From Flavobacteriales bacterium (GTDB lineage: Bacteria; Bacteroidota; Bacteroidia; UBA10329): a stretch of 64,000 bases of DNA. Below, one piece after another: positions 1-64,000 of this stretch. Location: assembly GCA_044356305.1 (NCBI GenBank), contig JBIKWM010000008.1, positions 33,947 through 97,946 of the forward strand, given 5' to 3'. The position numbers and the translations under genes are program-made. A model generated the notes under the pieces. That model made no database searches and had not been told where the DNA came from. It worked only from the letters and a program-made list of their open reading frames with translations. The first letter of the stretch is position 1, and each line of letters begins with the position of its first letter.

Positions 1-474
1 GATAGAGCGGGCCCATTCCGTCATCGTAATAGACATAGGCGCGCGACCCTTTGCCCGATACCGTCTCCAGCACCCTGCGCCCCAAGGCGTAGTCTATGGT
101 CACTGAACTGTCGAGCGCGGTGCCGCTGTAATGCATCACCGAGCGCAGGCTGTCAGTGGTGTCGTAGGCGAACACTGCCCGTTTCACACCATCCTCGGCA
201 TCCTGGGTTATGCTCAGCAGCCGGCCCGACTGGTACACTTCGGTGGTGGTTCTGGTCACATCGCCCGCTACGGTGCGGTACAGTCTCTCCACGGTGTTCG
301 ATGTGGGATAGCTCACCTCCACCTGCCCGATGGGCTCATCTCCCACACTGATCACCTCGCGGCACAGGCGGCCCCTGAGGTCGGCATCACCTGTACAGGG
401 CATGTGTTCGTCAACACTTTGGCACGCCCCCAGAACGAACAGTACAGACAAGGCAAATAGGCTGCGCGACATGG
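1..474 (-). CDS. hypothetical lipoprotein, 3'-partial (runs off window start)
   Basis: Manual minus-strand translation from ATG at 472-474: MSRSLFALSVLFVLGAC... (lipobox LGAC), open to nt 1 with no stop. It is absent from the ORF track, presumably because there is no stop within the window. The + ORFs 131..460 and 330..563 are its antisense artefacts. Confidence 0.45.
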
Positions 475-559
475 CCCACGAAATTAACCATAGGCTAACC
501 GTCATCGTCCACCTGTCCCTTAACCTGCGATCTACCTTCGTGGGGCAATTCATCGACCA

Positions 560-2236
560 GTGAAAACACTCCTCACCTTGGCCCTGCTGGGTGCTGCATC
601 ATGGGCCGTTCAGGCCCAGACCGTCACACGCGGGCCCTATCTCCAGTTCCCCACCCAGACCAGCATGAAGGTGAAGTGGCGCACCGATGTTGCCACACCA
701 TCGCGCGTTAATTGGGGCCCATCGCTCAGCGGAGTGATGGACAATGCGGTGGAAGACCTTACCCCGACCACCGACCACACCCTCAACATCACGGGTCTGC
801 AGCCCTACACCGAATACCACTATGCCATTGGCGATGGCACCACGGTGCTGGCCGGGGCCGATGCCGACCACCGTTTTCGCACCATGCCCGTGGCAGGCAC
901 CGTGCAGCCGGTCAATGTGTGGGCCATTGGCGATTTCGGCAAGGGCAACACCGAGCAGATGGCCGTGAAGAACGCCTACCTCAACCACGTGGGCGACAAC
1001 ATGCCCGACACATGGATATGGTTGGGCGACAATGCCTATGACGATGGCACCGATGATGAGTTCCAGACCAAGGTGTTCGGCACCGAGTTCGGCTATGCCG
1101 AGATGTTCCGCAGGGTGCCCTTCATGCCCTGCCCCGGCAACCACGACTACAATTCGGTGGCGCCCGTGCTCAGCAACATCAGCCCCACACAGCACTCGGG
1201 GCCGTACTACGACATTGTCGATGTGCCCACCAATGGCGAGTTAGGGGGTGTGCCTTCGGGCCTCGAGGCGTTCTACAGCTACGATATCGGCAACGTGCAC
1301 TTCATGTCGCTCAACTCCGAGATAGGGGCCGTGTTCGGTGGGGCCAACGACTGGACCGGGGTGAGCCCGTTCTCCAGCTTCAGCGGGTCGCCATTCACCA
1401 ATTGGCTGCATGCCGACCTCCAGGCCAACACGCAGCCCTGGGTGGTGGCCTATTTCCATCAGCCCCCGCACACCGATGGCAGCCACGACAGCGATGCCTT
1501 CTGGGAAGTGTATATGCAGGCCATGCGCGAGAACATCATCCCCATCCTCGAAGAGTACGGGGTCGACCTCGTCATCACCGGCCACAGCCACGTATATGAG
1601 CGGTCCATGCTCATTCACGGTCTGTATGACACCCCCGATGCGTTCGATGCCGCACAGCACGTGGTGGACGGCAGCAGCGGCCGCATGGCCGATGGCACCC
1701 CTTACCGCAAATACACCGATGGGCCGCAGCCCAACCGCGGCACCGTGTATGTGGTGCAGGGCAACTCGGGCAGCAAGGACGATGGCGCCCCCTTGCAGCA
1801 CCCCGTCATGTACTTCAGCCACGGATGCGCCACCTGTGTCGGGTCGAGCCACATACGTGTGAACGGTGACACCCTCAACCTGCGCTATCTCACGGCCGAG
1901 GGCACGGTGATGGACGATTTCAGCATCATAAAAGGGGAATATCCTGAAGGGGTGAATGTGCAGCGCGACCCCGTGGCAGCGTTCAGCGTCAGCCCTAACC
2001 CGGTGCGCGGACTGGCCCATATTGACCTGGACCTGAGGCAGGACATTGATGCCACCATCGAACTGATCGACCTCAACGGCCGATTGCTCAAAGGGGTGCA
2101 TAGCGGCAGGTTGAAGGCAGGCCAGCAGCGTCTGCAATTCGATGCCGATGCACTCAACCTCGCCAACGGGGCCTTCCTTGTGCGGTTGATGAGCGATCAG
2201 GTACGCACCGTGTCACGCCTTATCCGTACCCGCTGA
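560..2236 (+). CDS. secreted calcineurin-like metallophosphoesterase (purple-acid-phosphatase-like) with T9SS C-terminal sorting domain
   Basis: GTG start followed by signal peptide MKTLLTLALLGAASWAVQAQ. Phosphoesterase motifs GDFG, GDNAYDDG, GNHDY, HQPPH, GHSHVYER. C-terminal ~90 aa match the Por/T9SS type-A tail (FSVSPNPVRG...FLVRLMSDQ). Confidence 0.85.
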   Translation: MKTLLTLALLGAASWAVQAQTVTRGPYLQFPTQTSMKVKWRTDVATPSRVNWGPSLSGVMDNAVEDLTPTTDHTLNITGLQPYTEYHYAIGDGTTVLAGADADHRFRTMPVAGTVQPVNVWAIGDFGKGNTEQMAVKNAYLNHVGDNMPDTWIWLGDNAYDDGTDDEFQTKVFGTEFGYAEMFRRVPFMPCPGNHDYNSVAPVLSNISPTQHSGPYYDIVDVPTNGELGGVPSGLEAFYSYDIGNVHFMSLNSEIGAVFGGANDWTGVSPFSSFSGSPFTNWLHADLQANTQPWVVAYFHQPPHTDGSHDSDAFWEVYMQAMRENIIPILEEYGVDLVITGHSHVYERSMLIHGLYDTPDAFDAAQHVVDGSSGRMADGTPYRKYTDGPQPNRGTVYVVQGNSGSKDDGAPLQHPVMYFSHGCATCVGSSHIRVNGDTLNLRYLTAEGTVMDDFSIIKGEYPEGVNVQRDPVAAFSVSPNPVRGLAHIDLDLRQDIDATIELIDLNGRLLKGVHSGRLKAGQQRLQFDADALNLANGAFLVRLMSDQVRTVSRLIRTR

Positions 2237-3657
2237 TGCGCGCCCTGCTGCTCTGCTGCCTGCTGCTTCCGCTCGGTGCCCTTGCACAGGGCGAAAGTGT
2301 GCTGCACTTCCGTATCAACGGACCGAAAGACGAGCGCCTCTCGCTCAAGGTGATCAACACCCTGCTTGGCGATACCACCACGCTCGATATCGACCCTGTC
2401 AGACAGGACGAGGTGCGCCTGCCTGTCGGGCCTTTGGCGCCAGTCATCCTCCGCTACAAGGATAAGGATGCGCGTTTCCGCACCTGTGCCGGCTGCGAGG
2501 CCACGGTGGCGTTCGATGCCGAATTCCTCACCGAGACCTTCAAGGTCGAGGGCGGGCCCGAGGTGCAGTTCCTCGCCCGGCTGGACAGCACCTTCGGCAA
2601 CCGCAACATGTTTGTGTGGCTCATGGAGCAGACAGCCGCGGCCACCAATGTGGACGGGCTCGAGATGGACCTGTTCCGCCTGCGCAGGCAGACCATGGAC
2701 CTGTTGGGCAAGAGCGCGGCCAACGATGCGTTCAAGGTCTGGTTCCGCAAGCACGTGAGTGCATACTACCACTACGGCCTGTTGGCCTTTGCAAGCCAGC
2801 GCACCGAGCGCGACAAGCCCGAGAAGGCCATCAGCCTGCCGCCTGTGATGGCCGATGAGATAACGTGGCCCATGGTGCAGGACCGCCAGATGCTCACCGA
2901 CCGTTTCCACACCGCCCTGCTCGTGGAGTATGTGCGCTACAGGGCATTGCAGGAGCGCGACTTCTACCGTTTCAAGACAGCCGAGGAAGAGGTGGACGCG
3001 GTGGTCGATGTGGCACGGGCCAACCTGACCGACAACGAGGTGCTCCGCCATTTCTGGTACCACTACGCGCTCATGAGGCGCGAGTCCCTGCCTGCCTCCG
3101 ACCTGAGGCGACTCATCAAGCTGCATGGCACCGAGGGCTCTGACCTTGAGCAGCGGCTGGCCAGGCTGGTGGGCCCGCGGCTCTACGATGCCGAGCCTGC
3201 AAAGGGCAAGACCGAGGCCGATGCCTCCTACGCAGGGCCCGACATCGCCTTCAACAAGGTGGGGGGCGGCACCTTCAAACTGGCCGACCTCAAGGGCAAG
3301 GTGGTCTACCTCGATGTGTGGGCCAGCTGGTGCGGCCCCTGCCGCAAGGAGTTCCCCTACAGCAAGGAGCTGATGGCCCGTTTCAGCAAAAAGGACCTCA
3401 AAAAGATCGCCTTCGTGTTCATCAGCATCGACAATACCGAGGATGCATGGATGAAGGCCCTCGATCAGTTGCAGCTCGGTGGCACCCACGGGTTCAGCCC
3501 GGGCGGGTGGCAGAGCGAGATATGCAAGAAGTTCGGGGTCAACAGCATTCCGCGCTACATGCTCTTCGGGCCCGATGGCCGCCCCATTGAACTCAACGCC
3601 CCGCGCCCCAGCGACCCCGCCCTATACGACCTGCTCCGCAAGGTGGCAGGGCTCTGA
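2236..3657 (+). CDS. TlpA-like thiol-disulfide oxidoreductase (thioredoxin/redoxin fold) with large N-terminal domain
   Basis: Signal peptide MRALLLCCLLLPLGALAQ. C-terminal WASWCGPCRKEFP (CxxC redoxin motif). TGATG overlap with the upstream stop. Confidence 0.8.
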   Translation: MRALLLCCLLLPLGALAQGESVLHFRINGPKDERLSLKVINTLLGDTTTLDIDPVRQDEVRLPVGPLAPVILRYKDKDARFRTCAGCEATVAFDAEFLTETFKVEGGPEVQFLARLDSTFGNRNMFVWLMEQTAAATNVDGLEMDLFRLRRQTMDLLGKSAANDAFKVWFRKHVSAYYHYGLLAFASQRTERDKPEKAISLPPVMADEITWPMVQDRQMLTDRFHTALLVEYVRYRALQERDFYRFKTAEEEVDAVVDVARANLTDNEVLRHFWYHYALMRRESLPASDLRRLIKLHGTEGSDLEQRLARLVGPRLYDAEPAKGKTEADASYAGPDIAFNKVGGGTFKLADLKGKVVYLDVWASWCGPCRKEFPYSKELMARFSKKDLKKIAFVFISIDNTEDAWMKALDQLQLGGTHGFSPGGWQSEICKKFGVNSIPRYMLFGPDGRPIELNAPRPSDPALYDLLRKVAGL

Positions 3658-3670
3658 GGCCATCCCTCTC

Positions 3671-3735
3671 GTCATCGCGATGGGTCTTCCCTGAACACTC
3701 CGTCCTCTCGTCATGGTGAGGAACGAAGCAATCTC
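3671..3735. repeat. short dispersed intergenic repeat family (GTCATnnnGAG..GAAG..ATC-like), copy 1
   Basis: gtcatcgcgatgggtcttccct ... gtcatggtgaggaacgaagcaatctc. Related units at 4615-4646 and 4766-4830. Confidence 0.35.
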
Positions 3736-3843
3736 ATACTTGTCCTTACCATCCGTGGGTCACTAAGGGCCCTCCGTGAAATACCCTTTGGCATTGACCC
3801 AATGGTTCAATGGATGGAGGACATATAGCGGCAATACTTTGGA

Positions 3844-4161
3844 CTACTCCAATTCAAACTGCTTACCTATCTCCATGCGTCCGTTAATCACCGCCAGGAC
3901 CGTGATACCGTTCGCCCCATCCGGGTCATATATGATGCGGTAGCCCCGATAGACGATCTCCCGTAGCGTGTGCAAGGGCGTTCCGACAAACTCAGGTACT
4001 GCGCGCCCCATGTGGCGGTTGTTCGGAAGGTGCTCTTCCGTTGACTGCACCAGACGCTGTACAAAGCGCCATGCATATACCTCCGAGTCATGCGCAATGA
4101 ACTCATAGATGGCCCGGAGATTGGCCTCCGCCCTGTGCGACCAGATCACACCTTGCGCCAC
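3844..4161 (-). CDS. type II toxin, RelE/ParE family
   Basis: 105 aa, ...IYDPDGANGITVLAVINGRMEIGK typical ParE/RelE fold signature. Overlaps the upstream small ORF by 16 nt. Confidence 0.75.
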   Translation of the reverse strand: MAQGVIWSHRAEANLRAIYEFIAHDSEVYAWRFVQRLVQSTEEHLPNNRHMGRAVPEFVGTPLHTLREIVYRGYRIIYDPDGANGITVLAVINGRMEIGKQFELE

Positions 4162-4340
4162 GCGTTCATCCGCTCCAGAAGTTCCCCTGTGCTGGCCACC
4201 TTGCCCATTTCCGCATCACTCATCCCCTGAAGCACCTGGTCGATAAGGTGCAGCTCGTTCATGATGTCCTCCATCTTGCTCTCAGGGGGCATCTTTTTCA
4301 GAACCTCAATGCTCGTATCTACTAAGGGTGTGGTTGCCAT
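4146..4340 (-). CDS. putative antitoxin partner of the RelE/ParE toxin
   Basis: 64-aa ORF immediately upstream of and overlapping the toxin gene (operon position). Confidence 0.55.
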   Translation of the reverse strand: MATTPLVDTSIEVLKKMPPESKMEDIMNELHLIDQVLQGMSDAEMGKVASTGELLERMNAWRKV

Positions 4341-4614
4341 GGTCTGAGAATTTCAACCGAAGGTAAGTACCTGTATGGATTTAGGAACTTGGGGTAAGTG
4401 ATTCCCCGCAGTCTTACCAATAGACGTATTTATATGAGGGTGATTTAGGGGCAGTTCGCTGGGTGGCCTTGGACATTTCACGTTGCGAAACCGGGGTAAG
4501 GGAGCGTGCGCAGGCCCGAGGAAGCGTTCCGTAGAGTGAGGTCTTCCGAAAGGCCCGGAACGCGCGGAAAGCGACCGTCCCCGAGTTTCGCAGGGAAATG
4601 TCCACTAGCCTGTT

Positions 4615-4646
4615 GTCATCCTGAGCATGTCGAAGGGTTTTGATCC
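4615..4646. repeat. short dispersed intergenic repeat family, copy 2
   Basis: gtcatcctgagcatgtcgaagggttttgatcc. Confidence 0.35.
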
Positions 4647-4765
4647 TGGAGTTTATCCCGCCCTTGCGGGATATCAAGACAAAAGGATGAAAAGGAATAC
4701 TCCGAAGCGAGCATAAGGATAACTGGTACAATTGAGGGCAATCACATGGGGTAATGTTGCGCCCC

Positions 4766-4830
4766 GTCATTGCAAAGGGTCTTCCCTTCAGCGGTCCGCT
4801 CCAGTCCTGCATCGCAAAGGGCAGGTACCC
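4766..4830. repeat. short dispersed intergenic repeat family, copies 3-4
   Basis: gtcattgcaaagggtcttccct and gcatcgcaaagggcaggtaccc. They share the core with copy 1. Confidence 0.35.
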
Positions 4831-4875
4831 ACGCTAAGCCTGCATGGACGCGACCGGTCCTGTCAATATCTCACC

Positions 4876-5328
4876 TCAGTCCTTCACCGTCACGGTGCCG
4901 GCCGTGAAGTCGCGGCCCACGATCAGGCCATACTGCTCGGCTGTGCGGTCCATCAGCACCACGGGCACCTTCTTCCATATCATCTCAGTGCCCTGGTTGA
5001 GGCCCAGCTCCAGCATGGCCGTGTAATACGGCTTGCCGCCTATGGTCACCACGCCTTCGGCACGGCTGTTCACCGTGCGGCCCTCCCCGGCCTTGTTCAC
5101 CAGTTTGAAGGTCATCGGGTTGCCCACGTTCTTCTCCATGCTCGGACCCCCGTTGCTCACCGCTATGCGCTCGGCATGTATCAGGCTGTGCGCCTGTGTG
5201 GTGTCTATGTCGGCATCCCATCGGGTGTTGCTCTCGCGCACCTCCACCTTACGGTGGCGCTCGGTGGTCTGTTGGGCAACGGCATCAACGGCACAGCATA
5301 GCAGCAGGGCGAACATCAGGTGGCGCAT
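4876..5328 (-). CDS. secreted hypothetical protein, possibly retropepsin-like (DUF785-type) domain
   Basis: Signal peptide MRHLMFALLLCCAVDAVAQ. C-terminal ...VVLMDRTAEQYGLIVGRDFTAG resembles DUF785 / putative zinc-protease family endings. The family assignment is tentative. Confidence 0.55.
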   Translation of the reverse strand: MRHLMFALLLCCAVDAVAQQTTERHRKVEVRESNTRWDADIDTTQAHSLIHAERIAVSNGGPSMEKNVGNPMTFKLVNKAGEGRTVNSRAEGVVTIGGKPYYTAMLELGLNQGTEMIWKKVPVVLMDRTAEQYGLIVGRDFTAGTVTVKD

Positions 5329-5594
5329 GGTGGGTGTGTTTAGGTGTCACGAAACTAATGCACGCCCCCTTAGGCCCGCTGCATGCACCCATGCACCAAA
5401 AGGACTGCAACCCACACATACCGGTTCAGGCAACCCTACGTGGGGCACCCGTCTATCAACGTACCACTCTTTCCCTCCGAACCCGCTCAGGCCACTCCCC
5501 CTCGGCCAAGCGGGTTCGGTACTTTCTGGGGGTGCCATGTAGGAGCATCTTCCCCGGCCCTTTGCTCCACAGACGGCCCTGCCGCCCACCCCCC

Positions 5595-6326
5595 TCAGTT
5601 CAGCCCCACCTGCACCGCGCCTGCCAGCTTCTGGCTCAGCAGATCTATCACCTTCAGCCGCTCGCAATACTCCCCGAACACCTCTTGGTGCCCCGCTATC
5701 CGCTCATGCAGCTGGTCGTGCTCGGCTGCCACATCCAGCATGTACTGCAGCATGTCCTTTTGGTGGTCGGCATGTACACTCAGTATGCCCAGCAGGTCCT
5801 GATGCGCCTGGTCAAAGCTCACCGCATCGGTCGCTATGCCATCGGTCTTGCACGCCTTCACTATCAGGTCGTGTATATGCGCGTCCCATTCCTCGCCCTC
5901 GCTGTCCATCCTATCCAAAAAGGCCTTGTGGTCCTCTATCACAGCGCAGTACGCCTCATATTGGTCCGTGAAGCGGTCGTGCTGATCATGTATGGCATCG
6001 TTGGCCGCGTTCACGGCCTCGGCAAAGGCATCGGCCGTGTCCGTTCGGCCCAGTTGCAGGGCGGCCACATAGTCGGTGGCAGCAGTCTGGGCCGCGCGCA
6101 GCACCTCGCGCACCGCTGTGGTCTGTTCGGCCACGGCCTTCAGCTCCTTATCCACCGCCCCGGCCCGTTCCATGGCGGCCTTCACATCCCGCTCCAGAGC
6201 CGCCTCCCGTTCCGCCAGCCCGAACAGCGCATCCGCCAGTTGCTGGTCCAGTTCTGTCCAGGTTGCGTGCTCATTGTAGGTGTAACTCACCTTCCTTCCC
6301 TCATACATCAACTCTTTGGTGGCCAT
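5595..6326 (-). CDS. hypothetical protein (acidic, helical)
   Basis: 243-aa ORF with normal composition. Its antisense ORF 5196..6353 is G/H/V-rich junk. Confidence 0.6.
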   Translation of the reverse strand: MATKELMYEGRKVSYTYNEHATWTELDQQLADALFGLAEREAALERDVKAAMERAGAVDKELKAVAEQTTAVREVLRAAQTAATDYVAALQLGRTDTADAFAEAVNAANDAIHDQHDRFTDQYEAYCAVIEDHKAFLDRMDSEGEEWDAHIHDLIVKACKTDGIATDAVSFDQAHQDLLGILSVHADHQKDMLQYMLDVAAEHDQLHERIAGHQEVFGEYCERLKVIDLLSQKLAGAVQVGLN

Positions 6327-6700
6327 GTCCTTTGGTTTTGCTTACACTGCTGATACAAAACTATAGAAAGGAGCCTGTGCGCGAAAGGATATCGACAGAC
6401 GGCCCGCGCATCACCCCCTTTACGCAACTGATCGTCCTTTTAGGCGCAGAGCTGAAAGGATGGTGGAGCGGTGCGACAGCGAGAAGATTCCCTCCAGCGG
6501 GTTCGGAAGGAGTATGTAAGGAGAGACCCTTCCAAGTATTGATATTTCTTTCCGATGATGCGCTCACCGTAAATAGGTTACGGTGTGGGTGGGGAGGTTT
6601 GCGGGCGTTTTGAAAACCTGTTAGTTCTTTTTCTCAGACTCAATCTTGAGAAAAAACGTGTCCGTAGATTTGTCCGTGTCCGTAAAACAGTCCGCAACAG

Positions 6701-8911
6701 ATGGCAAGCTATAATTTTTACCTCGATAAGGCCGATAAGAAGGGCTATTCGCCTATCCACCTACGGATCAATTGCGATGGAGAGCAAGTGAAGATTGCCA
6801 CCAAAGAGAAGGTGAACCCGGAAGACTTTGACAAGAAGAAACAAAGGGTCAGAACTGGCAGAGACCGTGCTGAGGCTATCAACCATTATTTGGAACAACT
6901 CCAACAATCGGCAGAGGAGGTGTTCTCAAAGTCAAGCAAAGGAAGAGTGACCTTTGATGAAGTTAAGAAACGGCTGACTGATGTAGTCGATTCCTATAGG
7001 TCTTACAGCAATGTGTCGATGGTAAAGGAGCAATTAGGGCTCTACCGAACTTCTTTCACATTCATAGATCTTTTTGCCGGTGCTGGGGGATTCAGCGAGG
7101 GCTTCCTTCAAGCTGAATACAACAACAAGGTTTTTGATTTCATTGCCGCCAGCGATATCAATGAGAACTGCGAACTGACCCATGAGGTGCGTTACAATCA
7201 TCAGCTCGGGTTAGATATGAAGTTTCTGCGGCAGGATATTACAGCACCTGATTTCCTCGATAATCTACTTGCTGCCGTTGGAAAGAGAAAGATTGATGTG
7301 GTTTGTGGAGGCCCTCCTTGTCAGAGCTTCAGTTTGGCAGGTAAGAGGCGGAAGTACGATAAGAAGGATGACCTGTTCGCGCATTACTTAGAGGTGATCC
7401 GTGCCCTGCGCCCCAAGTATTTTGTGATGGAGAATGTAAAGGGGATATTGACTAAGGAACAGGGTAAGATCGCTGAAGAGATCCTCAAGGAAATGCAGTC
7501 AATCATTGATCTTGAGGGGTTGCCAAAGCTGACTGCATTTATAAGGGTAATCAAGGGGAGGGCGTCAGAAAGGGATATATTGTTGGATAGCATTGCCAAT
7601 CGGCTTAAGCAGGAAGGCCTCAAGGATCAAGAACTAGAAAAAGCGAGGGAAGAGTACATTGGTGTCCTTGATACTTTCTTCAAACAGCTCACCCCGTTGA
7701 TCGCTGACTACAAGACGAGCAAGACCGATGGTAGGATAAGCACAATAAGGCATGGGCTCAACCTTTTACAGCGTAGGACACGCCTCATGCGACTGCGTCA
7801 GGAAGTGATCAAGGAGAAGGACCTGAATTATCTGGATAACGATGCATTTGAGGCTGATTTCAATGCATTCATCCATGCTTTGGAACCCGAGACAATCGTA
7901 GAAAGGATATCATCGGCTTTCGATGCCCTTGTTGTTCCAAAGGCCCATCAGGCCGCGATAGATGGTTTCAAAGAGGCGCTAAGAATTTACACCGCCACAT
8001 TTGATGATTGCATTGAGCGGTTGCGTGCCCTTTGTAATAGTCAAGAGAAAGAAAAGCTCGAGATTATTTTGGAGGAAATCAAGCTGTACCGGATCAATTC
8101 ACCACTTGTTGTCAACTCGTCTGATTATGGTGTGCCTCAGAACAGGGAGCGGGTTCTGTTCATAGGATGCAGAAAGGATCAGAAACTTATCGGCTCGGTG
8201 CCCGCTACGGTCGGGCCCAATGAGAAAGTGTCGGTATTCGAGGCACTTTATGACCTTGATTTTCTTGGCAATAATGAAACCGCCACCCATTACCGGGAAA
8301 TTGACCTCAAGGCCCGATACAATGGATCAACAGCCCGCATGTTGGGATTGATCAAGAAACGCTCTGTGGATGGTGTGCCACAAGATCAGGAAGGCATGAC
8401 CTACGCTCAATGGAGCAGAGAAGGAAGATTACTGTCAGATTATGAGGTCAGGAAACCCGTGTATGTTCGAAATGATGAGGATCTTAAGAAAGGGCGGTTC
8501 GTTCACGAGCCCCTGCCTAATCATCAGACCAGTAACCAGAGCGATAAAGTCGTTCAGCGATTAGAGATTATCCGGAAATCCGGAGATTATAAGCTTGCGC
8601 AATCTGCCCTGTCAGAGGTAGGGCTCAGTTCAGAAAAACGCAACTACTCAGTGCTGCACCCTGAGAAGCAGAGCCCCACTGTGATGACCATTGCCGATGA
8701 CTATGTGCACTACCGGGTGCCCCGTGCCCTGACCGTGCGAGAAATGGCCAGACTACAATCGTTCGATGATTCGTTCGTATTTCAAGGTAAGCGATCCACA
8801 GGCGGCAATGGCCGGAAGTTTGAAATCCCTCAGTTCACGCTTGTGGGGAATGCAGTGCCGCCATTGATGGCGAGAGCAGTGGCGATGGAGATTTTGAGGA
8901 ATATCCGTTAA
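6701..8911 (+). CDS. DNA (cytosine-5)-methyltransferase, Type II R-M; N-terminal 106 aa resemble an integrase arm-type DNA-binding domain
   Basis: Motif I FIDLFAGAGGFSEGF, motif IV GGPPCQSFSLAGKRR, motif VI ENVKG, motif VIII QNRERVLFIGC, motif X GNAVPPLMARAVAMEI. Alternative internal start ATG at 7019 (MVKEQLGLYRTSFTFIDLF...). The region is AT-richer than the flanks. Confidence 0.9.
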   Translation: MASYNFYLDKADKKGYSPIHLRINCDGEQVKIATKEKVNPEDFDKKKQRVRTGRDRAEAINHYLEQLQQSAEEVFSKSSKGRVTFDEVKKRLTDVVDSYRSYSNVSMVKEQLGLYRTSFTFIDLFAGAGGFSEGFLQAEYNNKVFDFIAASDINENCELTHEVRYNHQLGLDMKFLRQDITAPDFLDNLLAAVGKRKIDVVCGGPPCQSFSLAGKRRKYDKKDDLFAHYLEVIRALRPKYFVMENVKGILTKEQGKIAEEILKEMQSIIDLEGLPKLTAFIRVIKGRASERDILLDSIANRLKQEGLKDQELEKAREEYIGVLDTFFKQLTPLIADYKTSKTDGRISTIRHGLNLLQRRTRLMRLRQEVIKEKDLNYLDNDAFEADFNAFIHALEPETIVERISSAFDALVVPKAHQAAIDGFKEALRIYTATFDDCIERLRALCNSQEKEKLEIILEEIKLYRINSPLVVNSSDYGVPQNRERVLFIGCRKDQKLIGSVPATVGPNEKVSVFEALYDLDFLGNNETATHYREIDLKARYNGSTARMLGLIKKRSVDGVPQDQEGMTYAQWSREGRLLSDYEVRKPVYVRNDEDLKKGRFVHEPLPNHQTSNQSDKVVQRLEIIRKSGDYKLAQSALSEVGLSSEKRNYSVLHPEKQSPTVMTIADDYVHYRVPRALTVREMARLQSFDDSFVFQGKRSTGGNGRKFEIPQFTLVGNAVPPLMARAVAMEILRNIR

Positions 8912-9819
8912 CGAAATCGAAAGTATTCAAATCTTCCCCCAGCCCTGAACTCTTCAAGGTTCTCAGACATGTCCTGAAGGATGGAGCGGCTATAGCCGGG
9001 CATATAATTGTTTGCGAAAATCTCCTTGATGGAGCGGGCCACATTCTCTTTTGTCTCTTTACCCCAATAGTTGCCGCCTGAAAGATTGGTGACACGCTTC
9101 ACGGCCACAGAATCAGATTTGTATTGCGCCCTAACATTAGAAGGGACGGTTATGAAGGCGTAAGTGAACGAGGCACACATCTGGATGCTGAACGAGTTGC
9201 GCCCGATGGTGATGTTGCGTCCTCGGAAACCGCCCGCAGAGTAGATCATGTCCCATAGCATAGGAATCTGGGCATTGTCATTCCAATTGGTCTTGCATTG
9301 GATGATGCCGATGCTGAAATCTGAGAACTGATCTGCGACCGCGCGGTCGAGGGCTGCGTAATTGATCTGTCCATTGCTATTGAGGAAACCGCTCTCTGCG
9401 GCATCGGCAGTGAACAATGGCATATCGGGGAAAATGATGACGGTGATATCAGATTCCGTGTTGCACGAGAAATTGCCGTAATTCACGGTAATGGCGTCTT
9501 GAATTGGCTTGGGCACAAGGCTCATTTTCTTGATGGCGACCACCCTAGTACCAGCGGTGCAGAGGTTAACATACCAAGCTACGAGCGATTCCCATGCCGT
9601 TCCGCCAGCGGATACCTCGCCCTGTCCGCGCCCTGTTCCGCCCGTACTCGTGAAGATCTCCGAAAGGTGATTGCCCAGATTCAAAAGATCCTCTGCACGT
9701 GGATTGGCACCAATTCTCCGCTGTATCTGTTCACTCCAAACAGGCCAGCACGATTGAACCGTATCCGTAGAGAAAACCGACTCTACAGCTTTCTTTCTTA
9801 TAACCTCGACAATGTTCAT
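8908..9819 (-). CDS. putative Type II restriction endonuclease (cognate of the C5-MTase)
   Basis: 303 aa from ATG at 9819 (MNIVEVIRKK...); the track ORF extends to 9927 with a G-rich, unlikely N-terminus. Convergent with the MTase and overlaps it by 4 nt. Possible PD-(D/E)xK-like signature ...VIIFPD...(x)...DFSIGIIQCK. No recognisable family beyond context. Confidence 0.5.
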   Translation of the reverse strand: MNIVEVIRKKAVESVFSTDTVQSCWPVWSEQIQRRIGANPRAEDLLNLGNHLSEIFTSTGGTGRGQGEVSAGGTAWESLVAWYVNLCTAGTRVVAIKKMSLVPKPIQDAITVNYGNFSCNTESDITVIIFPDMPLFTADAAESGFLNSNGQINYAALDRAVADQFSDFSIGIIQCKTNWNDNAQIPMLWDMIYSAGGFRGRNITIGRNSFSIQMCASFTYAFITVPSNVRAQYKSDSVAVKRVTNLSGGNYWGKETKENVARSIKEIFANNYMPGYSRSILQDMSENLEEFRAGGRFEYFRFR

Positions 9820-9956
9820 GGGGCCAAAGGAACGGCATTTGATGGAATGAGGCTGTTTGAGTAACCCCACGCCCCCCCGTCCCACACGTCCCCCCTGTCC
9901 CACATCAACGCCTCCCTTCCCGCACACACTTTCATTGCGGGGAGGTTATGCCCCCA

Positions 9957-10313
9957 CTATTTCCTGTTCTTGATGATTTCCTCTATCAGCGCCCTCACCG
10001 CCTTCCACAGAGCAGTCGTCTCAGACGTGCTCAGGTGCTGCAGCAAAGCCGCCAGGTCCACTCCCTTCACAGGCTCCACCTTGGTCATCGGGTGGTTCTC
10101 GGCCGTCCCCGTATAAATGAACAGCTCGTTCATCGTACAGTCGAATAGCTCACAGAGCCGAACCAGATGCTTCCCCTTATAGTTGTCCACCTTCAGGTCA
10201 AGCAGCGTCCGCACCTCACTCCTCGTAAATCCGTTATTCCTCAAGTGCGAGCTCAGATCTTTCACTTGCTTGTTCTTGGCCAGTTCCTTCAGGTTCAGCT
10301 GCAGCTCTTTCAT
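9957..10313 (-). CDS. HTH (XRE-like) DNA-binding protein, candidate R-M controller (C) protein
   Basis: 118 aa. HTH segment LRNNGFTRSEVRTLLDLKVDNYKGKHLVRLCELFDCTMNELF. Lies directly upstream of and co-oriented with the REase candidate, the classical C-protein position. Confidence 0.6.
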   Translation of the reverse strand: MKELQLNLKELAKNKQVKDLSSHLRNNGFTRSEVRTLLDLKVDNYKGKHLVRLCELFDCTMNELFIYTGTAENHPMTKVEPVKGVDLAALLQHLSTSETTALWKAVRALIEEIIKNRK

Positions 10314-10436
10314 GGTATTGGGGTGTTATGGGCCAATGCGCATGGCCCTGTTCATGGTGTTTAGTGCGTTTCTCCATGTGAAATTCAGAAGCTTCACGCA
10401 CAGTTCAGGCGCCATAACGCAACTCCCCACAGTTTA

Positions 10437-10700
10437 TTGCCTCCGCCACCGCCACGTGTGGTGCCGCCCCCACCACATCAGGCACCCTCACCGCCATGTG
10501 TGGTGCCGCCACAGCCACTTATGGCGCCCCCACCGCCATGTGTGGTGCCGCCACAACCACATCAGGCAGCGCCACAGCCACGCATGGCAACGCCACCACC
10601 ACGTGAGGTGCCGCCACCACCACGTGCGGTGCCGCGGCCACCGCAACAGCGCCCGCCCCGACACATAATTCCATCGCCCCCCTCGCTTCCACCACAGCCA
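10437..10700. repeat. degenerate tandem repeat (~21-nt units in ~42-nt higher-order periodicity) rich in CACGTG/CATGTG cores
   Basis: Units ccaccgccacgtgtggtgccgcc / ccgccatgtgtggtgccgcc / accaccacgtgaggtgccgcc, at least 6 copies, in a divergent intergenic region. In one frame it encodes a proline-rich ORF (10437..10766) ending with an ATGA overlap onto the next gene. Confidence 0.7.
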
Positions 10701-10762
10701 CACGGTATTACCCTTCAATTTAGCTGCTGCTCACAAAAACCAACACCAAAAAAACTCCTCCC

Positions 10763-11665
10763 ATGACCGACCGCCAGTCCAACACCCTCGACATGTACGT
10801 GGTAGTACTCGAGCACTATGCCGCCAACCAGACCACCATCGATGCCGTTGTCGCCCGCGCCACTGCCTATGCAGCACTCTCCACACGCGTCACAGGCATC
10901 CGCGCCCTCATAGCCGACCAGTCCGGCAACATCAGTGGCGTCACCCAGAACAAGGCCGCCCTTCGTGCCTCCCTCGACAACCTCGCCATCGGCATACTCG
11001 CCCCCGCCCTCGTCTGGGCCCGCGCAACAGATAACCTCATCCTCGCAGCCGAATTCAACTACCCATTGTCCGAGATCCAGAAGATCAAGGACGACACCAT
11101 CGCATCCTTCTGCAACCACCGCTACGCCTTGGTCAATGCCAACATCGCCACCATGGCCGACTACGGCATCACTCCCGCCATGCTCACCGCATGGAACTCC
11201 GCAATCAGCAACTACGAGGCCGTCACAGGCTCCCCACGCAGCGCCCGCGTCTCCAGATCCGTGTTCACCATCGCCCTCCGCACCCACTTCAAAGAGGCCA
11301 ACGCACTCCTCAAAAACACCCTCGACCCCCTCATGAACTCTTTCCGCACCTCCGATGCCGACCTCTACAACGGCTACCGCAGGGCACGCATCATCATCGA
11401 CCGCAGAGGCCAGAACACCGGATCCATCTCCGGCAAGGTCTCCTCCGCAGCCGACTCATCTCCCATCATCGGGGCCGAGCTATCCATCACTCCGCGCCCG
11501 TCCACCGTGCTCTCAGGCTCCGATGCCACCTACCGCTTCTCCTACCTGCCGGCCGGCATCTATACCGTCAAGTGCACCGCCCCCGGCTTCCTCCCGGCCG
11601 ACAAGACCATCGTCCTCACCTCCTCGCAGACCGCCACAGCCGACTTCGTCCTCATCCCCGCCTGA
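10763..11665 (+). CDS. hypothetical protein with C-terminal carboxypeptidase-regulatory-like beta-sandwich domain
   Basis: 300 aa. C-terminal GKVSSAADSSPIIGAELSI...YRFSYLPAGIYTVKCTAPGF...ADFVL typical CarbopepD_reg-like fold. Confidence 0.7.
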   Translation: MTDRQSNTLDMYVVVLEHYAANQTTIDAVVARATAYAALSTRVTGIRALIADQSGNISGVTQNKAALRASLDNLAIGILAPALVWARATDNLILAAEFNYPLSEIQKIKDDTIASFCNHRYALVNANIATMADYGITPAMLTAWNSAISNYEAVTGSPRSARVSRSVFTIALRTHFKEANALLKNTLDPLMNSFRTSDADLYNGYRRARIIIDRRGQNTGSISGKVSSAADSSPIIGAELSITPRPSTVLSGSDATYRFSYLPAGIYTVKCTAPGFLPADKTIVLTSSQTATADFVLIPA

Positions 11666-11738
11666 TACTACCGGCATATCCCGCCCTCCAAGGCCCTCCA
11701 TCTGCGGGGGGCTTTTTTCATGCTGCCCGGCACGGGTC

Positions 11739-11850
11739 CCCCAAACAGAAAGCGACCCTCGCGGGCCGCTTTTCTTAGGATATGTGCACAGACCTTACTC
11801 CCCCTTCGCGAAGCGTGTCCCGTGCGTGGTCCAATCCGCAAGAGTGAGGT
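11739..11850. repeat. orphan copy A of a T9SS-CTD gene 3' end plus hairpin (gene-remnant repeat)
   Basis: About 75 nt near-identical to 12553-12628. The reverse strand encodes ...VARFAKGE* followed by the hairpin AGAAAGCG/CGCTTTCT. It also resembles the real 3' end of the CTD gene at 13566. Confidence 0.6.
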
Positions 11851-12043
11851 GTTGAGACGCTTGTCCGTCCTGTTAGAATTGGAAAATTGAATTCACTTCT
11901 CGGTTGATGGATCGGTCGGGCTTTTCACTTTCACCGCTCTCCTTTTGAAGTAGGCCAGTATCTCCTTGGGAGTCCGGCCTTCTGTTTCGGTGGTGATCCG
12001 TTCGCGTTCCTTACGCACCATGGCCACACAATCAATGTGCTTA

Positions 12044-12508
12044 TTACTCTCCGTCTTCATAGTCAAAGGCTTCTCTCGGGTTTCGAATCTCCAGGATCTG
12101 GTATCCCTTCAACAGATTTATGGCGTTATAGCCATGAATTCTCTCAATGTTCACGATGTGTTTGAAATTCCAGCTCACCAATAGGTCAGCCCTGTAGAGG
12201 GTGGCCAAGGCAATATGATAGCAATCGGCCCGGCTTGATCTGCCCACCACATTCGCATTGAGGTAGGCCTCTGCGAGGAGAATGGCTTCTTCTGTGAGTT
12301 CCACTCTGATGAGGTTCTTTTCAGCAATCTGACCTACGAACTGTCGTACAGCCTCTGGTGCATTGACCAGTTCATCTTCAGCCACATCGGAAAAAATCAG
12401 TCGGATGTCGGTCTTATCAACCTTCCTGAAAAAGCGATCGGTCCACTCTGCGAATTCCCTATCAAACCTGCCTCCAAAGACCGAAGTGTCAACATATATC
12501 AATCGCAT
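12044..12508 (-). CDS. PIN-domain (VapC-like) ribonuclease toxin
   Basis: Start at ATG 12508 (MRLIYVDTSVFGG...). The track ORF extends upstream through repeat copy B, which is spurious. PIN acidic residues D6...E...D are present. Confidence 0.7.
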   Translation of the reverse strand: MRLIYVDTSVFGGRFDREFAEWTDRFFRKVDKTDIRLIFSDVAEDELVNAPEAVRQFVGQIAEKNLIRVELTEEAILLAEAYLNANVVGRSSRADCYHIALATLYRADLLVSWNFKHIVNIERIHGYNAINLLKGYQILEIRNPREAFDYEDGE

Positions 12509-12552
12509 GAAACAAATGTAGTGTTTCCGCAAATAGTTGATTCCCGCTTCCG

Positions 12553-12664
12553 GCCCAAACAGAAAGCGACCCACGCGGGCCGCTTTTCTTAGGATATGTG
12601 CACAGACCTTACTCCCCCTTCGCGAAACGCGCCACCTGCGTGGTGCCATCGGGCAGGGTTCAGG
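12553..12664. repeat. orphan copy B of a T9SS-CTD gene 3' end plus hairpin
   Basis: Shares cccaaacagaaagcgacccacgcgggccgcttttcttaggatatgtgcacagaccttactcccccttcgcgaa with copy A, then continues like the 13566-13620 coding 3' end. Confidence 0.6.
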
Positions 12665-13162
12665 TCAGAGTTCGTACAACGGCCTCTCACCATGACTTTC
12701 TAGCAACGTATTGAGTAAGGGTAGGGAATAGTAGCGCCCGCTGGTGATGAAGGCAGAGAAAAGTGGCCTGAGCTCAGTGATCAGACCTTTGTTTTTTGCT
12801 GCCACAAGAACGCCCAAGGTGCCAACGCATGAGATGCCGAGCGTTTCGGCTATGCGTCTGGCCTTTCTGTCATCAATCAACAGGAAGTCGGCCTCCATCT
12901 CCTTGCAGAGCATAACGGCCTCCGACTCGCCATCGTCCATCATGAAAGTGAGCTCATTGATGCCCTTCACCGCGCGCACCTTATCTTGGAAGAACGCATG
13001 AATGCGGTGATGGTGAGGGGTTGCGGGGTCAGATGTGACCTCGTGCCAAACGGCATCGGGGATCAGAATATGTGAGAATAGCGAAGGCAGAATATGTAGC
13101 CGGTCTATGATCGCCAATGAGAAAATGGGGCCAGAGTCTGCAACAACCTTCTGCCCACGCAT
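12665..13162 (-). CDS. DUF3368-type PIN-like toxin
   Basis: 165 aa. Partner of the upstream UPF0175 ORF, with a 1-nt spacing. Confidence 0.7.
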   Translation of the reverse strand: MRGQKVVADSGPIFSLAIIDRLHILPSLFSHILIPDAVWHEVTSDPATPHHHRIHAFFQDKVRAVKGINELTFMMDDGESEAVMLCKEMEADFLLIDDRKARRIAETLGISCVGTLGVLVAAKNKGLITELRPLFSAFITSGRYYSLPLLNTLLESHGERPLYEL

Positions 13163-13163
13163 G

Positions 13164-13433
13164 CTACTTCAGCTTTTTGACATCGGCCATCACCTCATCA
13201 ACAGAAAGGTGAGAGATAGCGACCGCGTTGTTCGATAGGAGCTTCTCGAACTGTAGGCGGGGCAGTCCTGCAAGCTGAGCGGCCTTGCCTATGGTGAGTT
13301 TCTGTAGGCCATAAAGCTGAACAGCCAAAGTGACCTTGACCCGCTGTGTGATTTCCTTCTCCGTCTCGTTGAGTGCCAGAAGGATATCGGTCGGAAGGTC
13401 GATGGAGATGGTGTGAACGGAATTAGAGGCCAT
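13164..13433 (-). CDS. UPF0175-family antitoxin
   Basis: 89 aa, ...LPTDILLALNETEKEITQRVKVTLAVQLYGLQKLTIGKAAQLAGL... Matches the known UPF0175/DUF3368 pairing. Confidence 0.7.
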   Translation of the reverse strand: MASNSVHTISIDLPTDILLALNETEKEITQRVKVTLAVQLYGLQKLTIGKAAQLAGLPRLQFEKLLSNNAVAISHLSVDEVMADVKKLK

Positions 13434-13518
13434 AGGTCAACTCTTTGAACCCAAAGGTAATGCAATCAGAACACCGGTGGCGGGTCCGACCCCATTGAGC
13501 CACGGGGTATAACAACAA

Positions 13519-13543
13519 GGGCGGTCCCGAGACAGGACCGCCC
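13519..13543 (-). terminator. rho-independent terminator of the SprB-repeat gene
   Basis: Perfect 9-bp stem GGGCGGTCC/GGACCGCCC with a 7-nt loop, followed on the minus strand by TTGTTGTT. Confidence 0.5.
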
Positions 13544-13565
13544 ACTGTTCATGTGCCGAAGTGAA

Positions 13566-15320
13566 TCATTCCCCCTTCGCGAAGCGCGCCACCTGCGTGG
13601 TGCCATCGGGCAGAGTGAGGCGCAGGGCGTAGGTGCCCGGGCGCAGATGGGCTGTGCTCAGTTGCAGTTGGCCGCCAGTGGTGCTGATGGTGCGCTGCAT
13701 GGCCGTGCGGCCCATCATGTCGGTGATGGTGACCAGCGCAGGGCCATCGGGCAGCGAGGCCATGCGCAGGGTGAGGGCATCGGTGGCCGGGTTGGGGAAC
13801 AGCGCCAGGGTGGGGGAGGTGGTGGCCGCATTCACGCCCACCAGATCGCTGATGGTGTTCAGCGTGGTGTTGGTGATCACCGGCTCGTTGAAGTCGAAGT
13901 AGATGTAGGCGGTGTTCTCAATCTCGGTGCCCTGTGGCGTGCCGCTCAGGGGCGAGATGGCATAGATCACATAGCCGTGGCTGCCGGGCTCATCGCTGGT
14001 GCTGTCGGGCAGGTTGATGTTGTCGAAGAAGAAATCGACCTCGTTGGTCGGGCTGATGCTCACCTGCATCAGGTGGCTCTGGCTCAGGACACGGAAGCTG
14101 AGCGGGTCGAGGTCGGCATCGAGCTGATCCTTGACATGGATGAAGGTGGCCGCAATGGTGCCCGTGTTCTGGAACCGTACGGTGTACATCAGCTCGGTAC
14201 CGCTGGGCACAAAGCCCTCGGGACCCATGCCCACGGGCGCCACCTGCTTGTCGTTGGGGTCGAAGGAGCACAGCACCGCCACGGGGTGCGCATCGGTGCC
14301 GGCCGAGGAGGTGAGGTCGATATCGACCATATCGCCACAGTTGACCGTGAGCGGCACACAGGCCACCACGGTGGCCGTAAAGGTGTTGCCGGCCGGTAGG
14401 TACACGCTGTTCCATGTGGCCGTGTTGCCGCTGATCAGGTCGGGGGTGGGGCTTACGCCCTGCAGATTGATGTCGCTATCGAGCGTGATGGAGAACGGCC
14501 CGTTGTAGATGGAGCACGAGTTGTTGACCAACTGTGCGCTCAGGCTGGAGCAGAACCCGCGGTTGAGCCACGATACCACATAGGTCTCGGGCTGCGCACC
14601 GATGGTGGGCATGTAGATGCTGGCCGATCCGCTGCACGCACCGTCACTCACTGTAACCTGCGCCACCGCGGTGTTGCTCACGGTAATGGTCTGGGTGGTC
14701 TCGCCCGTGCTCCACAGGTACGAGAAAGGCCCTGCGCTATTGGCTACATCGGCAGTCAGGTCGGTAGGCCCTGCGCAAGGGTTGCTGTTGCTCGATGTGA
14801 TGGTCACCTGTGGGCCTTCGGTCACATTGTAGGTCTCGGTGGTGGCACATCCGTTGGCATCGACCAACGTGAGGATGTAAGCACCTTGGCACAGCCCCGT
14901 GACCACCGGTGAGGTGTTGCCGTTGGGTGTCCAACTGTATGCATACGGGGAGTTGCCACCGGTCACAATAACCGAAATGGACCCATCGCACGCCCCGCAC
15001 GTTGGCGGGGTTATGACCTCGGACGTCAGCACCGGGGTAGAACTGACAATGGTCGCGGCCTGCGTCTGACTGGCCCCTTGGCCGTCAGTCACTGTGAGGA
15101 CGTACACGCCCGGACATAGGTTGAAGAGGTTCTGTTCCGTGGATCCATTGCTCCACATGTAGGTATAGTTGCCATCGCCTCCGAACACCACTACCTGCAC
15201 CGAGCCGTTGCACATGCCCTCACAAGTGGCCATGTTGGGTAACAGCGAAATAGTGAGCTGCGCCTGTGCGGCCATGGCGCTGACGACAAGGGCCGAGACA
15301 AGGGTAATGGTACGGAGCAT
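13566..15320 (-). CDS. SprB-repeat (Ig-like, CxxC) cell-surface protein with T9SS type-A C-terminal domain
   Basis: Signal peptide. Repeated ...C(E/G)xxCxGS(I/V)xV...GGxxxY.Y.W modules. C-terminal LALFPNPATDALTL...GTYALRLTLPDGTTQVARFAKGE. Confidence 0.85.
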   Translation of the reverse strand: MLRTITLVSALVVSAMAAQAQLTISLLPNMATCEGMCNGSVQVVVFGGDGNYTYMWSNGSTEQNLFNLCPGVYVLTVTDGQGASQTQAATIVSSTPVLTSEVITPPTCGACDGSISVIVTGGNSPYAYSWTPNGNTSPVVTGLCQGAYILTLVDANGCATTETYNVTEGPQVTITSSNSNPCAGPTDLTADVANSAGPFSYLWSTGETTQTITVSNTAVAQVTVSDGACSGSASIYMPTIGAQPETYVVSWLNRGFCSSLSAQLVNNSCSIYNGPFSITLDSDINLQGVSPTPDLISGNTATWNSVYLPAGNTFTATVVACVPLTVNCGDMVDIDLTSSAGTDAHPVAVLCSFDPNDKQVAPVGMGPEGFVPSGTELMYTVRFQNTGTIAATFIHVKDQLDADLDPLSFRVLSQSHLMQVSISPTNEVDFFFDNINLPDSTSDEPGSHGYVIYAISPLSGTPQGTEIENTAYIYFDFNEPVITNTTLNTISDLVGVNAATTSPTLALFPNPATDALTLRMASLPDGPALVTITDMMGRTAMQRTISTTGGQLQLSTAHLRPGTYALRLTLPDGTTQVARFAKGE

Positions 15321-15458
15321 GTTCGAGGGTTTTTTAGTGATACATGGATGTACGCATGATGAGACGAGTGCAATGCTTGAGGGTTGCGGCCATTAGTTGG
15401 CAAAATGGAGCAAGGAGGCCTGTGGATAAAGGATGATACTGGCGCAGCGATACGGCTG

Positions 15459-16247
15459 TCAGGGCAGGGCAGGGGCCGCCAAGCTGAGCCCGAACAGCGC
15501 GAAGTCATACTTCACCGGGTCAATGGGGTCGTAGATGCGTAGGGCGGCATCGAGCTCCTGCACGGCCTTCTGGTCGTCAGCGGTGCGATGCAGCAGGCCC
15601 AGTTGGCGGGCGGTGCGGCCGCTGTGCACATCGAGCGGGCAGCTCAGGTGCGAGGTGGGGATGCGGTTCCAGATGCCGAGGTCCACCCCACGCCCATCGT
15701 TGCGCACCATCCAGCGCAGAAACATGTTGATACGCTTTGCGGCCGAACCTGCCATGGGGTCAGCCACATGCTTCACTGAGCGTCTGTCGTGCGGCTCGCG
15801 CAGCATCAGCGCCCTGAAACGGCTGATGGCCTGCGCGGTGTCCGTCTGGCCCTCCATCCCATCGATAAAGACATCCTCCAAAGAATCTTTCTCCGCATAG
15901 ATGCGCCTCAGGGCCAGCACAAACCACTTGGCATCCTGTGCCATGAAGGTGCGGTGAACAAAACCGCTGAGGCTCTCAAGGTCGCGGGCCGATGCATTTA
16001 GCACATAGCTGTGCGGGGCCATGTCCATGCGCTGCATCAGGCTGTGCGCATTGCGCAGTATGGTGGGCCGTTGCCCCCAGGCCAATGTGGCAGCGAGCAG
16101 GCCCGCCACCTCCACATCGGGCCGATGGGTGAACAGGTGCGGGATGCTTATCGGGTCGTCCTCTATGAAAGAGGCGCGGCAGAAACGGTCGTAGCCTTCC
16201 TCAAGAATCTCGCGGGTGGCAGGGTCGGGGTGCCGCGTCCTGCTCAC
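15459..16247 (-). CDS. TIGR02757/DUF2400-family conserved hypothetical protein
   Basis: 262 aa. Family call is from memory of the conserved Bacteroidota protein, at moderate confidence. Confidence 0.6.
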   Translation of the reverse strand: MSRTRHPDPATREILEEGYDRFCRASFIEDDPISIPHLFTHRPDVEVAGLLAATLAWGQRPTILRNAHSLMQRMDMAPHSYVLNASARDLESLSGFVHRTFMAQDAKWFVLALRRIYAEKDSLEDVFIDGMEGQTDTAQAISRFRALMLREPHDRRSVKHVADPMAGSAAKRINMFLRWMVRNDGRGVDLGIWNRIPTSHLSCPLDVHSGRTARQLGLLHRTADDQKAVQELDAALRIYDPIDPVKYDFALFGLSLAAPALP

Positions 16248-17503
16248 TGCGCCTTGGCCCTGTAGTATTTTTCCTTTGATGTGAGGCCGAGGTTCTTGGC
16301 TATCTGTGCCAGGGCCGCCATCAGGCGCTTGTCGGTAGGGTTCAGGGCCTCGGCCTCCTGTAGCACGCTATATGCGGTGCGCATGTACCCGCTTATGGCA
16401 TTGCGGTCGGGTTCGGGTGCATCGCTGAGCCGGGCGGCCATGTTGCTGCACATCACACCATAATTGAACACCACATCGTATTCGCGTCTGTACCTGCGGT
16501 ACATGCCGGCATACTGCTCAAGGGCCGCGGCATGGTCGGTGCGGTCGAGCACCTTGGCGTATGCCATTATCAGGGGCAGGTTGGTGCTGTCTGTCGCGGC
16601 AGCCAAACGCATCTTCTCCTGCTCGTTGGGAGTCAGCTCAGGCTTAAGCATGTACAGGTCCATCAGTAGCATGTTCAGGTCGGTCTCGGTCTTGCTCAGC
16701 TTATCGAGCACCAGTTTGCGCCTCAGTTCGGTCATGCCCTTGTTGGCCTTCACCTTTTCCTTATCGGCCGCCATCATGGCCAGGCCGGCACCCAAGGTGG
16801 CCTCGGCCGCGGCAAGGTCTTTTTTGGTGTACATCAGAACCGTTGTGGCGCGGTACACCATGTTGCCGGCATAGGCATCGGGCTCTATCTGCGGTATGCG
16901 TGTGTAGCAGTCAATGCCTTTCTGAAGCACATCGAGCGCACGAAGGCTGTCGCCCTTGAGCATCAGCGCCTGCCCCAGATAGTCGTAGGCGAGGTAGAAG
17001 TTGCTGTCGAGCATGATCATGTAGCGGGTGGCGCGCTCGGCCCCGTTCACCAGCGCAATGGCCAGGGTGGGGTCGCCCGTGCCTTCCAGTTCCTTTATGT
17101 TGTCGAGGGTGCTGAGGGTGAGCTCGTGCTTGAGCTTGCGTACCTGCTCCTTTACCGGAGCGGTGAGCCCCGTGTTGGCTGCCAGCAGTTTGCGGGCCTC
17201 AAGGATATGGTCGCTGGCCTCGTAGATGTAGCCGCCATACGAGGGGGCCAGGTCGTTCTTCATCTCGGTGCGCTTGCGGTTCAGTTCGCGCATCAGGGCA
17301 TCGGTCAGGTTGTAGTGCGCTTTGGCCCTGAGGTCCTCGGGCAGTCTGTCGCGCTCTTTCAGCACACTGCGCAGCCGCTCTATGGCCGGGGCGTACTTGC
17401 CCGCCTCTATCATGGCCACGCACGAGTCGATGGCCGTGCTCTGCGCCATGGCCGCAGTGCCCACCGTCATCAACCCAAGGAATGCTATCAGTATCTTCTT
17501 CAT
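16244..17503 (-). CDS. secreted TPR-repeat protein
   Basis: Signal peptide MKKILIAFLGLMTVGTAAMAQ. TPR-like helical repeats. 4-nt overlap with the downstream gene. Confidence 0.7.
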   Translation of the reverse strand: MKKILIAFLGLMTVGTAAMAQSTAIDSCVAMIEAGKYAPAIERLRSVLKERDRLPEDLRAKAHYNLTDALMRELNRKRTEMKNDLAPSYGGYIYEASDHILEARKLLAANTGLTAPVKEQVRKLKHELTLSTLDNIKELEGTGDPTLAIALVNGAERATRYMIMLDSNFYLAYDYLGQALMLKGDSLRALDVLQKGIDCYTRIPQIEPDAYAGNMVYRATTVLMYTKKDLAAAEATLGAGLAMMAADKEKVKANKGMTELRRKLVLDKLSKTETDLNMLLMDLYMLKPELTPNEQEKMRLAAATDSTNLPLIMAYAKVLDRTDHAAALEQYAGMYRRYRREYDVVFNYGVMCSNMAARLSDAPEPDRNAISGYMRTAYSVLQEAEALNPTDKRLMAALAQIAKNLGLTSKEKYYRAKAQ

Positions 17504-17506
17504 CGT

Positions 17507-18010
17507 TCACTGAAATCTGACAAGTACCTGCCCTTTCTCCACCGCACGGCCTACTTCCACCTCAATGCTCTTAACGGTGCCATCGCCCGGGCTCTTTATC
17601 ACGTTCTCCATCTTCATGGCCTCGAGCACAAGCAGCGCATCGCCTTTCTTCACCACTTGCCCGGCATGAGCCTCGGTGCGCAGAACAAGGCCCGGCATGG
17701 GGGCCTTCACTTCGGTGAGTTTAGAGGTGCCGTTGGTGCTCATGCCCAGCGAGCGGAGCAGTTCGGTCATCGGGTCCTGCACCTCAAACGGATATACACG
17801 GCCGTTCACCTTCATCTCCCGGCCATCGCGCCCTTCGCTCATCTCCACATTGTATGACCGGTTGCCCACCAGCACATGCCATCGGCCGGGGCCCAGCTGT
17901 TTGACATCGGCATCCATGATGTTACCGTTCACCACGGTAGCCCCGTTGGCCGTTGCCACTTTGTAGGGGCGGCCGTTCACTGTCACTGTCTTTTCTCCTG
18001 TCATTGCCAA
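17507..18010 (-). CDS. biotin/lipoyl-attachment (BCCP-like) protein
   Basis: C-terminal biotinylation motif EAMKMEN in ...GDALLVLEAMKMENVIKSP... Confidence 0.75.
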   Translation of the reverse strand: MAMTGEKTVTVNGRPYKVATANGATVVNGNIMDADVKQLGPGRWHVLVGNRSYNVEMSEGRDGREMKVNGRVYPFEVQDPMTELLRSLGMSTNGTSKLTEVKAPMPGLVLRTEAHAGQVVKKGDALLVLEAMKMENVIKSPGDGTVKSIEVEVGRAVEKGQVLVRFQ

Positions 18011-18092
18011 ATTAACTAAATGGTCAGCCGCGCTTTGGGCCGCGGGCTACTTTTGCCGCGTTCCGAAGGGGACGAAGGTAAATTCACCTGAG

Positions 18093-20660
18093 ATGAATGT
18101 AAATGACTGGCGCATGGCGCCTGTGGCCCTTTTGGGGCTGCTGATGATAGGCTCGTGCAAGAGCACCAAGGACACGGCAAAAGGTACAGAGGCAGAGGCG
18201 GTCGCCACAGAAGAGGTGGCGATGGAACCCGAGGCGGTGTACCCATACCGTGCGGCACGCACACGGCAGTGGGACCTGCTGAATACCGACCTTGACGTGC
18301 GGTTCAACTGGGCCGATCAGACCATGCCGGGCAAGGCCCTGCTCACACTCACCCCTTACTTCTACACCATCGACACGCTGGTGCTCGATGCCAAGGGATT
18401 CAAGATCAATTCCGTTGGGATGAAGAAGAACGGGCAGATCGTGGGGCTGCCCTATGCCTATGCCGATGACCGGCTCACCATCCGTCTGGACCGTTTCTAT
18501 AAAAAGGGCGAAAAGGTTGATGTATGGGTCGATTACACATCGCAGCCCGAACTGCGTGAGGCGGGCGGCAGCGAGGCCATCACGAGCGATAAGGGCCTGT
18601 ATTTCATCAATCCTGATGGAAAGGAGAACAACAAGCCCAGGCAGATATGGACGCAGGGCGAGACAGAGGCCAGCTCGGTGTGGTTCCCCACCATCGACAG
18701 CCCGAATGAGAATATGACCCAGCAGATCAGCATAACGGTGGATAAGGGCTACCGCACCCTTTCGAACGGGCTGCTAAAGTCGAGCAAGGACAATGGCGAT
18801 GGCACCCGCACCGATGTTTGGAAACAGGAGAAGCCTCACGCTCCTTATCTGGCCATGATGGCCATCGGGGATTTCAGCGTGGTGAAGGACAAGTGGCGCA
18901 ACCTGGACGTGGACTATTATGTGGAGAAGGAGTACGAGCCACATGCCCGCAGGATATTCGGCCATACGCCCGAGATGATCGAGCATTTCTCGAAAGTGCT
19001 GGGATACACCTACCCGTGGGACAAGTATGCCCAGGTGGTGGTGCGCGACTATGTGAGCGGGGCGATGGAGAACACCACCGCGGTGATCCATGGCGAGTTC
19101 ATGCAACAGACCCCGCGCGAGATGGTGGACAAGGATTATGAGGATGTGATATCGCACGAGCTGTTTCACCACTGGTTCGGTGATGTGGTGACCTGCGAGA
19201 GCTGGGCCAACCTGCCCCTCAACGAGAGCTTCGCCACCTATGGCGAGTACATGTGGCGCGAATTCAAATACGGCCGCGAGAGTGCCGATGAGCACGGCCA
19301 GGAGCAGCTCGGTTCATATCTGGCCGAGTCGAAGTCCAAGCAGGTGGACCTTGTACGGTTCCACTATGACAGGCAGGAGGACATGTTCGACTCGCACAGC
19401 TACGCCAAGGGTGGCCGCGTGCTGCACATGCTGCGCAAGACCATCGGTGACTCGGCCTTCTATCAGGGTCTGAGCCTGTATCTGCGCACCCATCAGTTCA
19501 AGTCGGTTGAGATGCACCAGTTGCGTCTGGCCATGGAGGAGGTGAGCGGGCAGGATCTGAACTGGTTCTTCAACCAGTGGTTCTTCTCTAAGGGCCACCC
19601 GGTGCTGAGATTCGAGACAGGATACGATAGCGGCAAGGGCGAGGCCGTGGTGACCGTCACGCAGCAGCAGGACCTGGGCACCACACCGCTCTACACGCTC
19701 AAATTCGCCATCGACCTATATTATCTGGGCCAGTTGCACCGCAAACAGGTGGTGCTGACGGATGAGCAGCAGACCTTCCGCTTCAAGGTGCCCAAGCGGC
19801 CCGACCTGATCAATGTCGATGCCGAGAAGATGCTGCTCTGCGTAAAGAATGAGAAGAAGTCAGATGCCGAGTGGATGTTCCAGTTCCGCAATGCGCCACT
19901 GTTCCTTGACCGTTCTGAGGCACTCACCGCCCTGACCCAGAGCCGCGATTCGCTGGCTGCGGCCACTGTGCTCGCAGCGCTCGATGATCACAATCCGTCC
20001 ATCCGCACACAGGCCATCGAGGGCATCAAGGGGGCATTCAACTTCACCCCGAACAACGTGACGAACAAGCTGTCCAGCCTTGCTGTGAACGACCCGAAGG
20101 CCATGGTGCGCGGTGCCGCCCTCGATTTCCTGGCCAAGTACGCAGCCGACCGTGCCGACCTGCCACGCCTGTGCGAGAAGGCCCTCAAGGACAGTTCGTA
20201 TCAGGTGAACGGAATTGCCCTCACCGCCCTGGGCCGGATTGACGAGGCCAAGGCCCTGAGCCTTGCCACAGGCCTCGAGGCCGAAGCACGTGGTGCGCTG
20301 ATCTCGGCCATAGGTGGGCTCTATGCCCGCAAGGGCGGGGCCGACAAGCTCGACTTTTTCCGCACCGCATATGCACGGATAGCTGACCCGGGGCAGAAGT
20401 ACCTATTCATTCAACTGATGGGCAAATTCGTATTGAAACAGGACGATGCCGTGCGCACCCGCTCTTTGCCCACCCTGCGCGAACTGGCCCTCAATGAAAG
20501 TGCATGGTACCTGCGCCTCAGTACATTGCAGGTGCTGTCTGAGATGATGATGAATGCACAGGGCAATCAGGCCCTGTCAGAGGCCATCATGAAAATTGTG
20601 CAGGAGGTGAAGGCCACAGAGACAGACGAGAATATCCTGAATTTCCTTGGCGGGAAGTGA
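18093..20660 (+). CDS. M1-family zinc aminopeptidase (aminopeptidase N-like) lipoprotein with C-terminal HEAT/ARM repeats
   Basis: GAMEN exopeptidase motif. HELFHHWFGD...x18...NESFATY (HExxH-18-E). Lipoprotein signal LMIGSC. Confidence 0.9.
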   Translation: MNVNDWRMAPVALLGLLMIGSCKSTKDTAKGTEAEAVATEEVAMEPEAVYPYRAARTRQWDLLNTDLDVRFNWADQTMPGKALLTLTPYFYTIDTLVLDAKGFKINSVGMKKNGQIVGLPYAYADDRLTIRLDRFYKKGEKVDVWVDYTSQPELREAGGSEAITSDKGLYFINPDGKENNKPRQIWTQGETEASSVWFPTIDSPNENMTQQISITVDKGYRTLSNGLLKSSKDNGDGTRTDVWKQEKPHAPYLAMMAIGDFSVVKDKWRNLDVDYYVEKEYEPHARRIFGHTPEMIEHFSKVLGYTYPWDKYAQVVVRDYVSGAMENTTAVIHGEFMQQTPREMVDKDYEDVISHELFHHWFGDVVTCESWANLPLNESFATYGEYMWREFKYGRESADEHGQEQLGSYLAESKSKQVDLVRFHYDRQEDMFDSHSYAKGGRVLHMLRKTIGDSAFYQGLSLYLRTHQFKSVEMHQLRLAMEEVSGQDLNWFFNQWFFSKGHPVLRFETGYDSGKGEAVVTVTQQQDLGTTPLYTLKFAIDLYYLGQLHRKQVVLTDEQQTFRFKVPKRPDLINVDAEKMLLCVKNEKKSDAEWMFQFRNAPLFLDRSEALTALTQSRDSLAAATVLAALDDHNPSIRTQAIEGIKGAFNFTPNNVTNKLSSLAVNDPKAMVRGAALDFLAKYAADRADLPRLCEKALKDSSYQVNGIALTALGRIDEAKALSLATGLEAEARGALISAIGGLYARKGGADKLDFFRTAYARIADPGQKYLFIQLMGKFVLKQDDAVRTRSLPTLRELALNESAWYLRLSTLQVLSEMMMNAQGNQALSEAIMKIVQEVKATETDENILNFLGGK

Positions 20661-20696
20661 TCCTTTCAGTTCAGGTAATATTTCCGACACGTTGAG

Positions 20697-22130
20697 GTGT
20701 ACTTTCGCCCTGTCATGAGGGCTGTGTTCCGTATCCTGTTGGCGCTGTTCGTGTCGCTTGCCCTGGTGGCAGGGTATTTCACTTACACGCGCTATACTGA
20801 GCAGACAGAGAGCTGCCGTGACATACGTGCAGAATGGATACGCGGCATCGCATCTTCCATGAGCCTTATGATCGAGCCTTCGAGCATCGATCTGTTTGTC
20901 GATACCGATGCCAGCCTTAACAGCGTAAGGCGTACTTCAGAGAAGATTGCCGGCATGTTGCAGCGGGCCTCGGACATGAACGACCCGGACCTGAGCATGC
21001 AGGTGATCGTCCTGGCCGATGGACTTGCGCCCAACATTGTGGCCAAGGCCGGCAACAGCGATATCAGTGCCGGAATCAATGACCTTCCGCCCATCGGTTC
21101 GGCCCTCGAGCGTTCTGATGACGACTGGGTGTGGGCCACTTACCCCGTGCCGAGCAATACGCCCGGGGTATCGGCATTCATCCAGGCCGGGTATCCGCTC
21201 AGCATGTGCAAGGACAAGGTGTGGGGCGAACTGAAGTATTACATGTTACTGTCAGCCTTTGTGCTCTGCCTCACAGCAGCCGGATTCCTGTTGTTTGTCT
21301 ATCGCACCTTGGAAGTGGAGGAGAAGGTGAAAGCGCAGCTGCGTGCCTCGCGCGATGTGGTGGAGGCCCGCAACTCCGAGCTTCTTAGCAGCCTCAGATA
21401 TGCCGGCACCATTCAGGAGAGCATGCGCATGTCTGCCCAGGCCATGGAGCATATTCTGGGTAGCCACCTGTTGGTCAATAGACCGAAGGAGATAGTCAGT
21501 GGCGATTTCTTCTGGGTGATGAGTCTGGGCCCCGGGCGCTATGCGGCTGCCGTGGCCGATTGCACAGGTCATGGCGTGCCGGGTGCACTGTTGGCCACCG
21601 TTGCCCAGGGCATGCTCAACGATATTTTCAAGGGGTACATCGGTCAGACCCCTGATGCGCTTTTGGAGCGGTTCAACACCCGATTCATGGAGATGATGCA
21701 TGCCGACAGTGCGCATGGCGCCCAAGAGGGTATGGACATAGCCATGTGTATTGTGGACCGCGAACGCAATGAGGTGCTGCTGTCCAGCGCGCGCAGACCG
21801 GTAGTGACAGTGTCGGGCGCTGACCTTAAGATCATCAAAGGCACCAGGCGCAGCATTGGTCAGGGCACTGCGGGCGGTGCCGTTCCGTTCAACCTGGAGC
21901 GTTTTGCCATCAGGCCCGGAATGAGGCTCTTCCTTTTCTCTGATGGCATCACCGATCAGTTCGGGGGCAAGGCCGGCCGCAAATTGATGGTGAATAAATT
22001 TGGGGAATGGCTGGCTGCCATCGGTCCGCTCGGGACCGGAGCATCATCTAAACTCGAAGAACAGATGGTGGAATGGATGCAGGGACAGGAGCAGAGCGAT
22101 GATATCTGCGTACTGGGCATCCAGCTCTAA
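20697..22130 (+). CDS. SpoIIE/PP2C-family serine phosphatase with N-terminal membrane/sensor region
   Basis: IVSGDFFWVM...AVADCTGHGVPGALLATVAQGML signature of SpoIIE-type PP2C. Confidence 0.8.
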   Translation: MYFRPVMRAVFRILLALFVSLALVAGYFTYTRYTEQTESCRDIRAEWIRGIASSMSLMIEPSSIDLFVDTDASLNSVRRTSEKIAGMLQRASDMNDPDLSMQVIVLADGLAPNIVAKAGNSDISAGINDLPPIGSALERSDDDWVWATYPVPSNTPGVSAFIQAGYPLSMCKDKVWGELKYYMLLSAFVLCLTAAGFLLFVYRTLEVEEKVKAQLRASRDVVEARNSELLSSLRYAGTIQESMRMSAQAMEHILGSHLLVNRPKEIVSGDFFWVMSLGPGRYAAAVADCTGHGVPGALLATVAQGMLNDIFKGYIGQTPDALLERFNTRFMEMMHADSAHGAQEGMDIAMCIVDRERNEVLLSSARRPVVTVSGADLKIIKGTRRSIGQGTAGGAVPFNLERFAIRPGMRLFLFSDGITDQFGGKAGRKLMVNKFGEWLAAIGPLGTGASSKLEEQMVEWMQGQEQSDDICVLGIQL

Positions 22131-22870
22131 TTGAGCTGGGCCTGCCGTTGCTCCACTTCTTTATGAAGCGGGAAGAAGAGCTTGGCATTGAGCAGCATCT
22201 TGCGGGCCTCTTCCTTGCGGCCTGCGGCCATCAACTGATCAAATCTGCGTAGCACAGCAGTACGCAACACATTGTCTTCGGCCTCCGGCAGTTTGAAACT
22301 GAGGTCCTTGGCATACATGTCGCGTATCTCGGGCAATGTGCGCTCTATCACGGGCTCACCTTCTCCGGCATTGCCCGCATCGCAGTCGTACACCGCACGT
22401 ACAAAACTCAGGATCGGATCAGCCAGGAATACCTTGCCCAAACCGCGCAGCGTGATGTAGGTATGGCGCATATCGCCTACTGGCAACGACCTGTTCAGAT
22501 CCTCAATACAGGCAGTACGCAACTGACCCACAAATTCCTTCTCTTCGCCCATCACAGCCCCGTCCTTATCCTTGGCTATGGCCTTGTTGGCATATTTCAA
22601 TGATTCGATGAGGGCCTTGGGATATTTCTCTTTCAGTTTCTCATCGGTGCCTGTGGCAATGCTCAGGTACGCCTTTGAGGCCCAAAGAGACGGATACGCC
22701 TCTTTACGGTATTTATCATTTTCCATCATGGCCAAGGCGCGGTTCAGCACCTTCTCGACCTTGCCCTCCTCCAGGCTCGCACCCAGTTTCTCATACTCCT
22801 TATCCTGCGCCAGACCTGCCAAGGGCAGGAGCGCAACAAGCATGACCGATGCGAGCAGGCGTACCATCAC
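22127..22870 (-). CDS. secreted hypothetical protein (helical/TPR-like)
   Basis: Signal peptide MMVRLLASVMLVALLPLAGLAQ. Confidence 0.6.
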   Translation of the reverse strand: MMVRLLASVMLVALLPLAGLAQDKEYEKLGASLEEGKVEKVLNRALAMMENDKYRKEAYPSLWASKAYLSIATGTDEKLKEKYPKALIESLKYANKAIAKDKDGAVMGEEKEFVGQLRTACIEDLNRSLPVGDMRHTYITLRGLGKVFLADPILSFVRAVYDCDAGNAGEGEPVIERTLPEIRDMYAKDLSFKLPEAEDNVLRTAVLRRFDQLMAAGRKEEARKMLLNAKLFFPLHKEVEQRQAQLN

Positions 22871-24261
22871 CTGATCATGAAACGGGTTGACCTTCTTCCT
22901 GATTCACCGAAGGAACTGAAGACATACACACCGTTGACCAGACTGCTCACATCAACACTCTGACGGTTGCCGTCCAAAGTCCCTGAAACCATGGCACGTC
23001 CGGTCATGTCCAGTACCTGGAAACGATTTCCTTCCATTTCCATTGCAGAGCTGATGTTCAATTGACCCGAAGCCTGATCGAGCCTGATAGAGATTCGGGC
23101 CTCTTCGGCCGTGGCTACTCCGACAGGGCTGTAATTGGGGTTTTTCAGTTCGATTATCTCGTGGGTGAAGGGGTCGGTGTTGCTCCAATTGGCACCGTTG
23201 GTGGCAATGAACAGGCGGCCATCGGGCGACATGCACACATCCCTCAGTCGGCCCCAGAGATTGGTGAAAAGGTTCTCCTGGAATATGACCGTGGTGCCGT
23301 CCACATCATCCACCTTGAGGCGGATCAGGTGCTTGTTCTTTAGTACAGCTATGATAAGGTGGTCCTGAAATTCGGGAATGGCTTCGTGTGTATAATGAAG
23401 CAGGTCGCCAGGTGCTATGGTGGACCCTTCGTGCCAGATAGCGATGGGGTCCTGATAATTGTTCATAGCGGCACAGGCTGACAGTTCAGCGGTGGTGTTG
23501 CAGAATCCTTCTACAGTGGGCCAGCCGTAATTGCCGCCCGGAACGATGATATTGAGCTCATCGTTGGTCGTGGCCCCGTGCATGGAACTGTAGACGTGGC
23601 CAAAGGGACCAATGCACATGCCCTGCGAGTTGCGGTGGCCGGTGTTGTACACATAAGATCCCTGAATGGGGTTGTCGGCCGGCACACTGCCATCATCATT
23701 CAGGCGCAACATCTTTCCGTTAAGCGAACTTGTGCTCTGTGGCAGATTGGTCTGCTGCGCATCGCCAGTGGTCATCAGGATGGTCCCATCAGGCAGGAAC
23801 ATGAGGCGCGAACCATCATGCGTGGTACCGGCAATGATGCCATCAATCATGGTCTGAGGGTTCACCAGCCCCGTGCCGTTCCATTCGTAGCGAACCATTT
23901 TCTCTCTTCTTGTGGTGCCGCTCACGGTATATGTGTATACAAGGTACACGTATGGCGTGGTGCTGAAATCGGGGTGCAGCGCCATGCCCAAGAGGCCCGA
24001 CTCGCTCGATGCCCACACCGTATTGGTCAGGTCGGCTATTACTGTTCGTGCACCGGATTCCGGGTCCATGCGGCTCACAAGGCCATGCCGTTCAGTGAAC
24101 CAGATCATATCATCGGGGCCCCAGATCATCTCCCACGGCACATTGAGGCCTGTGATAACCTCCCTCACATCGAGGGTGGTGTTGCCAACGGTGACTGTCT
24201 GCTGGGCATTTGCCGCAAGCGATAGACCGAGTATGGATGCGAGGATGTAGAGTCTCTTCAT
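22867..24261 (-). CDS. PQQ-dependent sugar (glucose/sorbosone) dehydrogenase beta-propeller with T9SS C-terminal domain
   Basis: Signal peptide. N-terminal ...NVPWEMIWGPDDMIWFTERHG...GLLGMALHPDF... typical soluble GDH-B family. C-terminal Por secretion tail. Confidence 0.8.
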   Translation of the reverse strand: MKRLYILASILGLSLAANAQQTVTVGNTTLDVREVITGLNVPWEMIWGPDDMIWFTERHGLVSRMDPESGARTVIADLTNTVWASSESGLLGMALHPDFSTTPYVYLVYTYTVSGTTRREKMVRYEWNGTGLVNPQTMIDGIIAGTTHDGSRLMFLPDGTILMTTGDAQQTNLPQSTSSLNGKMLRLNDDGSVPADNPIQGSYVYNTGHRNSQGMCIGPFGHVYSSMHGATTNDELNIIVPGGNYGWPTVEGFCNTTAELSACAAMNNYQDPIAIWHEGSTIAPGDLLHYTHEAIPEFQDHLIIAVLKNKHLIRLKVDDVDGTTVIFQENLFTNLWGRLRDVCMSPDGRLFIATNGANWSNTDPFTHEIIELKNPNYSPVGVATAEEARISIRLDQASGQLNISSAMEMEGNRFQVLDMTGRAMVSGTLDGNRQSVDVSSLVNGVYVFSSFGESGRRSTRFMIR

Positions 24262-24312
24262 GCGAGTGCCAAATTACGTGTTTTACGTAGATAGTGGTTG
24301 ATCGGAAAAAAA

Positions 24313-24813
24313 TTATCGGACAAATTCTAATGTGCCGTCTGCTGTGCCTTTTCTGAGCAGTACCGACCGTGTCTGGTTGCCCACATGCACATTCACCATG
24401 TTGGTCTGGTCTGGAAAAACTTCAAGCAGTGAGGCATTCCGCACTTCGATGCGTGTGGCGCTCTGAACCCCCTTTGCTTCAAGGTAGCACCATACCGCAT
24501 CGGTCTGTAGCTCTTTGCCCAGAAACTGCAAAGTGGCAGTCTTTCCGTCCACTTTTATCCCGAGGTTCCTGCTCAGGTATGCACTGATGAGCCGCTCGGT
24601 GGCGGGAGTCTCCTGACCACTGACAAGTCCGGTACTCTGGCCTGTGCCGAGCACGATGGCCTTGTCAAGGTCATCGGTGAACAGACGCATAGACACCTCC
24701 AGAGTCTGCTCCTTGGCATTGTGGCGCACCTCGGTGAGCGACACATGAAAATCGTGCGCGCCCAATGCCCATGGGAACATGAACGCCAAAGTGGCCAGTG
24801 CTCTGATCAACAT
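24313..24813 (-). CDS. secreted hypothetical protein
   Basis: Signal peptide MLIRALATLAFMFPWALGA. Confidence 0.55.
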   Translation of the reverse strand: MLIRALATLAFMFPWALGAHDFHVSLTEVRHNAKEQTLEVSMRLFTDDLDKAIVLGTGQSTGLVSGQETPATERLISAYLSRNLGIKVDGKTATLQFLGKELQTDAVWCYLEAKGVQSATRIEVRNASLLEVFPDQTNMVNVHVGNQTRSVLLRKGTADGTLEFVR

Positions 24814-24890
24814 GGCCGAAAAGTAACCATGCTGTTCACTGATTCGGTGATGTGCGTCAGTGGTGGCGAAGTTGGATATTCGCCACCCGA

Positions 24891-25226
24891 ATGAGCCAAC
24901 TACCAGCCTGCCCCTCGTGCCAGTCGCCTTACACCTACGAGATGGGCGAGAAACTCGTGTGCCCCGAATGCGCCTTTGAGTGGGTGCCTGAGGCTGAGCC
25001 TGTTGATGAAGGCCTGGTGGTCAAAGATGCCAATGGCAACCGCCTATCGGATGGCGATTCGGTGGTTGTGATCAAGAATCTGCCTGTCAAAGGCTCGCCT
25101 CAGCCCATCAAGGCAGGGACTAAGGTCAAGAACATCCGCCTCACCGAAGGCGATCACAACATCGACTGCCGCATCGATGGCTTTGGACAGATGGCCCTCA
25201 AATCAGAGTTTGTGAAGAAAGCGTGA
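24891..25226 (+). CDS. PhnA/YjdC-family zinc-ribbon protein
   Basis: [27 protein letters not shown]... then [24 protein letters not shown]...[25 protein letters not shown] at 24891 chosen over the track start. Confidence 0.8.
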
Positions 25227-25238
25227 GGGCACGGTAAT

Positions 25239-26837
25239 TCAATCGGCCATACGTTCCTCCAGCGTCCGTACCTCAACGCCCGCCTTGTTGGGCACAAGGC
25301 TCATGGCATATTCGCTTAGGGCGGTGATGGTGAGGCTGGGGTTCACACCGAGGTTGCAGGGCATTATGCTGCCATCGAGGATGCGCATGTTGGGATAGCC
25401 GTGCACCTCGAAGCGGTCGTTCACCACCCCCTGTGCGGCATCGCGGCCCATAGGGCAGCCACCGAGTATGTGGGCCGTGCTGCTCATGTTCAGGAACACT
25501 TCGCCCATGTTGTTCATGGCCACCCCGCCCGATCTGGCGGCATAGCGGTGCATCACATCCTGCCCCACGGGAATGAATGCCGGGGCACGTTGCCCGCTGC
25601 CATCCTTCACTCGCAGCCCTTTGCCGAAAAGCCCCCTTTTCCATTCCACCTTAAGGGCGTTGTCGAGGCTCTGCATCACAAGTAGTATGATGGAATACTT
25701 GGCAAAATCGCGATGCAGCACCCGGTAAGCCTGCCGCGGGCTGGTGATGAAGGTCCAGAACGACCGAACGGTGCGCAGCGGTGCGGGACCATTGCCTGTG
25801 GCCATCACTGCCAACAGGCCCATGAGGCCGGAGTGGTCCGGGTATTTCACCAGTTCAATGTGCGTGTGGGGGTCGGGGTTGAACACGCGGCTAATGGCCA
25901 CCCCGTGGTTCATTTTCTGCGGTATGCCCGCAATGCCGCATAGGCTCTCTGAGTTGGTGCGCAGGTTCGCCCCGAGCTGGTCACTGATATCGGTGAGTGT
26001 CTTGAGGTCGTATTTCTGCTTGAATAGGAGTCTGAGCGTACCGAGGACTCCTGCGCTGAATACGATGCCCTTGGCCTTGAAAGTCTTTTCCTGCTTGCCG
26101 AAGAAGGAGGTGGACGAGACAGTGGTCACGTGATAAAGGCCGTCTCTGAATTCGACCCGAGTGACCTCACGCTCCGCCTCAATTTTAACGCCCCACTGCT
26201 CTGCGAACCACAGGTAGTTCTTGTCGAGGGTGTTTTTGGCATTGTGGCGGCAGCCCACCATACAGCCAGCGCACTCGGTGCAGCCCTTGCGCAGTGGCCC
26301 GAGGCCGTTGAAATAGGGGTCGGTCTCCTTCTTTGGGTCGCCCAGATACACGCCAATATGGTCAACAGGTGCATAGGTGTCGGCCTTGCCCATGTCGCGG
26401 GCTATGTCTTTCAGGATGCGGTCTTCGGGCCCTTCTTTTTCATATCGGCTGCTGCCCAACATGAAGCGCGCCTTGGCATAGAAGGGTTCCAAGGTCTTTT
26501 TCCAATCGCGGATGCCGCTCCACACCGGATTATCGAAGAACGCATCGGGCGGGTACATGTGGGTGTTGGCATACACAAGGCTGCCACCGCCCACCCCGTT
26601 GCCACTGAAAATGAGGATGCGGTTGAGCAGGTCAATGCGCATGAACCCGAAACACCGCAGCAGCGGCAGCCATAGGAACTTGCGCATGTTCCAGTTGGTC
26701 TTGGGGAAATCTGAATTTTTCCAGCGTTTGCCCTTTTCAATCACCAGCACCGAGTAGCCCTTTTCAGTCAGGCGCATGGCACTCACGCTGCCCCCGAAAC
26801 CTGAGCCGATGACAATGTGGTCGTAGATTTTTTCCAT
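25239..26837 (-). CDS. GMC-family FAD-dependent oxidoreductase
   Basis: N-terminal Rossmann motif DHIVIGSGFGGSVSAMRL...VLVIEKG. Confidence 0.8.
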   Translation of the reverse strand: MEKIYDHIVIGSGFGGSVSAMRLTEKGYSVLVIEKGKRWKNSDFPKTNWNMRKFLWLPLLRCFGFMRIDLLNRILIFSGNGVGGGSLVYANTHMYPPDAFFDNPVWSGIRDWKKTLEPFYAKARFMLGSSRYEKEGPEDRILKDIARDMGKADTYAPVDHIGVYLGDPKKETDPYFNGLGPLRKGCTECAGCMVGCRHNAKNTLDKNYLWFAEQWGVKIEAEREVTRVEFRDGLYHVTTVSSTSFFGKQEKTFKAKGIVFSAGVLGTLRLLFKQKYDLKTLTDISDQLGANLRTNSESLCGIAGIPQKMNHGVAISRVFNPDPHTHIELVKYPDHSGLMGLLAVMATGNGPAPLRTVRSFWTFITSPRQAYRVLHRDFAKYSIILLVMQSLDNALKVEWKRGLFGKGLRVKDGSGQRAPAFIPVGQDVMHRYAARSGGVAMNNMGEVFLNMSSTAHILGGCPMGRDAAQGVVNDRFEVHGYPNMRILDGSIMPCNLGVNPSLTITALSEYAMSLVPNKAGVEVRTLEERMAD

Positions 26838-26981
26838 GGGAATGGGTTGTTCAGGGTTTCAGCACTTCAGGATGTTAGTGTCACCGAGAGGCGGTTGGTC
26901 TGCCATTCCCAAGATCATATTGGCCATTTTATTGGGATAATCTGGCCATTCTTTATCTGATTAATCCAACATTGTCCGAAT

Positions 26982-27428
26982 TCAGAACGACCTTCTTATT
27001 CTCATTTCCAGCGATACGGTATCCGTCTCGATAAAATTGATGATGTTCTGATCTGTGGAGAGCAAGAAGGTGTTCTTGTCCAACTTCTCCATGTGGAAAG
27101 TGCCGTTCACGTATTCATCGAGGTGTATGAAAAGTGTTTCGTCATCAATCAAACGCCATTCGCCTTCCACTGAATAGTTGAGGGTGTCGGCAGCGTAATA
27201 GTCGCCTGTGCACACATCATTGTCAAGGAAATGGACCATGTACCGGTAAGCCGGATCGTGGCTAACGTAGCCTGGCAGCACCACCTCCATCAGAACAAAA
27301 CTCAGTCCTTCTATGCGGGTGTCATACAGTTCGTAGTTGGCATTGCGCAGCCCGAAATCGACCATGGTGGCGCATGCACCTAGAATGAGCATGGATGCGA
27401 GAAATACCCAGATTCGTGCTGTTGCCAT
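26982..27428 (-). CDS. hypothetical lipoprotein
   Basis: Start ATG 27428 (MATARIWVFLASMLILGAC, lipobox). Confidence 0.5.
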   Translation of the reverse strand: MATARIWVFLASMLILGACATMVDFGLRNANYELYDTRIEGLSFVLMEVVLPGYVSHDPAYRYMVHFLDNDVCTGDYYAADTLNYSVEGEWRLIDDETLFIHLDEYVNGTFHMEKLDKNTFLLSTDQNIINFIETDTVSLEMRIRRSF

Positions 27429-27614
27429 GAGAAGCCGAAAATGCGGAAAAAACTCAAGGTCCAGTGCCTCTGCTCTTGGTTCATTCAAGTGAAGCGGTCG
27501 GTGGATGTGTTATTTCTGAGTTCAAATGGCTTATTCGTTCCTCCGCCCAAGCTAGCCTGACGTGCTCAACACGCATCGCCCTCATGCACCACCTTTGCCG
27601 CACCCTACGCAGCC

Positions 27615-29582
27615 ATGGACATTTCCATAGTGATTGTCAATTACAATGTGCGCCATTTCCTGGAGCAGTGCCTGCTTTCGGTAAGTGAGGCAGTAAAGGG
27701 GCTGGAGGCCGAGGTGTTTGTGGTCGACAATTGTTCTACCGATGGCTCTGTGGCCATGGTGCGCGACCGGTTCGCCTGGGTCATCTTAATGGCCAACGGG
27801 GAGAATGTGGGTTTTTCGCGGGCCAATAATCAGGCCATGCAGGTGGCCAAGGGCCGGTATGTGGTGCTGCTGAACCCCGATACCATTGTGGAGGCCGATA
27901 CATTCCGCTCGTGCATCGCATTCATGGACAGCCATACCGATGCCGGAGGCATGGGTGTGCGCATGGTTGATGGCAGCGGTTGTTTCCTGCCCGAGAGCAA
28001 ACGCAGCCTCCCTACCCCGGAGGTGGCATTCTACAAGATATTCGGCCTAAGTGCGCTGTTCCCGCGTTCGGCCCGGTTCGGCAGGTACCATCTCACCTTC
28101 CTGAAGGAGGATGAGACACACAAGGTAGAAGTACTTAGCGGAGCTTTCATGCTCATGCGCAAGGAGGTGCTAGATGGCATTGGGCTGCTCGATGAGCAGT
28201 TTTTCATGTATGGCGAGGATATCGACCTGTCATACCGCATCACTCAGGCCGGATACGCGAATTACTACTATCCCGAAGCCCGTATCGTCCATTATAAAGG
28301 GGAGAGCACCAAGAAGGGCAGTCTTAACTATGTGTACGTTTTCTATAACGCCATGGCCATTTTTGCCCGTAAGCACTTCTCGCGCGGACGGGCACGGCTG
28401 TTCTCAGTACTGATCAACTTCGCCATTGTGTTCAGGGCTGCGCTGGCAGTGGCCAACCGATTTGCCGGACAGGCGGCAGTGCCCATGCTCGATCTGCTCA
28501 GTGTCTTTATCGGACTTGTTGCGGCCGCTGTGGTGTGGGAAAGCCGTGTCAAGGCAAGCGAAGGGGTGCATTATCCCAACGAATACTATGCATACGTGCT
28601 GCCAGCATATGCCCTGGTGTGGGTGCTTGCCATGTTCATAGCCGGTGGATATGACCGGCCGCTGCGGGCCAGTCGACTGTGGCGCGGTGCATTGGGCGGT
28701 TCGGTCGCTTTGCTGGTCATATATGCCCTGATGGGCGAGGATGTCCGTTTCAGCCGGGCCGTGGTGCTATTAGGGGCTGCATGGGCCATTGCCTATTTTC
28801 CTCTGAGCAGGTGGGTGTTGAATCGTGCCGGATTTGAAGGATTTGACCTTAAACCTGGCCGAGGCAGGCGCTTCATCATCATTGCCGATCCCGAAGAACT
28901 TCCCCGCATCGACCGTCTGCTTCGGGCCGCTGTGCCCAACCCCGACTTTGTGGGTCATCTGTGCACAGGCCGGCCCCAACGCGCCATGCGTGGCATCAAC
29001 ATATTGGGCGATGTGAAGGACTGGATACAATTGGCCCAGCGGCACCAGGTGGCCGAAGTGGTTTTTTGTGGCCGCAGCCTCTCATCGGCCCAGATAATTG
29101 ATCTGATGGAAGGGGGTAGGGGCTGCGGGTTGGAATTCCGCATTGCACCTCGCGATGCCATGTTCATCATCGGCACCAACACGGTCGATACGGCCGATAA
29201 TGTGCGTGTGGCCGGTGCTGACAACATAGCATCGGCATCGGAATGGCGCATGAAAAGGCTGTTCGATGTTGCCTTTTCCATCGTTTCTATTCTGTTGTTT
29301 CCGGTGCTCGCGTTTGTGGTCAATCGGCCCTTTGGTATGGTCTCTAACGCCCTGTCGGTATTGGCCGGGTGGCGCTCATGGGTGGGTTATTCAAGTAATA
29401 GTGGTAGCCCTACAGGTCTGCCCGATCTGCCCGAAGCGGTGGTGCACCCGTTGGTCGGTTCGGTGGCCATCGGTCTGCCAGAGGATTTCGTGGGCCGTTG
29501 TGACCTACGGTATGCCGAAGGATTCAGTTTGCGCAGCGAGCTTGATGCACTGGTGCGGGGGTTGGCCCATTTGGGCGACTGA
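27615..29582 (+). CDS. family-2 glycosyltransferase with multi-pass membrane region and C-terminal segment resembling the N-terminus of polyprenyl glycosylphosphotransferases
   Basis: ISIVIVNYN...VVDNCSTDGS (GT2 DxD region). C-terminal MKRLFDVAFSIVSILLFPVLAFVV is like Bac_transf N-terminal helices. Confidence 0.75.
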   Translation: MDISIVIVNYNVRHFLEQCLLSVSEAVKGLEAEVFVVDNCSTDGSVAMVRDRFAWVILMANGENVGFSRANNQAMQVAKGRYVVLLNPDTIVEADTFRSCIAFMDSHTDAGGMGVRMVDGSGCFLPESKRSLPTPEVAFYKIFGLSALFPRSARFGRYHLTFLKEDETHKVEVLSGAFMLMRKEVLDGIGLLDEQFFMYGEDIDLSYRITQAGYANYYYPEARIVHYKGESTKKGSLNYVYVFYNAMAIFARKHFSRGRARLFSVLINFAIVFRAALAVANRFAGQAAVPMLDLLSVFIGLVAAAVVWESRVKASEGVHYPNEYYAYVLPAYALVWVLAMFIAGGYDRPLRASRLWRGALGGSVALLVIYALMGEDVRFSRAVVLLGAAWAIAYFPLSRWVLNRAGFEGFDLKPGRGRRFIIIADPEELPRIDRLLRAAVPNPDFVGHLCTGRPQRAMRGINILGDVKDWIQLAQRHQVAEVVFCGRSLSSAQIIDLMEGGRGCGLEFRIAPRDAMFIIGTNTVDTADNVRVAGADNIASASEWRMKRLFDVAFSIVSILLFPVLAFVVNRPFGMVSNALSVLAGWRSWVGYSSNSGSPTGLPDLPEAVVHPLVGSVAIGLPEDFVGRCDLRYAEGFSLRSELDALVRGLAHLGD

Positions 29583-29650
29583 CCCCACACGCGGTGGCAT
29601 ATCTTTGCCGCCCCTCAATTCAGAAAAGGGAATCCTACACAGGCGTTGAT

Positions 29651-30991
29651 ATGGCTCGTACCGAGGTGCTGATGCCCAAGATGGGCGAGAGTGTGGCTGA
29701 GGCCACCGTGATCAAATGGCTCAAGAATGTGGGCGATTCCGTTGCCCTCGATGAACCGATAATGGAGATTGCGACCGATAAGGTCGATTCAGAGATCCCA
29801 TCGCCTGTGGCTGGTATTTTGGCCGAGCAGTGCTGTAAAGAGAACGATGTGGTGCAGGTGGGCAGGCCCGTTGCTGTTCTGACCACTGATGCGGCTGAGG
29901 CCGCCCCTTCAGCTCCTGCTACACCTATTTCAGTTGCTGCGGTCACCACACCAACGGCTTCTGCGGCACCTGTTGTCTCTGCCGGTGGCACCGAGGTGGG
30001 TCGCACCGGGCCATCAGGTCGCTTCTACTCTCCGTTGGTGCGCAACATTGCCAAAGAAGAAGGCATAAGCCTCGAAGAGCTTGAGCTTGTGCCGGGTACT
30101 GGGCAGGACGGCCGTGTCACCAAACATGATATGCTGAGCTATATGGTCAACCGGGGCGCTGTGGCGCCTGTTGCGGCCCCTATAGCTGCTGCTTCGGCCC
30201 CTGTGGTCGCTGCTCCTATTGCGACTGCTCCTGTATCTGCCGCACCGGCCGTTGTCTACAAGGCGAACATCACGCTGATGGATGGCGATGAGGTGGTGGA
30301 GATGGACCGCATGCGGAAGATGATAGCAGAGCACATGACCATGTCGAAGCACACATCGGCCCACGTGACCAGTTTTGTAGAGGCCGATGTGACCAACATT
30401 GTGCTATGGCGCGACCGTAATAAGGCGGCATTTGAGAAGCGCGAGGGCGAGAAACTCACCTTTACGCCCATCTTCATCGAGGCCGTGGCGCGTGCCATCA
30501 AGGAATTCCCTGGGGTGAATGTCTCAGTTGATGGCGACCGGATAATCAGGCGCAAACAGATCAACATCGGCATGGCTGCTGCGCTGCCAACAGGCAACCT
30601 GATTGTTCCCGTGATCCGCAATGCTGACCAGAAAAACCTCATTGGCCTTTCCAAGGAGGTGAATGACCTTGCCGGCCGGGCGCGTGCAGGCAAGCTGAAA
30701 CCAGAGGAGATCCAAGGTGGAACATACACCCTTTCGAATGTGGGCACCTTCGGCAATGTGATGGGCACACCGGTCATCAATCAGCCCCAAGTGGCTATTC
30801 TGGCTGTCGGTGCCATCCGAAAGAAACCGGCTGTGATTGAGACACCTCAGGGCGATCTGATCGGCATCCGGCACATGATGTTCCTCTCGCACAGTTATGA
30901 CCATCGTGTGGTCGATGGTTCGTTGGGTGGGATGTTCGTGCGGAGGGTGGCCGACCTTCTCGAATCATGGGATCCGGAACGAACCATCTGA
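29651..30991 (+). CDS. 2-oxoacid dehydrogenase complex E2 (dihydrolipoamide acyltransferase)
   Basis: Lipoyl domain IMEIATDKVDSEIPSPVAG. E3-binding PSGRFYSPLVRNIAKEEGI. Catalytic SHSYDHRVVDG. ATG at 29651. Confidence 0.85.
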   Translation: MARTEVLMPKMGESVAEATVIKWLKNVGDSVALDEPIMEIATDKVDSEIPSPVAGILAEQCCKENDVVQVGRPVAVLTTDAAEAAPSAPATPISVAAVTTPTASAAPVVSAGGTEVGRTGPSGRFYSPLVRNIAKEEGISLEELELVPGTGQDGRVTKHDMLSYMVNRGAVAPVAAPIAAASAPVVAAPIATAPVSAAPAVVYKANITLMDGDEVVEMDRMRKMIAEHMTMSKHTSAHVTSFVEADVTNIVLWRDRNKAAFEKREGEKLTFTPIFIEAVARAIKEFPGVNVSVDGDRIIRRKQINIGMAAALPTGNLIVPVIRNADQKNLIGLSKEVNDLAGRARAGKLKPEEIQGGTYTLSNVGTFGNVMGTPVINQPQVAILAVGAIRKKPAVIETPQGDLIGIRHMMFLSHSYDHRVVDGSLGGMFVRRVADLLESWDPERTI

Positions 30992-31072
30992 TGTGCATTT
31001 CGCATCAAAACATCCCTTCACATTTTCAGGGTTAATGTCATACTTTGGCCCCGATTCACCCACAGGTCGGCA

Positions 31073-32701
31073 ATGACGCTACGAACCGGATCAGCGATCA
31101 TACTCCTCACTCTAGCGGCTATCGGTGCTCAGGCACAGGGCAACGCTGCATCTGAGGTGCTGGTACGCAAGTTCTACCCCACTGCTAACGAGCAGCTCAA
31201 GAACGGGCGCTACCCTGCTGCCGCTCAGAATTTTGCTCAGATGGTCGAATCGGACCCGAAGAATGCCAACCTGAACTATAAGGCCGGTATGAGTTATCTG
31301 GGCCTTCCAGGACAGAAAGATAAATCTGTTCCATATCTGGAATTTGCGGTCACCGACATCAACGAGAAGTACAAGGACTCGCCCAATGAGCGCAAGGCCC
31401 CGGTAGATGCCATTTACCAATTGGCCCGCGCTTATCACATCACATTCCAGTTCGATAAGGCCATTGAGCACTACCGTAAGTTTGCCAATGTGGCCAAAGT
31501 GACCGATCAGGCCCAGTTGGATGAGCTGAACCGTCAGCTCGAGATGTGTGAGAACGGCAAACTGATTGCCGAGACGCCCGTGAGCGCCACCATCAGAAAC
31601 CTCGGGATCAAGCTCAACACTAAGTTTGATGAGTATGCACCTGTGGTGGATGTGACCGAGAGCGTTATGATCTTCACTTCGCGTAGGCCCACAGGCACAG
31701 GCGGTTTTCAGGACCCGGACGGGGAGTATTACGAGGACATTTTCATCTCTGTGAAAGAAGATACGCTATGGGGCCTGCCCAAAAGCATCGGAGGCAAAGT
31801 GAACACTGACGGGCACGAGGCCAGCATAGGCCTGAGCCCTGATGGACAGGAGCTTTTCATATACAGGGATGATTATGGCGATGGGAATATCTACGCCAGT
31901 CAACTCATCAGTGGCGAGTGGCGGGTGCCCGTGCGCCTCGGAGAGGCTGTTAACAGCACCTACCGCGAGACTCACGCGTCCGTTTCGGCCGATGGTCAGA
32001 CCCTTTATTTCACCAGCGACCGCCCGGGCGGGCAGGGTGGCATGGACATTTGGCGGGCGCGCAGATTGCCCACGGGTGATTGGGCCAGAGCAGAGAATCT
32101 CGGGCCACGTGTGAATACCAGATTTGATGAGGAGGCCCCGTTCATCCACCCGGATGGAAAGACGCTCTTCTTTAGTTCGAAGGGACATACGAGCATGGGT
32201 GGATTCGACCTGATGTTCACCATTTCGGATGATGGTGGTGCTTGGTCGAGCCCAATGAACATGGGCGTGCCCCTCAATTCGGCCGATGACGACTACTTCT
32301 TTGTCATGTCTCCCGATGGTAAGCGCGCCTATTATTCCTCGAGCATGAAAGGTGGGCAAGGAGGCAAGGACCTCTACATGATTTACCTCGAACGCGAAGA
32401 GACTCCGCTCACTGTTTACAAAGGTGTTTTCAGTCCTGATGCAAGCGGGAATCTGCCACAGAACGCCTCGATATCTGTGACCGATAACAACACAGGAGAG
32501 CTGTATGGAACCTATCGGCCACGTGCCGATAACGGGCGCTTCATACTGGTGCTGAATCCGGGTAAGGACTACATGATCACATACGAGGCCGATGGATTTG
32601 CTTCGCGGTCGGAGAAGCTGTTCGTGCCTGAGAACACGGCCTATTTCGAGATAAACAGGGCCATTCAGATGAATCCGATCACCCTCGAGGGCGGGCGTTG
32701 A
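31073..32701 (+). CDS. secreted TPR + TolB-like PD40 beta-propeller protein (cluster paralogue 1, no OmpA domain)
   Basis: Signal peptide. TPR-like N-terminus. PD40 repeats (DGQELFIY, DGQTLYFTSDRPGGQGGMDIW, DGKTLFFSS). C-terminal beta-sandwich. Confidence 0.8.
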   Translation: MTLRTGSAIILLTLAAIGAQAQGNAASEVLVRKFYPTANEQLKNGRYPAAAQNFAQMVESDPKNANLNYKAGMSYLGLPGQKDKSVPYLEFAVTDINEKYKDSPNERKAPVDAIYQLARAYHITFQFDKAIEHYRKFANVAKVTDQAQLDELNRQLEMCENGKLIAETPVSATIRNLGIKLNTKFDEYAPVVDVTESVMIFTSRRPTGTGGFQDPDGEYYEDIFISVKEDTLWGLPKSIGGKVNTDGHEASIGLSPDGQELFIYRDDYGDGNIYASQLISGEWRVPVRLGEAVNSTYRETHASVSADGQTLYFTSDRPGGQGGMDIWRARRLPTGDWARAENLGPRVNTRFDEEAPFIHPDGKTLFFSSKGHTSMGGFDLMFTISDDGGAWSSPMNMGVPLNSADDDYFFVMSPDGKRAYYSSSMKGGQGGKDLYMIYLEREETPLTVYKGVFSPDASGNLPQNASISVTDNNTGELYGTYRPRADNGRFILVLNPGKDYMITYEADGFASRSEKLFVPENTAYFEINRAIQMNPITLEGGR

Positions 32702-32796
32702 TAACTGGGGGAAATTACCTTACCCCGTATCCTTAAAATAATATCTTTGGCGCGCTCCTAAAAAGGGGCCTCATCTTTTTTTCACCTGCGCGACCT

Positions 32797-35700
32797 ATGG
32801 AATTGACCTTGGGCAAGAATCTGAACGGCATGCGCTGCATACTTAGCCTTTCTTGCCTGATTATCGGCTTGCCTCTCTGGGTGTCTGGTCAGCCCTTCGG
32901 TTCCGGAGAGTTCAAGACCAAGTTCATGAAGGCCGATGCCATGATCTATGACGGCCGGCATGAACAGGCGTTGCCATTGGTGATGGATCTGATAGCCACC
33001 GATTCTTCCAATGCCAATCTGAGTTTCATGCTCGGATCCTGTTATCTGTTCACGAAGCAGTATTCAAAGGCACTTTATTATCTCGACAAGGCGGTGCGCG
33101 ATGTCTCCATCTCGCATCAGGAAGCCAACCCAAAGGAGCGGAAGGCGCCAGGCATGGCGTATTTCTACCTAGGCAAGGCGCACCATTTCATCAACGAGTT
33201 CGATCAGGCCATATCAAATCTGTACAATTACCGTTCGTTCATCGATATGAACGATTACGCTGCATACACTGAGGTAAAGCGTCATATTGAGTATTCTGAG
33301 AACGCTAAGGAATTGGTGGAGAATCCGGTCAAGACCGATATCAAGAATATTGGCCCGACACTTAATACCAACTATCCGGAGTTCTCGCCAGTCATTTCGG
33401 CCGATGGGCAGACCCTCATATTCACTTCTAGGCGCGAAGGGAGTACAGGTGGTAAGCTCGACCAGAACGGGAAGTTCTATGAGGACATCTATGTGAGCAA
33501 AAGAGAGGGCGAAGATTGGAGCAAGCCTCAGAGCATTGGTCGCAATATCAATACTGATGGTCATGAGGCGAGTATAGGACTTTCTCCAGATGGACAGACC
33601 CTTTTCATCTACAAGGACGACAATGGCGATGGCAACATCTATGAGAGTTCGCTGATCAATAACGAATGGTCAACCCCTCGTAAAGTGGGAGGAGATGTGA
33701 ATACAAAATCGTGGGAGACACACGCCACCATTTCGGCCCGTGGCGATATGATTGTTTTTACATCGAATCGCGATGGCGGACAGGGTAAGCGCGACATATG
33801 GTTCTGCAAGTTGTTGCCCAATGGTCAATGGGGAGTGGCCCAAAATATGGGGCCGCTGATCAACACCCTTTATGACGAAGATGCACCTTCGCTATCGGCC
33901 GATGGAAACACATTGGTCTTCAGCTCGCAAGGGCACAATTCGATGGGCGGATTTGATATTTTCCGTACAGAGTTCGTTGATGGTGCATGGACAGCCCCTG
34001 AGAATCTTGGCTACCCGATAAATACTGCCGAGGACGACATCTTTATGGTCACAACCCCTGATGGGCGGTATGCTTACTACAGCTCCCAGCGCGAAGGAGG
34101 GGCAGGTGAGACAGATCTGTATCGGGTGAAACTCGATGTAAAGCGTCCTTCACTGCTAACAGTTTTCCGTGGCCTTGTCATAGTGCCAAACATGGATTTT
34201 GCTGGCACCAAGGTGGTTATGGATGTGCAGGATCAGGCATCGGGCCTCAGCATGGGGCAATTCAGGCCGAACGCCACTACAGGAGCCTATGTGTTGATTC
34301 TTGAACCGGGCATGAGCTACCGGGTGACCTACAGTGCGAGTGGGTATGGACCTGTGCAGAAGACAATCATGTCTGATGACATGAGTGCCTATGAGGAGAT
34401 AATGAAGGCGGTCGATCTGGAGCCAGTGGTATTTGGAGGCGAGCTTGAGGCACAGCTGAAAATGAAGCAGGATCTGGAACGCGAAAGGGCCGCGAACGAG
34501 CGCCTTTTGGCAGAGGAGAATGCGCGTCTGCAGGCTGCGTTTGAGGCAGCACAGGCCCAGGCAAAGGCGAAAGAGGAGGAAGAAGCGCGCATCAAGGCCG
34601 ATGAGCAGGCAAGCGCTGAGGCTCTTGCCGCTGAGGAGGCCAGAAAGGCTGAGGAGGCCCTGAGAGCCACAGAGGCCAAGCAGCAGCAAGAGCAGGCGGC
34701 AGAAACAGAGCAGCCCCAGCAGACCGAACCCCAGCCTGAGATTCAGCCTGAGCCGATAGCCGAACAACCTGTTGCGGTGGCGCCTCAAGAGAATGATGCC
34801 TTAGCCAAGAAGCGTGCGGCTATTGAGGAGATGCGCAAGCGGATGGCTCAGCAGGCAGAGGACAATGCCCATAACGAGCCTACGGAGGTAACTACCAAGG
34901 AGATTACGCCTACAGAGCAGCCAGAGCCTCAAAAGTCAGAGCCTGTTGCTGCGGAGGAGCCAGTTGTCGTGCAAGAAGCTGCAGCGGAGCCTGAGAAACA
35001 GCCTGAGAAACAGCCTGAGTCGGCAGTAGTGAGCGAGCCGGTTGAACAACCAGAGCCAGAATCTACGCAGGTTTCTCAACAGGAGGAGGCACGGGTTACG
35101 GAGCCGGTTATGGAACAGCAGCCAGAAGAAGTGGCTGTGGCCGAACCTGTGCAGAACCAGAAGTCTGATGCAGAGCGTCAGTTGGAGGAGAAGCGAATCA
35201 AGCTTCAGAGGCAGATTGACGATCTGAGGCAGAAACAACTGGGCAAGTCGCAGGAGCTCCAGAACGCAGCCGATGAGGCCGCACGACTCAAAGCGGAATC
35301 GGATGCCAAGGCACGTGAAGTGGAGGAGGCTAAGGCAAAGGCTGCAGAGGCCGAGCGTCAAAGGCTAGCCATTGAAGCAGAGACCAAGAAAGAGGCAGAG
35401 GCTATAGCCAAGGCTGAACGTGAAGCTCAGGAAATAGTCAAGTTGGAGCAGAAAGCGCATGCCGAAGCAGAGGCTAAACGTCTAGCAGACGAGAAGGCAC
35501 GGGAAGAAGCCGAGGCCAGGAAGATTGCCGAAGAGGAAGCCCGCATCAAGGCTGAAATGGAGGCTCAGCGCAAGGCTGAAGAAGCTGCACGTAAGAAGGC
35601 TGAGGCTGAGGAGAAGGCCCGGATTGAACGCGAGCGGATGGAGCAGGTGCTTGCTGAGCAGAGAATCAAGAAAGAGGAGGAGGAGAAGAGGAAGGCTGTT

Positions 35701-36438
35701 CTTGCTGAAGAGCGCAAGAAAGCCGAGGCCGAACGTCAGGAGACCATCAGAATTGAAAAGGAGCAGGCTCGGATAAAGGCGGAGGCAGCAAAAGCAGAGG
35801 CCGAGGCGGAGGCAATTGCGAGGCGGAATTCAGCGATAGAGGCAGGCACCATAGCTGAACTCAGGAAGATCAATCAGAAGTTGATCGATGAGAATCGGGA
35901 TATCAAGAAGCAACTGGCTGACATCAACGCGAAGTTGGATATGATCATCAATATACTCTCAGCAGGCAAAGGGGATGAGACATTCAGTGAGGCGGACCTC
36001 ACCGAGCTCAGCAAAAAAGGGAAGTTGGTACTCAATAATATCTTCTTCGATTACAATCAGGCCAGTTTGCGCCCCGAATCAAAAAAGGAACTCAATAAGC
36101 TTGTCTCGTTCTTGAAAGGCAATCCGGATGTGGCCATTGTGATAGGTGGGCACACGGATTCGCGTGGTAACGATGAATACAACATGAACCTGTCCCAGGA
36201 GCGTTCTGAATCAGTGAGCTCTTATTTGGTGAGTAGCGGAATTGATGCAAGTAGGCTCTCTGCCCGTGGATATGGCGAATCGAAACCGATAGCAAGGAAC
36301 GAGAATGTTGATGGGACGGATAATCCAAAAGGTCGCCAGCTGAACAGGCGCATTGAAATAAGTATAGTGGGTGCCGGCATGGATGATGTGGAGGTGAAGA
36401 AGATCAAAGTCCCTTCAGAACTTAAAGTAGTTGATTGA
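32797..36438 (+). CDS. TPR + PD40 propeller + ~550-aa E/A/K/Q/P-rich spacer + C-terminal OmpA peptidoglycan-binding domain (paralogue 2)
   Basis: Same N-terminal module as 31073. OmpA-C signature ...GGHTDSRGNDEYNMNLSQERSESV...NRRIEI. Confidence 0.85.
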   Translation: MELTLGKNLNGMRCILSLSCLIIGLPLWVSGQPFGSGEFKTKFMKADAMIYDGRHEQALPLVMDLIATDSSNANLSFMLGSCYLFTKQYSKALYYLDKAVRDVSISHQEANPKERKAPGMAYFYLGKAHHFINEFDQAISNLYNYRSFIDMNDYAAYTEVKRHIEYSENAKELVENPVKTDIKNIGPTLNTNYPEFSPVISADGQTLIFTSRREGSTGGKLDQNGKFYEDIYVSKREGEDWSKPQSIGRNINTDGHEASIGLSPDGQTLFIYKDDNGDGNIYESSLINNEWSTPRKVGGDVNTKSWETHATISARGDMIVFTSNRDGGQGKRDIWFCKLLPNGQWGVAQNMGPLINTLYDEDAPSLSADGNTLVFSSQGHNSMGGFDIFRTEFVDGAWTAPENLGYPINTAEDDIFMVTTPDGRYAYYSSQREGGAGETDLYRVKLDVKRPSLLTVFRGLVIVPNMDFAGTKVVMDVQDQASGLSMGQFRPNATTGAYVLILEPGMSYRVTYSASGYGPVQKTIMSDDMSAYEEIMKAVDLEPVVFGGELEAQLKMKQDLERERAANERLLAEENARLQAAFEAAQAQAKAKEEEEARIKADEQASAEALAAEEARKAEEALRATEAKQQQEQAAETEQPQQTEPQPEIQPEPIAEQPVAVAPQENDALAKKRAAIEEMRKRMAQQAEDNAHNEPTEVTTKEITPTEQPEPQKSEPVAAEEPVVVQEAAAEPEKQPEKQPESAVVSEPVEQPEPESTQVSQQEEARVTEPVMEQQPEEVAVAEPVQNQKSDAERQLEEKRIKLQRQIDDLRQKQLGKSQELQNAADEAARLKAESDAKAREVEEAKAKAAEAERQRLAIEAETKKEAEAIAKAEREAQEIVKLEQKAHAEAEAKRLADEKAREEAEARKIAEEEARIKAEMEAQRKAEEAARKKAEAEEKARIERERMEQVLAEQRIKKEEEEKRKAVLAEERKKAEAERQETIRIEKEQARIKAEAAKAEAEAEAIARRNSAIEAGTIAELRKINQKLIDENRDIKKQLADINAKLDMIINILSAGKGDETFSEADLTELSKKGKLVLNNIFFDYNQASLRPESKKELNKLVSFLKGNPDVAIVIGGHTDSRGNDEYNMNLSQERSESVSSYLVSSGIDASRLSARGYGESKPIARNENVDGTDNPKGRQLNRRIEISIVGAGMDDVEVKKIKVPSELKVVD

Positions 36439-36457
36439 TAGGTCTTAAAGGGTCACA

Positions 36458-39400
36458 ATGATGATGAATCTACGTGTTTCCCTTATCGGCCCCATTTTTA
36501 ATCTATTTTCATCCGCTTTTTCAGGATCGATGAAAGACCGTACCGGACGGTCAGAATCAATGCTTCAACCTCGACTGACGTTTAGCTTTTTCGTATTGAC
36601 CGCCCTCATGCTTGCCATGACCGGGCAGGGGTATGCGCAATCGCGGGATATCCGTCAGACCACTGAGGAGGAGATGAACCGCGAGATTAACCAGACCCCT
36701 GAGGAACGCGCAAAGGCACGTATCAGAGTCACCCCTAAAACCGCACAGGAGCTATACTATAACGGCAATTTCAGAGCAGCACTTGATGAGTTTCTGATCC
36801 TTTTGGCTAAGAATCCCACCGACCCCGACCTCAATTTCTTTATCGGTGCATGTTATCTGGAGAGCAACATTGATAAGAAAAAGGCCGTCCAATATCTTGA
36901 GTTCTCTGTATCACAGCCTAAGTATCCGAAAGAAGCCATCTATCAATTGGGTAGAGCTTACATGTTCTCTCATCGCTTTGATGAGGCCATCACAACTTTC
37001 AACAAGTACAAGGACATTCAACGCGGGAAGGAGGACAATATAATAACCGGGACACGGATGATTGAGATGTGCTTCACAGCCAAAGAACTTGTGAAGTACC
37101 CACGTGATGTGACGTTTGAGAACCTTGGCATAAACATCAATTCAGCCTATCCTGAGTACAATCCATTTATTCCGGAGGATGAGTCTTTCATTGTATTCAC
37201 AACTAAACGTCCGGATTGTTTGGGTCTACAATTGGATTATGATGGTTATAAGACTCCTGATATTTATCGTGCAAGAACTACTCGTGGTAGATTTTCCGAG
37301 GCGCGGAACATAGGTTCCTCGGTCAATACGGAATGGTATGAGGAGTGCGTTGGTCTATCAGCTGATGGTCAGGAACTGCTTGTTTACATCGACAATTTCG
37401 ATGGGTACGATGATATCTACAACTCGCCCCGCAAGGGCCGATTCTTTGATGAGTACTATTCTCTCGGGCCGAACATCAACACCGATGAAATAGAGACCAC
37501 AGCGAGTATGAGCACAGATGGTCAGCTGCTATTCCTGACCCGCGAAGTGGGTAAGGGAGTAACAGGGACTGATATTTATATGTCGCGCAAGCTGCCCAAT
37601 GGTACCTGGGCCATTCCGACACGTTTGCCAGATGTGATCAATACCAAGTACAATGAGGCGTTCCCGCACCTTGCCGATGACGGTAAGACACTGTACTTCG
37701 CATCTGAAGGCCACATGAGCATGGGTGGCTTCGATATTTTCACCACCGAGTATGATGAACTGACCGGCACTTGGTCAGTACCACGTAATGTCGGTTATCC
37801 GATCAATACGGTGGATGATGATTTTAATATCTCAATGTCCACCACTGGGCGCTATGGCTATGTCTCTCAGTTCAGGGAAGAGGGGTATGGCGAGCGGGAT
37901 ATCTATATGGTGACTTTTAAGGACACCGACCCGGTAGAGACCATTGTTCGAGGTTCAATCACCAATATAAGAGATTCGCTTAAGAATGATCCGAGATATG
38001 AGGTAGGCAATTTCCTTATGACCGTGCGTAACATGGACACCGATGAGTTCATCGGTTATTACCGACCTAATAAAGGCAGCAGCAATTATGCTCAAGTACT
38101 TGATCCCGGTGAATATTGCGTTTACGTTGAAGGGGAGTCTTTCTTTGACACATCTGCCGTTATTGAGGTTCTTGGGCGTGATGCACAGGTACGTGAACAG
38201 ATTTTTGACTACACACTGAGACCTGATCCTAATGCCAAGCGCAAGGGTAAGGAAAGCAAATGCCAGATTTATGCATTGAGTGGAAGTGTTGATGGCATGG
38301 CCAAACTGTGGGAAGTACCGAGTGGCCGACTTATCCTTAATCTGGATAACCGGAAGGAGGTTTCATCGGTTCAATTCTCGCCCAATGGGAAATATGCTGC
38401 AGCCAGTTGCAATGATGGTAGCATCAACCTATGGAACCTACCTGATGGCACGCCTAGCAAGACATTGTATGGTCACAAAGGACGTGTGAACCGGGTCGTA
38501 TTCACACCGAACAGCCGCTACATCCTGTCATGCGGAGCCGATTCCACGGTGCGCTCTTTCGATATCGCGACAGGTAAGCAGACGAATCTTTACATTGGCC
38601 ATGTGGGCAATGTGAACGATGTGACTGTTTCGTCTGACGGCAATTACCTCATTACGGTATCAGACGATGGGAACGTATTGATGTGGGACTTCAAGTCCAC
38701 TGAACTTGTCGGGGTTTATGATGGGCATTCAGGACCGGTTCGTAGCGCCATGTACTCGCCCTGTGGCAATTTCATCGTAACCGGTGGCAGCGATGGAAAA
38801 GCAATAGTGTGGAACATCACCACTGCCAAACCCGAGACCATCTTCTCATTACATGGCACAGATGTTACTTCGGTTCGAGTGTCGCCCGACTGTAGCACCA
38901 TTGTGTCAACCGACCGCAAGGGATTCACCTATTCCTGGGACAGGAAGCTGGGTAGTGTAAAGAACGCCATGCCGAGCAATCAGGCCGTGGCATCGTCATT
39001 TATCAGCAAAGACTCGCGCTACATTATCACCGGAGGCAAGGAGCGGGACCCGCGCGTGTGGGCTTTCGGCAATGGTGATCAGGTAACCACCCTGTTCGGC
39101 CATAAGGGTTATGTCAATGATGTGGCATTCTCTCCTTGCATCAAGTTCCCCGAAAAGGAAATTCCCGACATCAAACCTGCCGACCCAAAGGAGGTACAGG
39201 CACTCGAGGCGGAGGTTCAGAAGCTTGAGGAGGAACTGGCCAAGATGGAACAACTCAAAAAGCTCGGTTACGACCCCAGCCTCTTGGATGTTGACATCAA
39301 GAACACGAAGAAATTCAAGGTGGGCGATAAGATCATTCTTGAACGTATCTACTTTGATTTCGATAAGTTCAATATCCGCGATGAGTCTGTTGTGCAGCTC

Positions 39401-39718
39401 AATCAGTTGCTGCTGTTCCTTACCAACCAGCCGACTGTGATTGTAGAGATATCGGGCCACACCGATTCGCGCGGCACTGACGACTATAATGAAAAGCTCT
39501 CCCGCAACCGTGCAAAGAGTGTCGTTGCATGGTTGGGCGAACGGGGAATCCCGAGCAAAAGAACTGTGGCCAAGGGATATGGAGAACGAAAGCATATTGC
39601 ACCTAACGAAAATCCAGATGGGTCGGATAATCCTGAAGGCCGTCAGATGAACCGAAGGATAGAACTCACCATCATTGGGGTCGCGGGCGAGAAGATCATC
39701 ACAACCGAAAACAACTGA
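36458..39718 (+). CDS. TPR + PD40 propeller + 7-blade WD40 propeller + coiled coil + OmpA domain (paralogue 3)
   Basis: Likely true start ATG 36560 (MLQPRLTFSFFVLTALMLAMTGQGYAQ). WD40 repeats (LWNLPDG..., ...SCGADSTVRSFD, ...VSDDGNVLMWDF). OmpA-C ...SGHTDSRGTDDYNEKLSRNRAKSV...NRRIEL. Confidence 0.85.
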   Translation: MMMNLRVSLIGPIFNLFSSAFSGSMKDRTGRSESMLQPRLTFSFFVLTALMLAMTGQGYAQSRDIRQTTEEEMNREINQTPEERAKARIRVTPKTAQELYYNGNFRAALDEFLILLAKNPTDPDLNFFIGACYLESNIDKKKAVQYLEFSVSQPKYPKEAIYQLGRAYMFSHRFDEAITTFNKYKDIQRGKEDNIITGTRMIEMCFTAKELVKYPRDVTFENLGININSAYPEYNPFIPEDESFIVFTTKRPDCLGLQLDYDGYKTPDIYRARTTRGRFSEARNIGSSVNTEWYEECVGLSADGQELLVYIDNFDGYDDIYNSPRKGRFFDEYYSLGPNINTDEIETTASMSTDGQLLFLTREVGKGVTGTDIYMSRKLPNGTWAIPTRLPDVINTKYNEAFPHLADDGKTLYFASEGHMSMGGFDIFTTEYDELTGTWSVPRNVGYPINTVDDDFNISMSTTGRYGYVSQFREEGYGERDIYMVTFKDTDPVETIVRGSITNIRDSLKNDPRYEVGNFLMTVRNMDTDEFIGYYRPNKGSSNYAQVLDPGEYCVYVEGESFFDTSAVIEVLGRDAQVREQIFDYTLRPDPNAKRKGKESKCQIYALSGSVDGMAKLWEVPSGRLILNLDNRKEVSSVQFSPNGKYAAASCNDGSINLWNLPDGTPSKTLYGHKGRVNRVVFTPNSRYILSCGADSTVRSFDIATGKQTNLYIGHVGNVNDVTVSSDGNYLITVSDDGNVLMWDFKSTELVGVYDGHSGPVRSAMYSPCGNFIVTGGSDGKAIVWNITTAKPETIFSLHGTDVTSVRVSPDCSTIVSTDRKGFTYSWDRKLGSVKNAMPSNQAVASSFISKDSRYIITGGKERDPRVWAFGNGDQVTTLFGHKGYVNDVAFSPCIKFPEKEIPDIKPADPKEVQALEAEVQKLEEELAKMEQLKKLGYDPSLLDVDIKNTKKFKVGDKIILERIYFDFDKFNIRDESVVQLNQLLLFLTNQPTVIVEISGHTDSRGTDDYNEKLSRNRAKSVVAWLGERGIPSKRTVAKGYGERKHIAPNENPDGSDNPEGRQMNRRIELTIIGVAGEKIITTENN

Positions 39719-39723
39719 CAACC

Positions 39724-42700
39724 ATGCGCAGCACCGGCATAGGGCGAGTGTCAGCACATTTATTGGGCATAGCACTCCTTGGCTTCATTTCGTTTATTGC
39801 CCCACAAGTAGCATCAGCCCAGCCTGTTGTAGGAGAGGAGCGGCAGAGTGTGTCGAATATTCAAGGCCCCATTGAGATCAAGTGCTTCGTTAAGGAGCTC
39901 ATGAACACTATGAAAGGGGTGATTGTCACCATTTATGAAGATGCTGATGGATCGCGTACCAAACTGAATGAACTCCAGAAAATAGTCACCCCAGGCAATG
40001 GCCAGTTCACATTCAAGTTGAACATCAACAGGCTGTACATGATAGAGTACAGCAAACCGGGCTACACTTCGAAGAAGGTGGACTTTGATACCGATGTGAA
40101 GATGGCACGGCCTGAACATACCAAAGTGCCAACATTTGAATTTGAGGTGCAGATGGTAAAAGATCTTGATGGTCTGGCTTTTAAGAGTTCGGTGGCCAAG
40201 GTCTTCTATCACATCAAGCGAAATGAACTGGACTATGAGCTTGATTACTCCAAAGAGGAAATGTTGGAGGAAGAGCGCAAGATCAAGGAGTTAGAAGAGA
40301 AAAGGCGATTGGCTGAAATAGCTGCCCAGAAGAAGCTGGAGGTGGAGAATCAGGCCCTCTCAGCACGTGAAAAGGACCGGTTGGCGGCTGAGTCAAAGAT
40401 TAAGGCGGCCGTGCTGATGGGCTCAGACGAAAAGAAGGTGAAGGAGCAGTTGGTGAAAGTTTTCTCTGATGTCGATTCGCTGCGCTACAAAAAGGCCGAT
40501 GCCATGTATTTGGAGCTGCAGAAGGAGCGCCAGCGCACCGGTGGCAACAACGCAGCCATTAACTATGGCAGCATTTTCGATGCGGCTGTAAGGCTAGAGG
40601 ATAAGGTTGTGGCTGATAAGGCCGCAGCCGATGCCAAGAAGCAGGAGGAACTCAGGAAAGTAAAGACCGATGTGGTGCAGAAACAGCAGGAGGCTATCCA
40701 AAAGGAACAAGAGGCCCAGAAGCTGATAATGCAGAACAAGCTGGCACAGGCCACTGCTGCCGAGGATGCAAGGAGGGCGGCTGAGGAAAAGGCCAAGCGC
40801 GAAAGCGTGTACAATGCATTGCTCAATTCAAGCGGGAGCAAGGAAAAAGCCATTGCCAACCTGATGACGGTGTTCGCCAAGGGCGATGAATACAAGGAAG
40901 AGAAGGCCGAGGCCATGTACATGGCCTATGAGAAGGCCAGGCAAGGGGGCAAGACCTTGGCGAACATGAACTACAGCGACCTTTTCTCGGCAGCGCGTCA
41001 GGCCGAGGATGCGGCTGTAGAGAAAAAGTTGGAAGAGGAGCGCAGAAAGGGCAATGACAAGACCAACGAGATAATCAAATCGTTGGATGAGAAGAAATTA
41101 AAGGAGGAATCTGCCCAGAAAACAAAGATTGAGGCCGCACTTGCCATAGCCAAGAACGAGACCGAAAGAAAACAGGCCTTTATTGAGGCATTGCCAAAGA
41201 ACGACCCTTACCGTCAGCAGAAGGGCGAGGCCATGTATGCTGAATTCCAGAAGCAGCAGCAGGCTCTGAACACTGGTGGCTCGGCCAAAACGGGGATTGA
41301 CTTCGGTTCAATTTTCGGAGCAGCCGAGACTGCTGAGCTTACCATCAAGAACAAGGAAAAAGAGGAATTGGCCCAGGCAAAGCGCCAACAGCAGGATGCT
41401 ATAGAGTCAAAGCTCGAGACCGTGCGTTCCGAAAAGAGCAAGATGGCCCAGGAAGCCGCAACGGTTGCCCAGGATGTACAGAAACAGAAACTGGGCGAGG
41501 CTGCAAACGCCAAGGAGAAGAAGTTGGCTGATGCAATAGGTAAGGCTGAGGGCGACCGATCAAAGGCCATTCAGTCCATCATGTCGACATTTGAGAAAGG
41601 GACTGAGTACAAGCAGGAACGTGCCGAAGCCATCTATGACGCCTATCTTGCTGAAATAGTGCGGATAAAGAACTCAGGGAACACCACGACCAAAATCGAT
41701 TTCGGTAAGCTGTTCGGTGCAGCTGACAAAGCTGAACTGGAGGCAATAACCAAGCAGTATGAAGCCAAGAAGGCCGAAGAGGACCAGAGGTTGGCCAATT
41801 ACACGGCCCAGCGGACAGAGAAGGCCGTAGATCTGGCGCAGGTCAAGGCCAAGGAAGCTGAGGAGAAGGCCGCCACTGCCGCTGCGGATCTTGCCAAGAC
41901 CAAATCGGACCTTGAGAATGAACGCATCAAGCGCGATCTGGCGCTCATGAAGCAGAAGGAACAGGAGGAGAAGACCTTGGCGATGGAGGAAGCCAAGAGG
42001 GCTGCAGAACTGAGGGAACGCGAACAGGCCTCTATGTCTCAATCTGAAAAGGACAAATTAGCCGCTGCCGAGAAACTTAGAAAGGAGACCGAAGCTGCAA
42101 GGGCAAAGCTTGAGGCTGAAGAAAGACGCAAAGCGGAAATCGCACAGGCGGCAGAGGAGAAACAGCGACAGGCAGACCTTGCACTGCAATCGAAGGCCGA
42201 AAAGGAACGTCAGGCTGCTATGGACGCTCAGAAGAAGGAAGAGGAGAGACTACGTAAAGAGAAGGAACTGGCGGACGCCAAGGCCAAAGCGGAAGAGTCG
42301 AAGCGATTGGAGGCCGAGCGTGCTGAAGCTGAGAAGAAGCGTCAGGCAGAGATGGCTGCCGCAGAGCGAAAGAAGGCCGAGGAACTGGCCGCAGCCCAGA
42401 AGGCAGAACGCGAGAGGTTGCTTGCTGCCGAACAGGCTGAGAAGGACCGGTTGGCAGCTGAGAATGCTCAGCGCACAGCTGCTGAAAAGGCAGAAAAGGA
42501 CCGGATTGCAGCCGCGGAGCGCAAAAAGGCTGAGGAATTGGCCGCAGCCCAGAAGGCAGAACGCGAAAGGTTGCTTGCTGCCGAACTTGCCGAAAAGGAG
42601 AGGATTGCGGCTGAGAATGCGAAAAAGGCTGCTGAGGAGAAGGCTGAGAAAGACCGACTTGCTGCCGAGGCCGCCAAGAAAGCGGCAGACGAGAAGGCCG

Positions 42701-43890
42701 AACGTGACCGCATACTTGCGGCTGAAAAGGCTGAGAAGGACCGTATAGCAAAAGAAGCGGCTGACCAGAAGGAGCGTGAACGCCTTGCATTGGAGGAGAA
42801 GAAGAAGGCGGAGGCCGATCAGATTGCAAAGGCGGCCGAAGAGAAGCGCAGACTTGACGAACAGTTCCGTTCACTTATTCAGGCCGGTGACCTGGCTTTC
42901 ACGGCCAAGAACTATAGCAAGGCAAAGGACGATTATGCCAAGGCTGCGGCACTCAAACCCGATGACCGCGAACTGAAGAGCAAGATCGGCTCGACAGATG
43001 CCGAGTTGAACAAACTGGCCATTGCCGATGCAGCTGCCAAGGAGAAAGAGCAGAAATTTCAGAATCTGTTGAAAGAGGGTGATGAGCAGATGGCCGATGG
43101 CGAGTACCCATTCGCGCGCAACACCTATTTCAAGGCTCAAGAGATGAAGCCCAATGACCCTTCGGTGCGGGCAAAGATCAAACAGGCTGATGATGCCATT
43201 GCCGCGGCCACCAAGGCCCGCGAGGCAGAACAGGCCAAGGAACGTCAGTACATTGTGCTGATGCAGGACGGTGGAAAGGCCATGGACTCCCGAGACTATG
43301 TCACGGCCAAGAAGAAATACAACGATGCCCTGGCTCTGAAACCTGGATCGGCCGATGCGACCAAGAAGTTGAGCGACATCAAAGTCATAGAAGATCAGAT
43401 GGCTGCCGCGACCAAGGCAGAGGATGAGAAGAAGCGTCAGGCGCAGGAGGCATTTGCTCAGAAGCAGAAAGAGGAGGAGGAGCGTAAGGCTGCCATTGCC
43501 CTTGAACGTCAGAAGGCCCTTGGCGATATTACAAATGGCAATGCGCAGACCCAGCCTGCCGCAGGTGGTGCCCCGAGCTCGGCCGAGCAGGAGCGCCAGC
43601 GCAAGTTTGAGGCACTCAAGCTGCAGATTGAGGACATGAGCAGCAATGCTGATGAACGCAGGAGGATGTTCCTCTCAGAACTTGCCAAGCTTTATCCAGA
43701 GGGTGTCACCTATGAGGCGGTTCCCGGTTCGAACTACAAGTTGGACCGGTATGTGATAAACAACAAAGGCGTGGTGAACGTGTACGAGAAACGTACATGG
43801 GACTGGGGCGGTGTGTTCTACTTCAAGGACAACGGAGTGGCCATCACCGAGTCGCTCTACAACCTGGAGCTGAACCGATACAAGAAGTGA
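39724..43890 (+). CDS. giant secreted coiled-coil protein (E/K/A-rich, ~1000 aa helical) with N-terminal beta-sandwich and C-terminal TPR-like repeats
   Basis: Signal peptide. Four ~65-aa modules (...F.KG.EYK.EKAEAMY...). 51-aa tandem repeat AAERKKAEELAAAQKAERERLLAAE... x2. TPR-like KAKDDYAKAAALKPDD. Confidence 0.75.
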   Translation: MRSTGIGRVSAHLLGIALLGFISFIAPQVASAQPVVGEERQSVSNIQGPIEIKCFVKELMNTMKGVIVTIYEDADGSRTKLNELQKIVTPGNGQFTFKLNINRLYMIEYSKPGYTSKKVDFDTDVKMARPEHTKVPTFEFEVQMVKDLDGLAFKSSVAKVFYHIKRNELDYELDYSKEEMLEEERKIKELEEKRRLAEIAAQKKLEVENQALSAREKDRLAAESKIKAAVLMGSDEKKVKEQLVKVFSDVDSLRYKKADAMYLELQKERQRTGGNNAAINYGSIFDAAVRLEDKVVADKAAADAKKQEELRKVKTDVVQKQQEAIQKEQEAQKLIMQNKLAQATAAEDARRAAEEKAKRESVYNALLNSSGSKEKAIANLMTVFAKGDEYKEEKAEAMYMAYEKARQGGKTLANMNYSDLFSAARQAEDAAVEKKLEEERRKGNDKTNEIIKSLDEKKLKEESAQKTKIEAALAIAKNETERKQAFIEALPKNDPYRQQKGEAMYAEFQKQQQALNTGGSAKTGIDFGSIFGAAETAELTIKNKEKEELAQAKRQQQDAIESKLETVRSEKSKMAQEAATVAQDVQKQKLGEAANAKEKKLADAIGKAEGDRSKAIQSIMSTFEKGTEYKQERAEAIYDAYLAEIVRIKNSGNTTTKIDFGKLFGAADKAELEAITKQYEAKKAEEDQRLANYTAQRTEKAVDLAQVKAKEAEEKAATAAADLAKTKSDLENERIKRDLALMKQKEQEEKTLAMEEAKRAAELREREQASMSQSEKDKLAAAEKLRKETEAARAKLEAEERRKAEIAQAAEEKQRQADLALQSKAEKERQAAMDAQKKEEERLRKEKELADAKAKAEESKRLEAERAEAEKKRQAEMAAAERKKAEELAAAQKAERERLLAAEQAEKDRLAAENAQRTAAEKAEKDRIAAAERKKAEELAAAQKAERERLLAAELAEKERIAAENAKKAAEEKAEKDRLAAEAAKKAADEKAERDRILAAEKAEKDRIAKEAADQKERERLALEEKKKAEADQIAKAAEEKRRLDEQFRSLIQAGDLAFTAKNYSKAKDDYAKAAALKPDDRELKSKIGSTDAELNKLAIADAAAKEKEQKFQNLLKEGDEQMADGEYPFARNTYFKAQEMKPNDPSVRAKIKQADDAIAAATKAREAEQAKERQYIVLMQDGGKAMDSRDYVTAKKKYNDALALKPGSADATKKLSDIKVIEDQMAAATKAEDEKKRQAQEAFAQKQKEEEERKAAIALERQKALGDITNGNAQTQPAAGGAPSSAEQERQRKFEALKLQIEDMSSNADERRRMFLSELAKLYPEGVTYEAVPGSNYKLDRYVINNKGVVNVYEKRTWDWGGVFYFKDNGVAITESLYNLELNRYKK

Positions 43891-43916
43891 TTGCCACGTA
43901 CTGCTGACAACCTGCG

Positions 43917-45842
43917 ATGCATCTGAGGTCGATACCACTCCTTTTCGTTTTCCTCAACATCACTGCCATAGCTTTCGGTCAAGCAGCCGATGATGGTGTG
44001 AAGGGCGCCACGCCACAGGCATTGGCCAAGAACTATTTTGAGATAGGTGACTATCGCAATGCGCTGAAGGAGTATCAGAAGCTGGTGGCCGAGAAACCCG
44101 AGGACCTTTTCTACAACTACCGCGTAGGTCTGTGCCACCTCAACCAGAACATTGACAAGAGCTGGAGCCTGCCCTATCTCCGCAAAGTGGTGGCCGATGC
44201 CAACAGCGACCCGGAGGCATTGTATGATATGGGCCGTGCCTTCATGTACAACGAGCAGTTGGACAGCGCTATCCTATTCTTCAACAAGTACAAGGGAAAG
44301 GTGAAGGATGGTGCGCGCCTGGTGGAGGCCACACGCAACGTGGAGTTCTGCACCCAGGCCAAGAAGCTGATGGAGAAACCGCTCAATGTGAGTTTCTACA
44401 ATCTTGGCAAGGACATCAACAGTGAGGGGCCAGAGTTCAATGCCTTTATCCCTGACGATGAGAGTTTCATTGTCTATTCTACCAAGCGCGACAAAGGGGT
44501 GATGGGCAACAACCTCGACTTTGACGGTTATAAGCCGGCAGACGTGTTCTGGGCCAAAGCCAAGGGAGGTGAGTTTGACAAGGCCAAAAGTGTGGGTGCC
44601 ACCATCAACACCGAATGGGTGGAGGAGATCACCGGCCTATCGGCCAATGGCGAGTACATGTTTCTTGCCATCGATAATGCAGAGGCCTATGATGATGTGT
44701 GGGTGACGGAGTTCAACGGGCGGCAATGGAGCAAGACCATCCCTTTCGGGCCTACCATCAACACCCAGGACCCCGAACTGGCCGCTTCGAGCTCGCCCGA
44801 TGCGCAGGTGCTGTACTTCTCGCGCCAGAGCTCGGCTGTTGAGGGTTTCGGTGGGTTGGACATCTACATGGCCAAGAAGCTGCCCAATGGCCATTGGAGC
44901 ACGGCCGTGAACCTGGGCCCTACCGTTAACACGCAGTACGATGACTCGTACCCACAGGTGTCGGCCGATGGGCGCACCCTCTACTTCAGCAGCATGGGTC
45001 ACAACAGCATGGGTGGCTACGATGTGTTCAAGAGCGAGTGGGACGATAAGTATCAGCGCTGGGGAAGGGCCGACAACATCGGGTATCCGCTCAACAACAC
45101 GATGGACAATTTCACCTTCTCGCGCACCGGAAACATGCGCTACGCCTATGTGGCGCAGTTGCGCAAAGGCGGGCTCGGTGACCTCGACATCTATCGTGTC
45201 ACATTCAACGACATCCCGAAGGAGATGACCGTTCTGGTAGGCAATATTGAGCTGTACAACTCTCCCAACAAACGAACCATCAACCTGCATACCTATACCA
45301 AAGACGGTCAGGTGAAGGTTTTCACCGATGAGTATCAGCCCACCGATGACCCCACTTGGACCTACAAGGAGACCAAGAAGGAGGCCATTAAGGATGGCGA
45401 GAAATATGAGATAACCATCATCGGGTCGTACAAGGGGCAGGTGCAGAAATTCACCCCCGAGAATTTCCCGAAGGATGTGGCGAACTTCAAATGGGTGGAT
45501 ACGCGCATCAGCAAGGTGAAGGTGCCCGTGGTGCCCACCAAGATTGAACCGGTGCCCTACAAGGGCATGAAGGAGCCCATCATCAGCATTGTGATAAAGG
45601 ACTATGCGGGCAAGACGGTGGGCAAGTACACCGCCAATCGCAGGTTGGGCCGTTTTGTCGCCTCGCTCGAGCCATCGGACCACGGGCTGTACACCGTCAC
45701 GATGTCGGCACCGGGCTACGAGACCACCGAGGAGAAGGTGAGTGTGGTGGGCATGGGCCAGTATAAGACCGAGATAAAGAAGACTTTCAAGCTGGTAGAG
45801 AAGGGCCTAACACTGCCCGCACCGGCCACCGCCCCCAAATGA
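43917..45842 (+). CDS. secreted TPR + PD40 propeller protein with C-terminal beta-sandwich domains (paralogue 4)
   Basis: Signal peptide MHLRSIPLLFVFLNITAIAFGQ. Same module order as 31073. Confidence 0.8.
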   Translation: MHLRSIPLLFVFLNITAIAFGQAADDGVKGATPQALAKNYFEIGDYRNALKEYQKLVAEKPEDLFYNYRVGLCHLNQNIDKSWSLPYLRKVVADANSDPEALYDMGRAFMYNEQLDSAILFFNKYKGKVKDGARLVEATRNVEFCTQAKKLMEKPLNVSFYNLGKDINSEGPEFNAFIPDDESFIVYSTKRDKGVMGNNLDFDGYKPADVFWAKAKGGEFDKAKSVGATINTEWVEEITGLSANGEYMFLAIDNAEAYDDVWVTEFNGRQWSKTIPFGPTINTQDPELAASSSPDAQVLYFSRQSSAVEGFGGLDIYMAKKLPNGHWSTAVNLGPTVNTQYDDSYPQVSADGRTLYFSSMGHNSMGGYDVFKSEWDDKYQRWGRADNIGYPLNNTMDNFTFSRTGNMRYAYVAQLRKGGLGDLDIYRVTFNDIPKEMTVLVGNIELYNSPNKRTINLHTYTKDGQVKVFTDEYQPTDDPTWTYKETKKEAIKDGEKYEITIIGSYKGQVQKFTPENFPKDVANFKWVDTRISKVKVPVVPTKIEPVPYKGMKEPIISIVIKDYAGKTVGKYTANRRLGRFVASLEPSDHGLYTVTMSAPGYETTEEKVSVVGMGQYKTEIKKTFKLVEKGLTLPAPATAPK

Positions 45843-46612
45843 AGCTGAACCTGACGAGGCCGTTGGCCTTTTTTGATCTGGAGACCACTGGCACTCAGGT
45901 GGCTGAGGACCGTATAGTGGAGATTTCCATACTCAAGGTGCACCCCGATGGCCGCGAGGAGGTGCGCACGCATCTGGTCAACCCCACCGTTCCCATACCG
46001 AAAGGAGCTACTGAAGTGCATGGCATAACGGACGATAAGGTGGCCAATGCGCCCACGTTTGCCCAACTGGCCGCTGAGCTGAAACAGTTTCTGAGCGACT
46101 GCGACCTGGGCGGGTTCAATTCCAACCGCTTTGACATACCCCTGCTGGTAGAGGAGTTTTACCGTGCCGGGGTGGAGTTTGAAATGAAAGGCCGCAGGAC
46201 CGTGGATGCGCAGGTGATATTTCACCGCATGGAGGAGCGCACACTGGGTGCCGCCATGAAATTCTACTGCGGCCGCGAGCTGGAAGGGGCCCACAGTGCC
46301 GAGGCCGACATACGTGCCACCTACGAGGTGCTAAAGGCCCAACTGGACCGATATGCTGAACTTAGGAACGATGTGGCCGAGCTGCACGAGTTCTCATCGC
46401 GCGGCAACAAGTTTGTGGACTTTGCGGGCCATGTGGTTCGCGATGCCGAGGGCACCGAGGTGTTCAATTTCGGAAAGCACAAGGGCCGCGCTGTGGCCGA
46501 GGTGTTTGCCAAAGAACCCTCGTACTATGCATGGATGATGGACTCGCAGTTCCCGCATTACACCAAGAAAGTGATAACCGAGATACGGCTGCGCGCACAG
46601 CAACAGGCATGA
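45839..46612 (+). CDS. DEDDh 3'-5' exonuclease (DnaQ/epsilon-like)
   Basis: Exo I FFDLETTG; Exo II FNSNRFDIPLL; Exo III HSAEADIRATYEVL. ATGA overlaps at both ends. Confidence 0.85.
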   Translation: MKLNLTRPLAFFDLETTGTQVAEDRIVEISILKVHPDGREEVRTHLVNPTVPIPKGATEVHGITDDKVANAPTFAQLAAELKQFLSDCDLGGFNSNRFDIPLLVEEFYRAGVEFEMKGRRTVDAQVIFHRMEERTLGAAMKFYCGRELEGAHSAEADIRATYEVLKAQLDRYAELRNDVAELHEFSSRGNKFVDFAGHVVRDAEGTEVFNFGKHKGRAVAEVFAKEPSYYAWMMDSQFPHYTKKVITEIRLRAQQQA

Positions 46613-47220
46613 AGATCATCTGTATAGGTCGCAACTATGCCGACCACGCCAAAGAGCTGAACAACCCGGTGCCCGAGGAACCCATGTTCTTCATAAAGCC
46701 CGACACCGCCCTGCTGCGCAACAACGACCCCTTTGTGATACCCGCATTCACCAAAGACCTGCACTATGAGGTAGAGGTGTTTGTCAAGATAAGGAAGAAG
46801 GGCAAGAACATCAGCGTGAAATTTGCCCCGCAGTACTACTCAGAGGTGGGACTGGGCATCGACCTCACCGCCCGCGATGTGCAGGCCCGCTGCAAAGAGA
46901 AGGGCTGGCCGTGGGAGAAGGCCAAGGCCTTTGACGGCTCGGCACCCGTGAGCGAGACTGTGCCACTGGCCACCACCGGCAACATTGACGGCCTGAGCTT
47001 TGAACTGAAGAAGAACGGTGAGACCGTGCAGCGCGGCTACACGGGTGATATGATCTACTCCATGGACCAGATCATACACCACGCATCCAAGTTCTTTACC
47101 TTGCGCGTGGGCGACCTCATCTTTTCGGGCACCCCGGCCGGGGTGGGCAAACTCGAACCGGGCGACCGCCTCGAAGGCCACCTTGAGGGCCTGAAGATGT
47201 TCGACTTCAAAGTGCGTTGA
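46609..47220 (+). CDS. fumarylacetoacetate hydrolase (FAH) family protein
   Basis: MKIICIGRNYADHAKELNNPVPEEPMFFIKP... Confidence 0.8.
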   Translation: MKIICIGRNYADHAKELNNPVPEEPMFFIKPDTALLRNNDPFVIPAFTKDLHYEVEVFVKIRKKGKNISVKFAPQYYSEVGLGIDLTARDVQARCKEKGWPWEKAKAFDGSAPVSETVPLATTGNIDGLSFELKKNGETVQRGYTGDMIYSMDQIIHHASKFFTLRVGDLIFSGTPAGVGKLEPGDRLEGHLEGLKMFDFKVR

Positions 47221-47363
47221 GGGCCGAACTGGAGCCACAGTACACAAAGCCTTGGTGAATGACCACCGCATTTGCGCGGTCTGCTTCTCTTATGAAGGCA
47301 CAGAGACTTCGTGTGTCATGTTCCGCGTGGGTTATCCTGCGGAACGCAAGAGCGAGCGGGGGG

Positions 47364-48335
47364 CTACTCCCTTTGCACCACAAGTTTACGCACTGCCACG
47401 GCACCGTTCTCAAACTGTGCTCGCACCATGTACACCCCAATGTTAAGGCCACTTACATCTATCTCCCGCACCGCACCGCCATGGCTTTGCAGATCCCGCC
47501 CGCTCAGGTCATTTATGGCCACTGTGTTTATTCGCCTGTTGCTATTGTGGCTTATGGCCACAGTTGTTGTGGCGGGGTTGGGGTAGATATCAAAGCCATA
47601 CATTTCGCTGTCTTTGACACCGTTGGGTAGTTCTATACGCCTGACGGAAACATCGTCAATAAAGTAATATGCAATTCCAGAAATTATACTTGTGTCGTTG
47701 ATAACATCTGTATCCTCATCCGTACTAAAATTCCCGATGGTTAAAAAAGATTCAGCCCCACTGGCAACGTACAGTGCATCAAAATTATACCATAAACCAG
47801 ATTCCTGCATAAATTCAATTCCTGGCCCAATTATTTGAGGTGCCACAGGCAAGAGAGGAAAGCTGCCAGTATCGGAATAAACTGGTTGTGAAGAAAAATG
47901 CATACCGATGGATTTAATGGCAGGTGCAACGTTACATGACTTTGAAATATGCATTTTAACCCTATAAGTACATCCATAAATTAAGGTTTCCTTTAGTTTA
48001 TTCGAAACATATTCTCGGCCATTTCCTGACCGTGAATAAACAATGAGACCAATCATGCCATCACCTGAATTGGTCATGTTAACGTTACAATCCATTGCCG
48101 GAATACCCACATATGGATTCATTTCATTTGCACATAAATTAAAATAATCCGGAGTGCCAGTTGTTGGGTTGTACCAATGTAACAATTTATCCACTTCACT
48201 AGGTACAAAAGGAGGACTAATTTGAGTTGGACATTCATAATACTCCTCAAATCCACCATTAGGGACAAGATTGGGTTCTTGCGAAAACCCTTTATCCGCG
48301 GCCAACAATAGACCAATAATTATTATTGCTCTCAT
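47364..48335 (-). CDS. T9SS cargo protein, CBM4/9-like N-terminal domain, type-A CTD (duplicate copy 1)
   Basis: Signal peptide. QEPNLVPNGGFEEY start typical of CBM_4_9. C-terminal ...YPNPATTTVAISHNSNRRINTV...GVYMVRAQFENG. Confidence 0.75.
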   Translation of the reverse strand: MRAIIIIGLLLAADKGFSQEPNLVPNGGFEEYYECPTQISPPFVPSEVDKLLHWYNPTTGTPDYFNLCANEMNPYVGIPAMDCNVNMTNSGDGMIGLIVYSRSGNGREYVSNKLKETLIYGCTYRVKMHISKSCNVAPAIKSIGMHFSSQPVYSDTGSFPLLPVAPQIIGPGIEFMQESGLWYNFDALYVASGAESFLTIGNFSTDEDTDVINDTSIISGIAYYFIDDVSVRRIELPNGVKDSEMYGFDIYPNPATTTVAISHNSNRRINTVAINDLSGRDLQSHGGAVREIDVSGLNIGVYMVRAQFENGAVAVRKLVVQRE

Positions 48336-48820
48336 GGTGCCAAAATAAACTTACTCGTGATTCCTGAGATTTGAATAAAGTAAACCCCACCAGCAAAGCC
48401 GTTAAGTTCTAACTTAGTTTGGCCACAATTTAGAATATTACGCTCTATAACGTGACCTAAGGGATTAGTGATCACATATTCAAACTTCTCTTCTGATACG
48501 CAACCTTCAACTCCGACCCATACGTGACGAGTAGTTGGGTTAGGATATACTATGACCTTAATGGACGATTCATCATCGTCAGTCACAGGAACTAAGTCGT
48601 CTTGTCCTCTTCTTTCAGAAGGTGGTTCTGTCAATAACTCACATTCATTGATCCATTCCCTATGCACCAATGTATCACGAGCAGAAAGTACTGCCCTTGC
48701 CAGATAAACTGAACTTCCTGAATCAAGCGGGCAAGCCGATGCCAAGGATTCGAGCCATGGCAGATCGACACTGTCGGGCATGGTGTTCTCTGACCAATGT
48801 GTGATGTTATAGGCCATCAT
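48332..48820 (-). CDS. CTD-only ORF (T9SS sorting domain without signal peptide); possible gene fragment
   Basis: C-terminal ...VIVYPNPTTRHVWV...GGVYFIQI. No N-terminal signal. 4-nt overlap with the downstream cargo gene. Confidence 0.5.
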   Translation of the reverse strand: MMAYNITHWSENTMPDSVDLPWLESLASACPLDSGSSVYLARAVLSARDTLVHREWINECELLTEPPSERRGQDDLVPVTDDDESSIKVIVYPNPTTRHVWVGVEGCVSEEKFEYVITNPLGHVIERNILNCGQTKLELNGFAGGVYFIQISGITSKFILAP

Positions 48821-48859
48821 CCTGGTTAAGGTACGTTCAGCATCATAAACTACAGGTTG

Positions 48860-49804
48860 CTACTCCCTCTGCACCACAAGTTTACGCACCGCCACGGCAC
48901 CGTTCTCAAACTGTGCTCGCGCCATGTACACCCCATTGTTAAGGCCACTCACATCTATCTCCCGCACCGCACCGCCATGGCTTTGCAGATCCCGCCCACT
49001 CAGGTCAGTTATGGTTACAGTACTTATTCGCCTGTTGCTTTTGTGGCTTATGGCCACAGTTGTTGTGGTGGGGTTGGGGTAAAGTTCAAAGTTCAGTTGC
49101 TCATAATCTTTTATTCTATTGGGTGGATCTACACGTTTGACTGAGACATCGTCTATGAAGTAATAGGCCATTTGCAATCCACCGGGCAATAACTGAAATG
49201 GCGTTTCACTATCCAATAAAAAATTGCCTATTGTCAGGAACAACTCCCCTCCATTTGCAAGCAGGGTATCAATATACTCAAACCAATGGTGGACATCACT
49301 GAGTATAACAGAAGGATCATGATTTAGAGATGGTGTTAAACTCAATGTTGAATGATCAACATTCATTTCTGAAATTGAATCAATTGAAAAGTGAGTTCCA
49401 AATGAACCAATATATCCGATACAACATGTAGATATTGGTCTCAATTGGACTGAAGTTTCATAGTACTGGTTGTAAAGCAAAGGCTCAGTTAATTTAGTAG
49501 ATAAATATTCTTTAACGCCATATAAGCCAAGGCCAATCATTCCATTTCCCTCATATGGATAAACTGAATTACTCCCGAAATTGCAAGGGACTCCGTAATC
49601 GGAAATTATTTCATTTGCACAGATATGAAATAATTCAGGTGTACAATTCGAAGGAATAAACCAACTTGCAGCAAAGGCCCCTTGGCCTCCTTGAGAAGGA
49701 CATTGTATATATTCTTCAAACCCACCATTTGGCACTAAATTGGGTTCTTGTGCGGTACAGAACCCAAAAAAAGAAGAAAAGCACATTAAGGACACCTTTC
49801 TCAT
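48860..49804 (-). CDS. T9SS cargo protein paralogue (duplicate copy 2)
   Basis: Start ATG 49804 (MRKVSLMCFSSFFGFCTAQEPNLVPNGGFEEY). The 3' 230 nt are ~95% identical to 47364-47640. Confidence 0.75.
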   Translation of the reverse strand: MRKVSLMCFSSFFGFCTAQEPNLVPNGGFEEYIQCPSQGGQGAFAASWFIPSNCTPELFHICANEIISDYGVPCNFGSNSVYPYEGNGMIGLGLYGVKEYLSTKLTEPLLYNQYYETSVQLRPISTCCIGYIGSFGTHFSIDSISEMNVDHSTLSLTPSLNHDPSVILSDVHHWFEYIDTLLANGGELFLTIGNFLLDSETPFQLLPGGLQMAYYFIDDVSVKRVDPPNRIKDYEQLNFELYPNPTTTTVAISHKSNRRISTVTITDLSGRDLQSHGGAVREIDVSGLNNGVYMARAQFENGAVAVRKLVVQRE

Positions 49805-49945
49805 GGCACCAAAATAATTTTGTTGGTGACCCCTGAGATTTGAATAAAATACAATCCCCCCGGCCCGCGCGAGTGTTCCGTAGGACCACTCGTGTGGTGT
49901 GGAACACGATCGGTCTGTGACCGATCTAACAACTAGGCATTCCAT
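49805..49945 (-). pseudogene. degraded remnant of a second CTD-only ORF
   Basis: Reverse strand encodes ...GGIVFYSNL.., aligning with the GGVYFIQISGITSKF tail of 48332..48820. Flanking nt similarity exists (tgagatttgaataaa). Confidence 0.4.
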
Positions 49946-50171
49946 ACATCCATTGTTTCAGTAGGTGAGCAGTACATCAAGCAGGCCCGGAAGGTCGGCA
50001 TAATTCCCTGCGCTGCGGTAGAGGCAGTGTTCGGGCTGTTGTAGTATTCCCTCTTTCACCGGGTTGTTGTGCATGTGGTCCAACTTCTGTTGAATGACCT
50101 CTGAACTGAACACCTCGATCCCTCACACCGCCCAGCGTGAAATCCTCGTTGCGGGTGGTGCCGGGGCATGG

Positions 50172-51125
50172 CTACACCGTAAGGCTCAGCCGCGTTGTTG
50201 CCCCGCTCTCGTTCACAACTGTGATGTGGCGGTGGGTGGTGTAGTCGGTTATACCGAATGCGGCTGCGGCAAAGCGCAGGTCGGCATCGGTGTTAACCAC
50301 CACCGGGGTGCTGTCTACCCCGCCCGGTGTGGAGGCCAGGAAGATGTGTACACGGCCTGGGCCGGTGAGTTTGGCGCGCAGCTCGTCATCGGCCAGCAGG
50401 GTGCGTGTGGCCACATCGTGCCGCTCGGCCACGTCAAGGCTCATGGTGAAGGTCTGCTGCTCGGGGTTGCGGAGGGTCTCGAGGTCGAAGATGGCGTTGC
50501 AGAGCATCTCGCGGTCATCGAAGTAGGCGTCAATCACCACGCCCATGTTGCGGTACTGCATGTTCATGGCGGCCAGGCGGGCGGCCTCCACGGCTCCGCT
50601 GTTAACCAGTTTTCCACCCTTGGCACCCTCCTGGGCGGTGCGGGCGGCCACCAGGGCCGAGTGGGTGCTGTCCACCGCAGTCTTCACTGCGGCCAGGGCC
50701 ACATCGGTGCCAATGGCATTGCTCAGGTCTTGGAATGCATCGATGCGAAGTTCCAGCCCGCCCTGGCGGAAGGGCTTGCGACCGTTGGGGAAAATGCCCC
50801 TGTAGCGGGCGGTGGTCTTGGGGTACACCACCTGCACCTGCACATCCCACCCATCGAGGTCGAGCATGGCCTGGTCCATAAGCTGGCGCACCGTGAGGGT
50901 CTCTTCCTCCTGGGTGCCGCCTGCTGTGCGCCATGCACTGTAGCCGTTCATGAGCGCCAGGTGCAGCGGGTGGTAGCGGGTGTAAAGCGGGGCCAGCAGC
51001 GGGTAGGTGGTCTGGGCCGAGAGCAGCCGTGCATCGTGAAAGTGGCTCAGCTTGACGGCCTTCTTGTAGCTGGTCTCGGTTTCGGAATCGAACTGATTGC
51101 CGATGTATTTCCAGGGTTGTTCCAT
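50172..51125 (-). CDS. hypothetical protein
   Basis: 317-aa ORF with ordinary composition. The overlapping + ORF 50094..51155 is G/H/V/A-rich antisense artefact. Confidence 0.6.
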   Translation of the reverse strand: MEQPWKYIGNQFDSETETSYKKAVKLSHFHDARLLSAQTTYPLLAPLYTRYHPLHLALMNGYSAWRTAGGTQEEETLTVRQLMDQAMLDLDGWDVQVQVVYPKTTARYRGIFPNGRKPFRQGGLELRIDAFQDLSNAIGTDVALAAVKTAVDSTHSALVAARTAQEGAKGGKLVNSGAVEAARLAAMNMQYRNMGVVIDAYFDDREMLCNAIFDLETLRNPEQQTFTMSLDVAERHDVATRTLLADDELRAKLTGPGRVHIFLASTPGGVDSTPVVVNTDADLRFAAAAFGITDYTTHRHITVVNESGATTRLSLTV

Positions 51126-51227
51126 GGCTTGATGGTCTTTAGTGATGAGTTATGATGGTCAGGTATTGATACAGCAGTAAAAAGCGGTGTCTGCGCCCGG
51201 GCCGTGTCCGAGCGGTTGTGCCTCGGC

Positions 51228-51521
51228 CGTGGCAGTGCCAATGGAGTTCTCCCTTAGGGGTGAAACGGTCGTGGCAGTGCCAATGGAGTTCTCCCTTACC
51301 AGTGAAACGGCTGTGGCAGTGCCAATGGAGTTCTCCCTTACCAGTGAAACGGTCGTGGCAGTGCCAATGGAGTTCTCCCTACCAGTGAAACGGTCGTGGC
51401 AGTGCCAATGGAGTTCTCCCTTACCATTGAAACGGTCGTGGCAGTGCCAATGGAGTTCTCCCTTACCAGTGAAACGGTTGTGGCAGTGCCAATGGAGTTC
51501 TCCCTTACCAGTGAAACGGCT
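51228..51521. repeat. 42-nt tandem minisatellite, about 7 copies
   Basis: Unit gtggcagtgccaatggagttctcccttaccagtgaaacggtc. One unit has a 1-nt deletion that breaks any reading frame. Confidence 0.85.
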
Positions 51522-51590
51522 GTGAAGGTGCCTGAGCCAAAAGGTGCGGCCAGTGTAAGGCCTGCATAGAAGGAATGGTTGTTCAGAGAA

Positions 51591-51611
51591 TCTCTCTCTC
51601 TCTCTCTCTCT
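51591..51611. repeat. (TC)10 dinucleotide microsatellite
   Basis: aatctctctctctctctctctcttt, directly 3' of the minisatellite. Confidence 0.85.
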
Positions 51612-51777
51612 TTACGGCCACGCGGGTTTCAGCGCGTTGGGCTGATCTGTGAAGGCCCTTAGCTTCAATATGATATGAGAATGAAGCGGCCATTTCTGTG
51701 GGGCGAAATGTATGGGTTTTTCAAACATCTGCAACAAAATGGAAATATTTTTTCAGCACTGTGCCCACTTGGCCCTT

Positions 51778-52227
51778 TCACCCCCTGCGCATGGCCACGA
51801 GGCGGTGGCCCATCAGCGGGCCGAGCCAGGTATTGAAAAGGTCTCTCCGCCTGATGATGGTGGGGTGGCAGGCCCCGCACAGGGCGAATCCTATCCGACC
51901 ATAAAAACCCTCGAGTCCGGGCTTGCAGAGCAGGTACACATCGGTGTACTGGCCTAGCACCCCGTGCAGCAGGGTGGTGGAGAGGCCCTGGCCCCTGTGG
52001 GCGGGGTAGGTGTAAACGGTGCCCAGCTCGGTGATGCCGCCCATGCGCTTGATGGTGACGAATGTGGCCATGGAGCCATCGGGCGCGGTGAGGTAGTAGA
52101 GGTCGGAGTTGAGCAGGATGGCCAATGGGTCGAGGGTGGGGGTGTGGCGCACAATGGTGGCCACGGCCCGCGGGTGGCGCAGCACCTTGGAGCGGATGGG
52201 CCCCACCGCTGCCCGGCCGGCCGTCAT
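51778..52227 (-). CDS. GNAT-family N-acetyltransferase
   Basis: Start ATG 52227 (MTAGRAAV...). The track extends it with a TTG start through the upstream gene's 3' end. Motif A-like YPAHRGQGLSTTLL. Confidence 0.65.
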   Translation of the reverse strand: MTAGRAAVGPIRSKVLRHPRAVATIVRHTPTLDPLAILLNSDLYYLTAPDGSMATFVTIKRMGGITELGTVYTYPAHRGQGLSTTLLHGVLGQYTDVYLLCKPGLEGFYGRIGFALCGACHPTIIRRRDLFNTWLGPLMGHRLVAMRRG

Positions 52228-54608
52228 GGCCTGATGAGCACCACCTTGCCGCTGCGGGTGGCCCCAGCGCCTGTGAGCGTCACGCGGTAGAGGCCCGCAG
52301 CCCCGGCACAGAGGTCGATGGTCAGGGAGCGCTGATCGGGACGGATGGGATGCACGCTCACTGTGCGGCCGTTCAGATCGGTGAGGGTAAGCCTGTCTGC
52401 GGGGCCAGACCAATGCACACTCACGGGCCCGGTGGTGGGGTTGGGCCCCAGGCGCAGCCCTTCGGTGGCGGCCATGCCGATGGTGCTCGAATAGTCGCGC
52501 TGCGCCAGTGCGTATTGGCCCAATCTGACCGAATCGACCTCGACCTCGCCCCGTTTGTTGGTGGTGCTGGTGCCGGGTATGAGGGTCTGGTGGGGTGCCA
52601 GGGCCCAGTGGTGGCCCGGCCCGGGGCGGTAGATTATCACGAGGCTGTCCTCATCGAACGTGATCAGGTCGTTGTCCATATACCCGCTGGTGGTGCTGGT
52701 GGTGCCATCGTACTTGAACTTGGCGCGGCCCACCAGGGTGGGGTCCATCTCGCCCTCTATGGTCCAGTAATGGTAGGGGTTGATGGTGTGGCCGAATATT
52801 GGCCCGCTGATGGGGTCGGGGCTTACAAAGTGGTCGCTCACGCGCAGGGTGCTGGGGCCTGCGGGCACCGAATCGACCCGGATGCTCACATTGGTGTTCT
52901 CGAAGGTGGTGATGCCGGTGGTGCCGATCACCTTTTCGCGGTCGGCCACGGCATCGCTCAGTTTCTCATCGCGGTCAATGGTGACCCACGTGGGGTTGAA
53001 AGCTGTGACCACCTGATGCACGGCCGTGGGCGCACTGATGGGCAGCCAGAAGGTCTGCTGCTGAGTGCCGCTAACGAGCTGCACGGGCACCAGCGCATCG
53101 TACACGTGGCTGTTGCCACGGCTCTTCTGCCGCAGGTGCAGGGTGACGAGGTACGAGCCGGGCACCTCATCATCGACCGAGAAACTGTCCACCTCAAAAT
53201 GCGGGAAACCGGGCTGAAACACCCATCCATCGAAGAAACCGTGCAGGTCGGTGCCGGTGGCCACCTCCATCACATCGCGCAGGTCGTAGCTGGTGGCATT
53301 GCCAAAGGCGAGGCTGTCCATGTACCTGCGGCACCCGATAAAGTAGAGCGAGTCGCCCAGGTGGCCGCGCAGGGTGTGGGCCACGCCCGGGCCTTTCTCA
53401 TACACCGTGCTGCCGTAGGTCACCGCGTGCGGCACGGCATTCATGGCATAGTAGGCCCCGTCACTGATATGGGTGAACTGGAGCACCTTGCGGTGGTTGT
53501 TGCGGATAAAGCTCCTGTAGGCATCGGTGCCATATACGGCCTCGGTGAACAGGGCCTCGGCATACACCGCAAACCCCTCGTTGAGCCACATGTCCTCGGC
53601 TGTCTGGCACGTGACCAGGTCGCCCCACCACATGTGCGAGAGCTCGTGGGCCCAGAGGGTCTCAAAGTCGAGGCTGCCATTGACAAACGGCTTGCCGATG
53701 TGGATGCTGCTGGCGTGCTCCATGGCGCCCGAGTTGAACGGAACGAGCGAGTAGCCTATGCGCGGCCAGCGGTAGGGCCCGAAGCGGTCGGTGAAGGTCT
53801 GCACCGCCTCGGGCATGTGCTGGAAAGTGCTGAGCACGGCATTGGTGTCGGTGGGCAGGCAGGCCCAAACGGTGGGTATGCCATCGTACTGCCGCTCGAG
53901 CCAGTGGTAGGGTGCCACGGCCATGCAGGCCAGGTAGGTGGGCATGGTCTGGTCTATGTGCCAATGGTGCACTGATGCGCCCCAGGGCAGGGTCTGCACA
54001 CTGTCGCGCAGGCCGTTGCAGAAGGCCGAGCTGCCCGCAGGGGCCTTGATGTGAAAGGCGTAGGTGGAGCGGTCGGTGAACACATCGTTGCACGGGAACC
54101 ACGCCCGGCCGAACACGTGGGGGTCCACATCGAACCCGACCCCGAGGTTGAAGGCATAGGCCCCGTTCCAATAGAACCCGCCCCAGCCGCTGGGGTCCTG
54201 TGCGGGCTGGCCGCGGTAGTGCACATGCAGCGTGTCGGTCTGGCCCATGCTCATGGCCGCGGGCAGGTCTATGCTCAGCACGTTGCCGGTGTGGTTGTAC
54301 ACCAGGGGGCCCGTGCTGTGGGTGACGCTGTCGGTCAGCGGACCCTCGAGGCTGAGCACCAGTTGCGTGAGGCCGGGGGCCGCAGCGCTGAACACGATGC
54401 TGGTGTGCCCACCCAGCAGGTGTGTGGTGAAGTTGAGCGTGTCAACGGTGATGTCGTAATGCAGCACATCCACCTGTGCTGTGCCGCCCCCGCCCATGCG
54501 GCACTGCGCAGATCGGCCATGCCTGCACGACCCCGGTCCCTGATACGATTGTGCGTGTGCACTGAGGCCGACCGCCATCAGCCCCATCAGAATGTAAAAT
54601 GACTTCAT
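52224..54608 (-). CDS. secreted M1-family zinc metallopeptidase with T9SS C-terminal sorting domain
   Basis: Start ATG 54608 with signal peptide MKSFYILMGLMAVGLSAHAQ. GAMEH. HELSHMWWGD...x18...NEGFAVY. CTD-like C-terminus. Confidence 0.85.
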   Translation of the reverse strand: MKSFYILMGLMAVGLSAHAQSYQGPGSCRHGRSAQCRMGGGGTAQVDVLHYDITVDTLNFTTHLLGGHTSIVFSAAAPGLTQLVLSLEGPLTDSVTHSTGPLVYNHTGNVLSIDLPAAMSMGQTDTLHVHYRGQPAQDPSGWGGFYWNGAYAFNLGVGFDVDPHVFGRAWFPCNDVFTDRSTYAFHIKAPAGSSAFCNGLRDSVQTLPWGASVHHWHIDQTMPTYLACMAVAPYHWLERQYDGIPTVWACLPTDTNAVLSTFQHMPEAVQTFTDRFGPYRWPRIGYSLVPFNSGAMEHASSIHIGKPFVNGSLDFETLWAHELSHMWWGDLVTCQTAEDMWLNEGFAVYAEALFTEAVYGTDAYRSFIRNNHRKVLQFTHISDGAYYAMNAVPHAVTYGSTVYEKGPGVAHTLRGHLGDSLYFIGCRRYMDSLAFGNATSYDLRDVMEVATGTDLHGFFDGWVFQPGFPHFEVDSFSVDDEVPGSYLVTLHLRQKSRGNSHVYDALVPVQLVSGTQQQTFWLPISAPTAVHQVVTAFNPTWVTIDRDEKLSDAVADREKVIGTTGITTFENTNVSIRVDSVPAGPSTLRVSDHFVSPDPISGPIFGHTINPYHYWTIEGEMDPTLVGRAKFKYDGTTSTTSGYMDNDLITFDEDSLVIIYRPGPGHHWALAPHQTLIPGTSTTNKRGEVEVDSVRLGQYALAQRDYSSTIGMAATEGLRLGPNPTTGPVSVHWSGPADRLTLTDLNGRTVSVHPIRPDQRSLTIDLCAGAAGLYRVTLTGAGATRSGKVVLIRP

Positions 54609-54734
54609 GTACAGATGCTTGATGGGGCCAAGGTAGCAGTGTATAGCCACGCAACCGCACAGATTCGCCCTGCCCATTACACCAGACCGTGACCTTCCGA
54701 TTAACTTTGTTCAACCTATCCTATTCACCAGCAC

Positions 54735-54968
54735 ATGAACGCACGAGAAGAACTGCACCGGGTCATTGACTCAATTGAAGATGAAAAGACCGTGGAAGGA
54801 TATCTCGAGCTTATCAGGTCAATCATTCGCGAACAGCGCGGAGGGCTCATATCGTCACTTTCTGCTGCACAGCGATCTGAGCTTTATGCGAGTTGGGCCG
54901 AGAGTGAGACGGATATGGTGGAAAGGACCACTGCCATGGTCATGGCAAGGTTCGAATCGTTGAGATGA
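54735..54968 (+). CDS. putative antitoxin of the ParE/RelE pair
   Basis: 77 aa; 4-nt overlap with the toxin gene. Confidence 0.55.
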   Translation: MNAREELHRVIDSIEDEKTVEGYLELIRSIIREQRGGLISSLSAAQRSELYASWAESETDMVERTTAMVMARFESLR

Positions 54969-55249
54969 AGGTAATCTGGACCCCGAAGGCCGAGAAGAGC
55001 TTGGTCGAGGTGGTGGAATTCCTTACAGAGCATTGGGGCATAAAGGCAGCGCGCTCCTTTGTCCTTCTGACTGAGGACCTCACAGATAAGCTATCCAGAT
55101 TCCCCGAACTCGGTCCGGTTGAAGATGAGGAAAAGGGTATAAGGGGAATACTTCTGACCCCGCACAACAGGCTGTTCTATCGTATCAAAGGAGAGGCCGT
55201 TGTGATTCTATCGGTGTTCGACACACGGTCCGAAAGGCCGAAGTTCTGA
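54965..55249 (+). CDS. type II toxin, ParE/RelE family
   Basis: 94 aa, MKVIWTPKAEKSL...LFYRIKGEAVVILSVFDTR typical ParE/RelE. Confidence 0.75.
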   Translation: MKVIWTPKAEKSLVEVVEFLTEHWGIKAARSFVLLTEDLTDKLSRFPELGPVEDEEKGIRGILLTPHNRLFYRIKGEAVVILSVFDTRSERPKF

Positions 55250-55360
55250 AGTACCGAATACTATAAAGGAGAAGCCATTGTCCGCGCAATTGTTTGCACG
55301 GGCCCATCGCTCTTCACGCCCCTCGAACATAATAGTCGGAGAAAGGCCTTTGCCTGATGA

Positions 55361-58300
55361 TCACACCACCTCTTCCATCACCAGCGGCCCCAGTGCCTGC
55401 TCGGCCCTGCGCACGGTGCGTATGCCCTCAATGCTGAGCGAGAGGCGGTCGTTCTTCTGCTTGAGGGTCACCTCGGTGGGGTTCATCTGCACATATTCCA
55501 GCACCCTGCCGAACTGCGCACTCTGGAAATAGCCGTTCTGCTCATCGGGCAGAAAGTGGCCCACCAGCCGGCCGTTCTTCAATATCAGCTTTTCGAACCC
55601 GATATGCTTGGCCAACCTGCGCAGGCGCACGGCATGTATCAGTTCCTCGGCCTGGGGCGGCAGCGGCCCGAAACGGTCGCGCAGCTTGTTGGCAAACCCC
55701 TCTAGGGCCTCGTCATCCTCCAGGTCGTCCAGTTCCTTGTACAGGCGCAGGCGCTCGGCTATGCTGTTCACATAGCTGTCGGGCAGCAGTATCTCCAGGT
55801 CGGTATCAATCTGGCAGTCGTCCACAAAATCGCCCTGGGGCTGGTCGGCAAACAGGTGCTTGAACTCATCGGTGTGGCGCAGCTCCTGCATGGCCTCGTC
55901 CAGGATCTTCTGGTACATCTCGTACCCGATGTCGCTGATAAAGCCGCTCTGCTCGCCCCCCAGCAGGTTGCCCGCCCCGCGTATGTCGAGGTCGCGCATG
56001 GCAATGTTGAACCCGCTGCCCAGCTCGCTGTACTCGCTTATGGCCTGCATGCGCTTGCGCCCCTCGGTGGTGAGCGATGAGATGGGCGGGGCAATGAGGT
56101 AGCAGAACGCCTTGCGGTTGCTGCGCCCCACGCGGCCGCGCATCTGGTGCAGGTCGCTGAGGCCGAAGTGCTGCGCGTTGTTGATGATGATGGTGTTGGC
56201 ATTGGGGATGTCGAGCCCGCTCTCAATGATGGTGGTGGCCACCAGCACATCGTATTCGCCCTCTATGAAGCGCAGCATCACCTCCTCCAGCTTGTGGGGC
56301 TCCATCTGGCCATGTCCGGTGCACACGCGCACATCGGGGCACAGGCGGCCTATCATGCCGGCCACTTCTTTAATGGAATCGACCCGGTTGTGCACAAAGA
56401 ACACCTGCCCGCCCCGCTGCACCTCGTACATGATGGCATCGCGGATGGTCTCCTCGCTGAAGGTGACCACCTCTGTGATGATGGGATGGCGGTTGGGCGG
56501 AGGCGTGTTGATCACGCTCAGGTCGCGGGCACCCATCAGCGAGAACTGGAGGGTGCGGGGAATGGGTGTGGCCGTGAGGGTGAGGGTATCGACATTCACC
56601 TTGAACTGCTTGAGGCGGTCCTTCACCGCCACCCCGAATTTCTGCTCCTCGTCAATGATCAGCAGCCCGAGGTCGTGGAATTTGACACCCTTGCCCACAA
56701 TGGCGTGGGTGCCGATGATGATGTCAATCTCACCGTTCTCCAACTTCTCCAAAGTCTCTTTCTGCTCCTTGGCCGATTTGAAACGGTTCAGGTAATCGAC
56801 CCGCGCGGGGAAGTCCTTGAGCCGGTCGCGGAAGGTCTTGTAATGCTGCAATGCCAAGATGGTGGTGGGCACCAGCACGGCCACCTGCTTGCCATCGCAT
56901 ACGGCCTTGAATGCCGCGCGCACGGCCACCTCGGTCTTTCCGAAACCCACATCGCCACACACCAGGCGGTCCATGGGCCAGTCGCGCTTCATGTCGGCCT
57001 TCACCGCCTCGGTGGCCTTTTCCTGATCGGGCGTGTCGATGTAGATGAACGAGGCCTCCAGCTCAGCCTGCAGATAGCTGTCGGGGGTGAATGAGAATCC
57101 CTTCTGGGCCTTGCGTTGAGCATAGAGGCGTATCAGGTCCTTGGCTATGTCCTTTACCTTTCCTTTGGTCTTGGCCTTCAGGGTCTTCCACGCCTGTGTG
57201 CCCAGTTTGTTGATGCGCGGCTCGGCCCCCTCCTTGCCGCTGTACTTGGCTATACGGTGCAGGCTGTGGATGCTCACATAGAGGATGTCGCCATCCTGAT
57301 ACACCAGCCGCACGGCCTCCTGCATCTTCCCGTTCACATCAATCTTCTCCAGACCAGCGAAACGCCCCACTCCGTGATCGATGTGAGTGACGAAATCGCC
57401 CGGCATCAGTCCGGTCAGCTCCTTGATGGTGAGGCTCTCCTTGCCCCGCTTGTAGGCATTGCGCAGCTTGTAGCGATGGAACCGCTCGAATATCTGGTGG
57501 TCGGTATAGCACACCAGTTTCAGGTCGTGGTCAATAAACCCTTCGTGTATGCTCAGAACAATGGGCGTGAAAAGGCCCCCTCCGGTGCCACCTGCACCTG
57601 ATTGGATAAGGTCTTCGAAAATCTGATGGAGCCGCTCGCTCTGCTGTGGGTTGTCGGTGAGCAGCACCGTGGTGTAGCCCTTGTCGCGCCACCCCTCCAG
57701 ATTGGACTGCAGCAGTTTGAAGTCCTTGTTGAAGGCCGGCTGCGGGCTCTGTTCAAGGGCCACTTCCACCTCATCGGCATACGCACTGCCGGTGCCGAAA
57801 CCCACCACCGTGCGGGCCCCGAGGGTGGTCATGAAATCCTCGGGCGAGGTGTATTTCTCGCTCGGAGGGCTCTGCCGCGTGTCGGTGTGCAGCTGGGCAA
57901 AGGCATCGAGGGCATCTTTCAGCTCTTTGCGCAATTGGGCGCGCAACGACTCCATGTCCTTCAGCCATACCACTGTGGTGCCGGGCAGGTAGTCAATCAG
58001 CGACACCCGCTCCTGCAGCATCATGTCGCTCTGCACGTTGGGCACTATGGTGGCCCGTTGCAGGCTGCGCACGCTGAGCTGCTCGGCCGGGTCGAAATAG
58101 CGGATGCTCTCCACATCATCTCCGAAAAGCTCAATACGCACAGGCATCTCGTGGGCGTAGGAGAAAATGTCGATGATGCCCCCGCGTATGGCGAACTGCC
58201 CGGGCTCGTACACCTGATCCACGCGGTCGAAACCGTATTCGTGCAGCATGTCGTTCACAAAATCTAGCTGCACGCTCTCGCCCACTGTCACGGTGAAACT

Positions 58301-58723
58301 GTGCTGCTTGAGCAGTCTGCGGCTCACCACCTTTTCGGCCAGTGCCGCACCATAGGTCACGATCAGCTGGCCCGTGGTGCCCGAAGAGATGCGGTTGAGC
58401 ACTTCCCCGCGCTGTATAACATTGGCATTGTCAGTCTCCTCTTCCTCGTAGGGTCTGCGGTAGCTCTGTGGGAAAAAGAGCACCTTCTTCCTTCCCACAA
58501 GCAGCTCCAGGTCGCTCAGGAAATACGATGCCGACTCCTTGTCGGGGAGAATGAAAAGATGGTCGCGCTGCGATTCCTTGGCCACGGCCGCGGCCACAAA
58601 AGCGGTTGCGCTGCCCGCACCGCCCCGCAGGCGCACTTTGCTGGCCGGCCGGGCTAGGGCCTCGGTGAGCGAAGGAACTGCCCCGTGGCGGGCAAAGTGG
58701 GCTATGAAATCGTCAGAGGTCAT
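55361..58723 (-). CDS. mfd: transcription-repair coupling factor
   Basis: 1120 aa. Walker A DVGFGKTEVA. DEEQKFGV. RecG-like helicase motifs. TRCF C-terminal domain. Confidence 0.95.
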   Translation of the reverse strand: MTSDDFIAHFARHGAVPSLTEALARPASKVRLRGGAGSATAFVAAAVAKESQRDHLFILPDKESASYFLSDLELLVGRKKVLFFPQSYRRPYEEEETDNANVIQRGEVLNRISSGTTGQLIVTYGAALAEKVVSRRLLKQHSFTVTVGESVQLDFVNDMLHEYGFDRVDQVYEPGQFAIRGGIIDIFSYAHEMPVRIELFGDDVESIRYFDPAEQLSVRSLQRATIVPNVQSDMMLQERVSLIDYLPGTTVVWLKDMESLRAQLRKELKDALDAFAQLHTDTRQSPPSEKYTSPEDFMTTLGARTVVGFGTGSAYADEVEVALEQSPQPAFNKDFKLLQSNLEGWRDKGYTTVLLTDNPQQSERLHQIFEDLIQSGAGGTGGGLFTPIVLSIHEGFIDHDLKLVCYTDHQIFERFHRYKLRNAYKRGKESLTIKELTGLMPGDFVTHIDHGVGRFAGLEKIDVNGKMQEAVRLVYQDGDILYVSIHSLHRIAKYSGKEGAEPRINKLGTQAWKTLKAKTKGKVKDIAKDLIRLYAQRKAQKGFSFTPDSYLQAELEASFIYIDTPDQEKATEAVKADMKRDWPMDRLVCGDVGFGKTEVAVRAAFKAVCDGKQVAVLVPTTILALQHYKTFRDRLKDFPARVDYLNRFKSAKEQKETLEKLENGEIDIIIGTHAIVGKGVKFHDLGLLIIDEEQKFGVAVKDRLKQFKVNVDTLTLTATPIPRTLQFSLMGARDLSVINTPPPNRHPIITEVVTFSEETIRDAIMYEVQRGGQVFFVHNRVDSIKEVAGMIGRLCPDVRVCTGHGQMEPHKLEEVMLRFIEGEYDVLVATTIIESGLDIPNANTIIINNAQHFGLSDLHQMRGRVGRSNRKAFCYLIAPPISSLTTEGRKRMQAISEYSELGSGFNIAMRDLDIRGAGNLLGGEQSGFISDIGYEMYQKILDEAMQELRHTDEFKHLFADQPQGDFVDDCQIDTDLEILLPDSYVNSIAERLRLYKELDDLEDDEALEGFANKLRDRFGPLPPQAEELIHAVRLRRLAKHIGFEKLILKNGRLVGHFLPDEQNGYFQSAQFGRVLEYVQMNPTEVTLKQKNDRLSLSIEGIRTVRRAEQALGPLVMEEVV

Positions 58724-58796
58724 TAAAGAAGGGGCGCAAAGATGCGGGCCGACCTAAGTAGAACAGGGCCGTCAGTAGGAATAGGGCCGAGGGCAA

Positions 58797-59840
58797 TTAT
58801 TTACCCTCCGCCTCAGGCGAGTGCTCCTGCATCATCTGCATGGCCTGACGCACCATGTTCTCTGACCCGATGAAAAGTGGGGTGCGCTGGTGCAGGCTGG
58901 TGGGCTGCACCTCCAGTATCCGCCTGAAGCCGTCAGTGGCCAATCCACCGGCCTGCTCAAGGATGAACGCGAACGGATTGGCCTCGTACAGCAACCGCAG
59001 TTTGCCACGCGGGGCGCTCTCTGTGTTAGGGTAAATGAATATGCCGCCTTTGATCAGGTTGCGATGCAGGTCGGCCACGGCCGAGCCGATGTAACGCGAG
59101 GTATATGGCCTGCCGGTGGCCTTATCCTCCATCTGGCAATACTTGATGTAGCGCTTCACTCCCTCGGGGAATCGCACATAGTTGCCCTCATTGATCGAGT
59201 AGATCTTACCGTCCTTGGGCACCTTCATGTCCGGATGGCTGAGGCAGAACGCCCCGATGCCCGGATCGAGGGTGAACCCGTTCACCCCGTTGCCGGTGGT
59301 GAACACCAGCATGGTGCTGCTGCCATAGATAACATAGCCCGCTGCCACCTGCTCGGTCCCTTTCTGCATGAAATCGGCCATGGTGGCCGGCCCATCGGCC
59401 GATACCCTCCTGTAAATGGAGAATATGGTGCCGATGCTCACATTCACATCAATGTTTGAGGAACCATCGAGCGGGTCAATCGCCACCACGTACTTGCCAT
59501 GCTGAGCGTAGCCCGAGTTGAACTGTATCACACCCTCGTCCTCTTCGCTGGCCAGCCCGCACACCTCGCCACGGTCGCGCAGGGCGCGTATGAACTGCTC
59601 GTTGGCATACACATCCAACTTCTTCACCTCCTCGCCCTGCACATTGGTGCTGCCATGTTCGCCAAGTATGTCTGCCAGGCCGGCCTTGTTCACCTCGCGG
59701 TTCACTATACGTGCCGCAAGGCTTATGGCGCTGAGCAGGCGAGACAGTTCGCCCTTTGCGTATTTGAAATCGTTCTGACGCTCAATGATGAATTCACCGA
59801 GCGATGTCACTCCTTTCACGGGTCCTTCAATGACAGCCAT
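58797..59840 (-). CDS. fbp: fructose-1,6-bisphosphatase class 1
   Basis: 347 aa with typical FBPase I motifs (...GEFII..., [21 protein letters not shown]...). Confidence 0.9.
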
Positions 59841-59877
59841 TTGATATTTATTGTGATGGGTTGGGTTGAAAAAGAAA

Positions 59878-59897
59878 GACCCGCCACAGGGCGGGTC
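59878..59897 (-). terminator. rho-independent terminator
   Basis: GACCCGCC-acag-GGCGGGTC hairpin followed on the minus strand by CUUUCUUUU. Lies 3' of gene 59920..60525. Confidence 0.6.
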
Positions 59898-59919
59898 TCT
59901 AAGAGGGTAGTTGCAGCAG

Positions 59920-60525
59920 TCACTGCTTCATTATGTACGCCAGTTTGTAGTACCTGCGTTCGGGGGCGGTGGGGGTGCCCACACTCACGTTCACATACTC
60001 GCCTGCGGCAAAACCGGGGTTCTCGGCACTGCTCGCCACCGATACGATGAACTTGTCTGTCAGGTCGGGGGTGCCATTGGCGCCATCGCACAGCACCCAT
60101 CCTGCGGGGATCGAGGCAATGGTGCCGCTCCACATGATGATGCCCCCTTGCGGAGTGCCCTGCCCCGGGGCATTGGCCACCTCAAGTTTCACCCACGAGC
60201 CGAATGGAGCAACAGGGGAGGGCGGGTCGAAATGGCGGTAGTACCAGAAGTAGCCGCTGTCGGTCTCGTATATGAGCAGGCCATCGGGCAGGGTGTCGTT
60301 GTAAAAGCTCTGCATCAGGTCGCGCTGAAGGATGTTCAGCCTCGGCACCAGGATGCCCTTGGGCCGTGTGATGGGCACTGTGAGCGGATTGTACGGGTTG
60401 GCCGCATCAAGTATGGCGCGCGGGTCGGGCGAGGCGGTGCCTATGCCGACATTGTTGGTGTTCACCTGCGCCATGGCGGGGCTCAGGGCCATCAGAGAGA
60501 GTACGAGCGTAAGAATCCTTCTCAT
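59920..60525 (-). CDS. secreted protein with phage-tail-collar (tail-fibre-like) domain
   Basis: Start ATG 60525 ([20 protein letters not shown]). ...[32 protein letters not shown] matches the collar domain consensus. Confidence 0.65.
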
Positions 60526-60675
60526 CCGTTCCGGGGTAAGGGAAGGGCGCAACCCTTCTTTTTTTGCGGGGCGAAAGATATGCAGAGAAACCTTGAGCCG
60601 CCCATGTCGGGGCCTGAATATCACTGCGCTGTGGCTAGTTGCCTCGGCTGTCAGTAACGGTACATTTGGCACATC

Positions 60676-61152
60676 ATGTTTTCACCCTTTGAGATAGGTA
60701 CCGCCACCGTGGCCGATATGGCCCAGGTACATGCGCTCATCTGCGAGCTGGCGGCTTTTGAGCGTATGCCTGGTGCAGTCAGCATCAGTGCCACAGATCT
60801 GGCCCGCGACCATTTTGGTGCGGCCCCCGCCTTCAGGCTGTTGGTGGCACGGGCAGATAGTCAGGTGGTGGGCATGGCGATCTACTATCCGGTCTATTCC
60901 ACATGGGAGGGCAAGAGCCTCTACCTCGAGGACCTGATTGTGGCCGAGGCGCACCGTGGCAAGGGCATCGGTACTGCACTGTTCAGGGCCGTGGCGCACG
61001 AGGCCGCCACCACCGGCATGGCCCGCCTGCAGTGGCAGGCTCTGCACTGGAACGAGGGGGCGCTCAGGTTTTACGCCCGGGCCGGTGCCACCACCGATGG
61101 CGAATGGGTCAACTGTCGCCTCAGTGGCGAGGCACTCAGGGCCTTCATGTGA
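60676..61152 (+). CDS. GNAT-family N-acetyltransferase
   Basis: ...LIVAEAHRGKGIGTALF... acetyl-CoA binding motif. Confidence 0.8.
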   Translation: MFSPFEIGTATVADMAQVHALICELAAFERMPGAVSISATDLARDHFGAAPAFRLLVARADSQVVGMAIYYPVYSTWEGKSLYLEDLIVAEAHRGKGIGTALFRAVAHEAATTGMARLQWQALHWNEGALRFYARAGATTDGEWVNCRLSGEALRAFM

Positions 61153-61242
61153 ATGGCCATTGTCTCCCCTCAACCGCTCATGAGCCCGGACGGGCCAAGT
61201 TGTCCCTGACACTTCTCACTAATTCCATTCCTTTGCCTGTGA

Positions 61243-62262
61243 ATGAAAGCGGGCTGCGGTAGTAGAAACTCAGGCACAGCTGGCACCTTTGCCGAGAAGG
61301 AACGCGCCCTCAATTGGAACCTCTTTGACCTCCGCACTTACGATGGCCGCACCGGCCGCTTCCACAACCCTGACCCCATGTGGCAGTATGCCAGCCCCTA
61401 CATGGCCATGGGCAACAACCCGTTGAGTGTGGTGGACCCTACGGGGGGAGAGGGCAGCGAAGGAGGCTCCTGTCCACATAGTCTGGTCGGTACATGTTGC
61501 GAATGTGAAGGAACTTGCCCCACGGGCAATTCATCCAGTAACTCAAATGGATTGACATGGAGCTGGGGTGACGGGCAAGGGACCTCAGGTGGAACAGGTG
61601 CACCGAAACTTGGTGCTGCCGACCTTCAGGATTTAATTTTCAAATCAAATAACGAAGAGGAGATCCATGCCCTGTATCTCGCACTGTCAACTGTTGATAA
61701 TTGGATATATGAGGCGCGAGCAAGTAATATTCGTGAACAAGGGCTCGCCAATGGAACTGTTGGAAATCTAACAGCGAGTCAGGATGGGCCCGGTGATGGG
61801 CATGGTCAGTCAAGGCTTGTCAATTCAGATTCAGGCCCAAGACCATTTTCCTCCAATCCATATATTCATGGAGCAAAATCCTTTATGGATTATGTTTATG
61901 GAACCTTCTATGATATTGGAACCCTTATTGAGCATATAACTTATACCAATCCGAATGTAATAACAGGAATGCCACCTGACGGCATTATTGGAGGACCATT
62001 GAAAAATGGAGATAAGGCGATTCGACTAGGCAAAATATTATTGAACAGAAATGCTTGGCACACCGTAAAAGATACTTTTTTGAAAAGTGCTGGAGGGGGT
62101 CGAGGTAAGTGGGCACATATTGTGGGGACTAATCCGGATATTGATTATATTGGGGGAAGGATTGTTCTTGCCGGTAGGGATGCATTTCGTGGTAAAACAC
62201 ACCCAACGGAGTACACTCTTGACATGTTTATAGATTTTCTTTTAAAAAATGGGTTGAAATAA
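61243..62262 (+). CDS. orphan RHS C-terminal toxin tip (conserved RHS-core end followed by unknown ~290-aa toxin domain)
   Basis: Starts FAEKERALNWNLFDLRTYDGRTGRFHNPDPMW...DPTG (RHS core terminal motif). There is no upstream RHS core (stops and a GNAT gene). Lower GC. Confidence 0.7.
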   Translation: MKAGCGSRNSGTAGTFAEKERALNWNLFDLRTYDGRTGRFHNPDPMWQYASPYMAMGNNPLSVVDPTGGEGSEGGSCPHSLVGTCCECEGTCPTGNSSSNSNGLTWSWGDGQGTSGGTGAPKLGAADLQDLIFKSNNEEEIHALYLALSTVDNWIYEARASNIREQGLANGTVGNLTASQDGPGDGHGQSRLVNSDSGPRPFSSNPYIHGAKSFMDYVYGTFYDIGTLIEHITYTNPNVITGMPPDGIIGGPLKNGDKAIRLGKILLNRNAWHTVKDTFLKSAGGGRGKWAHIVGTNPDIDYIGGRIVLAGRDAFRGKTHPTEYTLDMFIDFLLKNGLK

Positions 62263-62269
62263 TTAAGGA

Positions 62270-62626
62270 ATGGCAAACGCAAAGTTGCTCATTTGGACTC
62301 AATCACAAGAGCCAACAGATTGGATTACTGGATTGTTGCAAATTCCAACAGAACTGAAAGACTGGGAGCAAGTTATATCGGAGAATGGCCAATGGTGCTA
62401 TTATATAAATCTTGATTTGATGGATGAATATCTTGATTACATGGCCCATTATATGGATATTCTTGAGCCTAAATTGAAAGAACTTAACGCCTTAGGGATT
62501 AAGAGTAACCAGATTACAATATGGTTTGAAGATAAAAACAAATCGCAAAATAATTATGAATTTTATTCTTATAATTTACTTCGAATGGGTCGGTCTGAAA
62601 TCAATTTCTGCTTGTCCATTTATTAA
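62270..62626 (+). CDS. putative cognate immunity protein
   Basis: 118-aa AT-rich ORF 7 nt downstream of the toxin tip. Confidence 0.5.
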   Translation: MANAKLLIWTQSQEPTDWITGLLQIPTELKDWEQVISENGQWCYYINLDLMDEYLDYMAHYMDILEPKLKELNALGIKSNQITIWFEDKNKSQNNYEFYSYNLLRMGRSEINFCLSIY

Positions 62627-62762
62627 TAGCATCGCTTACAAGCTACCTCCAGCAGTTTCAAAGAAATCGCCCTCCAGCCCGATCAAGTGTTCCGAGGGGT
62701 CACTTGGTCGGTAATAAGTTCTCACTGTTTGCAACAGTGATGAAACAAAAAATATCCATATT

Positions 62763-62990
62763 TTGGCCTTGCAAATGCGAGCGGCCACCAATAGCAGAAC
62801 TTCCAACGCAGGCGGCACCGTAACCAACAGCTACCAAAGCCCCTTTGCCGAGAAGGAACGCGCCCTCAACTGGAGCCTCTTTGACCTCCGCACCTACGAT
62901 GGCCGCACCGGCCGCTTCCATAGCCCCGACCCCATGCCATGCAGGCCTGTGGAGAGCTTTTGCTTTCTATCTTTGTGTAATAGATGGTGA
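62763..62990 (+). pseudogene. second orphan RHS tip, truncated ~13 aa after the DPxx motif
   Basis: ...FAEKERALNWSLFDLRTYDGRTGRFHSPDPMPCRPV...*. Confidence 0.55.
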
Positions 62991-63250
62991 TCATGGAAAC
63001 AAGTCTAAGGATACGAATGTCGGACCTTGATATGGGGCTCATTGAATCCATCAGGGCGCTTTTCGGCCCAGACAGGGAACTGACACTTACCATAGAAGCT
63101 GCATCCGATTTCGGCCTCAATGCCACCGAGACCAAGAAGCAATACCTGATGCGCTTGACCAAGGCTGTGGCTAACCTGGAAAAAGGAGAGAAAGTGGTAC
63201 TCTCGGAGTCGGATCTTGACGAGATGGTGCTCGATAGGCTGAAAAGATGA
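62984..63250 (+). CDS. putative antitoxin of the YoeB-type toxin (not YefM-like)
   Basis: 88-aa ORF (alternative start ATG 63017) overlapping the toxin gene by 4 nt. Confidence 0.45.
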   Translation: MVIMETSLRIRMSDLDMGLIESIRALFGPDRELTLTIEAASDFGLNATETKKQYLMRLTKAVANLEKGEKVVLSESDLDEMVLDRLKR

Positions 63251-63516
63251 GGAGGATTGTCTTTGAACAGTCGGCCTATGACGACTTCTTTGACTGGGGC
63301 GTGTATGACAAACGGATCTTCATTAAGATCCACGACCTGTTGAAAGCCGCTATGCGTGACCCGTTCAAGGGGCCAGGCAAGCCAGAACCGCTAAAAGGCG
63401 ACCTGAAAGGATTCTGGTCGCGAAGGATCGATGACAAACACAGACTGGTGTATCGTGTGAACTCAGATGGCGATCTAGAGGTGATCAGTTGCAAGGGGCA
63501 CTATGGCGACCGTTGA
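63247..63516 (+). CDS. type II toxin, YoeB/Txe family
   Basis: ...YDDFFDWGVYDKRIFIKIHDLLKAAMRDPFKGPGKPEPLKGDLKGFWSRRIDDKHRLVYRV... closely matches YoeB. Confidence 0.85.
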   Translation: MRRIVFEQSAYDDFFDWGVYDKRIFIKIHDLLKAAMRDPFKGPGKPEPLKGDLKGFWSRRIDDKHRLVYRVNSDGDLEVISCKGHYGDR

Positions 63517-63757
63517 CCAAAGCATGGTTTTCAGCCACTTAAGCTCTTTTGCCAAGAACGAATGCGCCCTCAACTGGAGCCTCTTTGATCTCCGCACCTA
63601 TGATGGCCGCACCGGCCGATTCCACAACCCCGACCCCATGTGGCGGTATGCCAGCCCCTTAATAACGAGTGATTTTGCTCTGTCTGCCACCTTTGCACCT
63701 GTAGATGAAGATGGACTTGCTTCATGTTTTGAATCTGCTCTGCAGCGCAAGGATTAG
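63503..63757 (+). pseudogene. third orphan RHS tip with short (~38-aa) C-terminal extension
   Basis: ...FAKNECALNWSLFDLRTYDGRTGRFHNPDPMWRYASP... Confidence 0.55.
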
Positions 63758-63790
63758 TTTTGTTGCCAAGCGCTAAGTTGATTTACTGTT

Positions 63791-64000
63791 GTGGAGGAGA
63801 AAGAGATAGACCCGGATCGGATTGCTGATTTTTGGCTGGAATCAGCTGAGCGTGATTTTGACACGATGCAGAATCTCATGCGGTCGGGCGACAGAAGCTG
63901 GGCTTTATTTCTAGGGCATCTTGTTCTTGAGAAGCTGTTGAAGGCCCATTTTGTCAAGAAAAACAGGATGCACGCCATCCATAGCCACGACCTCCTTCGC
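63791..64000 (+). CDS. HEPN-domain protein, 3'-partial (runs off window end)
   Basis: GTG start after an in-frame TGA at 63779. ...SWALFLGHLVLEKLLKAHFVKK..HAIHSHDLL is HEPN-like. Confidence 0.45.
   Translation, partial: MEEKEIDPDRIADFWLESAERDFDTMQNLMRSGDRSWALFLGHLVLEKLLKAHFVKKNRMHAIHSHDLLR

Follow-up and report, generated by a model that had tools for sequence, protein, structure and literature searches.

At the end of the window (by which we mean the whole 64-kb stretch of DNA that was analyzed), fragments of an RHS core end are interleaved with toxin-antitoxin (TA) genes, and this cluster is probably a dissociated ("orphan") rhs tip array that stands by itself, severed from its main gene, with TA modules located between its repeats. 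The array occupies a discrete insertion of 3.5 kb, whose target site is empty in a relative, and no main rhs gene accompanies it in cis. Only the first of its core-end copies (B1, in ORF1) continues into a tip with a putative toxin domain and a candidate immunity gene. The others (B2, B3 and B4) are bare core-end remnants of 90-112 nt with no toxin, and the short ORFs over them (stub ORFs) are by-products. The locus belongs to a well-known kind, in an unusual arrangement, and is not a new system. Its features are as follows.

60676-61152, + strand: GNAT gene, the upstream neighbor; minus-strand genes lie further upstream
61143..64000, + strand: inserted island, with the layout leader-B1-tip-immunity / leader-B2 / YefM-like-YoeB / B3 / HEPN-MNT / B4
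61153..61287, + strand: leader 1, upstream of block 1; homologous to the block 2 leader by alignment
61243..62262, + strand: ORF1, orphan RHS C-terminal module of 339 aa (core end at residues 16-69, linker of about 170 aa, putative toxin domain)
61288..61399, + strand: block 1 (B1), conserved rhs core-end repeat
61960-62259, + strand: putative toxin domain of about 95 aa (residues ~240-339), the C-terminal end of ORF1
62270..62626, + strand: putative cognate immunity gene encoding 118 aa (34% GC); its start is 8 nt past the ORF1 stop
62627..62843, + strand: leader 2, upstream of block 2, with in-frame TAATAA stops; common to contig L014 from another population
62844..62933, + strand: block 2 (B2), which breaks off after ...GACCCCATG; the ORF at 62763-62990 is a remnant and not a toxin
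62934..63547, + strand: TA cassette 1, 50% GC, candidate antitoxin and YoeB between B2 and B3
62968-62975, + strand: cassette 1 promoter -7 box TATCTTTG (TAnnTTTG box)
62984-63250, + strand: antitoxin candidate, 88 aa, assigned by position only, with an ATGA overlap with yoeB
63247-63516, + strand: YoeB toxin, 89 aa (PF06769, 1e-30; TIGR02116)
63548..63659, + strand: block 3 (B3), which has no leader; the ORF at 63503-63757, whose start is inside yoeB, is a remnant
63660..64000, + strand: start of TA cassette 2, with a HEPN gene from 63791 that runs off the window; MNT and B4 lie beyond
63755-63762, + strand: cassette 2 promoter -7 box TAGTTTTG (TAnnTTTG box)

The island and its insertion site

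The island is about 3.5 kb in total, of which 61143..64000 (+ strand) is in the window and approximately 680 nt extend beyond its end. It is flanked by the GNAT gene and an aspartokinase-like gene, and the insertion point is the 3' end of the GNAT gene. In a related species (L012 and L013; ~76% nucleotide identity) the site is empty and GNAT directly abuts the aspartokinase-like gene. Compared with these two sequences, homology ends at window position 61142 and restarts at position 1460 of contig L005, and the ancestral GNAT 3' end (GGGCATATTTGTAG), displaced by the insertion, is kept at the right junction in L005. AGGGC, which is only 5 nt long, is common to both island junctions. Two distant relatives (L019 and L020) were not syntenic and were uninformative with regard to the insertion site. 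The GNAT-to-ORF1 junction was unchanged in four further assemblies (L001-L004), and downstream parts of the island were also seen in L003, L005, L006 and L018. Because the junction and the downstream parts recur across assemblies, an assembly gap hiding an rhs core, a possibility raised in the original prediction, is excluded. An assembly artefact was likewise ruled out by the agreement of independent assemblies.

Both sides of every cassette carry blocks, and base composition within the island is a mosaic: 61-66% GC in the blocks, 44% in the tip, 41% in the toxin domain, 34% in the immunity gene and 49-50% in the TA cassettes, with the rest of the window (55.7%) as reference. The tip and immunity gene are lower in GC than both the blocks and the rest of the window, as is characteristic of laterally acquired tips. 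These values bear out the earlier remark that the region is AT-richer, and the GNAT gene upstream and the YoeB (PF06769) and HEPN (PF05168) genes were also correctly recognized from the start. The bracketing of cassettes by blocks, the promoter boxes of the TA pairs, the discrete 3.5-kb insertion, B4 and the MNT partner are points that go beyond that first description.

An orphan RHS tip with a putative toxin domain and immunity gene

ORF1 scored 35.6 bits against the Rhs_assc_core profile (TIGR03696; curated cut-off 32.5), covering only profile positions 25-75 of 76. Its residues 58-69 read ...NNPLSVVDPTGG, and the DPTGG encoded at 61435-61449 aligns with DPTGG, DPSGG and DPDGG of homologs, i.e., the motif of the core/tip boundary is present. 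Neither ORF1 nor the stubs had a Pfam match at E <= 0.1, and no YD-repeat shell (RHS_repeat, PF05593) was detected in them.

As judged from its homologs, the C-terminal ~95 residues of ORF1 represent a previously undescribed RHS-borne putative toxin domain. We found 36 representative homologs besides the query, and in every one the domain was located at the extreme C-terminus, including proteins with RHS-type core ends (P0052, 2717 aa; P0072, 751 aa; P0049, 534 aa). H273, K276, N297, P298, G317 and T322 are invariant in the alignment, and D299 and K318 are nearly so. The domain had no Pfam, PDB or PADLOC match, and a fold search was also empty. The ORF1 protein is identical in 5 metagenome assemblies, and variation of the gene among strains amounts to one synonymous difference. 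No TAnnTTTG promoter box was present upstream of ORF1, and no terminator-like site was found between GNAT and ORF1. Since ORF1 has no promoter box of its own, its transcription, if any, would most likely result from GNAT read-through.

The 118-aa protein encoded downstream is predicted to be the matching immunity protein of the ORF1 toxin domain. In each of two unrelated loci, a homolog of it (33% and 44% identity; L015, 1340-1690, and L017, 7021-7356) directly follows a homolog of the toxin domain. It matched no Pfam, NCBIfam or PADLOC family.

Core-end blocks and leaders

The ~112-nt block coding for the RHS core end occurs in three copies in the window (61288-61399, 62844-62933 and 63548-63659). 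A repeat search returned direct 117-nt copies at 61283-61399, 62839-62955 and 63543-63659, with 79-89% identity to the reference copy, and a 38-nt degenerate core of the block had three exact matches in the 64-kb window versus none in 100 shuffles. The fourth copy, B4, is degenerate and lies ~520 nt beyond the window end (L005, 1312-1408), where it reads MGTFAEKECALNWSLFDLRTCDGRTGRFHNPGPIR*. In tblastn, RHS proteins aligned to 61225-61443, 62832-62933, 63530-63664 and the B4 site. ORF1 and both stubs share the peptide FA(E/K)(K/N)E(R/C)ALNW(N/S)LFDLRTYDGRTGRFH(N/S)PDPM.

The RHS core-end identity that had been proposed for these fragments is supported by the TIGR03696 score of ORF1, the three block copies and the shared peptide, and the three ORFs starting with the core end were found as described (61243-62262, 339 aa; 62763-62990; 63503-63757). 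Their interpretation as three toxin tips has to be corrected: only ORF1 has the toxin domain and an immunity gene, and copies 2 and 3 are bare remnants. The tails past the block in the stub ORFs are indeed short, as had been noticed, and their lengths are ~17 aa (62763-62990) and ~37 aa (63503-63757) rather than 13 and 38 aa; the tail of the third ORF contains the HEPN promoter box. Similarly, the suggested profile search for the RHS core and DPxG motif gave a divided result. ORF1 is above the TIGR03696 cut-off and has DPTGG, whereas the stubs scored 20.8 and 18.0 bits, below 32.5, and DPxG is absent from B2, B3 and B4, each of which ends before the motif position. B2 and B4 stop at the same base, and the starts of B3 and B4 are no more than ~8 nt apart. 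Conserved residues are altered in B3 and B4 (R to C, Y to C and D to G), which suggests that parts of the array are decaying.

Leader 1 is probably a decayed rhs core, as suggested by the comparison of PFLCL*MKAG... with YYPFGMEMPGRN of RHS proteins. The tblastn match of RHS protein P0005 starts at 61225 and crosses the TGA at 61240; upstream of ~61225, an RHS origin of the leaders found no tblastn support, and the resemblance there is a weak similarity. The ATG of ORF1 is kept at the same aligned position in the leaders of B2 and L014.

TA cassettes between the blocks

YoeB in cassette 1 matched PF06769 at 1e-30 (106 bits vs 27) and TIGR02116 at 96.4 bits (cut-off 51.8). Its C-terminus, ...GHYGDR, is consistent with the His-Tyr pair of YoeB. 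The 88-aa candidate antitoxin had no Pfam, NCBIfam, PADLOC or PDB match, and membership in the Phd/YefM family was not detected. In cassette 2, the HEPN fragment in the window matched PF05168 at 2e-9. The full gene, which is present in L005, codes for 133 aa with the motif ARYDSYKH (Rx5H) and is overlapped by an MNT nucleotidyltransferase gene (104 aa; PF01909/PF18765, GS...DxD motif); the order in L005 is HEPN, MNT, block 4 and housekeeping genes. MNT alone among the island proteins matched in PADLOC, with no match for YoeB and HEPN. Both TA pairs have promoter boxes of their own and ORF1 has none. A third TA pair (54735-55249) is situated at another intergenic site with no blocks around it, so blocks are not required for TA insertion in this lineage.

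Recombination at the blocks

The strains are 99.2-99.9% identical over the shared region, yet 10 positions differ inside block 3. Between the window and L005, 10 of 12 differences fall inside B3 (binomial P = 3e-7), and the B3 variant of the window is nearer to B1, B2 and B4 than the common variant is. B3 carries a gene-conversion patch. Besides, L014, which comes from another population, has an intact core end and a different tip at the place occupied here by YefM/YoeB: the same leader and block as at B2 run on through SPYMVMGNNPLSVVDPTGG into that tip. The B3 patch and the alternative tip of L014 show that the blocks recombine and that tips are replaced between populations. The cassette turnover suspected in the original prediction is thereby confirmed.

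Search for a main rhs gene

No rhs core was found in the 64-kb window, where tblastn with 8 RHS-type proteins gave core-end and toxin-domain matches only and the large ORFs encode PD40/WD40/OmpA proteins and the like. Nor was one found in the 8.8 kb of housekeeping genes after the island in L005. The early statement that the window has no full-length rhs gene is thus correct and extends downstream. To look for a master rhs gene, 185,579 species genomes were scanned with an exact pattern, which returned 5 chance matches in unrelated GC-rich genomes (including Roseomonas, Thioalkalivibrio and Streptomyces). Neither of two scans of JGI metagenome contigs, which used the exact block and a degenerate pattern obtained by back-translation, gave any match, in a collection evidently devoid of samples with this organism. 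The block peptide, searched against a 5.8-billion-protein collection, retrieved other orphan fragments only, with no more than 3 candidates scored and hence uncertain sensitivity. That no full-length rhs gene with a matching core end was found in the scans made counts against an array derived from such a gene.

Origin and possible function of the island

We consider it probable, as stated above, that the island is an orphan tip array uncoupled from its main gene. Horizontal transfer would have brought the 3.5-kb insertion to the GNAT 3' end of an uncultured Bacteroidota bacterium. It contains one complete orphan module (the final ~55 aa of the RHS core to DPTGG, the linker, the putative toxin domain and the 118-aa immunity gene) together with three more core-end remnants, direct repeats that bracket two autonomous type II TA modules. 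General homologous recombination and gene conversion may act on the 90-112-nt repeats. Recombination of two repeats could release a circle made up of one repeat and the intervening DNA, and such a circle could re-enter any matching rhs core end, as in the C-terminal-displacement model, whose circular intermediate covers "any intervening genes" (Jackson et al. 2009, PMC2935791). The TA pairs may hitchhike as such genes, and post-segregational killing by them could oppose repeat-mediated deletion of the array. Orphan rhs-CT/rhsI modules have been described (Poole et al. 2011, PMC3150448), and such modules become active once they have recombined with the main gene (Koskiniemi et al. 2014, PMC3967940). 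Because the ORF1 product has neither a YD-repeat shell nor an export part, it should be undeliverable alone and would become deliverable only if recombination joined it to a full-length rhs gene at another genomic location. The immunity gene could guard the host from neighbors that deliver the cognate toxin. Two observations are left unexplained by such an origin, namely the arrival of the array at a site with no resident rhs homology and the first placement of the TA pairs between blocks, for which homologous recombination alone does not account.

The absence of a master rhs gene from the scans also fits with an addiction island, in which ORF1 and its immunity gene would be a third type II TA module that acts inside the cell, needs neither delivery nor a master gene, and is kept by post-segregational killing or growth control. 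The ORF1 frame is intact with an ATG and identical in 5 assemblies, that ATG is kept in the B2 and L014 leaders, the immunity gene begins 8 nt past the ORF1 stop, and GNAT read-through is possible given the missing terminator-like site. Moreover, internal promoters drive the expression of orphan and main Rhs pairs in Salmonella Typhimurium, and these pairs act like type II TA systems (Starsta et al. 2020, PMC7043789). However, both bona fide TA pairs of the island have a TAnnTTTG box and ORF1 has none, its toxin-first gene order is the reverse of the YefM/YoeB pair, and the bare blocks B2-B4 would be left unexplained; with one synonymous difference in ORF1, the strains are too alike to reveal selection on the frame. 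An addiction island therefore appears rather unlikely to us. A more general proposal is that the block is a portable homology handle, such that any selfish module between two blocks, here the two self-promoted TA pairs, is looped out and put back at any matching block by homologous recombination, integrase-free and in a way shared by tips and TA pairs, with the orphan RHS pair as a third TA-like module and the island persisting independently of rhs; we regard this as unlikely.

The changed core residues in B3 and B4, the stop codons in both leaders and, again, the failure to find a master rhs gene could also mean that the island is an inert relic: a decaying foreign rhs fragment acquired by illegitimate recombination, into which TA pairs were inserted independently (as the blockless pair at 54735-55249 illustrates), and which is unused except possibly for the TA genes. 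On the other hand, no assembly shows a disrupted ORF1 or immunity gene, the B3 conversion patch and the alternative tip of L014 indicate ongoing block recombination, and the TA cassettes exactly fill the space between blocks with recurrent ends, which independent random indels would seldom produce; a relic is distinctly unlikely. The same repeat-cassette-repeat layout with recurrent block boundaries, and the known presence of TA cassettes in integron arrays, might suggest that the block is the attachment site of a site-specific recombinase that captures tips and TA pairs. This is highly improbable, given that no recombinase gene is present in the island or its flanks and that the block is plainly RHS-core coding sequence. 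An attC-like structure of the block was considered and rejected, as no stable single-strand fold was seen (folding z-scores of +0.5 to -1.4), and an Rfam search gave no match.

If it is an orphan tip array, the island exemplifies the separation of an rhs tip array from its main gene and its transfer, as one unit, to a housekeeping site, and it suggests that classical TA modules can become array cassettes bracketed by toxin-gene repeats; that these repeats recombine is shown by the gene-conversion patch. Current models stand, since the island fits the C-terminal-displacement picture as well as that of orphan modules behaving like TA loci. The new ~95-aa putative toxin domain and its immunity family are directly testable.

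Relation to known systems

TA cassettes occur in chromosomal integron arrays, and integrons use an integrase and structured attC sites. Selfish TA modules between direct repeats, which could stabilize the array against deletion, are common to both, but the island has no integrase and no such structure, and its repeats belong to the coding sequence of a toxin gene. In gut Bacteroidales, acquired interbacterial defense and orphan immunity gene clusters (cf. the 2025 preprint PMC12247911) resemble the island in that immunity is kept in Bacteroidota with no deliverable toxin. They group immunity genes against T6SS effectors in arrays, in some cases together with a recombinase; the island differs by an intact toxin ORF, a single immunity gene and no recombinase.

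The rhs-CT/rhsI arrays of Enterobacteria are similar in having a core-end fragment, a variable tip of lower GC and an immunity gene directly downstream, as well as direct core repeats, strain-to-strain tip replacement and recombination at core fragments. In contrast to the island, they lie downstream of a full-length rhs gene belonging to the same clade, and none was present here in the 64-kb window or the 8.8 kb downstream. The island is instead a discrete insertion in a housekeeping intergenic site, in which one of four core fragments has a tip and the other three bracket classical TA pairs. The Salmonella Typhimurium pairs (PMC7043789) also combine an orphan toxin that has no delivery part with an adjacent immunity gene and could act intracellularly. 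However, the Salmonella orphan adjoins the main rhs gene and its expression from an internal promoter has been shown, whereas ORF1 has no promoter box and its expression is putative.

Another Bacteroidota orphan tip array, L017 (GCA_019187325.1), shares both the toxin family (56% identity to P0041 across the last 100 aa) and the immunity family (44%), and its orphan ORFs likewise begin a few dozen residues ahead of the YD...DPxG core end. No strong Pfam match was found in that locus (two were weak or faint, and neither was a TA family). It has at least 5 tips, each with its own tip sequence and a complete, nearly identical core end including DPSG, whereas the array in the window combines a single tip with truncated blocks and two TA pairs.

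Organization of the island

We found a block of ~112–117 nt, a repeat of the rhs core end, in three direct copies by repeat search and alignment of the region (B1–B3); a 38-nt degenerate core of this block had three exact matches in the 64-kb window and none in 100 shuffles. The three ORFs were as described in the original prediction, which had taken them for three toxin tips. Three core-end copies are indeed present, but only ORF1, an orphan RHS C-terminal module, is a tip. It scored 35.6 bits against the RHS core profile (curated cut-off, 32.5 bits), and the two stub ORFs scored below the cut-off. YoeB and HEPN genes lie among the blocks, as had been claimed. Features of the region are as follows:

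61243-62262: ORF1, 339 aa, RHS repeat-associated core domain TIGR03696
61283-61399: block B1
62270-62626: putative immunity gene, 118 aa, starting 8 nt 3' of ORF1
62839-62955: block B2
63247-63516: YoeB, confirmed by family profile
63543-63659: block B3
from 63791: HEPN fragment; the full gene, in contig L005, encodes 133 aa with an Rx5H motif

Over the final 781 nt of the window, contig L005, from another assembly, is 98.5% identical; it then extends past the window end through HEPN, an overlapping MNT nucleotidyltransferase gene (104 aa), a fourth, degenerate block copy (B4, L005 1312-1408, reading MGTFAEKECALNWSLFDLRTCDGRTGRFHNPGPIR*), an aspartokinase-like gene and, finally, housekeeping genes over 8.8 kb. 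Because of this continuation, the full layout can be given with B4 included: leader-B1-tip-immunity / leader-B2 / YefM-like-YoeB / B3 / HEPN-MNT / B4, each cassette being flanked by blocks on both sides. No toxin is attached to B2, B3 or B4.

In a related species (contigs L012 and L013, ~76% nucleotide identity), the GNAT gene directly abuts the aspartokinase-like gene, i.e., the site is empty. Homology to the relative ends at window position 61142 and restarts at L005 1460, and the ancestral last GNAT codons (GGGCATATTTGTAG) are kept 3.5 kb further downstream, which shows that the island was inserted in the window's lineage rather than lost from the relative. The sequence AGGGC is present at both island junctions. 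The insertion site was devoid of rhs homology, and neither an integrase nor a tRNA nor any Rfam family was found in the island and its flanks. The region is AT-richer, as predicted, with a GC content of 37–46% versus about 56–62% in the surroundings.

The window also lacks a full-length rhs gene, in agreement with the original prediction: its large ORFs encode PD40, WD40, OmpA, peptidase or glycosyltransferase proteins, none an rhs core, and tblastn with eight RHS-type proteins against the 64 kb gave no match apart from the toxin domain and the copies of the block. The GNAT-ORF1 junction was the same in four further assemblies (L001–L004), and parts of the downstream island were also found in L003, L005, L006 and L018; such recurrence indicates that no assembly gap conceals a core. 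A master rhs gene with a matching core end was not found in the species-genome scan, metagenome-contig scans or a protein search with the block peptide. The host is an uncultured member of the Bacteroidota. The window FBPase has its best named relatives in “Flavobacteriales bacterium” MAGs (83% identity), and host proteins belong to clusters of just 2–8 members. Beside the GNAT gene is a 250-aa protein (59920-60672, minus strand) with a weak phage tail collar match (PF07484, E = 4e-4), which is conserved alongside FBPase in all relatives examined; public gene tables give shorter versions with PF26696 PTL_trimer. A 1388-aa ORF (39724-43890, plus strand) without a Pfam family at E ≤ 1e-5 lies within a plus-strand series of PD40, WD40, OmpA and TPR proteins (31073-45842).

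A putative toxin and its immunity gene

In ORF1, the core end, which runs to DPTGG (residues 65–69), is followed by a ~170-aa linker and a putative toxin domain in the last ~95 aa (window 61960-62259). A search among 1.84 billion proteins yielded 36 representative homologs of this domain, in all of which it occupies the extreme C-terminus; those of 2717, 751 and 534 aa have RHS-type core ends. The consensus is GGPLxKGxKAIKLGKYLFNPxxFHxVK...VGxNPDI...GK, with H273, K276, N297, P298, G317 and T322 (ORF1 numbering) invariant in the family alignment and D299 and K318 nearly so. The domain matched no Pfam family, NCBIfam, PADLOC, PDB sequence or PDB fold, and the predicted structure model had a pLDDT of 72.9. 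From the His and Lys pattern, one might guess at a small nuclease or RNase.

The 118-aa ORF has the hallmark of a cognate immunity gene, since its homologs (33% and 44% identity) directly follow toxin homologs in two unrelated loci. Its family (~115 aa) likewise had no Pfam, NCBIfam, PADLOC or PDB match; together, the putative toxin domain and the immunity family are a previously undescribed pair.

Recombination at core-end blocks

B1 and B2 are preceded by a shared leader of ~130 nt with stop codons. Its weak alignment to the core (PFLCL*MKAG and ILALQMRAA against YYPFGMEMPGRN) suggests a decayed core, in which case the ORF1 ATG would be a former internal Met codon. B3 and B4 have no leader, and their starts differ by ~8 nt at most; B2 and B4 share the end point ...CCCCAT(G). 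B3 and B4 have substitutions at conserved residues (R to C, Y to C, D to G), whereas B1, B2 and L014, a contig from another population, differ from one another mostly by synonymous changes. The simplest account of the block is a stretch over which rhs lineages stay similar enough for recombination. On the strand opposite block 2, public gene tables of L001, L003 and L018 list a 73-aa gene (62700-62921, minus strand), which is most likely a gene-calling artefact caused by the GC-rich block.

Two observations are evidence that the blocks recombine. In L014, the B2 leader and block (~90% identity) continue through SPYMVMGNNPLSVVDPTGG into a different ~100-aa tip, whose position is occupied by YefM-like/YoeB in the window strain. 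One G in a G7 run straight after the DPTGG codons (L014 330-345) shifts this tip out of frame; possible explanations are a misassembly, a pseudogene and a slippage-prone switch. Also, strains 99.2–99.9% identical to the window over the shared region show 10 differences from it inside B3, a stretch of 117 nt (binomial P = 3e-7). The common B3 variant resembles B1, B2 and B4 less closely than the window variant does; B3 thus carries a gene-conversion patch.

The array is best accounted for by C-terminal displacement, in which homologous recombination between core fragments yields a circle with a core fragment, tip “and any intervening genes” that re-enters at a matching core (PMC2935791); recombination with the main rhs gene can activate orphans (PMC3967940). 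The TA pairs would then be intervening genes carried along with the blocks and may counter repeat-mediated deletion. The ORF1 toxin is undeliverable in its present form, and the immunity gene could guard against the cognate toxin. A rival reading to be taken seriously is a TA-like function for ORF1 together with its immunity gene, by analogy with Salmonella Rhs main and orphan pairs, which were shown to act in this manner (PMC7043789). Movement of cassettes by an integron-like mechanism is unlikely because no recombinase is present and the blocks are without structure.

The window locus differs from enterobacterial orphan arrays (PMC2935791, PMC3150448, PMC5727410) and from L017, a typical Bacteroidota array in which five complete core ends each carry a tip of their own, in standing alone as a discrete insertion, in having lost every tip but one, and in having two TA pairs flanked by core-end repeats. 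It is an array of a known kind, unusual in its layout, and adds an undescribed toxin/immunity family.

Toxin-antitoxin pairs

Over both strands of the whole window, the Bacteroidota -7 box TAnnTTTG occurs just 16 times. Plus-strand boxes in the region lie 15 nt 5' of GNAT, 16 nt 5' of the YefM-like ATG and 36 nt 5' of the HEPN start; there is none upstream of ORF1, and no terminator-like site was found between GNAT and ORF1. Both TA pairs, with promoter boxes of their own, are predicted to be autonomous. GC content differs by module (blocks, 61–66%; tip, 44%; immunity gene, 34%; TA cassettes, 49–50%), which speaks for separate origins.

Relative to the window, L003 has 9 differences in 196 nt (63040-63235) of the YefM-like antitoxin gene between nearly identical flanks, a second local patch that reflects either recombination or antitoxin diversification. 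A third TA pair (54735-55249, plus strand) is made up of a 77-aa ORF that overlaps, by ATGA, the gene of a 94-aa ParE-like toxin, the ParE-like call resting on a precomputed Pfam match in L021. Located at a dip in GC content between the genes for the M1 peptidase and Mfd, it has no rhs blocks alongside, implying that TA insertion in this lineage is independent of blocks. In L012, from the related species, a ParE-like pair (12042-12546) is placed instead between a PorP/SprF gene and Mfd; thus, TA modules seem to move among intergenic sites in the lineage.
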